This document shows, in pieces, positions 1 to 64,000 of a stretch of DNA of 64,000 nt. The position numbers and the translations under genes are program-made. Source of the DNA: Mytilus californianus (taxonomy: Eukaryota); contig NW_026262581.1 of NCBI RefSeq assembly GCF_021869535.1, forward strand, positions 74,958,001 to 75,022,000, in the 5' to 3' direction. How positions within the stretch are numbered: the stretch's first letter is position 1; each line of letters begins with the position of its first letter. The notes beneath the pieces were generated by a model. The model was not told the DNA's origin and did not search any database. It saw nothing but the letters and a program-made list of their open reading frames with translations.

Positions 1-247
1 TAAGGATTTTCATGGAATATTTTCTCTAATGCTTGAACTTGACTTGGTGTATAGTTTGTTCTGACCTTCTTCTTGACACTGCTGTCTGACGATAGTGGAC
101 TATGTGTCGAGTTGGATGCTGGAGATGAATTATTACTGCTTCCGGTTGATGGAGATTCAAGTGCTGATGTATTATTGGTAGACATGGATGAATCTATTTC
201 TCGGGAATTGCCTGGTGATTTACAATCATTTACCACGTCAATTTCAT
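1..247 (-). CDS. Homeobox gene exon: Ser-rich linker plus N-terminal part of a PRD-class-like homeodomain, truncated by the window edge
   Basis: Minus strand: acceptor tactttcAG (248-249), phase 1, open to base 1: (D)EIDVVNDCKSPGNS...SSDSSVKKKVRTNYTPSQVQALEKIFHENP(Y). The end matches the homeodomain N-arm/helix 1 pattern RTxF/YTxxQxxxLExxFxxxxYP. Confidence 0.88.
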
Positions 248-562
248 CTGAAAGTATTTAAAAGATAGTATCAAATACAATATGTTCAGGACGAACCAAT
301 CTTCTACGCATATGAGTTTCTAAATGTGTTTCCACTGATGGGTTTTAGCTTTCTTATAAAATGAAAATTCAAAGAACAAAACCAAATTAAATGTGCAATA
401 GATATCGAGGGAAATTTCCCAAGACAAATCTTATCAACGAGTGATTTATCAAAACTTATAAAAATGGTCAGAAGTTTGAATGAACACAGAATTAAAGAAA
501 AAAATCAACCATTCGGGTAAAATATAAATTGGCAAAGAAATAGAGATTACAAAATATAATAC

Positions 563-977
563 CTTCTTCACACGATCTGTCCGATTCTCCATCTGATGGA
601 CTGTTTTTCCTGTTAGGATGTTTCAGCAAATGTCTGGTTGGTGGTGTTTGATATGCTGTCATGATTGGTCCACTTATACGACTTGGTGTAATAAAAGTCG
701 TACTTGGTGGGGTTTTTGGTCTGTTCTGTGACGCCATTAAATATTGCATGCTATGATTTGTCTGCTGTCTTGCCGGTTCCTGAGAATGTTCAACGTTATA
801 AGGTTGAATATATCTTTGAACTGGTGGATGGAAAGCCGTCATTTTCTCTCGTGAAGTTTCTGTGGGTGTTGGTATCTCCAAATGTATTTGTGGAATAGGT
901 CTGTTGTCAACTTGTTCAGTTGGCATTATGACTTTTTCGCCTTGGCTATTATTGTCATTACAGGGATACTGCAAAAT
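563..977 (-). CDS. Upstream exon of the same homeobox gene (P/T/S/Q-rich N-terminal region)
   Basis: Acceptor atatttcAG (978-979); donor GAAG|GTatta (561-562), phase 1, joins exon 1-247 in frame. Candidate start ATG at 926-924 (MPTEQVDNRP...). Accounts for most of ORF 492..1025. Confidence 0.75.
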
Positions 978-1663
978 CTGAAATATTATAGACAGTGTTA
1001 AAAATCTATGGTATATATATGACAATCCTCCTAAGCTCTATTCTTATGAAAAGAAAACGACATCATCTTAATAATGACCAGGGGTGTATTTGGGATTTTT
1101 GAAAGTTGGCGTAATTTCCGAAAACTACACATGTATTTACTACCGCGCGGAGAGAATCGAATTATTTTTTTTGGACAATTTACTAGTAACAATTATATAG
1201 TTTCAAACTAAGGGGGCGGGGCGTACGTCCTCTCCCCAACAAACACCATGAATCCGCTAATAATGATACTCTATAGTTTCTGGATTTGGTTCAAATGAAA
1301 CAATTTCGAACTCCTTTTAAGTATTATTTTAAAAATCATTAATGCATTTAGCACACCCTTTTTGCGGAATTAACAAACTCTAAAAAATATATAGCCTTAA
1401 ATGTAAAAAGTTGGAAGACAATAAAGAATTGTTAACTAGGGTAGATACCTCTGCTAGTGGGCATTTTTGAAACTCGCAGTGCTAACACAAAAGAAATAAT
1501 TTGAAATTGAGGAGTGCACCTCCCTCTGTTCCAATTAAAACTGTTACCCTTTTATTTTCTTAGCTTATAAATGTAGGTAAACATTTGCTATTTCTTTGCA
1601 TCAAGTTCACGTTATGTTATATGTTGAGTAGGAGGACCTCAGTCAACCAAATGATCATAATAA

Positions 1664-1712
1664 ACACTAGTGTGAAGTGGGCTGTTATCGACGGCTAGCT
1701 TCACACTAGTGT
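1664..1712. repeat. 14-bp perfect inverted repeat (hairpin)
   Basis: acactagtgtgaag (1664-1677) and cttcacactagtgt (1699-1712), 21-nt spacer; each arm contains the palindrome ACACTAGTGT. Confidence 0.8.
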
Positions 1713-3244
1713 AATAACCTTTTAGGTATATGATAGCTAAATTGGATGTGCATTTCAGTGCAAAATCTTTTTTTTATAATATTCCAACATTTGTTAAGCA
1801 ACTTTCAGAAACTGAATAAGATATTAGTTCGTCCCTGTGAAACTTCCATCTTTCGAGGGACCAATCTCAAAAAAAAAAATATGCGGTCAATTTTAAATAT
1901 TAAAAAAATCAATATTTAAATAAATAGTTTTTACAATCTTTAATTCATAGTTTGGGTTTTGCATCAAATATCTAAAGTAATTTAAACATTTTCATTAAAA
2001 TAAGTAAAAAGGCAAACCTAAACGAAATAAGTAATGACGGTTTAAAGTCATAATAGCACAAACCTTTTCCTGCATGTTGATTAACTATTTCTTTCTCTGC
2101 TTGTAATTTCTGTTTCAAATTTGAATAATAATTGTTGAATAGAGGCACACTCAAGTTTATATACTAAAACTGTGTGACCTTTTGACATTCACGAGTAAAT
2201 AAGGGAAAGTTTGAGTTGAACATTTCGTGGTTGATTACTTTCTCACATTCGTTGATTACTGTTCAAGCTAAATCATCAACTGTATTGTCCTTTTGCAAAC
2301 TCTTTTGTTTGTGAAAACTAGCAACTCACACTTTTCTGAATCGGTGACTTGATTGTACCATAATAAAGTAATTAAACGTTAATCAAATTAGATAAACATA
2401 ATTTAAATAAAATAAAACAAATCAAGAAATAATTGTTCGTAAATGAAACTGTATTGGTTAAAATTAAAACTTGTATTTATTGTCTTTTACTAATTGTTTT
2501 CACTCGATGTTAATTTCTTTAAAAAAAATTAAAAATTGTATGGGCTCAAAATATTTTTCAAAAGGTTGACACAAATTAGATATAAAAAAAAACCAAAGTC
2601 ATTTTCCATTTCTAAAATACAATTAGACTATCAAATTATTCTTGGAGATATTTTATTGTTAGAATGTCAAAATACATGGTGAATTAAAATTAAATATGAA
2701 AAAGAAGGTAAAGCTACACTCCAAAATATTTGAATCGTTCACCAAGTTAATATATAAATGAAAATATATACTGAGTGAAAAAAGTTTAGCAACATATAGA
2801 TCTAAAAAGTTGCGGAGATAAATTTTTATTTTTTTGTCGATTATGAATTGCATCTTATGGGTTATTTTCTTTTTCACAATAATTTATATAATTTATCGTT
2901 ATGTTTAGAAGTACATTAATTTTTGAAATATGACATCAATTGTATTTGCTGCTACACTTTTTTTTTGTATATATATAGTTAGTCGAATTTCCATAATAAA
3001 AAAGCAAATGTGGAGCTTTTTCTTTCCCACCGTAGATATTATAGCAGTATCGTTAGCCTTCAAAAACTAGTGGCTATTATTTGGTTCTGAGACAGTGCAC
3101 ATGTATATATGATTGATTGATTTTGAATACAAGCATTATTTTTATAAAAACAAAAAGGAAAAAGATAAATCAGTACAAATCGTTTTACTGAAAAGCAATA
3201 AAAAAAGAAAAGTCAATATTATTGGTTTTGGAAATAATTTGTTT

Positions 3245-3508
3245 TACGTGGTATGATTGCGAATGAGGCAACTATCCAACGGAGTCCAAATAATAACGGA
3301 TTTAAGGAATTATAGATCCGCATACGGACTTCAACAATAAGCAAAACCCATAACATAAAAGGTTCCGACATAACAAAATGTGAAACAATTCAAACGAAAA
3401 AAAAAGAAAAAAACAACGGCCTGATTTATAACAGAGCAATAAACGAAAAACAAATATGACAGACAGCAACCAACGACAACCACTGTATTACATACTCCTG
3501 ACTATGGA
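3245..3508. mobile_element. Copy of an abundant dispersed non-coding repeat
   Basis: The gtggtatgattg..aatgag.caact...gcaaaaccca...acaaccactg motif set recurs at about 9380-9975 (inverted), 20540-20720, 42820-43225, 50610-51020 and 63470-63570 (inverted). Confidence 0.7.
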
Positions 3509-4385
3509 TTAAAATTGAGAATGGAAATGGGGAATGTGTCAAAGAGACAACAACCCGACCATAGATCAGACAACGGCCGAAGGCCACCAATGGGTCTTCA
3601 ATGCAGCGAGAAACTCCCGCACCCGGAGGCGTCCTTCAGCTGGCCCCTAAACAAATATGTATACTAGTTCAGTGATAATGGACGCCATACTAAACTCCAA
3701 ATTATACACAAGAAACTAAAATTAAAAATGATACAAGACTAAAAAAGGCCAGAGGCTCCTGATTTGGGACAGGCGCAAAAATGCGGCGGGGTTAAACATG
3801 TTTTTTTGAGATCTCAACCCTTCCCCTATACCTCTAGCCAATGTAGAAAAAACAAACGTACAACAGTACGCACAGTAAAACTCAGTTCAAGAGAAGTCCG
3901 AGTCCGATGTCAGAATAAGAAACAAAAGAAAATAAACAAAATGACAATAATACATAAATAACAACAGACTACTAGCAGTTACTGACATGCCAGCTCCAGA
4001 CCTCAATTAAACTGATTGAAAGATTATGTCTTCATCATATGAATATCAGGCACAATCCCTCCTGTTAGGGGTTTAGTATTATACCGTCTTTGCTGACTTT
4101 AGTATTTGGTAGCAATTTGAAAACAAATTTGCAATATAGTGTGTTTATATCTTTTCATATAATCAAGTCTTAATTGAAAACAACGTTCAAACCTATGATT
4201 GCGTTGGATAAAAACCGCATTTTTTATACGTGTGCATGCAAAACAAATTTCTTGGTAGAGAGGTCTAAATACAGCACTAACAACATTTTCCAAAAGACCA
4301 AAAAAGTGAAAAAGTATATTTTAACAAAACGCATTTGACTAGCAGGTCGAACAACGGATGTTCTTAAACCCTGCTGACTGCCATA
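3509..4385 (-). mobile_element. 3' fragment of a retroelement-like repeat (probable RT C-terminus plus 3' UTR), Penelope-like family suspected
   Basis: 4205-4385 is the reverse complement of 25768-25939, so it is a repeat. ORF 4099..4293 lies inside it. Family assignment is by recall, not alignment. Confidence 0.5.
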
Positions 4386-5049
4386 TAATCATATATATAT
4401 ATGTATATATTCTTTGGAATTAACGCTGACTTGAAAGATGCTTTAACATATAAACATGTAAAGTGCTTAGTTTCTTTTTGGTGGTAATCAGGATCACGTT
4501 TGGAATATTTGAAGGCCAAGTTGTTTTGAATTCAGCTCTTTCTATGTTTACCTTTGGTTCTTATTAGGCAACAGATAATTACTTGTAATATGAAATGGAG
4601 AGGCTAACGCATAGTCTGTGTTGGGTTTAAATTGTGGTATGAATAAGATAAAATATCACAGATTCGTTACACAAATAAAGATTATATAAACATGTATCTT
4701 TGTCTGAAAAATAAACTCGAAGATGGATAAAAGGGGATCGAATGTAGAACCCATTGAGACAGCAACCACCAAGACCGAAAACACAATACACATATAGAGG
4801 TCAACCTACGCTCTTCAACCAATCATAGAGAAGTGTCTATACGAAAGGAAATTTTTAAAATCGCTCAGACATTTGAAAACTTTGGAAAATATTAAACACA
4901 GACCATCAAAGATCTGCCATTTATTAATACAAAATTCCATAAATACAATGTACTGATTAGATGGATATGTTTCAATTGTTGTCATCATAATCTCGTCCTC
5001 TTTTCCTTAAATGTGACATCACCAAATTAAACTTTTCACCGAGTTTTTA

Positions 5050-5800
5050 TATCATCTAGGTCCAGTCTGTGGTTAAGTTTTTTTTTAGACATCAATAACC
5101 TTGTTAAAATCTTTATGGAATTTTATGAAACTTGGACTGAAGCTTTTCATGATTTAATGAGACTCAGAGTATCTAGAGCAAAATTTTTATTTTGTTTTTA
5201 TTTTTTGGTATTTTGATGATAAATAGACTTATGTATTTTGCAGTCAACATTTAGATAAAGTCTAAGGTTAAAGTTTTGCACGCACCTGTATCTTCGTTAA
5301 ACCTTTATGGAATTTTATGAATCTTGGACAGAAGCTTTTTTATGATCAAAATTTGGTATCCAGAACAACATGTTGACAATATTGTCCATTTTCCGTAATT
5401 TACTGATAAATGGACTTTATTTTTTTGCAGTTAGAATTTAGATACAGTCTAAAGTTATAAAGTTTTTCCCTATTCAATATCTTTGACAAACCTTCATGGA
5501 ATTTAACATAACGTGGACAGATCCTTCTCCATGATAGAAAAAAAAAACAGTATCCAGAGCAAAATGAAGAATTTATTTTCTCCTTTTCCCGTGTTTTATT
5601 GATAAATGGACCTAGTTTTTTATACTTAACATTTATATACAGTCTGTGGTAATTTCTAAACTTGAATATACCGCTTCTTCTTGAGTCAGAGACAGCATTT
5701 AGGGCAACATTTCAATGTATTGTTTTTTGAATTTTTTTTTCATATTTTACTGATAAATTGACTTAGTTTTATTTCGCAGTTAACAATTAGATTCAGTTAG
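5050..5800. repeat. Degenerate ~180-200 bp tandem subrepeats (HINE/Helentron-type core)
   Basis: Recurring ctttatggaattt..tga..cttggac.gaagctttt...gtatccagagcaaaat...tgataaatggact units, 3-4 copies. Confidence 0.6.
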
Positions 5801-6059
5801 TTTTGCAGTTAACCTAAAGAAACAGTGCGATGCGTTTTGTGTTCGTACCGACAGACAAAGCAGCCAACATTTTGGATATACGGTATCCTAATTTATTCGC
5901 TGATGTTTTAGAGCTTGTAAACTTAGATACAATCCAAGTATATATTCTCTATTCCGAAAGCAATACAGCTTATAGGTATCAATATTACATTAAATATAGT
6001 AAGCATCACATAGTACAATAAAGTAATTCATTAATATACAATCCATACAATTTAAAACG

Positions 6060-7192
6060 AATCTAGGAGCATGATATTAATTAATACAATTTAACAACCT
6101 TGAAGTATGATATACACATTCAACAATTACGAATGTTTTCGGCAATACATAAATACTTCCCAAAATTTTTAAGTTTTTTTATATTACGAACAGATAACAA
6201 TTGTATAAGTTTAAATACTGATGCATTTCTCCAATAATAAGGCTTCATACGATACTTTATATCTACATTTGAAATACATTCCAAAATAAAATTATATTCA
6301 TCCTCAACAGAATTACAGTTGCACAAATAACATATTCTAGCGTTTCTGTTTATATTTAAAAGCCTTCCAGTTTCAATGTTCAAGTTATGTGCATGTAAAC
6401 GGTACTTGCTTATTAATAGTTTATATTGAAAATTAACAGGTCTAATAAGATAAAACTGCAATCCATGACTGTCATATATGTATTTGTAAAACTGACATTT
6501 AGAAGACTCCTAAAAAAATGACATTGCTTCAATAATAAATCTATCAGTAACACGCTGTTTGAAATCAGCTATAAAACATCTACATTTAAAAAAATTTGTG
6601 TCAACCATACATTACTTAAGCCATAATTACATAATGAATCTCCTTTCTTACAAGACCAAATCAATTTATTTTACTTTTTACATTGCTAACCTCCAGCATT
6701 TCTGCATAACAAGTTTTCAAAATACAATTGTCAGTTTTTAACAATTTACACCAATATTTCATCATTTTACAGTAACTCTGTACATGCAATGGGACTCTAC
6801 CTAGTGTTATTTGTAGTACTCTTTATTACTTTCAAAATCCTCTTTAAAAAATATAAGTGAAGAGTTTCAATGTCAATTGCTTTATGATACCCCCACACTT
6901 CACTACCATATTACACTATGCTGGAAACATATGTTTCAAATAGAGACAGTATTGTCTCTGTATTAAGCTAGTCTTCTTGAATTTTACTAAATAAACTGAA
7001 AGCAGCCTTTTTACCTTGATTTGACAGCATTTTCTCTGAGTATTAGTTAAAAACCATTATAATTTAACAGCATACCCATTTATATAAATTCATCACATAA
7101 CTCAATGTTTTCTCCATTAGTGAACCATTTTTCTTCTGGTTTGATAACACCTCTGTTTCTAAATGCAACAATCTTAGTTTTTAACATATTTA
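6060..7192 (-). mobile_element. Decayed non-LTR retrotransposon (LINE), C-terminal half of RT and Cys-rich tail
   Basis: Minus-strand INMLKTKIVAFRNRGVIKPEEKWFTNGENIELCDEFI*MG... and KYRLHAHNLNIETGR...ICYLCNCNSVEDEYNFILEC, with stops and frameshifts. Confidence 0.8.
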
Positions 7193-8530
7193 TATGCAAG
7201 AGGGACGAAAGATACCAGAGGGACAGTCAAACTCATAGATCGAAAACAAACTGACAACGCCATGGCCAAAAATAAAAAGACAAACAGACAAATAATAGTA
7301 CAGATGACACAACATAGAAAACTAAAGACTAAGCAACACGAACCCCACCAAAAACTGGGGGTGGTCTCAGGTGGTCCGGAAGGGTAAGCAGATCCTGCTC
7401 CACATGTGGCACCCGTCGTGTTGCTTATGTTATTACAAATCCGGTAAATAGTCTAATTCGGTAGGTCACATTCGTGAAAAGGGAAGGGTATTATAGTTAC
7501 GACATGAGGAACATATCCGATATCATCTGTGAAACGGTTATTCCATAACGGTCAACCAACTCGTGATGGCGTCCGTGAAATTTACGAAGGGATGATTTCA
7601 ACTTCACCATTTGGAACTCTTGGTTTAATAGCTTCCTTGTGAGCAGCAATCCTCTATCAAGGAAATCATGATAGGAAATACAAGCCCAGGAATATCGTAT
7701 CAATTGGGAGATATATACTCCGTATGCAGGCGCTGCTGGAATGTTGCTACATAGAAATGGAAAGTTCACAATTGGGAAGCTGAAACCATCTCTTTTGTCG
7801 TAAAGTTTTGTTTTCAACCGACCCTCATTGTCAATTTCTAGATGTAAGTCAAGATATGAGGAAGACTTAACTGTATCTGTAGTATCCTTTATCTCTAGTT
7901 CGATGGGATAGATTCGTTCAACATAGTCACCAAATTTTGTATTATTTAGTGAGAGAACATCACCTATATAGCGGAACGTAAAAATAAAGGATATTGTTAA
8001 CTTTTTATCTTTCTTCCTAAGAAGTTCCTGTATGAAGTCAGCCTCATAATAATAAAGAAACAAGTCGGCAAGAATAGGGGCACAATTGGTTCCCATTGGA
8101 ATTCCGTCAGTCTGTTGAAAAACGCGTCCTCCAAACGTAACAAATATGTTGTCAATCAAGAAATCAAGCATCTTGATAATGTCAGTTTCAGAGAATTTTT
8201 TGTTTGAATCAGAGTGATTCTTTACAAAGTAGGATTTATCCCTCCCCAAGACAAGATACTACGTTCGCCATTCTTTTTAATGAAACAAAGTAATACCAAC
8301 TCTTTCAATTTGTCTTTTAGTTTGGAATGGGGAATACTTGTGTAAAGTATAGAAAAGTCAAATGTTTTAATACTATTGCAAGATGAGAGAGTCTTAGATT
8401 GTATGTACTCTAAAAGATCTTTGGAATTTTTTAGTATCCACATCTGATTCACGCCACCTCTAGAATAGGCAGTTTCACAATAACTTTGGAGCCCGGCTTT
8501 GATTGCTGATAAAATTATACCCTTCAGATT
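7193..8530 (-). mobile_element. 5'-truncated Penelope-like RT element with 3' UTR, inserted in the LINE; inactive
   Basis: SIKTFDFSILYTSIPH (motif A), GIPMGTNCAPILADLFL (motif B) and FRYIGD (catalytic YIDD mutated to YIGD). Frameshift near 8250 splits ORFs 8222..8452 and 7497..8249. No GIY-YIG follows the RT. Confidence 0.85.
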
Positions 8531-9290
8531 TCAAAGATTGAGCATTCTCATGTCATACGATTGACAACCCTGTTTTATCAATTCTATTTCAATGTCATTG
8601 ACATACATAGCATATAAAAAAGGTGATAACGATTCTCCTTGCATTAGACCAATGTCACAGTTAAAAAAACTCAGAAAAACTTCCCTTATGTTTAACACAT
8701 GATTTCATGTCAGAATACATAGATTTTATTAAATTTAACAATTTTCCGGTTATACCACATTTTACTAATTTCATCCATAATTTAAAATGCTTAACACTGT
8801 CAAAAGCCTTTTTATAATCAATAAAACAACAATATAACCTTTTCCGTTTCACAAAGATTTTGATATGTTGGAATGAACAGCACATATTGCATCACGAGTT
8901 CCGTGGCCAGGTCTAAATCCAAGCTGTGCGTATGTGATAATACAGTATTTATCGCTCCATTTCAGCTGTCTGGTTGGTATTGTTAGTAGCTGTAAATGTT
9001 TTTCCTATATGAGACACTAATAATATACCTCGATTATTTCCAGAGTCATTAACGGGACCTTTTTCGGCACTATTATACATTTCACCTAGAGCTCTGGGAA
9101 GAACCCAGTGCATAAAATTACATTAAAAAGTTTACACAATAAAGGTAATAGTACTGGCATGCTTTCAATAATGTATTCCTTCACGATTTTGTAAGCTTAT
9201 TTATTCTTTGAATAAACTTATTCTAAAATGTTATCAATTTAACACTGTAATAAGATTTTTGAACATTGTTTTTATCGGTACTATAATCAT
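8531..9290 (-). mobile_element. Decayed LINE, N-terminal half of RT (same element as 6060-7192)
   Basis: LYCCFIDYKKAFDSV...KLVKCGITGKLLNLIKSMY, then CDIGLMQGESLSPFLYAMYVND...MLNL, ending just before the expected YADD motif. Confidence 0.8.
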
Positions 9291-10224
9291 TAATTTTGTT
9301 ATCAATCAGTAATCAACACTTATGTTCTACGTCCTGCCGATGCTTATATTTTGGCATTTCAAATATTTACCTACAAGGTTATGTTTTCTTAGACTATTTT
9401 AACAATTTAGTCTTCATACTCAATCCATTGCATGCATGCTGATTGATATTTTGTCTTGGATACATGCATGATATATTTTTTATTAGTTGTTATTGGCTTT
9501 GGAGTAGCTTTCAGTAACTGAAAGTACTCTCAGATCAGTATTTTGTGTCTTTAGTGTTTTTTTAATTTTTTTTTTTGTGCTTTGTATAGGTCTGATGAGT
9601 CTAGCCCTTTCACAACTAATCTTATAGTTTGTTCATACGTTATGCTGTCACACCATTGTCCCACACTAGGAGAGAGTTTGGTGCTAACAAACAGGTTTAA
9701 CCCCGCCACATTCCTTATGTACATACCTGTCCCAAATATTTTGGTGCTGTATATCATATTTGCTTTTCGTTTTTGTTTTTTTACATAAATTAGGCAGTTG
9801 TTTTTCTCGTTTGCATTTTTTTTTTATATTTTGTAATGTTTGGGTCTTATATATCTTACCATAATATTTTTTTTATTGTTGAAGGCCGTACGGTGACCTA
9901 TAGTTGATAACATCTACGTCAATTTGGTCTCGGGTGGAGAGTTGTATTATTGGCAATCATACCACATCGCCTTATTTTAACTCCAGGTAACTTTTGCAGA
10001 AGCTTCTTCATAATCAAAAGATAGCAGCGTTGAATTTTGATGTTTTCCTTATTAAGTTGTCTGGTTTTTTTTCTTTTAAATAAAGTTTCTTTTTTGACTG
10101 TCAACATTAACTTTTACACGGAGAGCAGCACCCAAAACCCTTTACGATTTTTGATGGCGATGGCAGTACATAAAACACGTATATAATAATTACATAATGT
10201 AAAACAATAGTTATATAAACTGTT

Positions 10225-11139
10225 AACACAGAGATATGTCTCGCCTTTTTGTAATTTTGATAATGCAAATGTTGAAATTAAAAAAGCAACACTTTAACAT
10301 GTAAATTATGCAAATATTCAAAGTCAATGAACCATGACTGACGGTACATGGCTAAACAATCTCCATATAAATGAGATGTGCCAATGCTAATACAACTGCA
10401 TACCAAATACCATTGACTTATCATAAGCCGTTCCCTTTAAACAAACCTAAACACAAACATTAACTTGTAAACTATGTAAAAGTTTCAAAGTCAATGAACC
10501 ATGATGAGGGGGTGGGGCTATATAATCTCCATGGAAACGAGACTTGCAAATGCCAATAAATTTGCATACCAAATATCATTGACTTAAATTAACATTAGCG
10601 GTTCATCTTAAACTGATCTAATCACAAACTAATACATGTGAACTTAGCAAAAGTATTAAAGTCAATAGACCATGATTGAGGAGGCGGGGCCAAATATTCT
10701 CCATGGAAATGAGATGTGTTAATCCTTATACAACTGCATACCCATTAACATTGGCCTACCACTAATGGTTCCCCTTGAACTTACCTAATCACAAACTAAT
10801 ACATGTAAACTAAGCAAAAGTTTCAAAGTCAATAGACCATGACTGAGGGGGCGGAGCCAAATAATCTCCATGGAAATGAAATATGCCAATGCTTATACAA
10901 CTGCATACCAAATATCATTGACCTACCACTAGTGGTTCCCCATAAACTGACCTAGTCACAAACTAATACATGTAAACTAAGCAAAAGTTTCAAAGTCAAT
11001 AGACCATGACTGAGGGGGCAGGGCCAAATAATCTCCGTGGAAATAAGATGTCCCAATGCTAATACAACTAAATACTGCCGCCTCCGGAAACAGCATACAT
11101 ATGTCTCGCTTTTTGATTCCGCCAAGGCGAGACAAAAAA
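10225..11139. mobile_element. HINE/Helentron-like non-autonomous element with five ~167-bp internal tandem repeats
   Basis: aagtcaat at 10321, 10488, 10659, 10826, 10993. atatgtctcgc motif near both ends. Terminal hairpin gtctcgc (11103-11109)/gcgagac (11127-11133) followed by an A run. Confidence 0.7.
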
Positions 11140-12030
11140 CTAAACGATATATGGGTTAAAGGTCTGCTACAACAACTTTTTATATACTATGATGTGTGAT
11201 AACAACCCAGCGACTTAAAATTACAATAATAATATAAAAGCAAGTGTCTATACAACATATCAAGCCGTAAATCGTCTGGAAACCAACGATTTAACAAGGA
11301 CTTTTTTTTCACCTCACACACTCCTTCTTTGTTATTGATACTTGTCTTATAAGCAGTTGCAAAATAGATTGTTTATTTACTTCACATATTAAGTGTTCAG
11401 CTGAATACGACGGACTTGTTTATGTAAATTTTGCCCTTAAACATTTTTAAATACATATTTGCCAAATTGGTTTAGATTACCACTGAAGATTAAACGAAAT
11501 GAAATGTTGATGTATGAGTTACTGGAAATCTTGGGAATAACAAACTCAAACCATAGTTTCATATAGAAATGAATTGAACAAACTCGACTTACTCGCTACA
11601 ATAAAAGATTTGTGAAAAAAGTATGTAAGAAAAAGAGAATATACGGGAAATTACTTGTTTAAATTAATAATAATAAACAAAAATTAAAAGAGTACATACA
11701 CAAATATATTTTAAATTGCAGTTTACTCTAAATTTTTAAACTGGAATTTTCTATTGAAACCACAAAAAGTAACAATTCTGAATTGTTTTAAAGGAAGAAG
11801 CTTGTGTTATACAATGCAGTAATTTATAAGTAATGTTGTGAAAACTTGAGTATGAGGAACAATGAAGGAAATATTACATCCGTGTGATAACAACAATTTT
11901 CCTTGAATATGTTGGGTGTTCCTTCCTTTTTTTATTAAGCTGATTAACCTTAAGCTTCATATCTCTAAAATAACGGAAAAAATAAGAGGAATAATATAGT
12001 TGTGTGATCAAAAACTTCCTGTTCATAGAG

Positions 12031-12037
12031 TATAAAA
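12031..12037 (+). promoter_or_regulatory. TATA box of the EGF/C-type lectin gene
   Basis: TATAAAA 47 nt upstream of the ATG at 12078. Confidence 0.55.
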
Positions 12038-12077
12038 TCAAATCATTTCTCACTATATCTACTACTTGCTACTCAAC

Positions 12078-12204
12078 ATGACTACGCAGTCCATCATCGT
12101 AGTGGTTATTCTTTTTGCTGTGTGCAGTGGTAGAACAATACAGCAGAGAGAAAATGGGTTCTCTTTTACTGGTAACAAATGTGTGAGCTGTGCAAATGTT
12201 ACAG
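12078..12204 (+). CDS. Lectin exon 1: signal peptide and CxxC
   Basis: [42 protein letters not shown]; donor ACAG|GTaatt, phase 1. Confidence 0.85.
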
Positions 12205-15200
12205 GTAATTCATAATAATGACTAACTTTTAACACTGATATTTCACATAGTAATGTTTGAAATATATATCATGTATATACAACAAATGAAAATTGAATTT
12301 CTAATTTATCATTTTTGTCGGCATTTTATCTTCCAATAGACGAGAGTCTGGGAGGGTTTCACATAATAGAGAATATTGGGCCAAATGTACAGAAAAAAAT
12401 CAACCCTCCAAAAAAAAGAAAAGAGAAATATAGGATAGAAAATAAAGAAAAGAGAGATATGGAGTGCAGAAATACAGAAAAAAAAAGAGAGTAATGGGCA
12501 AACATATCATTAATAGAGAAAAATTACCTAAACATTAAAGAATACAGAAATGAAGAACCCCATCCAGACCCTAATAAATTCCATTGTCTTATTTTTTAAT
12601 TTTTTATCAATTACGAATATTTACCAGGTTTAAGGAAAGAGTTGTCAAAGATGGCTACACTAATAGAAAAGATTGAAAAGACATGCAAAGTTAGAGGTAT
12701 GCATCTATAATAAGAACCAGGTAAAAAATCAGCACACTCGTTCTAAACTAAATAAAGTAAAAATCTACGCATTTGGTGTTTGATCATGAAAACTAATTCA
12801 TTATGAAATGCTTGGAAAAATTATAGTGATATATAAAGGCTATTTTTCAGTAAATGTGTATTTTTTTTTGTTATTCAGAAAACAGGTTCACTACCAAAAA
12901 AGTTTATAGACTGCACCATACGCAGTATAAAATCAGACAGAAAACAGCGATATTAGTTCCATTATCAATATTAGAAGCGAAACAAATAATGAACAAAACG
13001 TTCACTGACCATGGCATGCTGTCTTTCACAGGCACATTACAATGTGGCTAGATGAGGGTCACGTGTCAGCATAATAATCAACATAAGATAGATTTGAAAA
13101 AAAGTATTGAGGGTAGTTAATATACCGAAATAGGTATCATGCTTTTCATTGGGAATGGTTATTTCTAGTTTTTACCTTTTATCTCGAAACTATAATAGAA
13201 TTGGTAAAAACTGTAAACAGCAAAATCTTTACAGTCTCTAGAAAAACTATGTAATCTTAAATCGAGCATTAGGAGGGAGTTGTTTCAATGAAATAATATA
13301 TTTTTGTTGCAGAGATCAATGAGTGTGAAGCCAAGCCATGTAAGCATGGAGGGACCTGTAAAGACCAAGTCAATGGATACAAATGTTCATGTTTACCAGG
13401 ATATGCTGGATCGAACTGTGAAATAGGTATTAATCGATCGGTATCATCATTTCCATAAGGTATCAAATGTAGAAAAGAAGCATCTATATAAAGCAAATAT
13501 ATTTCAACAGGAACTAAGAGTATTAAAAAAAAAACAGCCAATCAAATATAATCCTATATAGTTTTTTGGCCTTAAATAATGATTTTTCAAACTTATTTCC
13601 AGTTTTAACCTTTTATCTCGAAACTATAATAGATTGGTAGAAACAACAAATGGCAAAATCTTAACAGTTGTGAGAATCAGGCTTTTAAAGACTCTTCTCT
13701 ATGTCAGAAATCTATGTCTTCTTTAATCGGACAGTAGGAGGTGGTTACAACAATTAGCAAGTGACTTCACAATTTTTTTAAGGAATTTTATGTTTTCGTT
13801 GCAGAGATTGATGAGTGTGCAGCCAAGCCATGTCAGCATGGAGGGACATGTAAAGACCAAGTCAATGGATACAAATGTTCGTGTTTACCAGGATATGCTG
13901 GACCAAACTGTGAAACGGGTAATAATCTATTTGTGTTTTGTCTTACCCATAAGGTAGTCCAAACATCTGAGATGATTTCTAAAAATAGAATATTGATTTG
14001 AATAAAAGACTTATTTATTATATATTTCTCTCTAACGTAATGACATCGACCAAGTTAATTATTTCATAGTGAAAGACATTTTTGAAAGGTCGTCATCTTT
14101 AGGTAATCTTTAATCCTACAATTTGAGGGGTAATGGCAACAATTTCATTTATAAAAATTATATATTTTTATGACAGATGTCAATGAGTGTGCAGCCAAGC
14201 CATGTCAGCATGGAGGGACATGTAAAGACCAAGTCAATGGATACAAATGTTCATGTTTACCAGGACATGCTGGATCGAACTGTGAAATAGGTATTAATTA
14301 ATCTACCGGTATCATTATTTCCATGATGTATCTAATGTAGGTAAGAAGCATCTATATGAAGCCAATACATTTCAAGAGGTAATTAGAGTACTTAAACAAA
14401 AACAGGCATTCATATCTTGATACTTTATATATAAATATTTTGAGGTAAAACATCCATTTTCTCTCTGTCTTTCTATGTTAATGCAGCAAATATATGATAA
14501 TGGTTTAAATCATAGTTATTTTTGAAATGTAATCAACATTTGAAAATTAATTTTTGCAAGTCTTCTTTAAAGTAGAATAGGTTATAAAGTTTTAATTAAA
14601 AATAATAATAGTAAAATTAAAATATATTCAGATAACAACCTAAAGTGTTTCAGTTATTTCTTTTGTCGTTTCATCTTCTAACAAAAAGATGCAAAAATTG
14701 ACGGAAATCATTGAATGGCTCCTTACTTAGTTTGTTTTGTCTTAAATGGCGTTTGTTTTATCCTTATTTCTAGTTTTTGCCTATTATCTCAAAACTATAA
14801 TAGATAGGTACAATGAATCAACAGCAAAATTTTAACATTGAGCGAATCAGGCTCTTATAAGTCTCTTGTTTATATCAGAATCTATGTCATCATTAAACGG
14901 ACAGGGGGATGGAGTAATACCAATTATCATGTGACCTCAGAAATGTAAAGACCAAGTGAATAGATACAAATGTTCATGTTTATCAGGATATGCTGGATCA
15001 AACTGTGAAACAGGTTATAATCTATTGGTGTCATCTAATCCATAATGTAGCCCAATTAAACAACTTGGTGATTTCTACGAATAGAAGACTGATTTAAATA
15101 AAAGAATTTTTCATCACAATTTTGTCACTAACGTAATGGCATCCACCAAGTTGATTATTTCCTAAAAATAAATTTTTAAAAGGTCATCATCTTTATGTGA

Positions 15201-18200
15201 TCTTTTATCCTACAATTTGAGGTAATTGCATCAATTTATTTATGAAATTATATATTTTTATGACAGATATTAATGAGTGTGTAGCCAAGCCATGTCAGCA
15301 TGGAGGGACATGTAAAGACCAAGTCAATGGATACAAATGTTCATGTTTACCAGGATATGCTGGACCAAACTGTGAGACGAGTAATAATCTATTTGTGTTT
15401 TGTCTTACCCATAAGGTAGTCCAAACATCTGAGATAAATTCTAAAAATAGAATACTGATTTGAATAAAAGACTTATTCATTATATATTTCTCTCTAACGT
15501 AATGACATCGACCAAGTTAATTATTTCATAAAAGACATTTTTGAAAGGTCGTCATCTTTAGATAATCTTTAATCCTACAATTTGTGGGGTAATGGCAACA
15601 ATTTTATTTATAAAAAATATATATTTTTATGACAGATGTCAATGAGTGTGCAGCCAAGCCATGTCAGCATGGAGGGACCTGTAAAGACCAAGTCAATGAA
15701 TACAAATGTTCATGTTTACCAGGATATGCTGGATCGAACTGTGAAATAGGTATTAATGGATCGGTATCATCATTTCCATAAGGTATCAAATATAGAAAAG
15801 AAGCATCTATATAAAGCAAATATATTAATTATTTCATAAAAGACATTTTTGAAAGGTCGTCATCTTTAGGTAATCTTTAATCCTACAATTTGAGGGGTAA
15901 TGGCAACGATTTTATTTATAAAAATTATATATTTTTATGACAGATGTCAATGAGTGTGCAGCCAAGCCATGTCAGCATGGAGGGACCTGTAAAGACCAAG
16001 TCAATGGATACAAATGTTCATGTTTACCAGGATATGCTGGATCAAACTGTGAAACAGGTAATAATCTTTTGGTGTCATCTTATCCATAAGGTAGTTCAAA
16101 CATCTTAAGTGAAGATTACTATTTGAATAAAAATATTATTCATCATATTTTCTCTCTAACGTAATGGCATCGACCAAGTTGATTATTTCATAAAAGACAT
16201 TTTCAGAAAGTCATCATCTTTATGTGGTCTTTAATCCTACAATTTGAGGGATAATGGCATCAATTTTATTTATAGAATTATATATTTTCATGACAGATAT
16301 TAATGAGTGTGTAGCTAAGCCATGTCAGCATGGAGGGACATGTAAAGACCAAGTCAATGGATACAAATGTTCATGTTTACCAGGATATGCTGGATCAAAC
16401 TGTGAAACAGGTATTAATCTATCGGTATCATTATTTCCATGAGGTATCAAATGTAGAAAAGAAGCATCAATATAAAGCAAATATATTTCAACAGGAACTA
16501 AGAGTATTAAAAAAAAAACAGCCAATCAAATATAATCCTATTACTAGTAACCAATGTGTAGCTAAGCCATGTCAGCATGGAGGGACATGTAAAGACCAAG
16601 TCAATGGATACACATGCTCATGTTTACCTGGTTATGCTGGATCAAACAGTGAAACAGGTATTAATCTATTGATGAGGTAACGGCATCAATTTATTTATGA
16701 AATTATATATTTTCATGGCAGATATTGATGAGTGTGCAGCCAAGCCATGTCAGCATGATGGGAACTGTAAAGACCAATTAAATGGGTACAAATGTTCACA
16801 GCCCTTTTATTTTATGTATTTATGTCTTTGAAAATCAGAAGGTCGCTATTTGACAGATTTAATATACATATAATTTATTCCTTTTTTTGGGGGGGGGGGG
16901 GGGGGGCAAAAAGGATTGCCTTATACTGTTGTACTGTGTGGTATTTTTTTACGATTTATGTTATCCCCATTTTTATAGTAGTAATTTTTGTAGTAGTACA
17001 TCTACAGATGTGGATCCAGGATTTAAAAAAGGGGGCCAAACTAAGTAACGTCAGGAGTTGGGCAAATACAAATATATGCATTAACCATATATGTAGCTCC
17101 ATAAGGGGGGCCGGGCCCCTTTATCCCTAATACCGTCCCTTATCTAATATTTATTAATTTGTACTATGTATTCCTTCATGCAGTATTATTTTTTTTTATT
17201 AAATAAATATCAATGAATGTGCATCAAATCCTTGTGGTTCCTATGGACGCTGCACAGATCGTGTAAACATGTTCACCTGTGCATGTGTTGATTGATATAC
17301 CGGATCGAGATGTCATATAGGTAATAAGGTTATATTTAAGTAAAAATTTAACACTAATGATAAAATGCTTGCAAGATGTTTCTCTGGATCTATATTAACA
17401 TATATATAAATAAGTTTTGACATCCTTAGACATATTTTAAATTATGATTTTCCATGAATTTTTAAGTCCTTCTTACATATTTTAGGCTTTTAAAAGTACA
17501 AGAAGAATATTCAACATGCCTAAGTCAAGAGTGAGTCATCTGCTGTCCATGCATAAAAAAGTAATCTACATAACTGCAAAACTTTTCAAATATATATCAG
17601 TTTTCACTTGTAGTAAATTCAAATTCTGAAAAAAAAACCAGAGGAGAAGGAAATATGCGGACAATTGGTGCCTTGAATTAGAAAAAAGGGAAGGCAATAT
17701 GCAGTCCCTTGAATTCGAAAATAAAAAAGGCATAATATGTCTACCAAAAACATCCAACAAATATTGATATCAGTATTCATGCTTTTGAATTTTGTTTTTT
17801 GTCTTACACATTGGTCATTTTCTGTAAATATACTGTATATAAAATGTTGAATTACTCGAAATACTAGGGGGTATTCTATCCCTAAGAATAGATTGCAATA
17901 GACAGGCTTGTTTTGTTTGTGTTTTTGTTTTTGTGTTTTTTGTGTTTTTTTTTTTAGATTTCAAGGCCTCTTCAACTCCATATATTAAGGTTGTTTTAAT
18001 TCGAGTGACACTGATTGGTGTTATGTATATATAGACGAAGCGCGCGTCTGGCATAACAAATTATAAGCCTTGGTTTTTTTTATTGGTTGTTACACTAAGG
18101 CTTTTCTACCCCAGACATAGATTGTCAAAGATGTATTTGACACATTCGTTTTGGAATTTTCGGTTTTTAATACTCTTCAACTTCGTATTCGATTTGGGTT

Positions 18201-21200
18201 TCCAACTGTTTTGATTCAAGCGCCACTGGTGAATCTGGTGTGGACGAAACGCGCGTCTGGCGTACCAAATTACAAGCCTGATATCTTTAATGAACTTTAA
18301 CGTATTTGATTTAGAGCTTTAAACGTTTTGCATTTAATAAAATCAAGCAAAAAAGGTAAAACATAGTACGTTTTGAGCTCTTGCTATTAATATTTAGATA
18401 TGAACCTTACCCAAAAAGATGTTTTGCTACAAAATGTCTTCCTCTGTTTTTCATTGTCTATACATCTAACATAACTTCTGTATATTTTTACAGCAACGCA
18501 GTGTCCTTATAATTGGAAACTATACAATGGCCATTGCTACTTTTTTGCAATACAGAAGTCGACATGGTACGAAGCTAAGGTAAACGTAGAAGTAAAAGAA
18601 TTTTAAGTTAGGTGTCAGACCGCCAATTCACCCACTTCAATTTAGAACATATAAGTAAAAGTAGCCCTTCCCTGACAAAAAAAAAAATTTGCTTTTGATG
18701 TCATAGTTTACTTAAACTAACAAACAAATAAGCAGAAATTAAACTTTTGGTGAAAAAGAAATATATGTAGACCATTTTGAGCCATACGTCGTAAGAGTAA
18801 AAAAAAAAAAACTTTATCCACTCATTATGTGTGAGTAAGGTAAAAAAGTTTATGAAAAAAAAATCGAATCCAAAATGTGAATTTAAAAATGATCTCATTA
18901 AAGGTTTAAACTAACCCTTTTTAAATTAGTGATGGTAATTAGTTAATAAACGGTAATATAAAAATAGACTTTAATTTTAAATTTCCCTTTAGAATATGCA
19001 TGTCGAGTGTTCAGTAAATAGAAAAGTGATGAACACAGAAATTTTTCTGCAAAAACATATAGTTTATTGCAACTTTTGTTGCCTCGAGGGACGGATCATT
19101 CCAGACTAATCATTGAAATGTATTGTTCTCGTATCAGCACGAAGTATTGTGGAGTAAGAGAAAAGATTAAGTCAGACTTTCTTGTTTGAGAATTGTTTTT
19201 CTGCAAATTTATAAACATGAGTTAGCGCTAACGCCGTTCAAAATCATGCTTTGGGTATCGGACATCATCACAACTGTTAATTGTCCAGAAAATTATAGAA
19301 AGATTTTTAAGGATGAATTACTGTTCTTTACAGCGACACATATCAGTTTATATATCAAAGGCTGTCTCTTTGGATGAAACTATCATTTCTTATACATTAA
19401 ATCCTTTATAGATACGAGATCATACAACATCACGGCGGTTGTATAATTATACAAATACCATCTTATTATCGCGTTTAACTGATCTGTACTATTCTTCTAG
19501 TTATATACATTTAGCGTTGCGATATTACAGTATTTCAACATTTAGCAAACTGTTCATTATTTATTATAACTAAACCAAGAAAAAAAATATTTAAAAATAT
19601 TCAAGGAGTAATCGAACAAAACATCAATTCACGAATGCGTATATGCATAGCTCACGCGTGAAATATTACTGTTGTTCGGTCACGAGTTATCCTTTTGTAT
19701 TGTGGAAATAAAGTGGAAAATGCATACTAGCTATATAATTACTATTTATTTCACTCTGTTTGGATGCACTGTTATTGACCACGTCTTGTAATCACCTATC
19801 GCTATTCGATTTCAGTAATGTGGAATTACAGGTTTTAATTGCCATGTAAAATATCGGTTCTTATTTGACAGTGTTTATCAATGTTAAATTAACATATCTT
19901 ATGAGATGTTATACATGTATATAATTATATAATAATGAATTTTAATTTTAGAGTCAATGTTCACAGGCAGGTAGTTATTTAGCTGTAGTTGATAACAGAT
20001 ATGAAGATATGTGGCTGCAGAGTAACTTAAAGGGTAACTTTTAGAGGCTACAAATTATGGCGGTCATGTCAGGTCTCAAAAGATTGGGAATATTCATTAT
20101 TATATCTCCTGAAAAGTTTTTACAGAATATTATTCATTTGCACGAGATAAAGATTTATGTATTACTTATTTCTTCGATAATAACTTTGCCAAAAGTATAA
20201 GATCGATATATTGAAAAAGGAGAATTTCGTAATCTTATAATGACTAGGAATAAAGTGTAGTTACAATATTTTTTCTATTTTGATGCAAGAAAATAAGATA
20301 AGTGTTCCCATTTATCATTTATTTTCTGACAGCATTTAATGGCCTGTTGTCATAATTAACAACACGTACATTGAAAAAGTTCAGAAAAAGCTGCACATTT
20401 TACGCTTCGGTTTTCATCTGGAACTCTGAAAACAACAAAGGGTTTTGCTCATTGTTAAAGGCCGTACGGTGACCAATAACTGCTTTTAAACAACAAGCCG
20501 GAATACAAAATTTAAACTGTACCGTTGACAATCTTTGAATACAGATAAGGAAATGTAGCGTGATTGCATTTAAGACACCTCCTCAAAGATCACAGTACAA
20601 ACACGAGAAAAATTATATATCAACATACGGCCTTCAACTATGAGCAAAACCCTTATCGCATAGCGATATATCATTATAGCATACAGCAACTAACGACAAC
20701 CACTTGATAAAGTGATACAGACAGTTAAATGAATACAGTAACCCCTATTATGTTCAAATCTTTAAACGGAAATGTGCATAGCAAATACATATTTACAGAT
20801 CTCTTCACAGATTTGTAATTGATTGTTTTTTTTAGTATAAACAAGATAAATGCTATATTCATAATTTTGTCGATAGTCAAGTGCAGTTCAACGAGTTATA
20901 AACCCCAACAAAATGTCACAAAAATCAGAAATACGTTTACTTTGCCTTAATTGCAATAACTTCACTAATGGGGAACTAGGAAAAAACAAATACAGCTATT
21001 TCTCTGTACGTTCGAGATATGTGTATGATTTTGCATTACAGTGTTTATGTGGTAAAACATAGTACATTAATTTATTTTGATATCATGTCTACTCTGATGG
21101 ATTATTAAAATACATTGCAGACGGTGCCTGGATCGATGCAACTGACTATGGGCATGAAGGACGGTGGATAAGTTCTTATTATGGTAGAAACTTACCATAC

Positions 21201-21335
21201 ACGCGCTGGAGAGGTGGAGAACCTAACAATTCTAATGGTGGTGAAGACTGTGCATACATGAATGCTGATGGATGGAACGATTGTCCTTGCAACGAACATA
21301 ACATACCACAATATATCTGTGAAAAAATCCTCTAA
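12078..21335 (+). CDS. Secreted EGF-repeat C-type lectin: 12 coding exons, 458 aa (SP, CxxC/helix, 7x cbEGF, CTLD)
   Basis: join(12078-12204,12628-12696,13313-13426,13805-13918,14177-14290,15267-15380,15636-15749,15944-16057,16297-16410,18494-18579,19952-20033,21121-21335) = 1377 nt. All introns GT-AG, all phases compatible, no internal stop. Confidence 0.9.
12628..12696 (+). CDS. Lectin exon 2: amphipathic/coiled-coil-like helix
   Basis: ttacCAG|(G)[22 protein letters not shown]|GTatgc, 69 nt, phase 1-1. Confidence 0.8.
13313..13426 (+). CDS. EGF exon 1
   Basis: 114 nt, phase 1-1: [38 protein letters not shown]. Confidence 0.92.
   Translation, partial: RSMSVKPSHVSMEGPVKTKSMDTNVHVYQDMLDRTVK
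13805..13918 (+). CDS. EGF exon 2
   Basis: 114 nt: [38 protein letters not shown]. Confidence 0.92.
14177..14290 (+). CDS. EGF exon 3
   Basis: 114 nt: [38 protein letters not shown]. Confidence 0.92.
   Translation: MSMSVQPSHVSMEGHVKTKSMDTNVHVYQDMLDRTVK
14941..15013 (+). pseudogene. EGF pseudo-exon: acceptor and first part of the repeat deleted
   Basis: Intron sequence homologous to 13600-13770 runs straight into ..[23 protein letters not shown]|GT. The nearby AG at 14939-14940 gives a 73-nt out-of-frame exon with an immediate TAA. Confidence 0.8.
15267..15380 (+). CDS. EGF exon 4
   Basis: 114 nt: [38 protein letters not shown]. Confidence 0.92.
15636..15749 (+). CDS. EGF exon 5
   Basis: 114 nt: (N)[37 protein letters not shown]. 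Confidence 0.9.
   Translation: MSMSVQPSHVSMEGPVKTKSMNTNVHVYQDMLDRTVK
15944..16057 (+). CDS. EGF exon 6
   Basis: 114 nt: [38 protein letters not shown]. Confidence 0.92.
16297..16410 (+). CDS. EGF exon 7
   Basis: 114 nt: [38 protein letters not shown]. Confidence 0.92.
16548..16657 (+). pseudogene. EGF pseudo-exon: no in-phase acceptor, sixth Cys mutated to Ser
   Basis: [36 protein letters not shown]|GT. The upstream AGs (16520-16521, 16546-16547) give phase 0 and phase 2, not phase 1. Confidence 0.75.
16722..16797 (+). pseudogene. EGF pseudo-exon: 3' third and donor lost
   Basis: Good acceptor, then [26 protein letters not shown], then unrelated sequence ([10 protein letters not shown]) followed by poly-G and a MITE fragment. 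Confidence 0.75.
17207..17320 (+). pseudogene. Divergent EGF pseudo-exon: acceptor AG>AA and in-frame TGA
   Basis: 114 nt: [37 protein letters not shown]|GTaata. TGA at 17293-17295; preceded by a T tract and AA where AG is expected. Confidence 0.85.
17965..18295 (+). mobile_element. Degenerate retrozyme-like repeat with two type I hammerhead relics 209 nt apart
   Basis: cgcca-CTGGTGA-atc..gac-GAAAC-gcgc-GTC-tggcg (18221-18262) and a more decayed ctgattgg...gacgaagcgcgcgtctggc (18011-18052). The flanks are also repeated (ctcttcaact...). Confidence 0.7.
18494..18579 (+). CDS. CTLD exon 1
   Basis: (A)[28 protein letters not shown], phase 1-0; long-form CTLD start CP.nW....ghCY. Confidence 0.92.
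19952..20033 (+). CDS. CTLD exon 2
   Basis: [27 protein letters not shown], phase 0-1. Confidence 0.9.
21121..21335 (+). CDS. CTLD exon 3 (terminal), with EPN and WND motifs
   Basis: [71 protein letters not shown]. Confidence 0.93.
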
Positions 21336-21491
21336 ACACAGTTGTTCGAGGAATTTTACAATGGCATAAAAATATTTAAGCTGCTTTTCTATCTTTTGAC
21401 ATTTGATACTTTAATATAAATGAAATATATGTATTTATTTAGTTGATTATATTCTAAACATAAAATATGAATGTTTAGGAAAGCATGTACA

Positions 21492-21497
21492 AATAAA
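21492..21497 (+). terminator. Candidate polyadenylation signal of the lectin gene
   Basis: AATAAA about 157 nt after the stop codon. Confidence 0.45.
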
Positions 21498-23092
21498 TAC
21501 ATGAGATGGGATAATACCAAAATGCTACAACTGTCAATTGCAAGGATCAACGTCAATGACAAGGATATAAAATCCTCCAGGTTAGCGTATGGACGTCAAC
21601 AATGAGCAAACAAAGATGTCATATATAGCAAATTCTTGGCTTAAACCGATTGGAAAGCTCGATAAGTATTGGATATACCAAAAGCAAAATAGATAAGATA
21701 TTGCACTGTAAATGTAGCTGTTTATGGTCAAGTGTTATATATTCTGGTAACACTTGACCATCAATTCGCACGTCCATTTGAAAAGAAAACGGAATTTAAA
21801 ACTGTGATACAAATGTAACGGTGTTGATACTAACGTAAGAAATCCTTCAATTCTATTTTATCTACTTTCTCTTTTCTCTATTCTTATTAACTTTGCCCAT
21901 TATTCTCTATTCTTTATATTTTAGCGCCCAATTATTTTCTATTCTTATAATTCTTTTGGTATACTTTTCTCTATTTTCCCCCCTTTTATTCTGCATATTT
22001 TGCCCATTATTCTCTATTCTGTAAACCCCACCAAGACCTGAAGCAGTGATTTGTTTCCCGATTGTCATCTTGTATATATTTGTATTTGTGAGGATTTGGA
22101 TAATACCCAGTTTAATATCCAGTTTGATTATTGTCTTTTATTACTTTTGTTTGGATTCAACAAAACAAGAATACTGTGGATAAGATTTTTGAATATAATG
22201 AGTATGTTAATGTAGATTCATGGTATACCGCCATCTTGGATTGTACAATCGCAGTACACAATCGGTCTAGATCTTTGCCAAAATCTGCAAATTTGGAGAC
22301 AGATAGGCAATTTATAGGTTAGACTGTTTATTTGATGAAAGAAAACTTGGTAATTTATTGCATTATTCAAAATGTTTAAATAAATTCCAAATAATTGTGT
22401 TTTTAGAATCATTTTTATTTTCTTACAGCATATTATAAAACCTATCTTCTAATATTTTATTTCAAAATTCTATCTCATAGATTTCTTTTTATGCACAAAA
22501 ATGTGTTTTTTCATGAACAATCTAAGCAAATTTGTGCAATTTCGTACGACCCGTAGCTTGAAAAATAGCACGGTGACCCATACTTTTTATTATATTTTTT
22601 AAAAAAGCATAGAAAAATCTTTATTTTGGCAAAGTATAAAAAAAATCTATTTGAGGAAATATATACCTATGATATACCTTAAATCCCGTATTGAATCCAA
22701 TTATTTTAAATGATTGCTTGGAAAATTTTCGCAAAAAGCTTTCACAAATTAAAATTTCCTGTTACAGAATTTAATAGCATTACACCAGGAGTTGGTTTTT
22801 ACTATCTCACCTGTTTGGTAATCACTGAAAGCTGATGGCAATAGCTTTGTTGGTGGGTTTACAAGGTGGTGTCAATACATACACGTGTGGGTAATGATAT
22901 CAATATTAGGAAGGAATCTTCCTAACACCAATATTTGTACATTTTTTTGCAACACCAAGAATGCATTTACAAAATTTAATATTTAACTTCTCTTGCTCCC
23001 AATCTGTGTACATTATATAAGTACATATCTTTCCTTTTTGGGTCAGATTGATCATCATTCTCAAATTTTCAAAGCCACAAAGCACTTTTTTA

Positions 23093-23281
23093 CAGCGCTG
23101 GACTTTACATATTCAGCGCTGTATTTAATATCTGCAGCGCTGGACTTTGCATCTCTAGCGTCTAGACTTTACATCCTCGGCGCTAGACTTTTCATGTTCA
23201 GCGCTAGTCTTTAAAACTCCAGTGCTAGACTTTACATCTCCAGAGCTAAACGTTAAATCTCAAGCCCTTGACTTTAAACAC
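23093..23281. repeat. 21-bp minisatellite, about 9 degenerate units
   Basis: Consensus cagcgctagactttacatctc; one unit is 22 bp. Confidence 0.85.
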
Positions 23282-25059
23282 CACACCTTTTTATTTGTAT
23301 GAGACCAACAAGGCTCCGCACATAACAGATCATGACATACAAGTAGTATAAACTGAAACAGACAATACTCAAGACCAACTCAAACCTCGTAAGATACCAT
23401 TATGTGGCAAAGCGAAATAGGAGATCCACGAAATAACATAACCTTTGAACTTCCATCCAGAGTTTTTAGTTTCACAATAAATCTGTAGCCCGGATTTAAT
23501 TGCTGAAAGAAACGATTATGGTAATGTGAACAGAGGTTTCTTTGAACATTTGGAAGACTTAAATAACTTTGTATGTGAAGACACTTAATATATAATTTGT
23601 GTATCTACTCGGAGTGCAGCAAGATTCATGCAATTTTTCATCTTTGATCGAACTTCTCAGTAACATACAGAACTTCGATTTGCACCTCCGGGCCGGGGCT
23701 AGATATTTTACTTTTATAATATATTTCTGTATTAAATGTAAATGGACCTAACATCATTTCAAACATCTACGATTCAACAAGACTTATCAATAAAATTATT
23801 AACAAACTTTTACCAAATTTACGAAGGTTTATGGTAGCAAAAATTACAGAAAATATAACAGCTTCCTCGTAGCTTTACCCTCCAACGGTCGACCTAACAA
23901 GTCTTGGTTCTTGATTCATTGAGGGTCTTAATATGAGATACTGGTCATTATCCTCGTTTCCATCGTCATTTAATTGGTCTTCCTTCAAATACCTCAAAGG
24001 AAAACTATCTAATAGAATAGAGAATGGCGTCACCAAATACAAGAACTTTCTATTGTCGAGTTACCTGCGGGTTTAATTTTTGTTTAAAAAGAGGAATAAA
24101 TCGGGGGGGGGGGGGGGTATTCTGGCCTGGTTATTTATGTATTACTTTTATTGACACGTTTCTTGACACCACCATAACTTTAGAAAACGGAGTCATGACA
24201 ACCGACCTTCATACCAAAAAAACTGATAAACACCAATTTCTCTCTCCGAAGAGTTGTCACCCAAATCACTGTTCCCGGAGCATCCCGTACAACCAAGCCA
24301 TCAGGTTAAAACGGATTTATTCATCGGAATCAAAACTAAACAACCGTTTGGGACAACTCAGACAGCAACTTAAATCAAGAGGTTATAAGAACAAAAATAT
24401 TTCAGAAGCTTTCGGTAAAGCAAAAGAAAAAGACCGAACAAACCTACTTGAATACAAAGAGAAGACGTCCCAGACAAATAAAATTCCATTTGTTGTCAGC
24501 TTTCATCCTGACCTGACAAATCTTTCATCTATTGTCCACAAACACTGGCGTCTTATTGAAAATGATCCTTCCTTAAAAGAGATTTTTCCATCACCTCCCG
24601 TCATGGCATACCGTAGACCCAAAAACCTCAAAGATATTCTAGTAACATCCAAATTATCTAAACAGGAGATATCGACAATAGGAGGTTATAAACCATGCGG
24701 AAGGGGCAATTGTAATTAAGTGCTGCAAAGTCGCCAACATCGAAACCCAATTCGTCAGCACAGTCACGAAGAAAAAATACAACATATTTACAACATCAAA
24801 TTGCAAAACGCAAAATTGTTTTTATGTTCTAACGTGTGGAACTTGCAAGTTGCAATATGTTGGTGAAACAGAAACCTCATTTAACATCCGACTAAATAAC
24901 CATCGGTCATTTTATACAAAAGAAAGAAACTGCCCAATCACAAGACATCTTTTAAGAGCAGGGCATGATTTTGAAAACGTCACATTTCAAATCATTGAGA
25001 AAAACCAAAATTGGGATACACAAGGAAGACAAAAAAGAGAGGGATTTTGGATGCACCAG

Positions 25060-25095
25060 CAGAGACATATAATACAATTGTATTATATGTCTCTG
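25060..25095. mobile_element. 36-bp perfect palindrome with 7-bp target-site duplication (minimal DNA transposon or footprint)
   Basis: gcaccag (25053-25059) + cagagacatataatacaattgtattatatgtctctg + gcaccag (25096-25102). Removing 43 nt restores ...FWMHQLRTLEPDG. Confidence 0.9.
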
Positions 25096-25392
25096 GCACC
25101 AGTTACGAACTCTTGAACCTGATGGACTCAATGAGAGAGACGAAAAAAGATTTAAAAACAAATCTAAATAACAATCCTGAAATCAGGCAAATTAATTTAT
25201 AGAAATTCATACAATTTATCGAACATCAATAAATATGTTAAACTTTTACTCCAACTTTATGTAGTTGTAGCTACAAACATATTTTTTTATAGAACATCAA
25301 TAAATATGTTAAACTTTTACTAAAATTCTGTGTAGTTTGAGCTACAAAAATATTTTTTTGTCATGCATCCGATTTCACCTTGAGAGATGCAC

Positions 25393-25431
25393 ACGCCTGA
25401 TGAAGCTAATTTGTTTAGCGAAATATTGCGT
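25393..25431 (+). ncRNA. Minimal type I hammerhead ribozyme (canonical C3-G8 core)
   Basis: ACGC-CTGATGA-A-GCTAA-tttgt-TTAGC-GAAA-T-ATT/GCGT: stem I ACGC:GCGT, 5-bp stem II, 2-bp palindromic stem III; predicted cut 25427/25428. Confidence 0.85.
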
Positions 25432-25767
25432 ATTTCTATTTAAAATCTAATATAACTTTTTAATGTATTAATTAGCGTGTTTAAGTTATATTCTTAGACA
25501 TTTATATAATTTTAATTCAGTAACTGTATCAGTTTATTTTCACAAACTGATCCACGCCTAAATAGATTGAATGTTGATTGTTGCTATTTTTAGACATTAT
25601 AAGAGACATTAATTGTCGAAATCCGGATATGGTGTACAAAATTTTTGCACCTCATGTTGCGGTATACCATCTTTTCCACAAGTTCATTGTTTCCTGTTTG
25701 GTAATTAATTAATTATAAGATCCATTTTTTACATCTTGTGATCCGTTTATTTGGCAATCGCCAATGG

Positions 25768-25939
25768 CAGTCAGCAGGGTTTAAGAACATCAGTTGTTCG
25801 ACCTGCTAGTCAAATGCGTTTTGTTAAAATATACTTTTTCACTTTTTTGGTCTTTTGGAAAATGTTGTTTGTGCTGTATTTAGACCCCTCTACAAAGAAA
25901 TTTGTTTTGCATGCACACGTATAAAAATTGCGGTTTTTA
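25768..25939 (+). mobile_element. Fragment of the repeat family at 3509-4385, interrupted by the inverted pLTR
   Basis: Reverse complement of 4205-4385 with few substitutions. Confidence 0.8.
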
Positions 25940-26520
25940 AAAAAGGACGATGCTGTGTACTAAATTATTCTTTATCTTTCCTGCATCTTTTCTCATCTTT
26001 TTCTCATCTTTTTCGTTAAGACCATCAGGTTCTAAAGTGTGGAGTTGGTGGATCCAAAAATTTCCTCTTCTCCTTCTCGAAGTACTTTCCAAATCATAGA
26101 AGTCAACACCGAGTGGGACACCACGGTGAGAAGGAGAAGAGAAAATTTTTGGATCCACCAACTCCACACTTTAGAACCTGATGGTCTTAACAAAAAAGAT
26201 GAGAAAAGATACAGGAAAGATAAAGAATAATTTAGTACACAGCATCGTCCTTTTTATCCTGTAATATTGGCCAATGGACGTTGCTAACTTTAACTACCAA
26301 TTTTGTAAAAATCTTGAACTTCATCCAAATTATGTATTATTTTCAAGCCAGCTAAATTCAAGTGCAACATATACATTGAGCTGCAAAAGTTTCTTATCAT
26401 CTACATCCGATTTCACCTGGATAGATGCACGCTTGATAAAGCTAGTTAGTCTAGCGAAATATTGCGTTTATTTTCATCATTTTGTAAATATTTTAAACAT
26501 TCTTATATTTACATACTAAA
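25940..26520 (+). mobile_element. Solo Penelope-like pLTR (GIY-YIG C-terminus, 3' UTR, hammerhead) with a 5' inverted partial copy
   Basis: STFQIIEVNTEWDTTVRRRRENFWIHQLHTLEPDGLNKKDEKRYRKDKE* (stop 26228-26230). Arms 25940-26078 and 26128-26255 are near-perfect inverted repeats. Confidence 0.85.
26429..26467 (+). ncRNA. Minimal type I hammerhead ribozyme, U3-A8 core variant
   Basis: ACGC-TTGATAA-A-GCTAG-ttagt-CTAGC-GAAA-T-ATT/GCGT; predicted cut 26463/26464. Confidence 0.8.
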
Positions 26521-26551
26521 AAGTGTGTTAAAATTACATTGTTAGGCAATC

Positions 26552-26586
<35 letters not shown>
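26552..26586. repeat. (TA)n microsatellite
   Basis: About 17 TA units with one interruption. Confidence 0.95.
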
Positions 26587-27738
26587 CTTCCCTAGAAAAG
26601 TGCGACGACTTGAACGGACGGACGGTTAGGAAAATGCCTCTATCCCCTTAAACATGATGAATGGTCGGCAAAACAATGACTTAATAATAATAATGATAAC
26701 ACATGCTTTATTTAAAGATGTTAAACGCAGTCAGATACAACGTGACAAAACGTTATCGTTCCTCATTTGACTTCTGATATTTCACGCTAGAGGGTCGTAA
26801 AAAAGGGGGTATGGTAACTAAAGTGGCCATTTAACGATGAACGAACAATTAAAACTTATTTTTATATAAATTTGCACGAAATACGGTTATATTGAGTTTC
26901 AAGCACGATAACACGTGAAATAAAAATTGCACACGCGTTGCACGAAAATAACCCTTTACCCTCTAAATAACACTATATTGAAGACGTCAAAGAATAAGCA
27001 CCTTTTACCTAGATCTGAGTTAACTTGCCCGACAACGCCCGCACCGTCTATGATGCCCGGTCTTAATGGGGTCCTTATCTGTATTCTTAGGGCATTTGTC
27101 TTTATCTTTAAAAATCATGCTTATTCTGTAAATTCTCATGCAAATGATTTTACTATCAACATTTTCTGTAATTATATTTCATTTAATATTACATTGCTCA
27201 TTTCTGTAACCAGTTACTGTATTTTATTGCTGAATTCTGTTATTCTTTGTATTTTGCACCTCACGGATCACGAAAATATAAAAAAAAATAAATATGTAGA
27301 AAAAAGGATCACGATAGCGAAAATTCGCCGATCACGAAGAACGAAAATAACCCATCAGGCCCCTCATTATTGTCTATTCTTTATAGTTTTGATCATTTTT
27401 CTCTATTCATCTTTGTTTAGACCCCATTTATACCCTCGTCTGTTTCGGTTTTAACATTTTTGACTTATCGGCTTATGATACTGAACGGTGCTAGTTTAGG
27501 ATGCCGGCTAGCCGGGTTTGATAAAAAAAACAGCATATTTTGTTATGTACATTGACAAGGGGGTGACAAGTTTTTGGGATGTGGGATTAGTATGGGTGGT
27601 AGAAAAGTGGGGATGTGGGATATAGGTGATAAACAAGAGGGATCTGGGAAAAAGAAGGGGAAAAAAAAGCGGGAAGTGGGAAAAAATTACAAAAAAAGCG
27701 AGATTTTGGAAATGAGCACCTCCGTGTCACCCCCTCAC

Positions 27739-28170
27739 TGACGTCAAAAAAGCACCTTTAACCTTGACGTTATATACACGTGGTTATCGAACCTCGATTT
27801 GACTGAAAGTAACGTCTAAATTCCGCCATAAAAAGACAGAGAAAAAAGTTGTAATTTTTGTCATTTAATGTAGGTATTTTTTAACATTGTAAACTATCAA
27901 CAATACTTAATGGTATCTGCAAAGTACATATTGTGATGAATCAATATGTCAAACTGTACATTCATGATGATGTGTGCCTAAAGAAATCTTGCTAGACGAA
28001 ATTAAATTTCTGGAAATAAACATGTAGAATATGGGCGGGATATAAACAAAGCAATGGCGATACATCGATAAATTCCTATCTTATTATTATATTAAAGATA
28101 CATGTAGAATTCCTGTTTATTATACATTGTAGTTATTTTCGCGGCTGACTGAAGCAGAAAACTTGTAAGT
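27739..28170 (+). promoter_or_regulatory. Candidate promoter and non-coding first exon of the Dmrt-like gene
   Basis: TGACGTCA (27739-27746), CACGTG (27776-27781), GGCGGGA followed by TATAAA (28034-28046), and consensus donor GTAAGT (28165-28170). The DM1 exon has an acceptor 1 nt before its ATG, so an upstream exon is expected. Confidence 0.35.
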
Positions 28171-28782
28171 TGTATGTATAAATGTAAGACAGTGAAAAGA
28201 AAGAATTGGGAGGGGCTTTACCATCGAATATATAATATATAACAACTAACCAAGTGCTTGTGCAGTACACAGGTATGATCAGTAACAAATGGTTAAATAA
28301 GAGACTCATGCAGACAATTCAGGAGAAGGAACAAAAGGGCTATTTTTGATCCCTGGAATCCATGCAACCTGGCTAAACAGAATCCAATAAGTGATTGTAA
28401 GCACAGGAGCGTGGATATATATAGTTTGGATTTTTTTTTCATTGTTTGCACTGAATATATTCAATTTTCCATGAAATATTTGCCACTGGACATTAAGGAA
28501 CCAATAACTGAATAAGCAATAAATCAAAACATTGAGTCTAGTCAAATAATGTTGAAGACATTTAAAACAAATAAACTGCAAAGTAAATTATTTTTACTGG
28601 TGAATTATTGAAAAAATATGTTTTTTTTCAACCACTTTTAAAATGTATCTTATTATTGTGTCTGTTGTTCAAACAAAAATAATAAAAAAATCCAATATTA
28701 AATTACAAAGAAAAGGAGATCAGATGTGGGGTAAACAATGCAAGCATCTTAGATTTTTTCTTTTAATCAAAATTTTGGAAAG

Positions 28783-29240
28783 TGCTTTTGATTGGATCAA
28801 TAGTACTAACTCTTGGTTAGTAACTTTTCCATGAGAGGAATAAGTTGCTTGAGGGATCAAATTCATTGATAATTAGGTATCCAGAAAAGATGCTTACCAA
28901 AAGTTATGCCTTTTATGTAATCTTTAGCATGTATATTTTTCCTCTAAAATCCAAAACAAATTTTTGCACAGTAAATTTCCAATTTGGCAACATATGGTCA
29001 CATATAATGAGAGGAAAGTACTTTTGTTTGGATCAAAAGTACCAACTTTTGGTTAGCAATTTTTCCATAAAATGAATAAGTTGCTAAAGGGATCAATTTC
29101 ATTGATAATGAGGTATCCAGAAAAGTTACTTACCAAAAGTTATATGCCTTTTTTGTAATCATTTGCACATTGTTTTATTTCCCCTAAAATTTTTGCACAG
29201 TAAATTTCCAATTTTGGCACATATGGTCACATATAATAGT
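28783..29240. repeat. Two ~230-bp direct repeats
   Basis: ttggatcaa.agtac.aact...gaataagttgct...aggtatccagaaaag...ttttgcacagtaaatttccaa...atatggtcacatataat occurs twice. Confidence 0.8.
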
Positions 29241-29759
29241 CAACAAAAGAAACGATACAAGGAAATGTATTTTCCATATAAAATGAAATTGGATACACTG
29301 TACCAAGGTCAATAATTGCCCAATTGGTCTAATATTTACAGAGTGTTATTTTCTTATCAAAACCATTGATTTAAGACAAATACGCAAATTTATTTTTTTT
29401 GCAGTTTTTGTTATTTCAAAAATTGTATTTTCACACAAAAATTCAAAAAGTGATATAATAACTTAAAACTTTAAACGTAAACATGGTCTGCTTAAAATTT
29501 TGAATGCATTTGCAGATATTTAAATACTTAATTCTCATCTTCCAAATTAAGTGCCAACTTTTGACATCATTTTCCGCAAAATAAATTTGACCCCTGTGTT
29601 CAATAACATGGTATTTTCTCACTTTCCAATTTTGTCAGATTCTTTTAATCATATGCATTTGCTTTGCAAATGAATGTTTTTCATTGGATAATTCAACAGT
29701 TTTTTCTATTTATTATATTTTATGATAAATTGGAGTTCAATCTTGTGTATCGTTACTTT

Positions 29760-31900
29760 TGTTGACTATAGTATATATTGAGAGGAAGATCTCTATTGAT
29801 TTCGTGGTCACAATCAAAGGTCAAGGCCTTAGTTATTAAAATTAGACCAAAATTTGTGTAATAAAAGAGCCTCTGGATGCAACATCAAATACTACATATG
29901 GGATTGCAACTTTTCTTGGATAAATGGTCAAATATATATGTGATGGAAATCCCTAGTGATTTTGAGGTCACATTATACCTGTAGTGGGAATAAGATCCTT
30001 GTTGATTTTGAGATCAATACCTCAAAGGTCAAGGTAATAGTTACTAAAGATAGACCACAATTAGTACAGACAAGTGGCTGCTGGATGCTAAATCAATTAC
30101 TGTCTATATGGAATAGACACCTTACTTAGATATACAGTCACAATATAATGAAAGGTAGATCCATAAGATATAGATTTTGAGGTCACTATATCTAAGGTAA
30201 GGGTCATAGTTACTAAAAATAGATTTGTGAAATACAGTATAATAATATTAGTCTAAAATCATAACAGAAAAGAATGATACCATAATGTTAACAGAAAACA
30301 ACTGCTATCAGGTCAATAAAAGCTTTCTTGTTTACAGGGGGGTGTTGACTATGTGACCTTGATCACTAAATGGTCTTTAATTATTTCTTGGACCATTCTG
30401 GATTGTAGTGGATCTTACTGAGATTGAAATTTTTTTAAATAAAAGACAAACTATCATTTAAGCATTTTAAATTATAGCCATAACTTTCATGGGTGCATTC
30501 TATTTCTCATCACTTGGCGTCTGTTGTCCGTAGTCATCTGTTTAACTTTTACCATTTTTAAAAATTTTTTGCCTATTATCTCAAAAATTATAATAGATAA
30601 ACAGAAACTTTAGATAGCAAAAATTATTAGGAAGACAAGATCTACAAATCAGTCAACATAACCACAATTGTCAGACTGCTTATTATACCTCACACAACGA
30701 AGTTGGGTAGGGTATAATGTTTTTGACCCGTCTGTCTGTCAGTATGTCTGTCCATCAGTCCGTCTGTCTGTCTGTCCGTCAGTCCTGTCTTTGTCATCAC
30801 AACTCCTGAAACCACACAACAGAATTTCATGAAACTTTGTAAATAATAAGGACATACTGTGTAGATGTGCATATCGACAGGATATTATGATATCAATTTT
30901 TTTCTAGGTGTTATGCCCATTTGAACTTAGAATTTTGGTCTAAATATTCTACTGCAACAGTTTGTCATTGCAACTCCTCTAAAACCACACAACAGCAATT
31001 CATGAAACTTTGTAGTTAATGAAGACATGATATGTAGATGTGCATATCCACAAGAAATTTTTATCAGTTGATTTTTTAGGAGTTATGAGTCTATGAACTT
31101 AGGAATCTGGTGAGATTTTGTTTGCCCAGTCACGGCCAGTGACAATGTTGGGGTGTGGGATATGTGAGCATGCTCACAAAGGTTCTTTAATTAGAGATAT
31201 TGCCCTTAAATGATGATTTTTACCAATTTTTTTTGTGTTATTGACTCATATCTTAAAAACTATGATAGATAAGATAGAATCTTTAAACAGTATAAATGAT
31301 CAGCACAACAGGATCTACAAATAAGTCAACATATCCAAAATCTTCAGTTGACTCCTTATTAGAGTTATTGCCCTTTAATGACGATTTTCCCAATTTTTAT
31401 GCATTTTGGCTTACATCTTAAAAACTATAATAGATATATAGAAACTTTAAAAACAAAAATGATCAGCAAGACAAGATCTACAAATAAGTTAATAAGACAA
31501 ATATTGTTAGTCGATTCCTTATTGAAGTTACTGCCCTTTAATCACCAGTTTCCCATTTTTTCCCATTTTTGCCTATTATTTCGAAAACTGTTGTTGATAA
31601 ATAGAATAATCAGGAAGGTAAGATCTACAAATAAAGCCATATGGCCAAAATCTTCAGTCGACTCGTTTTTGGAGTTATTGCCCTTTAATGATATTTTTTT
31701 TGCATTATGTGCCTATTATCTTGAAAACTTAAGATAATAGAAACTTTAAAAAGAAAAAATTTTCAGTAGGATAAGATAGATCTACAAATATGTCAACATG
31801 ACTGAAATTGTCAGTTAACTCTTAATAGAGTTGTTGCCCTTTAATGATGAGTATTTTGAATATAAAAAGCCCTGCTGTAAGGGGTCTTGTATTAAGGGGA
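29760..31900. mobile_element. Cluster of nested HINE/Helentron-like elements with ~150-bp subrepeats
   Basis: Recurring gatctacaaataagtcaacat and gagttattgccctttaatga units. A nested element at 30683-31188 has a (GTCT)n microsatellite near one end and a perfect tgtgagcatgctcaca palindrome (31163-31178) at the other. Confidence 0.65.
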
Positions 31901-32184
31901 TTGCCATATGATTTCCTTGGTGGGCCAGAAGAATTTTTCTCTGACAGAATATTCTATTCACCCTTCTAGCCTGACTTATTTAGAGGCTAGGCAAAGCAGA
32001 GGATCACTTTTTTTCACTTTTGTACAAACTTTAATAATATCCTGCATTTTGTGGGGCAGAATATTAATTTTTATCTTATCTGGATCAAGAATATTTATTT
32101 TCACTTCTTACAAGGCCAACATATTCATTTCCAAACCCCTCCTATTTTCATTATAACAAGCAGTGTTATCTATTTTTTTTCCAG

Positions 32185-32435
32185 TATGCCTCCAGACTCT
32201 AAACAAAGACAAAGAGAATGTCAAAAATGTCTTGCTCATGGTGTCCATGTTAGATTCAAAGGTCACAAGTTTGGATGTTTTTTTCGTGACTGTCAGTGTC
32301 AACGATGTCAGGTTGTTAGTATAAAACGCCAGAAAAACAAGTTAGTAACTGCTCAGAAAAGACGACTAGAAATGGATAAAGTAAAAAAATTCGAAACAGA
32401 ACAAGCAAATGGGAAAGGAAGTGGAGAAATCTCGG
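32185..32435 (+). CDS. Dmrt: Dmrt-like exon with DM domain 1
   Basis: tttttttccAG|tATG: MPPDSKQRQRECQKCLAHGVHVRFKGHKFGCFFRDCQCQRCQVVSIKRQKNKLVTAQKRRLEMDK...GEIS|GTaata. All 8 Zn ligands in C-x2-C-x2-H-x8-H-x3-C-x4-C-x-C-x2-C spacing. Confidence 0.92.
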
Positions 32436-35400
32436 GTAATATTCTAAGAATAAAAGTAAGATAATTAGATTGTGTTACCTGCTGATGGCAATGGGTAAAA
32501 GCTGTTAGTTACTGGGAAGGAAATATAAATCAGGCAGGCTTCCCCAGAATCAGTTGTTGTTTATCAAGGAATTTAACTTTTTGCATATTTTTAGTGAACG
32601 GTCCCATTGAATAAATACAAAAGCTATTGTTGTCTTTGGAGTTCTTTCTGACAGTTGGAACTTTAAAGTTCTCCTTGGAAAACCAATAATTCATTTATTA
32701 ATTTGGCTGAACTAAAAATAAACTCCTACTGATGAAAATACATATACCAATAAGGACCTGTTCAAAACTGCATGTGATGTTGTATTTATTTAATATCAAC
32801 TAATTTATAAATGTAAACTGTAATAACAGTCTGTTGTTTATACTTGGTTACTAGATTGTATGAGGGAAATATTGACTGCATTGTTAACTCACCTTTAGTT
32901 TGCTCACTATAACCATAATAAACTGATATAATTTTGCAATATGTTCCATTTAAAGCAAAACTGCCTACAGAACCTTTCCCCTTAAATATGTACAAAAGTT
33001 TAATTTTTCAATATGTTCAATAATAACCAAAACAAAGTGAATTTCTGGTATTATGAGAAATTTGTAATGTTCCTGAGTTATTTTGTGACCTCCAAATTAT
33101 CTTAAAATTAGGTACCAATGATTAGGCTGTCCTGAATTTATTCTATGTGTAACATCAATAATAACCCTATAGTTTTGGGAAACAAATGAAAAATAAATAA
33201 ACAATATTAAACAGATGTTTCCTTTCAGAAAATGAGAAATTGACTGGTCTTTCGAACACAAAGACATTTTTCAAACAATGGTCACCCATTTTGATAAGAA
33301 ATTTCAGCTGTTTTGTTATCATTCTTTTGAAATATTAGGTATTATTACTGGACCTCTTAGCTAAGTTTAGCCGCATGAGATGCTATATATTAAATGTTTG
33401 GGGTTTTTTCTTTGTTTATCACTTTTCTCTTTCCCTCTAAGGTTTTGCATGATTTAATTAAAGTTAAAAAAAATTCAAATTGGGACAGCATTTCTATGAA
33501 TTTAGAAGGCCATTTCTTGTGAATCTGTACAAAATGAAGTTCCTGTACATTCATCCATCAGGGGTCCTTCCATCTGGCCTTGTAAACGCACTCACATGCA
33601 CAGTTCTTGCCATATTTTTATCAAACTTATATCAGAGGTTTATATTAGCAATGTCTTAGACAAGTTCGAAAATCAGTGCAGATCAAATATATTTAAAAGA
33701 GTTATATACCCTTGGATATATTAATTTTCAAACCTACATTTATATCCTATTTCTAGACAAATTTAAATATAAAAATTATAGCATCTTTAAAATGAATGAC
33801 TATACTTGTTGGGGAACACAAAAAAAATCCTGTAATTTAAAGTAGATTTTTTTTCAAATCAAACAAAAGGAATAATCATAAAAAATGATTTTCTATTTCT
33901 AAATGACTAATTCCTCAACAGAAGTCTGGTGACTTAAACATTTTGGTGATTTTCATGACTTCCAAGTGGAGATAACTCTAGATAAATTTAGTGAAAATTA
34001 AGTGATTCATCATTTTCTTTTAAAACTTTTACTTGTTAGCTGCCAATGATAGAAAAAATATTCATTAGTTTATGCTGATTAATTTTTAGATATATTGCCT
34101 GTAAATAACCTCTATTGGAGTAGTGTCTTCAGATTAATTGTTGATTTGGTTTAGATTTATAAAGATCTATTCTTTATATGTAACTGGAGTGCATGATTCT
34201 TATTAGAAAATCACATTGTCTCCTCCAGGACTCAAACCCAAGATCTCTGTTCCAAGTCGGTGCTCTAACCGACAGAGCTTAAGAAGAAATTCCCTAGCTC
34301 GATTACTGCCTAAAGCTGGCTAAGTATCTACTACTCATGGGAAGCAATCCTGTCACGCATAAGATGCGACAGTATCTGAGTTTCACAATAGTTAAAACTT
34401 GCATTCATAATTTTAGAAGTGATTTTCCTTCACAAAATATTGGCAATTGCATTATATAGACCTCAGGTTTTTACCAGTTATCACAGTGGGAAATCTAGTG
34501 GCTGAGAACAATAGAAAATTCACTCTTCTTGTGAAGAAGTCGAGAAAATCAATAATAAAACAATGCCTGTCAGGATCAAAATTTTTTTTTGAACAACAAG
34601 CGTAAAATTTAAAGAAATTATTTGTTAAACTGTGTTTTTAGAAATATACATGCAAATACACAATGTTTAATGTTCAGTATAGATTTAGATTATAAATTGC
34701 ATTAGAAGCTTGTGAAACTGAAAAATGAAAAATGTTAATCTTTGACTGCATATTAATAAAACAAATTGAAAAAGAAAACATGCACATACTAGATTAAATC
34801 TAAAGACCTTTCAGGCCACCAATTTTGAATTGTTCCCCAAAGTCCTTATTGCTGCATGTTACAATTTCCCAAAATTTACCTATTTTTCACATCAAAGTTT
34901 TTCAACTATACCAGTCTGCTCTTGTCAACTACACAGAGAACAATAGCTATTGTATTTATTCAATGGGACACTAGAACTGACAAAAGTTTAAATACCTTAC
35001 CAAGAGGAGATGATTCTATGGAAAAGTTTCATTTGGTTCGCAATAATCTTTGTTGCATATCAATCGATTCCTTTGGAATTTTTCCTGAAATTCTCTGATC
35101 TAGCTGCATACATATACAGATAATTGCCATGTTCCAGAGAGGTATACAGCCAGTAGAAAAATAAATTGAAATTGTTACTCCAGCAATATTTTAAACCAAT
35201 TTTACACCAAGCTCCTATAGCCTGCTGTATTTGTCATTTGCCATTTCAAGGGGGAAATCGGAGGTGGATTTAGGGGGTGGGGCCCAGGGTGGGTCCGGGC
35301 ACCCTGGGCCCCACCCACTAATTTCTGAATTTACAGTATTTAAAGGGGGAAATCGGAGGTGGATTTAGGGGGTGGGGCCCAGGGTGCCTGGACCCACCCT

Positions 35401-38400
35401 TTAGTGGGAAAAATTTGGTTGATTATATAGGAAATCACTGAGGCATGACTGGAGCTGGCCCCCTCTTAGGCAGTCAGTGGGCCCGCCTTATGACAATTTC
35501 TGGATCCGCCACTGGAAATGTTAACAATAAATGGAGATTTTGTTTTTATTCTAATTTATTTTTATTTTTACTATAACAAGAACGTTTTCTCTTGAATTTA
35601 TAATTGATAGTGTCCTTGCTAAAACAGGACAAACATTGAAAAGATCAAGTTTTCAGTGTTTAATACAGGGGAGGTAATATTTTGTCACTAGATTTCCCAC
35701 TGAATCGGTGATTCACAATAACAAATGCTCCCATTTAACGGCATTAATTTCTGAATTTACAGTATTTACAAATGATTACAGGTAAAAGTATGAAATCATA
35801 TGAGGCAAACACGCATGTGGCAATATCCAATTCAACAAAACTATAACGTACAACATCTTGAGATCACTGCGTGGTCTACAAATGCTAATACTCAAATACA
35901 ATCGAGCAAGTTCAAGAAGGCCCTGCAATCAGCAAAAAAAAATAAATAGTTAAATACCACATTATTATTGTTGAATAAAGGCAAGTTTTATTGTATACAA
36001 AAGTGTGTAAAAAAATGCCAAATTTTACCCACAATTTGCAACATCATATGAACCTCAAAATGAGAAGCCTTAAACTCTAATATGACAGCAAAAATTTCAT
36101 AAAGTATTTGAAGATTTTTTAATCTATTTGTAGATTCAGAAGAAAACCAGTTAATAATTGATGAGAGTAGCAATCAACAACAAATTCAATTATCTGACAG
36201 AAGAGCTGTATATTGCCGTAGATGTCAGATCCATGGCGTTAAAAATCTGGTGCGTGGACACAAGGATAGCTGTCCATACAGAGGTTGTTGGTGCACAGAG
36301 TGTAGAATAATAAGTAAGTCTTAATAGAAAATGGTTCTGTTCAAAGAATAGATTCCATAATAGACTTAAACTTCTGTTATTAAGGTTTTTGCTATAAAAA
36401 CTGGATACCAAATCATACCATAGATAACTTATAATACATCAACAGCCAAAAGCCAACTTATCCAAGACAGTCATTCCCAAGGTCGCCGGACATTGGACAA
36501 AGACCAGTAAAAATTGGTTTGGTCCAGTTAAGTGATATGCATTACTGGACCAAATGATCAGTAAAATTTTTAATTTTGTCCAAATCATATGTGTAAATGT
36601 CCTGTAATTAATAAAGAGTCTGGTCCAGTTAAAAAGAATTGAAATGTCCAGTTGATTTCTCAAAGCCTTGGGAACCACTGCCAAGAGTGAAAACGTGTAA
36701 TCAGACAATCTATAAAAACAACCAATAAACAATTGTTCTCAGTACTCTCCAGACCATGGGGTACATATTAAAATAGAGTAAAAAAGAACTGCAAACTAGA
36801 TGACTTATTAACTTAGAAGCAAGATGTGGCATACAATTTGGAAATCATGTTCAAAATCTTCTTGTTTACAGGTAGTTAATATGATATAGCTATTTGTTTA
36901 AAACTAATATTCCAGAATACATTATTATAGACAACAAGGCTAGTATGACACCCTAATTCATTATCAGATTTGCATAAATGCTCAATATTTATATCACAGC
37001 GATATAGCCTTTTTGTGCTGATGCGGCGTAAAGGAATCACCAATCAATATTTATATACATTTGTACATGTAAATTAATTTTTCAATAAGGCAAAAAAAAA
37101 TAATACATGCGTTTCTGTGATGTGCTGAAAAAAATAGGGTAGGTAGGAAGGCAATATCATTTTATTTCACAAACATTTTTTAGCTGGTTACTACTAGGGA
37201 ATCAGTCTGACTTTAACAGTGCTTGTTCCAAAATGGCATAAAAAGTGTAAGGGTAGGTAGGGTTAGCAGAAACATATGTTTTATTTTTTTTGGCCAAATA
37301 TATGATCATTATATTTTTCAGATTCTCAGTCCTCTGTGTGTAGCCACTGTGGATTTTATCCACCAGTTACACCCTATCCACGACCATACCCACCATCACT
37401 TAATTGGGTAAGTTTGTATTCATGTATTATGTGAAAATCTGTTTATTTCTTCCCATATTAATCATTATGGGTAAAGGCTGTCCATATTTCTGACTTAGGC
37501 TTGCTGTCTATCTGTTTTCTATTACAAAATATATAGTTGACATTAATGACACTAGCATGGTACCAAACTTTACAGAAAAACCTCATTCCAGATATAGAGA
37601 ATTGCAAGCACCATTCTAGTTTAACCTTCCCATGACAATAGTCATAGATAGGGAATTAGGCTGGCTGTTTCTTGTGTTGGTAATGTCAACAAACATAAAT
37701 AAGATAATTAGGTAACATAGGCAAGACATATCTCTGTGTTTTAAAACAGTTTTTTGAGGTTTCTCATTTCAAAACAGAAACTGTCCTTTCTAGTTACATT
37801 TTGCAATACTTTCAAACTACACCTTGAATGCAAAGCACTCACTAAATGGATTTTATGGATGGATTTAAATCGGAATAGAACTAAATTTGTATAGATAAGT
37901 CAGCCAAAAACTTACACAGCATTCTTTCTTTGTTTTAATATTCTACAGGATATGACATCTTCATGAATATTATAACTCTTTATTGTTGTATCCTTGCAGA
38001 GCAGGTTTCAAGATTAACTGATTGCCCAGGACAAGTAAAATCATTCTTAAGCAACCAAAAGCTGCAATGTACTTGTCCAAAATAAAATAAGAAATAATCT
38101 TGTCTAAAGATATGGTTCCACTAAAGAATAGGGTTGGTAGGTAGGATATTTTTTATCTTTTAACTTTAATTTCTTATTGACAATAGATTTTAAAAAAGTA
38201 TCGCTGAAACTTCATTATTATTTGAATAAACACCTCTTTCACAGTAACTTAAGTGAGTTTGATACCTTTATGAAAAATGAGTTTTAATTTTTTAAACAGT
38301 TGCTGCATCAACAGAACAATACAGCATGTGGAGGAGGTAATGTAATCAATGATTTTGTTTGCCTTATTTAATATGTTTAAATATCAAGCTGTAATATTTA

Positions 38401-41400
38401 AATAGATTGATTGATTAATGTTTAATGCCACTTTCAGCACTATTGGCTATTTACTGGCGGTCAGTTTTTATAGGTGGAGGAAGATTTTTATTGGTGGAAG
38501 AAGCTGGAGTGCTCACAGAGAACCACCGACCTTCGGCAGGAAAACTGACAATCCAAGTCAGTTAAGATTAGAGTTGAATTCACCTGCCACGTACAGGGTT
38601 CAAACTCACAACCTTATAGTGTTGACAGTCTTTATATTTTAAAAAATGTTTGTCATATTTAATTCTAATTTTAACATATTTTACAAATTACAATGAATTT
38701 TCACATATTTGCATTTTCAGAATGAATATTGAAGTACAAAAGTTTTTACTTTTACACCTGCACCTTTTTTGTTTGGGTGTTGCTATTATGAAGAGTACAT
38801 TTTCTAATAAGTGACTAGTTTTTTTTGCAAAGGGTTTTTGTAAATGGATTAAACACAGTTATATAGGAAAAGCTTTGGTTCCTTATCTATACAATGCAAA
38901 TGGCACATGCAAGCATAATGTATTGTCCTAGATTTGATCTAATTTTGACTCTGTAAGTGCATCATACATTCATGGTAAACAGGCATTGTGAAATCAGTAG
39001 GTTATTAGGGACCTAAAATTCTTAGCAGCTTACATTATAACCATTATCCTATATGTGCTTCTTCCATAAGAAATTGAAAGATTTTACATACAAGTTATCT
39101 CCATTTTCAAAAAATTCTGAAGTTTTATAGAAACTACTCAAAAGTTATCTACCTTTACAAAATATTCTAAAATTTTATAGAAACCATTCAAAAGTTATCT
39201 CCCTTTGCAAAAAATTCTGAAGTTTTACAGAAACCCCTCAAAAGTTATCTACCTTTACAAAAATTCTGAAGTTTTATTGAAACCATTCAAAAGTCATCTA
39301 CCTTTACAAAAATTCTGAAGTTTTACAAAAACCCCTCAAAAGTTATCTACCTTTACAAAAATTCTGAAGTTTTATAGAAACCCTTCAAAAGTTACCTACC
39401 TTTACAAAAATTCTGAAGTTTTATAGAAACCCCTCAAAAAATTATCTACCTTAACAAAAAATTCTTAAGTTTTATAGAAACCCCTCAAAAGTTATCTACC
39501 TTTAAAAAAATTGTGAAGTTTTATACAAACCCCCCAAAAGTTATCTACCTTTACAAAAATTCTGAAGATTTATAGAAACCCCTCAAAAGTTATCTACCTT
39601 TACAAAAATTCTGAAGTTTTACAGAAACCACTCAGTTATATACCTTGACAAAAAATTCTGAATTTTTTATAGAAACCCCTCCAAACTTATCTCCCTTTGC
39701 AAATATTCTGAAGTTTTATAGAAACCCCTCACAAGTTATCTACCTTTACAAAAATTCTGAAGTTTAATAGAAATCACACAAAAGTTATCTACCTTTACAA
39801 AAAATTCTGAAGTTTTATAGAAACCCCTCAAAAGTTATCTACCTTTACAAAAATTCTGAAGTTTTATAGAACCCCCTCAAAAGTTATCTACCTTTACAAA
39901 AATATTGAAGTTTTTAAGAAACCCCTCAAAAGGTTATATACCTTAACAAAAAATTCTTAAGTTTTATTGAAACCATTCAAAAGTTATCTCCCTTTGCAAA
40001 AAATTCTGAAGTTTTATAGAAACCCCTCAAAAGTTATCTACCTTTAAAAAAATTCTTAAGTGTCATACAAACCCCCCAAAAGTTATCTTCCTTTACAAAA
40101 ATTCTGAAGTTTTATAGAAACCCCTCAAAAGTTATCTACCTTTACAAAAATTCTGAAGTTTTATAGAACCACTCGGTTATCTACCTTGACAAAAAATTCT
40201 GAAGTTTTATAGAAACGCCTCAAAAGTTATCTCCCTTTGCAAATATTCTGAAGTATTATAGAAACCCCTCAAAAGTTATCTACCCTTACAAAAATTCTGA
40301 AGTTTAATAGAAACCCCTCGAAAGCTACCTACCTTTACAAAAATTCTGAAGTTTTATAGAAACCCCTCAAAAAGTTATCTACCTTTACAAAAAAATTCTG
40401 AAGTTTTATAGAAACCACTCAGTTATCTACCATAACAAAAAATTCTTAAGTTTTATAGAAACCCCTCAAAAGTTATCTACCTTTACAAAAATTCTGAAGT
40501 TTTACAGAAACCACTCGGTTATCTACCTTGACAAAAAATTCTGAAGTTTTATAGAAACCCCTCAAAAGTTATCTCCCTTTGCAAATATTCTGAAGTTTTA
40601 TAGAAACCCCTCAAAAGTTATTTACACTTACAAAAATTCTGAAGTTTTATAGAAACCCCTCAAAAGTTACCTACCTTTACAAAAAATTCTGAAGTTTTAT
40701 AGAAACCACTCAGTTATCTACCTTAACAAAAAATTCTTAAGTTTTATAGAAACCCCTAAAAAGTTATCTACCTTTACAAAAATTCTGAAGTTTTAAAGAA
40801 ACCACTCGGTTATCTACCTTGACAAAAAATTCTGAAGTTTTATAGAAACCCCTCAAAAGTTATCTACCTTTAAAAAAAATCTTAAGTTTTATAGAAACCC
40901 CTCAAAAGTTACCTACCTTTACAAAAAATTCTGAAGTTTTATAGAAACCACTCAGTTATCTACCTTAACAAAAAATTCTTAAGTTTTATAGAAACCCCTC
41001 AAAAGTTATCTACCTTTACAAAAATTCTGAAGTTTTAAAGAAACCACTCGGTTATCTACCTTGACAAAAAATTCTGAAGTTTTATAGAAACCCCTCAAAA
41101 GTTATCTACCTTTAAAAAAATCTTAAGTTTTATACAAACCCCCCAAAAGTTATCTACCTTTACAAAAATTCTGAAGTTTTATAGAAACCCCTCAAAAGTT
41201 ATCTATCTTTACAAAAATGCTGAAGTTTTACAGAAACCCCTCAAAAGTTATCTACCTTTACAAAAATTCTGAAGTTACAAGAAACTCCTCAAAAGTTATC
41301 TACCTTTACAAAAATTCAGAAGTTTTATAGAAACCACTCAGTTATCTACCTTAACAAAAAATTCTGAAGTTTTATAGAAACCCCTCAAAAGTTATCTACC

Positions 41401-44400
41401 TTTACAAAATTTCTGAAGTTTTACAGAACCCCTCAAAAGTTATCTACCTTTACAAAAATTCTGAAGTTTAATAGAAACCCCTCAAAAGTTATCTACCTTT
41501 ACAAAAATTCTGAAGTTTTATAGAAACCACTCAGTTATCTACCTTAACAAAAAATTCTGAAGTTTTATAGAAACCCCTCAAAAGTTATCTACCTTTACAA
41601 AAAATTCTAAAGTTTTATAGAAACTACTCAAAAGTTATCTAACTTTACAAAAATTCTGAAGTTTTATAGAAACCCCTCAAAAGTTATCTACCTTTACAAA
41701 ATTTCTGAAGTTTTACAGAATACTCAAAAGTTATCTACCTTTACAAAAATTCCGAAGTTTAATAGAAAACCCTCAAAAGTTATCTACCTTTACAAAAATT
41801 CTGAAGTTTTATAGAAACCACTCAGTTATCTACCTTAACAAAAAATTCTGAAGTTTTATAGAAACCCCTTAAAAGTTATCTACCTTTACAAAAATTCTGA
41901 AGTTTTATAGAAACCCCTCAAAAGTTATCTACCTTTACAAAAAATTCTAAAGTTTTATAGAAACTACTCAAAAGTTATCTAACTTTACAAAAATGCTGAA
42001 ATTTTATAGAAACCCCTCAAAAGTTATCCAACTTGACAAAAAATTCTGAAGTTTTAAAGAAACCCCTTAAAAATTATTTCCCTTTGCAAAAAATCTTAAG
42101 TTTTATAGGAGTAATACCACCAATATTTTCCCCCTATTAGTCTTTGTTAAATTCTCATTTTTATTTTTTTTTAAATTGTGCAGAATTTATCTTTGTTTCA
42201 AATATTAAAGAAATACTTGGCATGAGTGAAGTTTGATCCTGTCCAGACTACTACAGTCAAAATTTCACATAACATTTCATTGCATATAAGATAATAACCA
42301 TCACTGGAAGTTAACCAATCAAATTTTTTTCCCCTTTTTTTCCTGTTTAGTAACCATGCCACCTCAAGTTTCCAAAATATTTTATAGAAACACTTAATAT
42401 AAAAAAAATCTTTGAATCACCCAAGATATATGTTTATGACTCAGAATTTTTTTTCTGCAATGAAATGCATGTAACGAGGTTTAATTTCCTACAACTGTCA
42501 AATTCAAGGGAACATTTTTTTTCTACCCTTTTTCATATGAAACAGGATGTGACGAACAATGTTTTGGTGGTATTACTCCTTAAAGAGACCACTTAAAAGT
42601 TATCTCCCTTTGCAAAAATTTCTAATAATGGAAACAGTTAGTATTTGAATATAGACTTTTGAAATACCTGGAAATCTAGCCTTCTTTCATATGTCTTGTG
42701 TGATAGGTCAACAATACATGGTAGGTTAATTGTGAGGGGTTTAAATGTTCATCTGAGATACTTCATTTATGACTTTGACCTTATTTACACATACAAGTGG
42801 TCAGATTAAGATAAAATAAGGAGATATGGCATGATTGCCAATGAGACAACTATCCACCAGAGACTAAATGATGTAGATTTTATTTATTAAGTATAGATCA
42901 CCATACAGCCTTTAACAATGAGCAAAACCCATAATTCATGGCAAGCTTATAAAAGGCCCCAACAGGACAAAATGTAAAACAACTCGAACGAGAAAAAATC
43001 AACAACCTGATTCACGATCACGATTCACTGATTGTACGATAAACAAATATGATATGTAGCAACAAACAACAACCACTGAATTACAGGCTTCTGACTTGGG
43101 ACAAACGCATACAGAATTTGGCGAGGTTAAACAAGTTTTTGGATAGACCAACCGCCTTTAACTTGGGACAGTGGTGTAACAGCACAACATAAGAATAATT
43201 ATAAGTTGAAAAGGGCTTGACTCATCATTATTATCATAAGTTTAAGGATTATGTCTGTAACTTGACATGAAAGGTCATGATATTTTGTGTATGAATTAGT
43301 TTTAAAAGAATATACACAGCTGACCTGTGATAAGGGTTAGACCTTTTTTAACCATAATATTTGTTTATTTTCGCACAGAAATTCTCGGGGTTCGTCCAGT
43401 CTTGTATGCACTCTCACAAGTACAATTCTCCCTAGATTTTTATCAAATCTTTATAAGTGGTTTATATCTGCATTGTTTCTGACAAGTTAGAAAATCAGTG
43501 TCCATTAACTATTTTTTAAAAGTTGTGCCCCTTGGAAATATTAATTATATGTGTATGGGAAATTGCATTGCAAGTGCTCTCACATGTACAGTTCTTTTTT
43601 TATCAAAGGTTTATATCAGCAATGTCTTGAACAAATTGGAAAATCAGTGCAGATCAACAATTGTTTAAAGAGTTAGACTCCTTGGAAATATAAGTTATAT
43701 CAAGGATTTGTATCAAATCCTTGTTTATATGTAAAATTGCATTGTAAGTGCTCTCAAGCCTATATTTCTTGTAGGACTGTTATGAAATTAATATTGAAGA
43801 TTTAAGTCAGCAATGTCTGTTACAAGCTTGAAAATCAGTGCAGATGAATTATTTGTTCAGAAGTTATGTCCATTAGAAATGTAAATTCTATAGAAAATTG
43901 CATTGTAAGCGCTCTCCCGTGTACAATTCTTGCCTGGTATTTCAAAGGTTTACATCAGCAATGTTTATGACAAGATTGAAAATCAGTGCTGATCAATTAT
44001 TTTTAAAAGAGTAATGCCCCTTGGAAATATTAATTATATGGAAAATTGCATTGTAAGCGCTTTCATGTGTACATTACAGTAACAATTCTTACCATCTTCT
44101 TTTATCAAAGGCATATATATCAGCAATGTCTTGTACAAGTTCAAAAGTCAGTGCCCATCAACTATTTTTTAAAGAGTTATGCCACTGGCACTTGGAAATT
44201 TTAATTGTATGTAAAATTGCATTGTTAATGTTCTCAAGCCTTCATTTCTCTAAGGTATTTATAAAAAAAAATATTAAAGAACAAAAAAATTTTTTTTTTT
44301 TTTAGTTCTAGCCATTGGGCAGATGAAATATGTACAATGTGGGGGACATTTGAACTCTGTTCTTTTATTAATCTTTCAAGTAGTCTATCCATCTGTATTA

Positions 44401-46628
44401 ATAAGAGTGACAAGTCATCAATTTTTGGTATAGCAATTTAATGTCCTTCAGACATGTCAGTACTGAAACCTCTACATCAATTTCACACACTTATGGTCAG
44501 GTGATATTTACAGGTTTAAATAATAGAAGGCTTCCTCCAAGTAACCATACATGAGGTCTGGAATAAATTATTGTTGTTGAAAGAATATGTCATTCTGGTT
44601 ATGTCATCTGGTCTTGCCCAAGCTCATATATATTCATTTTCCTGTGCTCAGTATATGTTTATGCTCAATCTAGGATAGTCAGGTGGGGGGAAGCATTATG
44701 TTTTCTGGCCTGTACATCTGTCCTTCTGTTTGTGCATTAGTCCATCCTGAGTATCAGGTTAAAGTTTACCAAGAAGTTGTTGTCTCCTTGATTTGAAACT
44801 TTGTACACATAATCATTATGATAATATTCTTTCAGGTAATACCAGTTCATCTAACTATAGCAGCAATCTTGGATACAAATCACAGGTGTGTAAAACAAAA
44901 ATCTTGTGAATATAACTTGATTGCTAAACATGATAATGTCATTAACCTTTTTCTACTGCATTAGGGCCTAAGCCGTAAAAAATACACAGTAGTCAATTAA
45001 CCTGTTAAAGAGGTAAATCATAATCTTTTCATGTGAGTGATGATGTGACCTATAAAGCATCATGAATAAATTTAAGATGTGGAATAAAAGTCATTAAGAA
45101 AGCAACCTAATGACAAAAAAAAATTAGTCATGGAGAGAACGGAAACTAAAAATTTTGTAATTTTTCCATTTATAAAGGGGCAGAACTCTAGAAGGGTTAA
45201 AGTGACACCTCCAAAATTCAATCTTGATCTGTGTTTTGTGGAAATAAGCATTGTGTATAAGTTTCATAACATTTGGTTGAGGCAAACTCAAGTTAGAGAA
45301 CGGAAACCAATTTTAGGACGTACGGACAATGCCCCCTCCGCTACGGCGGGGGCATAAAAACACCTAGAAATGAGCATAAAGTCTTCAACAAAAGACAGGG
45401 GACTATAGAATATATGTCAAGCTCTAAACATCCTGAGTCTAATAATAATATTCAATAAGATGAACAGAAACAACCTATCACAGGTCTGCCATCACCACCA
45501 AATTTTCTAAAGATATAACATGAATCATCCACTGATAGGCTCCCTGACCTGAAACAGGTACACAAATTTATATGGGGTTCAAGTTTTTTTGAAAGAAAGT
45601 TCATGAAATCTCCACCCTCCTTCTTAAATCTTGATAAGAAACATGAAAACACTAAAATAATGTTATTTTTGACATTAAAAATACTTAGTCTAGTACAAAC
45701 AATCTAATGCACAATTCTTTTTTCAATTTACTATATTGAATTTTTTATGAATATTTATTTGTTCTGTCTTAAAATAAGAAGTTGCAGTAAAGTCAAGTTT
45801 GTCTTTTAGTAACTCCAGTTAAAATTAACCAGTGAAGCATAACCATATAAGCCATCAAAGAGTCACACTTGATTTAAAAAACCATTCTAAGTAAAGAGCT
45901 GGATTTTACATGTCTGTTCATTCTGTATTAGCCTTTCAACATATGAATATTAAGAAATGTTGTTTAAACATCATTAATACTGCACATTGAACAAAACAAT
46001 AAGATAATAAAATACAGTCCATATTTCAAACTGACTGCATTTACTTGAATGATAAATATTCTTCATTGTCATTCTGTCACTTGTGAAACAAACAATTATT
46101 ACATGTACAATGTACTAGCTGCTTATTATTAAGTAGTGCCCATGGAAGATGATATAAAAAAATCAAAAACTGATACTATTTTCCTTGTATTTACTTATGA
46201 ATTTCTTAATCAGAATTATTATCTTCATAGAGATTCAATTTAATAAAAAAAGTTTGAAGCAGTAAACAATATCATTGACACCAGTGCATGTGTATCTCAG
46301 TCACTAGTAAGACATATATGAAATTTCTAGGAGTTTCTGAAATAAAGCAGTTAAAGCAGTCACAGAATTCTTTGATAAAGATCTTTATAAAACTTTACAC
46401 TGACTTTTCTTGCTTAGCTTTAGTTATACATCTATTCATTTATTTATAAATAAGATATTATATAAAGTTGACCATTTATTATAGGTAAATTATGTTCAAC
46501 CAGCTAACCTTAGCCTGCCATATAATTCTACCCCAGGATACATGCAGGGACCACAACATGATATACCACATTCAACTGTACCATATGAAACTCCAGCTAG
46601 TCAACAAGATGGAAACTTGAGTCTGTAG
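32186..46628 (+). CDS. Dmrt: Divergent Dmrt-family transcription factor with two DM zinc modules, about 248 aa
   Basis: join(32186-32435,36134-36313,37322-37407,38300-38336,44836-44885,46485-46628) = 747 nt, all GT-AG, phases 1,1,0,1,0 compatible. The two DM exons are secure; the chain of short 3' exons is inferred from splice sites, phase and P/Y/S/Q composition. Confidence 0.75.
34219..34283 (-). mobile_element. tRNA-derived SINE head relic
   Basis: Minus strand taagctctgtcggttagagc (A-box-like) and gggtttgagtcc (B-box-like); too degenerate for a tRNA gene. Confidence 0.6.
35248..35514 (+). mobile_element. GC-rich MITE with a rearranged, duplicated 5' end
   Basis: Ends in ctggatccgccactg. 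The 44-bp 5' segment is duplicated (35248-35291, 35343-35386) around an inverted copy and an ectopic 24-mer. Confidence 0.65.
36134..36313 (+). CDS. Dmrt: Dmrt-like exon with DM domain 2 (zinc module only)
   Basis: atttgtAG|(D)SEENQLIIDESSNQQQIQLSDRRAVYCRRCQIHGVKNLVRGHKDSCPYRGCWCTECRII|GTAAGT, 180 nt, phase 1-1; all 8 ligands with DM spacing. Absent from the ORF track (no ATG). Confidence 0.9.
37322..37407 (+). CDS. Dmrt: Dmrt-like exon 3 (Pro/Tyr-rich)
   Basis: atatttttcAG|(N)SQSSVCSHCGFYPPVTPYPRPYPPSLNW|GTAAGT, phase 1-0. Confidence 0.75.
38300..38336 (+). CDS. Dmrt: Dmrt-like exon 4
   Basis: tttaattttttaaacAG|LLHQQNNTACGG|GTaatg, 37 nt, phase 0-1. Confidence 0.6.
38405..38630 (-). mobile_element. 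tRNA-type SINE with V/Meta-like central domain and (AATC)n tail
   Basis: Minus strand B-box-like gagtttgaaccc, central ggtcggtggttctctgtgagcactccagcttcttccaccaataaaa, tail read as gattgattgatt on +. A 3' fragment of the same family lies at about 37000-37048 (+). Confidence 0.65.
39060..42107. repeat. Intronic satellite, about 60 monomers of 47-50 bp
   Basis: Consensus aaaagttatctacctttacaaaaattctgaagttttatagaaacccctc (49 bp), with recurrent variants and more degenerate edges. Confidence 0.95.
42108..42579. mobile_element. Non-autonomous DNA transposon (Kolobok-like) inserted in the last satellite monomer; second copy at 49901-50372
   Basis: TIR ggagtaataccaccaa / ttggtggtattactcc; right flank TTAA, left flank TATA; satellite monomer resumes on the right. 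Kolobok elements have RR termini and TTAA TSDs. Confidence 0.65.
43390..44240. repeat. Five degenerate 150-190 bp HINE-type subrepeats (second copy at 51183-52033)
   Basis: aaaatcagtgc at about 43491, 43640, 43831, 43980, 44146; a related single unit at about 33590-33740. Confidence 0.75.
44836..44885 (+). CDS. Dmrt: Dmrt-like exon 5
   Basis: tattctttcAG|(G)NTSSSNYSSNLGYKSQ|GTgtgt, 50 nt, phase 1-0. Confidence 0.6.
45110..45360. mobile_element. HINE-like element end with GC-rich terminal hairpin (second copy at 52903-53153)
   Basis: ggacgtacggac followed by atgccccctccgctacggcgggggcat and an A run; explains ORF 45130..45357. Confidence 0.6.
46485..46628 (+). CDS. Dmrt: Dmrt-like terminal coding exon
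   Basis: ccatttattatAG|VNYVQPANLSLPYNSTPGYMQGPQHDIPHSTVPYETPASQQDGNLSL*, phase 0; P/Y/Q/S-rich; AATAAA downstream at about 46928 and 47004. Confidence 0.65.
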   Translation, partial: VNYVQPANLSLPYNSTPGYMQGPQHDIPHSTVPYETPASQQDGNLSL

Positions 46629-48761
46629 TCATGGCAACACAAGAAAGAAGGACCAAAGTTTTTTTTTATGACAGTTTCTCTTCATTTTCAATTTAGCAGT
46701 TGTATCAAAATCTCAAAATTGCATCCCTAGTCATGTATGGCTTAATTGAATTGTTAGAAATTCAAAATCAAGGACTTTCAAGGGATTTAAAGTACGATAT
46801 TTGAGAAATACAAAGTTACAAGATACACGTACAAAATTGATTTGATTAGTCTTATGCACATTTCATTACTCAAAAATATCCTAAGACCAATTAACTAAAA
46901 ATAATATGTGTAAAATAGACAATAGACAATAAAACTTCATAGACAATTTAGAAATTAATACAAACACCTTAAAAAAAATTTAAAAGTATATGACACATTT
47001 ACCAATAAAAAAGATGTATGTAAAAATTTAATGAAAAATGTTAATAATTAATAATTAGTTTACGAGAATTAAGATTAAATTGGCATAAGTGGAGAAATAT
47101 TATTTTGATGTTCAGAATGTTTCTCTAAATGATTTTTATTACTGATCATTAGTCAAACTCAATTCAGAGGTAAATAATTATAGCTCACTCTTGAAGCATA
47201 ATAATGAAGCTTGCTATTGTTGAGGGTGGGGGAAATATTGTTGGGAGTATCTGTCTAACTTATTACATTCCAATATTCAAATATACAAATTTCCATATCA
47301 GTCACATAGAACTTTTGAATGCCTTGAAAAAAATTATTTATACTTTGCATTATTATTGGCAAGCACCAGAGGATGTGTCTTGAATAACATTAGAATGCCC
47401 GTCTGCAAGTTCAAGGTGACAAACATATTGTTTAAAATACAAAAGTCAGGAGGACACATTTTTGAATGCCTGGAAAATTGACATTTTTGGTGCCCACCAC
47501 CAGGGAGAGTTTTGCAAATAAGTTGGAATTTTTGTCTGCAAGGTCCAGGTCACAAACTTCATTTAACTTTATATTCCTATATATTCAAATATACAAAGTT
47601 TTGTCTGATTTAGTACTTTTGAATGTCGACATTGATATTAATGATGTTTGATATGAATCATAGTTGTCCACCACCAGTGTATATGGTATCTTAATTTTAG
47701 TGTCTTTCACCCTCTTATTTGATACTGTATAGTTTATTATGCATTTTCAGGAATTATTAGCCCTTTCACCAGTTAATGAAATATCATAAAAGGCAAGAAA
47801 TTTTAATGTTCCATTTCTTGTATGGGGCGATAGTTTGACTCGTCATATCATATGATGCAATTTGAAAAATAGATAAGATAGGCAAAACTTGATGAATTTG
47901 ACATTGTTAAGAGTGCTTTCGAATCTTTTTCACTTTTACTCTTGGAAAAGATATATATTCCACTTCCATCATCAGAAATGGTACAATTACCGGTCTAAAT
48001 GAAAATCAAGATCATAATTTTAACTGCTATTATATATCATGTATATATACAACTAAATTGTTTCAAATGTTTGTGGGCTTAAAAACTAATATATGGAAAT
48101 GAAATTTACATATTTTACACCAGAAAAGGCAAACAATAAAAAAAGCATGAGTTCTAAATAATATGTGAATTAATATAATGGTAGCGAAATGAAAAAACAA
48201 AAATAATGAAAGTGAGTTTGTTTTTCGTGAACAAATAGACTTGATGACTTTATATGAAATATAATTTCAAAAAAAAATTTATGATTAGGTGTATAATTTA
48301 TATGCATGCTGGATATATTTTTAAACCCAGAAATTGTAATCTATAGAAAGTTTTAATGGTATGAATTGTTCCCATGCATGATATGAGCAAATATATATTA
48401 GCAATACTTAATTATGTATTAATTTTATTTTATCTAATCCAAGGAATGGATTTTAATATTGAATTTTGATTAAGTGATGATTTTGTTAATAATTGTTGAA
48501 TGAAATTTGTTTCTTTTGAATAAAATGAAAAAAGTAGACCTTTTGTCTCTTTAATTTACAAACCTCTTTGGTTTCAATTAATGGTAGGTATCTACAGGAT
48601 CACAGCGATCATTGTTACAATTAGAATTCTACACATTCAAAAGAATTAAGATGACAGAATGGCAGCCATTTTAATACTGATTACACTTCATCAACCTTTG
48701 TTAAATCCTCGAGAAAGTTTTCCAGGCCCTGTATGGTAATACATTTATATTTATTTGTCGT

Positions 48762-49900
48762 AAAAAAAATCTTAAGTTTTATAGAAACCCCTCAAAAGTT
48801 ACCTACCTTTACAAAAATTCTGAAGTTTTAAAGAAACCACTCGGTTATCTACCTTGACAAAAAATTCTGAAGTTTTATAGAAACCCCTCAAAAGTTATCT
48901 ACCTTTAAAAAAATCTTAAGTTTTATACAAACCCCCCAAAAGTTATCTACCTTTACAAAAATTCTGAAGTTTTATAGAAACCCCTCAAAAGTTATCTATC
49001 TTTACAAAAATGCTGAAGTTTTACAGAAACCCCTCAAAAGTTATCTACCTTTACAAAAATTCTGAAGTTACAAGAAACTCCTCAAAAGTTATCTACCTTT
49101 ACAAAAATTCAGAAGTTTTATAGAAACCACTCAGTTATCTACCTTAACAAAAAATTCTGAAGTTTTATAGAAACCCCTCAAAAGTTATCTACCTTTACAA
49201 AATTTCTGAAGTTTTACAGAACCCCTCAAAAGTTATCTACCTTTACAAAAATTCTGAAGTTTAATAGAAACCCCTCAAAAGTTATCTACCTTTACAAAAA
49301 TTCTGAAGTTTTATAGAAACCACTCAGTTATCTACCTTAACAAAAAATTCTGAAGTTTTATAGAAACCCCTCAAAAGTTATCTACCTTTACAAAAAATTC
49401 TAAAGTTTTATAGAAACTACTCAAAAGTTATCTAACTTTACAAAAATTCTGAAGTTTTATAGAAACCCCTCAAAAGTTATCTACCTTTACAAAATTTCTG
49501 AAGTTTTACAGAATACTCAAAAGTTATCTACCTTTACAAAAATTCCGAAGTTTAATAGAAAACCCTCAAAAGTTATCTACCTTTACAAAAATTCTGAAGT
49601 TTTATAGAAACCACTCAGTTATCTACCTTAACAAAAAATTCTGAAGTTTTATAGAAACCCCTTAAAAGTTATCTACCTTTACAAAAATTCTGAAGTTTTA
49701 TAGAAACCCCTCAAAAGTTATCTACCTTTACAAAAAATTCTAAAGTTTTATAGAAACTACTCAAAAGTTATCTAACTTTACAAAAATGCTGAAATTTTAT
49801 AGAAACCCCTCAAAAGTTATCCAACTTGACAAAAAATTCTGAAGTTTTAAAGAAACCCCTTAAAAATTATTTCCCTTTGCAAAAAATCTTAAGTTTTATA
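48762..49900. repeat. Second, shorter array of the 49-bp satellite (start of duplicate copy 2)
   Basis: Matches 40978-42107, except that the first unit matches the variant at 40871-40927. Confidence 0.95.
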
Positions 49901-52628
49901 GGAGTAATACCACCAATATTTTCCCCCTATTAGTCTTTGTTAAATTCTCATTTTTATTTTTTTTTAAATTGTGCAGAATTTATCTTTGTTTCAAATATTA
50001 AAGAAATACTTGGCATGAGTGAAGTTTGATCCTGTCCAGACTACTACAGTCAAAATTTCACATAACATTTCATTGCATATAAGATAATAACCATCACTGG
50101 AAGTTAACCAATCAAATTTTTTTCCCCTTTTTTTCCTGTTTAGTAACCATGCCACCTCAAGTTTCCAAAATATTTTATAGAAACACTTAATATAAAAAAA
50201 ATCTTTGAATCACCCAAGATATATGTTTATGACTCAGAATTTTTTTTCTGCAATGAAATGCATGTAACGAGGTTTAATTTCCTACAACTGTCAAATTCAA
50301 GGGAACATTTTTTTTCTACCCTTTTTCATATGAAACAGGATGTGACGAACAATGTTTTGGTGGTATTACTCCTTAAAGAGACCACTTAAAAGTTATCTCC
50401 CTTTGCAAAAATTTCTAATAATGGAAACAGTTAGTATTTGAATATAGACTTTTGAAATACCTGGAAATCTAGCCTTCTTTCATATGTCTTGTGTGATAGG
50501 TCAACAATACATGGTAGGTTAATTGTGAGGGGTTTAAATGTTCATCTGAGATACTTCATTTATGACTTTGACCTTATTTACACATACAAGTGGTCAGATT
50601 AAGATAAAATAAGGAGATATGGCATGATTGCCAATGAGACAACTATCCACCAGAGACTAAATGATGTAGATTTTATTTATTAAGTATAGATCACCATACA
50701 GCCTTTAACAATGAGCAAAACCCATAATTCATGGCAAGCTTATAAAAGGCCCCAACAGGACAAAATGTAAAACAACTCGAACGAGAAAAAATCAACAACC
50801 TGATTCACGATCACGATTCACTGATTGTACGATAAACAAATATGATATGTAGCAACAAACAACAACCACTGAATTACAGGCTTCTGACTTGGGACAAACG
50901 CATACAGAATTTGGCGAGGTTAAACAAGTTTTTGGATAGACCAACCGCCTTTAACTTGGGACAGTGGTGTAACAGCACAACATAAGAATAATTATAAGTT
51001 GAAAAGGGCTTGACTCATCATTATTATCATAAGTTTAAGGATTATGTCTGTAACTTGACATGAAAGGTCATGATATTTTGTGTATGAATTAGTTTTAAAA
51101 GAATATACACAGCTGACCTGTGATAAGGGTTAGACCTTTTTTAACCATAATATTTGTTTATTTTCGCACAGAAATTCTCGGGGTTCGTCCAGTCTTGTAT
51201 GCACTCTCACAAGTACAATTCTCCCTAGATTTTTATCAAATCTTTATAAGTGGTTTATATCTGCATTGTTTCTGACAAGTTAGAAAATCAGTGTCCATTA
51301 ACTATTTTTTAAAAGTTGTGCCCCTTGGAAATATTAATTATATGTGTATGGGAAATTGCATTGCAAGTGCTCTCACATGTACAGTTCTTTTTTTATCAAA
51401 GGTTTATATCAGCAATGTCTTGAACAAATTGGAAAATCAGTGCAGATCAACAATTGTTTAAAGAGTTAGACTCCTTGGAAATATAAGTTATATCAAGGAT
51501 TTGTATCAAATCCTTGTTTATATGTAAAATTGCATTGTAAGTGCTCTCAAGCCTATATTTCTTGTAGGACTGTTATGAAATTAATATTGAAGATTTAAGT
51601 CAGCAATGTCTGTTACAAGCTTGAAAATCAGTGCAGATGAATTATTTGTTCAGAAGTTATGTCCATTAGAAATGTAAATTCTATAGAAAATTGCATTGTA
51701 AGCGCTCTCCCGTGTACAATTCTTGCCTGGTATTTCAAAGGTTTACATCAGCAATGTTTATGACAAGATTGAAAATCAGTGCTGATCAATTATTTTTAAA
51801 AGAGTAATGCCCCTTGGAAATATTAATTATATGGAAAATTGCATTGTAAGCGCTTTCATGTGTACATTACAGTAACAATTCTTACCATCTTCTTTTATCA
51901 AAGGCATATATATCAGCAATGTCTTGTACAAGTTCAAAAGTCAGTGCCCATCAACTATTTTTTAAAGAGTTATGCCACTGGCACTTGGAAATTTTAATTG
52001 TATGTAAAATTGCATTGTTAATGTTCTCAAGCCTTCATTTCTCTAAGGTATTTATAAAAAAAAATATTAAAGAACAAAAAAATTTTTTTTTTTTTTAGTT
52101 CTAGCCATTGGGCAGATGAAATATGTACAATGTGGGGGACATTTGAACTCTGTTCTTTTATTAATCTTTCAAGTAGTCTATCCATCTGTATTAATAAGAG
52201 TGACAAGTCATCAATTTTTGGTATAGCAATTTAATGTCCTTCAGACATGTCAGTACTGAAACCTCTACATCAATTTCACACACTTATGGTCAGGTGATAT
52301 TTACAGGTTTAAATAATAGAAGGCTTCCTCCAAGTAACCATACATGAGGTCTGGAATAAATTATTGTTGTTGAAAGAATATGTCATTCTGGTTATGTCAT
52401 CTGGTCTTGCCCAAGCTCATATATATTCATTTTCCTGTGCTCAGTATATGTTTATGCTCAATCTAGGATAGTCAGGTGGGGGGAAGCATTATGTTTTCTG
52501 GCCTGTACATCTGTCCTTCTGTTTGTGCATTAGTCCATCCTGAGTATCAGGTTAAAGTTTACCAAGAAGTTGTTGTCTCCTTGATTTGAAACTTTGTACA
52601 CATAATCATTATGATAATATTCTTTCAG

Positions 52629-52678
52629 GTAATACCAGTTCATCTAACTATAGCAGCAATCTTGGATACAAATCACAG
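52629..52678 (+). CDS. Dmrt: Duplicate of Dmrt-like exon 5
   Basis: Identical to 44836-44885, offset +7793. Confidence 0.45.
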
Positions 52679-54277
52679 GTGTGTAAAACAAAAATCTTGT
52701 GAATATAACTTGATTGCTAAACATGATAATGTCATTAACCTTTTTCTACTGCATTAGGGCCTAAGCCGTAAAAAATACACAGTAGTCAATTAACCTGTTA
52801 AAGAGGTAAATCATAATCTTTTCATGTGAGTGATGATGTGACCTATAAAGCATCATGAATAAATTTAAGATGTGGAATAAAAGTCATTAAGAAAGCAACC
52901 TAATGACAAAAAAAAATTAGTCATGGAGAGAACGGAAACTAAAAATTTTGTAATTTTTCCATTTATAAAGGGGCAGAACTCTAGAAGGGTTAAAGTGACA
53001 CCTCCAAAATTCAATCTTGATCTGTGTTTTGTGGAAATAAGCATTGTGTATAAGTTTCATAACATTTGGTTGAGGCAAACTCAAGTTAGAGAACGGAAAC
53101 CAATTTTAGGACGTACGGACAATGCCCCCTCCGCTACGGCGGGGGCATAAAAACACCTAGAAATGAGCATAAAGTCTTCAACAAAAGACAGGGGACTATA
53201 GAATATATGTCAAGCTCTAAACATCCTGAGTCTAATAATAATATTCAATAAGATGAACAGAAACAACCTATCACAGGTCTGCCATCACCACCAAATTTTC
53301 TAAAGATATAACATGAATCATCCACTGATAGGCTCCCTGACCTGAAACAGGTACACAAATTTATATGGGGTTCAAGTTTTTTTGAAAGAAAGTTCATGAA
53401 ATCTCCACCCTCCTTCTTAAATCTTGATAAGAAACATGAAAACACTAAAATAATGTTATTTTTGACATTAAAAATACTTAGTCTAGTACAAACAATCTAA
53501 TGCACAATTCTTTTTTCAATTTACTATATTGAATTTTTTATGAATATTTATTTGTTCTGTCTTAAAATAAGAAGTTGCAGTAAAGTCAAGTTTGTCTTTT
53601 AGTAACTCCAGTTAAAATTAACCAGTGAAGCATAACCATATAAGCCATCAAAGAGTCACACTTGATTTAAAAAACCATTCTAAGTAAAGAGCTGGATTTT
53701 ACATGTCTGTTCATTCTGTATTAGCCTTTCAACATATGAATATTAAGAAATGTTGTTTAAACATCATTAATACTGCACATTGAACAAAACAATAAGATAA
53801 TAAAATACAGTCCATATTTCAAACTGACTGCATTTACTTGAATGATAAATATTCTTCATTGTCATTCTGTCACTTGTGAAACAAACAATTATTACATGTA
53901 CAATGTACTAGCTGCTTATTATTAAGTAGTGCCCATGGAAGATGATATAAAAAAATCAAAAACTGATACTATTTTCCTTGTATTTACTTATGAATTTCTT
54001 AATCAGAATTATTATCTTCATAGAGATTCAATTTAATAAAAAAAGTTTGAAGCAGTAAACAATATCATTGACACCAGTGCATGTGTATCTCAGTCACTAG
54101 TAAGACATATATGAAATTTCTAGGAGTTTCTGAAATAAAGCAGTTAAAGCAGTCACAGAATTCTTTGATAAAGATCTTTATAAAACTTTACACTGACTTT
54201 TCTTGCTTAGCTTTAGTTATACATCTATTCATTTATTTATAAATAAGATATTATATAAAGTTGACCATTTATTATAG

Positions 54278-54421
54278 GTAAATTATGTTCAACCAGCTAA
54301 CCTTAGCCTGCCATATAATTCTACCCCAGGATACATGCAGGGACCACAACATGATATACCACATTCAACTGTACCATATGAAACTCCAGCTAGTCAACAA
54401 GATGGAAACTTGAGTCTGTAG
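54278..54421 (+). CDS. Dmrt: Duplicate of Dmrt-like terminal exon
   Basis: Identical to 46485-46628, offset +7793. Confidence 0.45.
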   Translation, partial: VNYVQPANLSLPYNSTPGYMQGPQHDIPHSTVPYETPASQQDGNLSL

Positions 54422-57359
54422 TCATGGCAACACAAGAAAGAAGGACCAAAGTTTTTTTTTATGACAGTTTCTCTTCATTTTCAATTTAGCAGTTGTATCA
54501 AAATCTCAAAATTGCATCCCTAGTCATGTATGGCTTAATTGAATTGTTAGAAATTCAAAATCAAGGACTTTCAAGGGATTTAAAGTACGATATTTGAGAA
54601 ATACAAAGTTACAAGATACACGTACAAAATTGATTTGATTAGTCTTATGCACATTTCATTACTCAAAAATATCCTAAGACCAATTAACTAAAAATAATAT
54701 GTGTAAAATAGACAATAGACAATAAAACTTCATAGACAATTTAGAAATTAATACAAACACCTTAAAAAAAATTTAAAAGTATATGACACATTTACCAATA
54801 AAAAAGATGTATGTAAAAATTTAATGAAAAATGTTAATAATTAATAATTAGTTTACGAGAATTAAGATTAAATTGGCATAAGTGGAGAAATATTATTTTG
54901 ATGTTCAGAATGTTTCTCTAAATGATTTTTATTACTGATCATTAGTCAAACTCAATTCAGAGGTAAATAATTATAGCTCACTCTTGAAGCATAATAATGA
55001 AGCTTGCTATTGTTGAGGGTGGGGGAAATATTGTTGGGAGTATCTGTCTAACTTATTACATTCCAATATTCAAATATACAAATTTCCATATCAGTCACAT
55101 AGAACTTTTGAATGCCTTGAAAAAAATTATTTATACTTTGCATTATTATTGGCAAGCACCAGAGGATGTGTCTTGAATAACATTAGAATGCCCGTCTGCA
55201 AGTTCAAGGTGACAAACATATTGTTTAAAATACAAAAGTCAGGAGGACACATTTTTGAATGCCTGGAAAATTGACATTTTTGGTGCCCACCACCAGGGAG
55301 AGTTTTGCAAATAAGTTGGAATTTTTGTCTGCAAGGTCCAGGTCACAAACTTCATTTAACTTTATATTCCTATATATTCAAATATACAAAGTTTTGTCTG
55401 ATTTAGTACTTTTGAATGTCGACATTGATATTAATGATGTTTGATATGAATCATAGTTGTCCACCACCAGTGTATATGGTATCTTAATTTTAGTGTCTTT
55501 CACCCTCTTATTTGATACTGTATAGTTTATTATGCATTTTCAGGAATTATTAGCCCTTTCACCAGTTAATGAAATATCATAAAAGGCAAGAAATTTTAAT
55601 GTTCCATTTCTTGTATGGGGCGATAGTTTGACTCGTCATATCATATGATGCAATTTGAAAAATAGATAAGATAGGCAAAACTTGATGAATTTGACATTGT
55701 TAAGAGTGCTTTCGAATCTTTTTCACTTTTACTCTTGGAAAAGATATATATTCCACTTCCATCATCAGAAATGGTACAATTACCGGTCTAAATGAAAATC
55801 AAGATCATAATTTTAACTGCTATTATATATCATGTATATATACAACTAAATTGTTTCAAATGTTTGTGGGCTTAAAAACTAATATATGGAAATGAAATTT
55901 ACATATTTTACACCAGAAAAGGCAAACAATAAAAAAAGCATGAGTTCTAAATAATATGTGAATTAATATAATGGTAGCGAAATGAAAAAACAAAAATAAT
56001 GAAAGTGAGTTTGTTTTTCGTGAACAAATAGACTTGATGACTTTATATGAAATATAATTTCAAAAAAAAATTTATGATTAGGTGTATAATTTATATGCAT
56101 GCTGGATATATTTTTAAACCCAGAAATTGTAATCTATAGAAAGTTTTAATGGTATGAATTGTTCCCATGCATGATATGAGCAAATATATATTAGCAATAC
56201 TTAATTATGTATTAATTTTATTTTATCTAATCCAAGGAATGGATTTTAATATTGAATTTTGATTAAGTGATGATTTTGTTAATAATTGTTGAATGAAATT
56301 TGTTTCTTTTGAATAAAATGAAAAAAGTAGACCTTTTGTCTCTTTAATTTACAAACCTCTTTGGTTTCAATTAATGGTAGGTATCTACAGGATCACAGCG
56401 ATCATTGTTACAATTAGAATTCTACACATTCAAAAGAATTAAGATGACAGAATGGCAGCCATTTTAATACTGATTACACTTCATCAACCTTTGTTAAATC
56501 CTCGAGAAAGTTTTCCAGGCCCTGTATGGTAATACATTTATATTTATTTGTCGTGAAACTTGATTAAAATTTTAGATCTGGTTCATTTTGTGTACTGAAG
56601 TTTTGAATAACTATACAAAATTTTTGATGGATAATATTAGCAAATAACAAATCAGATCCATGCAGAGAACATTTAATGATCTGCCATAGTTGTACAAGTT
56701 TGAATTATGGGTTAAACTTCAATATTTACTCCTCGAGTTTGTAGTGGCTATATTGCAATCATCTTGTCCATCTGTTGGTCCAACAAATATTTTCATCTAT
56801 GATTTCTTTGAAACAACTTAGGGCTGACAATAATCGCTATTCCATTAAAACATACATGGTACCAAGGGAAGCTGCTTTAAAAAAGAGGTAACCACCTATA
56901 GAGGCAAATTAAAATTTCACCAACATTTCCACTATGCAAAAACATAGTTGACACCCCATGTATGTTTGTATGGAACAGCCCTTAACAGATGGAATCATAT
57001 TTGGTCAGTAGCAGTAATTTCAAGTTATAAGGGCTTAAAACTTTCCCTTTACTTTCTCCTTAAAATTCAATATGTACTAGCTTTATAATCCACATATGGC
57101 AAAGTATACAGATATCAAATGATAAGGTCCATATTATGAATTTTACATTGCTGCTCCAGAAAGTGGACCTCATTTGTGAACATTTAATAGACTTGCATAT
57201 TTCTATGAACAACTGACCATTAACACTGACAGACCACATAACTGTACCACATATTTGCTTAATAAATATAAAGTAGACCTAGTGATTTAAATATCAGTAG
57301 TATTTTTTGTCATCAAATGGAGCATAATCAAATTTAGTTTGGAAAAAGTTGGACATATG

Positions 57360-58637
57360 GCTTCAACAATACCACACGGAAAAAAATCTCCAAATTTTAG
57401 TCCATCAATAACTGTTGTGAACTTGACCTTTGACCCCAAATCAATAGACCTGATCTTCTCCATCAATTGGCCATTAATGAACTAAGTTTGGTATAAGTTT
57501 GACGAAGTGGTTCATGAAACCAAATTTTGGCTTCAGTCTATCAACATGCCTTGACCTTAACATTTGGTCGATTGATCTCAAAATCAATCGGGTCTAATTA
57601 TCAAACCAAATTTGATAAATATCGGACATGATTCAAAAGTGATCATCTGGAAGCTAGAATTTTGTCCAAATCAATAAATATTTGGTGTAACCTTGACCTC
57701 ATGACTCGAAATTCACTTGGGGCCATATTTCTCTCATGGGGCTTTACCAAGCCAAGTTTTGAAGAGATATTCTTTTTGGCAAAAAAGTTACATGGAAACC
57801 AAAATTTTGACACCAGACAGTCGAATGTTTTGACAGCATACATCTTATCATAAGCCTATATTGACTTCGTCACAGCTCTGATAGAAAGCAAAACTCTATT
57901 AATTTGCATACCTTTGCTATTTGATAAAAAAATAATTTTATAAAATAAAAGTTTTTCAAAACTGAAAGAGTTAAATTAAGCAGACAATTTATAAAAGTTC
58001 ACAAATGCTATACAAACAAAATTTCACACACGAGTGCACGTCTCGCCTGCTTAGCTTATGATTGAATTTATGTTGAAAGTCTTAAGGTTTTACTGCAAGT
58101 ACCAAATAAACTTAACATTACAAATAATCCATGAAAATGAAGTCAAGGTCAGATGAACCATGCCAGACAAACATGTAAAGCTTTCAATCCTATTCCATAC
58201 ACCAAATATAGTGGTCCGATTGCTTACAGTACCTGGAAAACAGACCAAACCACAAAATTTTAACATTGACCGATGAACCATGAAAATGTGGTCAAGGTCA
58301 TAAAAACCCTGCCAGATAGACATGTACACCTAACATTCATTCCATACACCAAATATAGTTCACCTATTGCTTATTAAAAGTATATGATAAACTGACAAAC
58401 CCATGAAAACTTAACATTTAACAATGAACCATGAAAATCAGGTCAAGGTCTTATGGACCCTGCCAGACGGACATGTACACCTTACAATCATTCCACAAAC
58501 CAATAATAGAAGCCTCACTGCTAATAATATCTGAGAAATAGACAAAACCACAAAAACTAAACTTTGTGCACTGAACCATCAAAATGAGGTCAAGGTCAGA
58601 TGAAATCTGTCAATAGGACATGTACACCTTACAATCC
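57360..58637. mobile_element. Two adjacent HINE-like repeats; the second has four ~150-bp subrepeats
   Basis: tgacctt(t)gac motifs; atgaaaatg.ggtcaaggtc at 58131, 58280, 58431, 58578; cacgtctcgcc motif near 58040. Confidence 0.6.
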
Positions 58638-58680
58638 TGTATGCCACCCTAAAACAATAGTTTTAGGGTGGCATACAGGA
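58635..58680. repeat. Perfect 21-bp hairpin with 4-nt loop
   Basis: tcctgtatgccaccctaaaac-aata-gttttagggtggcatacagga. Confidence 0.95.
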
Positions 58681-58869
58681 AGTTTCATTTCCATAACTTC
58701 AAAATATATCAAAGATCTGAAAGCTCTGAGGAAAAATGACGCCACTGTCTCTAATATTGAGATATTTTTTATGCAAGTCTTGATTTTCACATGTCGTAAT
58801 AAGTTTAACATTGCAACATGTCTCGTAAGCATATAATTGATATTCGTATATGTGTCTGTTTTTTCAGTA

Positions 58870-59100
58870 CAAATAAATAGGTCAAGACTACCTGAATGAT
58901 CTACAGTATCCAATTACTACTAGCTGTTTTTTTGTATAAATAAATAGGTCAAGACTACCGGAATGATCTACAATATCCAATGACTACTGGCTGTTCTTTT
59001 GTACTAATAAAAAGGTCAAGACTATTTGAATGATCTACAATATCCAATGACTACTGGCTGTTCTTTTGTACATATAAATAAAGACTACCTGAATGATCTA
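58870..59100. repeat. 67-bp tandem repeat, about 3.4 copies
   Basis: gacta..tgaatgatctac at 58886, 58953, 59020, 59083. Confidence 0.9.
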
Positions 59101-59749
59101 AAGTATTCTAAGTAATGTGATTTTTTTCTTGCAATTACATTTTTCTAAATCAAGAATATAGACTACTAGTATCCTTTTCAAACCAAATGATTATGAAGAG
59201 CCTGTTGTTAGCAAGCTCTTATACCCCACATACTCATTAAATAAGTTACTAGTGACCTAGTTATTTCTGTTACTTGAAGCAAATTATATTTCTGTATATT
59301 TAGACAATAGTATAATATTGTTTTATTAGTTTTATTTCACCTTGAAGATTAGACAAATAGGGATACTCCTTCGATTTTTTATTTCATGTCAGTCAGGTCG
59401 CTTTATATGAAACTTGAAACCACTTCTCTGCCATATTGTTATTTTATAACAACTCTGCCCTTGACCATGTTGACCCATATGCATGTAATTGATATTCATT
59501 CTTTAACCATATATCATAGTCAGTTAGTTTTTGATTTTGCACTCCCACACCACCTTTCATGTCTTTCAGGTCAAATGTCTGTCTCCATTTAAGTTAATGA
59601 CATTGAACAATCATGGTATTAAATACAATTTCAATAGTGATAATGCTGTTCTCGTGGGTCACCATATATTCAACTTGGGTAGCATTCCAGTTACTGAAAT
59701 TTGTGTCAGATTAGAACAATGATCTAGATCTTTAGGAATGGATCTTATA

Positions 59750-59945
59750 ATTTAATATAGAGCCATAGTATGGGACCCCTACACGGTAACAAAAAAAAAC
59801 AAGCTTGAAAGGATACAATGTCAAGCGGCAAAATCTATCACCAGAGATTACAAGTCAAAAGAGGATGGACTTGATACGTCTCTAAAATGCTTGCTGAACT
59901 GGAACTACAGCAAGATATCCAGACAAGACGAACAAAGCGTTGAAG
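59750..59945 (+). mobile_element. LINE RT C-terminal fragment
   Basis: AIVWDPYT..., LERIQCQAAKSITRDYKSKEDG...KMLAELEL; a typical post-RT LINE motif, frameshifted. Confidence 0.7.
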
Positions 59946-60127
59946 CCAGAAGTTAACATTTATGTAAAAAGTAGTTGAGGGGCTGATTCCCGCTATTGAA
60001 CCATACTGTCATTCTATAATATCATTGCGTAAGTATTTCTGTATTGGCCTTGTTATTGGTCCATGTCTTGGGTGTATTGGTCTGAGACGAAGCGGAAGGC
60101 CAATACTGCTGGCCGAGGACCAATAAT

Positions 60128-60492
60128 AAGGCCCAATACAAAAATACTCGTAATAGTATCTTTATTAATTAACTACAGTGTTACAATATTTTTTTTATTT
60201 CATTTCACAAGAGATAAACAATTTTACCTTGAAGTGGAACTATCCAAATCTCAGTTTCCTTTTATAAGATGCAATATCTAATGATTCGGTGTCGTTTGAC
60301 TGCTGGCCGAGAAACGATTATAAGGCCAATACAGAAATACACGTAATAGTATCTTTAATAATTAACTACAGTGTTACAATATTTTTTTTATTTCATTCCA
60401 CAAGAGATAAACATATTTACCTTGAAGTGGAACTATCCAAATCTCAGTTTCTTTTTATAAGATACAATATCTAATGATTTGGTGCCGTTTGA
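60128..60492. repeat. Two ~193-bp direct repeats
   Basis: gtaatagtatcttta at 60150 and 60343, followed by near-identical sequence; explains the twin ORFs at 60063 and 60289. Confidence 0.9.
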
Positions 60493-61982
60493 AGTATCTT
60501 CAGCCTTTTCTCATCTGATGAATTTTTCTACCCTTTCCAGTCACTATAAAGTATTACAACTTTAATTTAGACACAACACATAAATAGTAATTGGAAAGGT
60601 ACTGCCATTGCATGTGTAATGCAAATATATTTTAAAAAAAAATAATGTAAGAGTTGAAATTTTTACAACTATCCATAAGCCAATTGACCAAAGAACGAAG
60701 ATTTGCACAATTACAGAATGCATATGCCTGGTTCGGGTTTAAAAATAAACGACCGTTTAAATACAAAACATGAGAAGCGACAGTAAACAGTAAAAATCGA
60801 TTTGTACCATGGACATGAAATTATGAGGTCGTCAAGAAATGAACTTTGTGATAATTTACTCATTCCCCAAACCTGAAATAATCCCATCGTCTACTTTCAA
60901 AATGCTTTTTAAATGAATGGGACCGTCTTTAACCTAAAATATATGCCATACTGAACGTTTCAGCTTGTTTATGGTGAGTAAACCTGCGTCTTACAAACAA
61001 CTGTTTACTTTCAGTTTGAGTTTATCGTGACTTACTATCTAAAAACTAGAGACTTCCAAAATCCTGTTTTGTAAACAAAGATTCATACGCACCGTGTGGG
61101 TATAACCGTATTACTAATTTCCGATTTTTAAAGTCTTCGTAAATCTGGATAAAGACCAGTTTCTATTCAATGGATATCAAAATGATTCCGATTTTCACTT
61201 TTTTTAATGATTGTAAAGTTGAAATGGCATGAAAGGCTGACATTATTTAGGAGAACTATTTTGTCTAGCGATTGCTGATCATTGGAGGGTAAAAAGTCCA
61301 ACACCATAACAAAACGGATCTATTTATCATGTATACATACCGATTGTTTACGATTGTAAGACATGTGCATAAAAGTGAAAGCTCGAATAAATATGAAAAA
61401 TATAACAAAGGGATAGCTCCAAATACCATTTAATAACAGAAAAAAAAGGGCAGGTCAAAATATCTTTTTGGTAAATAAAATAAAGTATGTAAACTGGTTC
61501 CTGACCGACTACAACACCTTGTTCGAGTGTAGCGTAATACAAGCAGATTCCAGTTAGTATGTAAAATAGTAAATATGAAACCGAGTGCGGTAGGCGGAGG
61601 CAATAATCGACTTCCGTAAGTTCTGGTCAATGGTATCGGAAACATGCCGCTGATAGCGTCATTTTCCAATAAAATGTCTATAATACTCTATTGTCAAAAG
61701 ATGGGAGAATTTTTCATGTTAGAGGCATATTCTTTTACTTTTTTAATTTCAGAAATTGAACCTATTTTTTTGCATATTCTTTTAACAATAACTGCTATAA
61801 GTAGTTGTCTGACAATTTTGGTCATCCTGTTGGTAGCTGTACTATGCAGGTTTTTCATTGTGTGTTTTAGTTTTATGGCATATGGTCTTTATAGACAAAT
61901 AGGAAGTTTTGTGCAGAAAAACACTGGTTTAACCCCACCACATTTTGTGCCTGTACATAGTTAGGCTAGCTTGATCATGTGT

Positions 61983-62197
61983 TGTCTGTTGTAGTTTGTA
62001 TGTCTGGGAAACGTCTATGTTTGTGGTAGATGGTGTCTGTTGTTGTTTGTATGTCTGGGAAACGTCTATGTTTGTGGTAGATGGTGTCTGTTGTTGTTTG
62101 TATGTCTAGTAAACGTCTATGTTTGTGGTAGATGGTGTCTGTTGTTGTTTGTATGTCTGGGAAACGTCTATGTTTGTGGTAGATGGTGTCTGTTGTT
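61983..62197. repeat. 51-bp tandem repeat, about 4.2 copies
   Basis: tgtctgttgttgtttgtatgtctgggaaacgtctatgtttgtggtagatgg. Confidence 0.95.
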
Positions 62198-62299
62198 CTG
62201 TGCAGTACTTCTATTATTCCTGATATAACTTTTTATGTTTTAGAAATCAAAAACTTTACATATAATACACACTATCCTTTCATTTGATCATGTAGATAA

Positions 62300-62305
62300 T
62301 TTATT
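62300..62305 (-). terminator. Candidate IPO9 polyadenylation signal
   Basis: AATAAA on the minus strand about 90 nt after the stop. Confidence 0.45.
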
Positions 62306-62394
62306 AGATATAATTTTCAATATTGTTTACATTGCACAGATCACCGCCTTGCAGTCCTGGAAATTTGTTAAAATTTAAAACTTAAAAATGTGCA

Positions 62395-62511
62395 CTACAC
62401 AGGTATGTTTATGGTCCGTAAAACACACTTCTCTGCTTCATTGTGATGGGCACAAAACATAGCATAACATGGCTGTTGTGATAAAGACTGTAAAAATTCT
62501 GTTAGATAAGC
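62395..62511 (-). CDS. IPO9: Importin-9 terminal exon
   Basis: tttgtctatttacAG|[38 protein letters not shown]; recognised as the IPO9 C-terminus (human ..[20 protein letters not shown]..). Confidence 0.9.
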
Positions 62512-63010
62512 CTGTAAATAGACAAAAAGTTATCATATTATATGTTTTAAATATACATGTAATGAAAAATTGCTTAAATTTGTTTTTTTAAACTTTCTTC
62601 GGAGCAAGCTAGAGGTTTCACTTAGCCTGTATCACACACCTCATGGTTTTCCCTAACCAATAAGAACACATCCACAGAGATTGGTAACTTTAGGGTTTTA
62701 TATAAAAAAAAACTGTTCAAGGTTTATCTCAAAGTTGGCCATCTGATGCAAGATCAAATTTGAAGATAATTCGTCTCATCTGAGGGATGCTGATAGGCGC
62801 AGCTTACTGTAGCCTACCTATAAAGTGACCCCAGTTAACACATGAACCTCAAAAATTCTAGTCTTTGAGAAACAGGTAGTCTAAAGAGACCATTTCAACC
62901 AAAAATCTGGAGTTTTCCAATTTTTGACTTCTCATGGACCTGCAACTCAAAGTAGTCAGTCCATAAGCGTAATAAAATTATAATCACAGTCAGTAGTTAT
63001 ATTCCTTGTA

Positions 63011-63314
63011 TTAAGTCTATTTGATAAATTGTCTTATAACATTTACCTGTAAGTCTATTTGATAAATTGAGCCTTTTAGTACTGTGAGACCATTTACCTG
63101 CCAAGCCTTATGATAAATTTGGTCATTTTTATAGTCTAATAACATTTATCTGTAAGTCTATCCTATAATTTGGGTCTTTTTTATATTCTAAGAACATTAA
63201 CCATGTAAACCTGTAAGTCAATTTGATAAATAGAGTCTCTTATTAGTCTAATAACATTTACCTGTAAGTTTAAAAGATGAACTGGGTCCTTTTAATAGTG
63301 TAAGGAACATTTAC
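63011..63314 (-). repeat. ~52-bp tandem repeat made of the IPO9 exon end plus its donor site
   Basis: ..atttatcaaatagacttacag|gtaaatgtt.. units; GT positions 63045, 63096, (63148 is AT), 63209, 63260, and the true donor at 63313. Confidence 0.85.
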
Positions 63315-63385
63315 CTGTAAGTCTATCTGATAAATTGGATCCTTTTTATAATCTGGATCTTCTTCCTCTTCCACATCATCTAAAC
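63315..63385 (-). CDS. IPO9: Importin-9 penultimate exon
   Basis: tttttatcttAG|(G)[23 protein letters not shown]|GTaaat, 71 nt, phase 1-0, in frame with 62395-62511. Confidence 0.9.
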
Positions 63386-64000
63386 CTAAGATAAAAAATA
63401 TTTCTGTTCAAAATAAAATCTAACAATTTGATACAAGAGTTGTCATGTTGAAGCCCGACTATATGGCATTGGTGAACGCAGTACGGGACCTATAAATGCT
63501 TACATCCACATCATTTAGACTCTTGTGGATAGTTTTAATTGACAATCATACCAAATCTCCTTATTTTTTTATTGACATATTTACAATAAAACATCTTGCT
63601 TGCTGCAATACTCTCGAACTGAGGACAACTTACTAGTCAAGTGAAATCTGTCAGGTATACACAGGTGTTCACACTGTACAACTCATCCTTGTCAAGCCGC
63701 TAACAAAATAAAAAGTCATTCTGTTTGGTAGTACCAGAGAAAAGTGTGAAGGGACTTTTTGTTGGACAAAAGGACAGAGGGATGAACAAGGTTAATGCAG
63801 TATAGCCCCCACTTTTAGAGAGAAAGAATGGACTGGCAGTGTTAAAACAGTGTACTCACCCTTCTTCAGAGCCAAGGTATAATCAGTGTTGGTGAGCAGT
63901 AAAGAGGTAAAGATTGCTTTCAAATTGCACTAAGAACTTAAATTTTAAACATTTGCATTGCAATAACTGACAAAATATGTCATACGTGTAGGCAATATTG

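Follow-up and report, generated by a model that had tools for sequence, protein, structure and literature searches.

A Mytilus californianus locus that is very probably Dmrt-1L and encodes a catalogued protein with two DM domains

Gene structure and identity of the locus

The window, by which we mean the whole 64-kb stretch of Mytilus californianus DNA that was analyzed, contains a plus-strand gene of seven exons, six of them coding, and a tandem duplication that takes in the 3' end of the coding sequence. We assign a probability of about 0.9 to the reading that this locus is the Dmrt-1L (DMRT1L) gene of M. californianus, encoding XP_052068518.1. The features are as follows.

27787..27869, + strand: non-coding 5'UTR exon, donor gtaggt, joined to the acceptor before 32185 in contigs L002, L009, L007, and L008
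32185..32435, + strand: coding exon 1, ATG at 32186, DM1 zinc module and long basic helix; donor gtaata, ends in phase 1
36134..36313, + strand: coding exon 2, 180 nt, phase 1-1, acidic/Q-rich linker and DM2 zinc module; donor gtaagt
37322..37407, + strand: coding exon 3, 86 nt, where the P/Y/S-rich tail begins; placed by tblastn and transcript alignments
38300..38336, + strand: coding exon 4, a microexon of 37 nt, LLHQQNNTACGG; skipped in one transcript
44836..44885, + strand: coding exon 5, 50 nt; identical second copy at 52629-52678
46485..46628, + strand: last coding exon, stop codon at 46626-46628; identical second copy at 54278-54421
40966..56558, no strand assigned: 7.8-kb block present twice, head to tail (40966-48765 and 48761-56558), 99.95% identical by self-alignment

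Translation of the six spliced coding exons gives a 248-aa protein that is identical, residue for residue, to RefSeq XP_052068518.1, and the exon at 32185-32435 is a 100% match to residues 1-83. The length of 248 aa and both end coordinates that an earlier note on this DNA had given were exact. Position 32185 is the first base past the AG acceptor for the 5'UTR exon, and the 3'UTR reaches at least about 47000. The window itself matches GCA_021869535.1 with 100% identity across 20.4 kb.

Table S6 of Nicolini et al. 2025 (PMC12530298) gives XP_052068518.1 under the name Dmrt-1L and records an additional DM domain for it. The M. californianus protein also shares one 90% cluster with the M. edulis 'Dmrt 1L' protein QWY93919.1, and through these two records it belongs to the curated Dmrt-1L orthology group. 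The protein and its double-DM layout are already known, both in RefSeq and in the published gene catalogue. The earlier note had read the gene as a candidate sex regulator that is divergent, has a MAB-3-like layout with two DM domains, and lacks a DMA domain, which is correct, and had staked its novelty on the absence of a catalogued double-DM bivalve Dmrt with this sequence; since the exact protein is already catalogued as a double-DM Dmrt-1L, that novelty falls away. Confirmation of the locus, exon structure, and splicing in M. californianus is useful housekeeping and does not define a new kind of gene. The points added here are a second DM domain without a long helix, a microexon-skipping isoform, a 7.8-kb 3' tandem duplication in this assembly, and the finding that DM1 and DM2 are not closest kin. 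RefSeq labels for the Mytilus proteins read 'dmd-3-like' or 'dmd-10-like'.

The Mytilida Dmrt-1L members that were compared (M. edulis QWY93919.1, M. coruscus CAC5397186.1, and Limnoperna fortunei ENSLFOG00000002085) resemble the M. californianus gene in having two DM domains and no DMA domain, in their strong divergence in sequence from the remaining Dmrt classes, and in being followed by IPO9, and no difference in family membership was found. Other Mytilus Dmrt-1L proteins are 90-99% identical to that of M. californianus. In M. edulis and M. coruscus, an IPO9 gene call lies downstream in convergent orientation, and a matching IPO9 3' end is located at 62225-62721 of the M. californianus window, which makes IPO9 a conserved downstream neighbor within Mytilus; this is the outcome of the synteny check that had been suggested.

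Two DM zinc modules, one with a recognition helix

A six-frame regular-expression scan of the 64 kb revealed exactly two DM ligand patterns, both on the + strand (32219-32308 and 36214-36303), and all eight zinc ligands (CCHC and HCCC) are present in DM1 as well as in DM2. Against Pfam PF00751, which has a gathering cut-off of 27 bits, the DM1 exon scored 43.9 bits (E 2.2e-11, profile positions 1-43 of 47), the DM2 exon scored 44.6 bits (E 1.3e-11, profile positions 1-37 of 47), and the whole 248-aa protein scored 73.9 bits in two stretches. Each module exceeds the cut-off in the profile test that had been suggested for the claim of two complete DM zinc modules. Pfam matched DM alone in the 248-aa protein, with no DMA, Dmrt1, or Dsx-dimerisation domain detected; since no family besides DM is matched, the protein has no DMA domain, as had been noted. 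The remainder of the protein forms a disordered, P/Y/S/Q-rich tail.

The two modules were compared in an AlphaFold2 model (shallow alignment, medium confidence, mean pLDDT 62, with the DM modules at 84-94). In this model, DM1 consists of a zinc module at residues 11-38 followed by a helix at residues 39-74, with a pLDDT of about 90. The corresponding recognition helix is missing from DM2, in which the exon stops 3 residues beyond the last Cys and the model gives merely a 9-residue helix (138-146) and then a Pro-rich disordered tail. Within DM2, 35 of 36 residues are invariant across five Mytilus species, and in the distant relative L003 (SRR26215656) hand counts gave about 79% identity for the DM2 zinc module versus about 67% for DM1 and helix together. 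As modeled, the conserved DM2 zinc module carries just a stub of the recognition helix.

Comparison with other DM proteins

The zinc-module fold and ligand spacing are the same as those of vertebrate DMRT1 and insect Doublesex, whose structures are the sole PDB matches by sequence and fold. DM1 matched the DMRT1 structure 4YJ0 by sequence, and a Foldseek search of the PDB with the whole model returned only Dsx 1LPV (E 0.18, probability 0.99). The mussel protein is not an orthologue of either, and it lacks the near-invariant CARCRNHG and ERQRVMAAQVALRR motifs along with the Dmrt1, Dsx-dimerisation, and DMA domains. The absence of this canonical signature from both DM domains, seen on inspection of the sequence, agrees with the high divergence described previously.

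The nearest non-mussel proteins to DM1 by phmmer are two-DM proteins bearing CQRCLNHG...MVEQRRQLNN, which bears out the likeness to a MAB-3 first-domain motif that the earlier note had pointed out. MAB-3-like proteins are among the top phmmer matches (E 1e-14 to 1e-9, about 35-42% identity); their nematode origin is judged from sequence motifs, and one related match (Bursaphelenchus) is named by its source. Nematode proteins of the MAB-3 / DMD-3 type likewise are short, have two tandem DM modules, and lack a DMA domain, and the MAB-3-type first-domain signature CQ(R/K)CL.HG...KGHK with the helix motif R-R-Q-x-N-x-L is colinear with mussel DM1. The proposed MAB-3-like layout held in part: two tandem DM domains are present in a single polypeptide, as seen by Pfam and in spliced RNA, but the full recognition helices that follow both domains in the MAB-3-like matches (RR.LMA.QIKLRR after the second) have no counterpart in mussel DM2. 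Because DM2 lacks the usual recognition helix, the MAB-3 analogy drawn in the literature is a partial one. Orthology of the MAB-3-type and mussel proteins is supported neither by our DM-domain tree nor by the published phylogeny (PMC12530298).

Two-DM proteins also occur in flatworms (Paragonimus KAF5402289.1, Mesocestoides A0A5K3FHJ2, and Cichlidogyrus KAL3318115.1). Mussel DM2 finds its best match in the second domain of these proteins (CRRCRNH...WKGHKK.CPYR.C.C..C.LI), at 41-43 bits and at most 49% identity, and this domain, like DM2, has a non-canonical tail; the flatworm proteins are far longer than the mussel protein, and the suggested kinship is drawn from short-domain scores alone. Oyster and scallop Dmrt-1L (C. 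gigas and P. yessoensis) belong to the same curated orthology group (PMC12530298) but have a single DM domain. A word-based homology search, run with the M. edulis protein and separately with the DM2 region, found nothing outside the Mytilus cluster, the method having no reach to other mytilid genera, and an ESM Atlas search with the DM2 region returned only generic DM clusters with scores <0.85.

Origin of the second DM domain

We ranked 230 DM domains, drawn from the phmmer hits, by their similarity to DM1 and to DM2. Reciprocally, DM2 ranked 210th for DM1 and DM1 ranked 155th for DM2, and the two scored 25-28 bits against each other versus 40-46 bits for foreign domains. Judged by these scores, neither DM1 nor DM2 is the nearest relative of the other, and the two are not sister domains. 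Seventeen of the 20 best DM2 matches were second domains of two-DM proteins, flatworm proteins first, whereas the best matches of DM1 were a mix of first, second, and single domains with no preference for position. A maximum-likelihood tree of the 230 domains was built from 55 columns and had 127 of 225 branches unsupported, with DM2 on a long branch adjoining the unrelated GC-rich protein P0070 and without a supported placement. The tree is not usable for orthology.

One possible, though unlikely, reading is that mussel, flatworm, and nematode (MAB-3-type) proteins share an old two-DM layout by descent, and that oysters and scallops lost the second module. The preference of DM2 for second domains points in this direction, as do the two DM stretches in nearly all of the best non-mussel DM1 matches, the K/R-R-Q-x-N-x-L helix motif common to DM1 and MAB-3-like first domains, and the flatworm identity of the sampled proteins that carry CRKC.../CRRCRNH...WKGHK motifs; however, the match set was picked by likeness to DM1 and is biased, which weakens this case, and neither the mixed positions of the best DM1 matches nor the placement of DM2 in the tree favors it. 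In the published phylogeny, moreover, Dmrt-1L is mollusc-specific and nematode genes intrude via divergence artefacts (PMC12530298).

That DM2 is a recent internal duplicate of the DM1 exon within mytilids, with the likeness to the MAB-3 layout being pure convergence, appears distinctly improbable. Among molluscs an extra DM domain has been reported just for Mytilida and one gastropod (PMC12530298), and a DM-domain tree without resolution is compatible with such a duplication, but the low mutual ranks and scores of DM1 and DM2 and the affinity of DM2 for second domains of other proteins argue against it. The Pomacea case, if orthologous, likewise points to an older origin. We are similarly doubtful of a more specific account, in which ancestral protostomes had a male regulator with two DM domains and DM2 would be its old, helix-less zinc module, kept in mytilids as in flatworm and MAB-3-type proteins and lost in oysters and scallops; inclusion or skipping of the symmetric exon might then, in principle, serve to adjust the activity of the factor. 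With 180 nt and phase 1-1, the symmetric DM2 exon can be omitted with the frame kept.

Transcripts and isoforms

The Dmrt-1L gene holds both DM exons in one transcription unit, as the earlier note had claimed: spliced transcripts join them, and the RefSeq model agrees exactly. The 5'UTR, DM1, DM2, and later exons are connected at GT..AG sites in four Logan transcript contigs (SRR13891794, -96, -88, -97), and a 1720-nt contig from RNA run X1 makes the same joins (junctions 32433>36133 and 36313>37322). All of these transcripts belong to close relatives, with about 98-99% identity, and perhaps stem from one study. The part of the X1 contig left unaligned at 32185 corresponds to 27840-27869 of the 5'UTR exon. 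The DM1 and DM2 exons splice in frame (phase 1/1), and the ends and intron phases of the DM2 exon are identical in L003. In an own-species raw RNA run from the same project, X15 (~6% of reads sampled, tissue and sex not stated), depth was zero on exons 1-3 (region 32000-37999), and the only reads placed there matched in part, on intronic repeats between 34.8 and 35.7 kb.

The concern that annotation might miss DM2 was justified by M. edulis CAG2232556.1 (189 aa), which runs from the DM1 exon directly to the exon after DM2. Because of this protein a DM2-skipping transcript was sought, and none of the five RNA contigs skips DM2; the DM2-less form is recorded solely in that one genome annotation. 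Although CAG2232556.1 and an exon that can be dropped without a frame break would suit two neighboring single-DM genes, or a DM2 that is a decaying pseudo-exon outside the mRNA, either is very unlikely given that DM1, DM2, and the third coding exon are joined in all five contigs and that DM2 is the most conserved part of the protein within Mytilus and is also conserved in L003.

One isoform, L009 / P0158, skips the microexon and encodes a frameshifted 189-aa product that retains both DM domains. This Logan protein had been considered as a DM2-skipping form, which was rejected since DM2 is present.

Proposed function

DM1 has all the parts of a DM domain, with a long basic helix after the intertwined CCHC/HCCC zinc module, and by analogy with DMRT1 and Dsx it is likely the sequence-specific DNA-binding unit. 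An acidic/Q-rich linker separates it from DM2. Since the modeled helix of DM2 is a short stub, this module probably does not bind DNA in the manner of a full DM domain. A role in support of DM1 is more likely, for instance by adding DNA contacts, by dimerisation, or by binding a partner.

In the golden mussel (L. fortunei) genome paper, mytilid DMRT1L is described as having two DM domains, "like MAB-3", and as being expressed with a male bias (PMC10541798, bioRxiv 10.1101/818757), and RT-qPCR showed a male bias of DMRT1L in M. edulis (PMC11470919). According to work cited in PMC10541798 and PMC11470919, the single-DM Dmrt-1L proteins of oyster and scallop are male-biased gonadal regulators, and knock-down of oyster Dmrt-1L blocks male gonad differentiation. 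The published male bias of mytilid DMRT1L is in line with the proposal of a candidate sex regulator. Based on orthology with the mussel, oyster, and scallop genes, our current hypothesis is that the M. californianus protein is most likely a male-promoting gonadal transcription factor opposing FoxL2. Among bivalve genes, Dmrt-1L is the current leading candidate for a primary role in male sex determination or sex differentiation. Three points could guide experiments, namely the DM2 without a helix, the non-sister relationship of DM1 and DM2, and the 3' duplication.

A 3' tandem duplication in the reference assembly

Within 10 kb downstream, no second copy of the last two coding exons was found in M. 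edulis (L005) or M. coruscus (L006), and among the loci compared the 7.8-kb duplication is limited to this assembly. The near-perfect duplication should be validated before the locus is used for sex-linkage or copy-number work. The duplicated block begins within a 49-bp satellite and includes the last two coding exons.

Two DM exons form one Dmrt-1L gene

A pattern scan of the 64-kb window in six frames returned exactly two DM-type ligand arrays, at 32219-32308 and 36214-36303, both on the + strand. The two encoded zinc modules, DM1 and DM2, scored 43.9 and 44.6 bits with Pfam PF00751 when each exon was translated separately (gathering cut-off 27). The first DM exon ends in phase 1 and is followed by gtaata. 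The DM2 exon has an AG acceptor, a consensus gtaagt donor, and phase 1 in and out, and the two are therefore joined in frame. The earlier note's account of the DM exon sequence was base-accurate. Mapping the cluster proteins described below to the window with tblastn gave six coding exons, with GT..AG at every border and acceptors rich in pyrimidine, and transcript contigs added a 5'UTR exon.

Exons of Dmrt-1L (window positions)
27787-27869, 5'UTR exon, 4.3 kb upstream of the start codon
32186-32435, + strand, coding exon 1, ATG at 32186, DM1
36134-36313, + strand, coding exon 2, 180 nt, DM2
37322-37407, coding exon 3
38300-38336, coding exon 4
44836-44885, coding exon 5
46485-46628, coding exon 6

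One transcript from a relative (L007) carries ~100 additional 5' bases with a weak match (69%) to about 28125-28277, which suggests that an alternative 5'UTR exon may lie there.

With the DM1 exon as the query, a phmmer search of the full library returned only 368 proteins at E <= 0.001, so this domain is highly divergent. The best match, a 189-aa protein with 90% identity, was traced by cluster look-up to CAG2232556.1 from Mytilus edulis, named DMRT2. The same look-ups pointed to a 90% cluster whose proteins are 248-249 aa long, with the members XP_052068518.1 ('dmd-3-like [Mytilus californianus]'), CAC5397186.1 (M. coruscus), XP_063448513.1 (M. trossulus), XP_071133376.1 (M. edulis), and three proteins from transcript assemblies. 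XP_052068518.1 equals the spliced translation of the six window exons at every residue, and scaffold JAKFGE010000001.1 of GCA_021869535.1 (74,987,186-75,007,628) matches the window over 20.4 kb at 100% identity. Dmrt-1L with both DM domains is already annotated in M. californianus. The public M. edulis model CAG2232556.1 joins DM1 straight to the exon after DM2, leaving the DM2 exon out, and its name is a misnomer relative to the curated Dmrt-1L assignment.

Dmrt-1L ranks among the top 5% for amino-acid divergence and has been proposed as a primary sex-determining gene (Nicolini et al. 2025, PMC12530298); the row 'Mcal XP_052068518.1 Dmrt-1L' in Table S6 of that study lists the DM motif as the main and also as an additional domain. 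An earlier preprint described a male-biased two-DM transcript with MAB-3 as its best Swiss-Prot match (10.1101/818757), and RT-qPCR found M. edulis DMRT1L to be male-biased and to drop with oestrogen exposure (PMC11470919). The interpretation in the earlier note, a divergent double-DM, MAB-3-like Dmrt gene, agrees with this published picture. Its novelty is refuted because XP_052068518.1 is catalogued in Table S6 as Dmrt-1L with two DM motifs. The observation is confirmed and its interpretation supported, but both the knowledge and the annotation of this feature predate it. Dmrt-1L is a gene of biological importance, with the anatomy of DM2 and a 3' duplication as its noteworthy points.

Transcripts join both DM exons

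Four short Logan contigs of 977-1176 nt (SRR13891794, -96, -88, and -97) have unbroken ORFs and align to the window at 27787-27869, 32185-32435, 36134-36313, 37322-37407, (38300-38336), 44836-44885, and 46485 onward, with coding-exon identity of 98-99%. A 1720-nt contig from RNA run X1 (depth 56.6) contains the joints 32433>36133 and 36313>37322 and continues into microexon sequence; the one-letter offset at its first joint results from a synonymous substitution, G>T, at 32434. The spliced contigs derive from a close relative, with proteins that match M. coruscus, and their runs possibly belong to a single study. In raw RNA from M. californianus itself (X15, 6% sampled), zero reads fell on the Dmrt-1L exons examined. 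DM2 skipping was absent from the transcript contigs. One of them, L009 (SRR13891797), lacks the 37-nt microexon 38300-38336, resulting in a frameshifted tail and a 189-aa product that retains both DM domains.

Within the DM1-DM2 intron, 34800-35800 is repeat-derived and is covered very deeply by each RNA run compared, with word depth at 35400-35599 of up to about 1350. Since the majority of these reads match only partly, the segment probably represents a transposable element family that is abundant and transcribed.

DM2 is a short but conserved module

An AlphaFold2 model of Dmrt-1L (37-sequence alignment) had a mean pLDDT of 62, with the DM modules at 84-94. DM1 is modeled as a zinc module (residues 11-38) and a 36-residue helix (39-74), DM2 as a zinc module (110-137) and a helix of just 9 residues (138-146), and everything outside both DM regions is disordered. 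The sequence agrees with the short DM2 helix: three residues separate the last DM2 cysteine from the exon end, after which comes NSQSSVCSHCGFYPPVTPYPRPYPP, and DM2 covers only positions 1-37 of 47 in the Pfam profile. By sequence, the PDB matches were the DMRT1 crystal structure 4YJ0 for DM1 and the Dsx NMR structure 1LPV for DM2; 1LPV was the sole Foldseek match.

Across five Mytilus species, 35/36 DM2 residues are invariant, the highest share of any segment. A genomic-like contig from a much more distant relative (L003, Logan SRR26215656, 2178 nt; DM1-exon DNA about 70% identical) has both DM exons about 700 nt apart, in the same phases and with the same donor after CRII. By hand count, its identity is about 79% in the DM2 zinc module versus about 67% in DM1 plus helix. 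Because of this conservation within Mytilus and in L003, DM2 clearly appears to be functional despite its short helix. From the helix lengths, DM2 conservation, and disordered remainder, we infer that DNA reading would fall to DM1, with DM2 as an accessory zinc module that makes additional contacts, supports dimerisation, or binds a partner; the tail would be an effector region of low complexity.

Relation to other two-DM proteins

Nearly all of the best non-mussel matches to DM1 are two-DM proteins. Many carry CQRCLNHG...KGHK...MVEQRRQLNN, the signature that the earlier note gave for MAB-3; sampled members of a second match group were flatworm proteins with the motifs CRKC.../CRRCRNH...WKGHKK. 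Among 230 DM domains cut from the phmmer matches, a set biased by its collection from DM1 matches, DM2 ranks 210 for DM1 and DM1 ranks 155 for DM2 (25-28 bits). Each being far from the other's best match, their origin by a recent internal duplication seems unlikely. In the same comparison, second domains make up 17/20 of the top matches to DM2, led by flatworm proteins, and DM1 has no preference for second domains. A maximum-likelihood tree of DM domains (55 columns) resolved neither DM1 nor DM2. That the two-DM layout is homologous across phyla is a low-probability possibility.

Gene neighborhood and 3' duplication

In both M. edulis and M. coruscus, the gene after Dmrt-1L is IPO9, encoded on the other strand, and window 62225-62721 is a 90% DNA match to the M. 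coruscus IPO9 3' end region. With this matching 3' end, the synteny suggested in the earlier note holds, and by gene order IPO9 is a conserved convergent downstream neighbor within Mytilus. Dmrt-1L occupies 14.4 kb of the window, compared with 6.3 kb for the M. edulis gene and 16.8 kb for that of M. coruscus; the lengths differ mainly in the intron with a 49-bp satellite.

Repeats at the Dmrt-1L 3' end (window positions)
39092-42108, 49-bp satellite, about 62 copies, 86-87% matches, long Dmrt-1L intron
48763-49901, 49-bp satellite, about 23 copies, 86-87% matches
40966-48765 and 48761-56558, 7.8-kb block in two head-to-tail copies, 99.95% identical (2 mismatches, 2 gaps)

The 7.8-kb block begins within the satellite and holds the last two Dmrt-1L coding exons and the 3'UTR. 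Neither the M. edulis nor the M. coruscus locus has a second copy of these exons in the next 10 kb downstream, so the repeat is a duplication of very recent origin or else an artefact of assembly. The satellite has open frames in several phases and explains why GC skew is strongly negative at 40-42 kb.

Three other long ORFs were judged by eye.
7497-8249, - strand, reverse-transcriptase fragment
24024-24719, + strand, Penelope-type element ORF
16330-16680, + strand, EGF-like cysteine-rich exon
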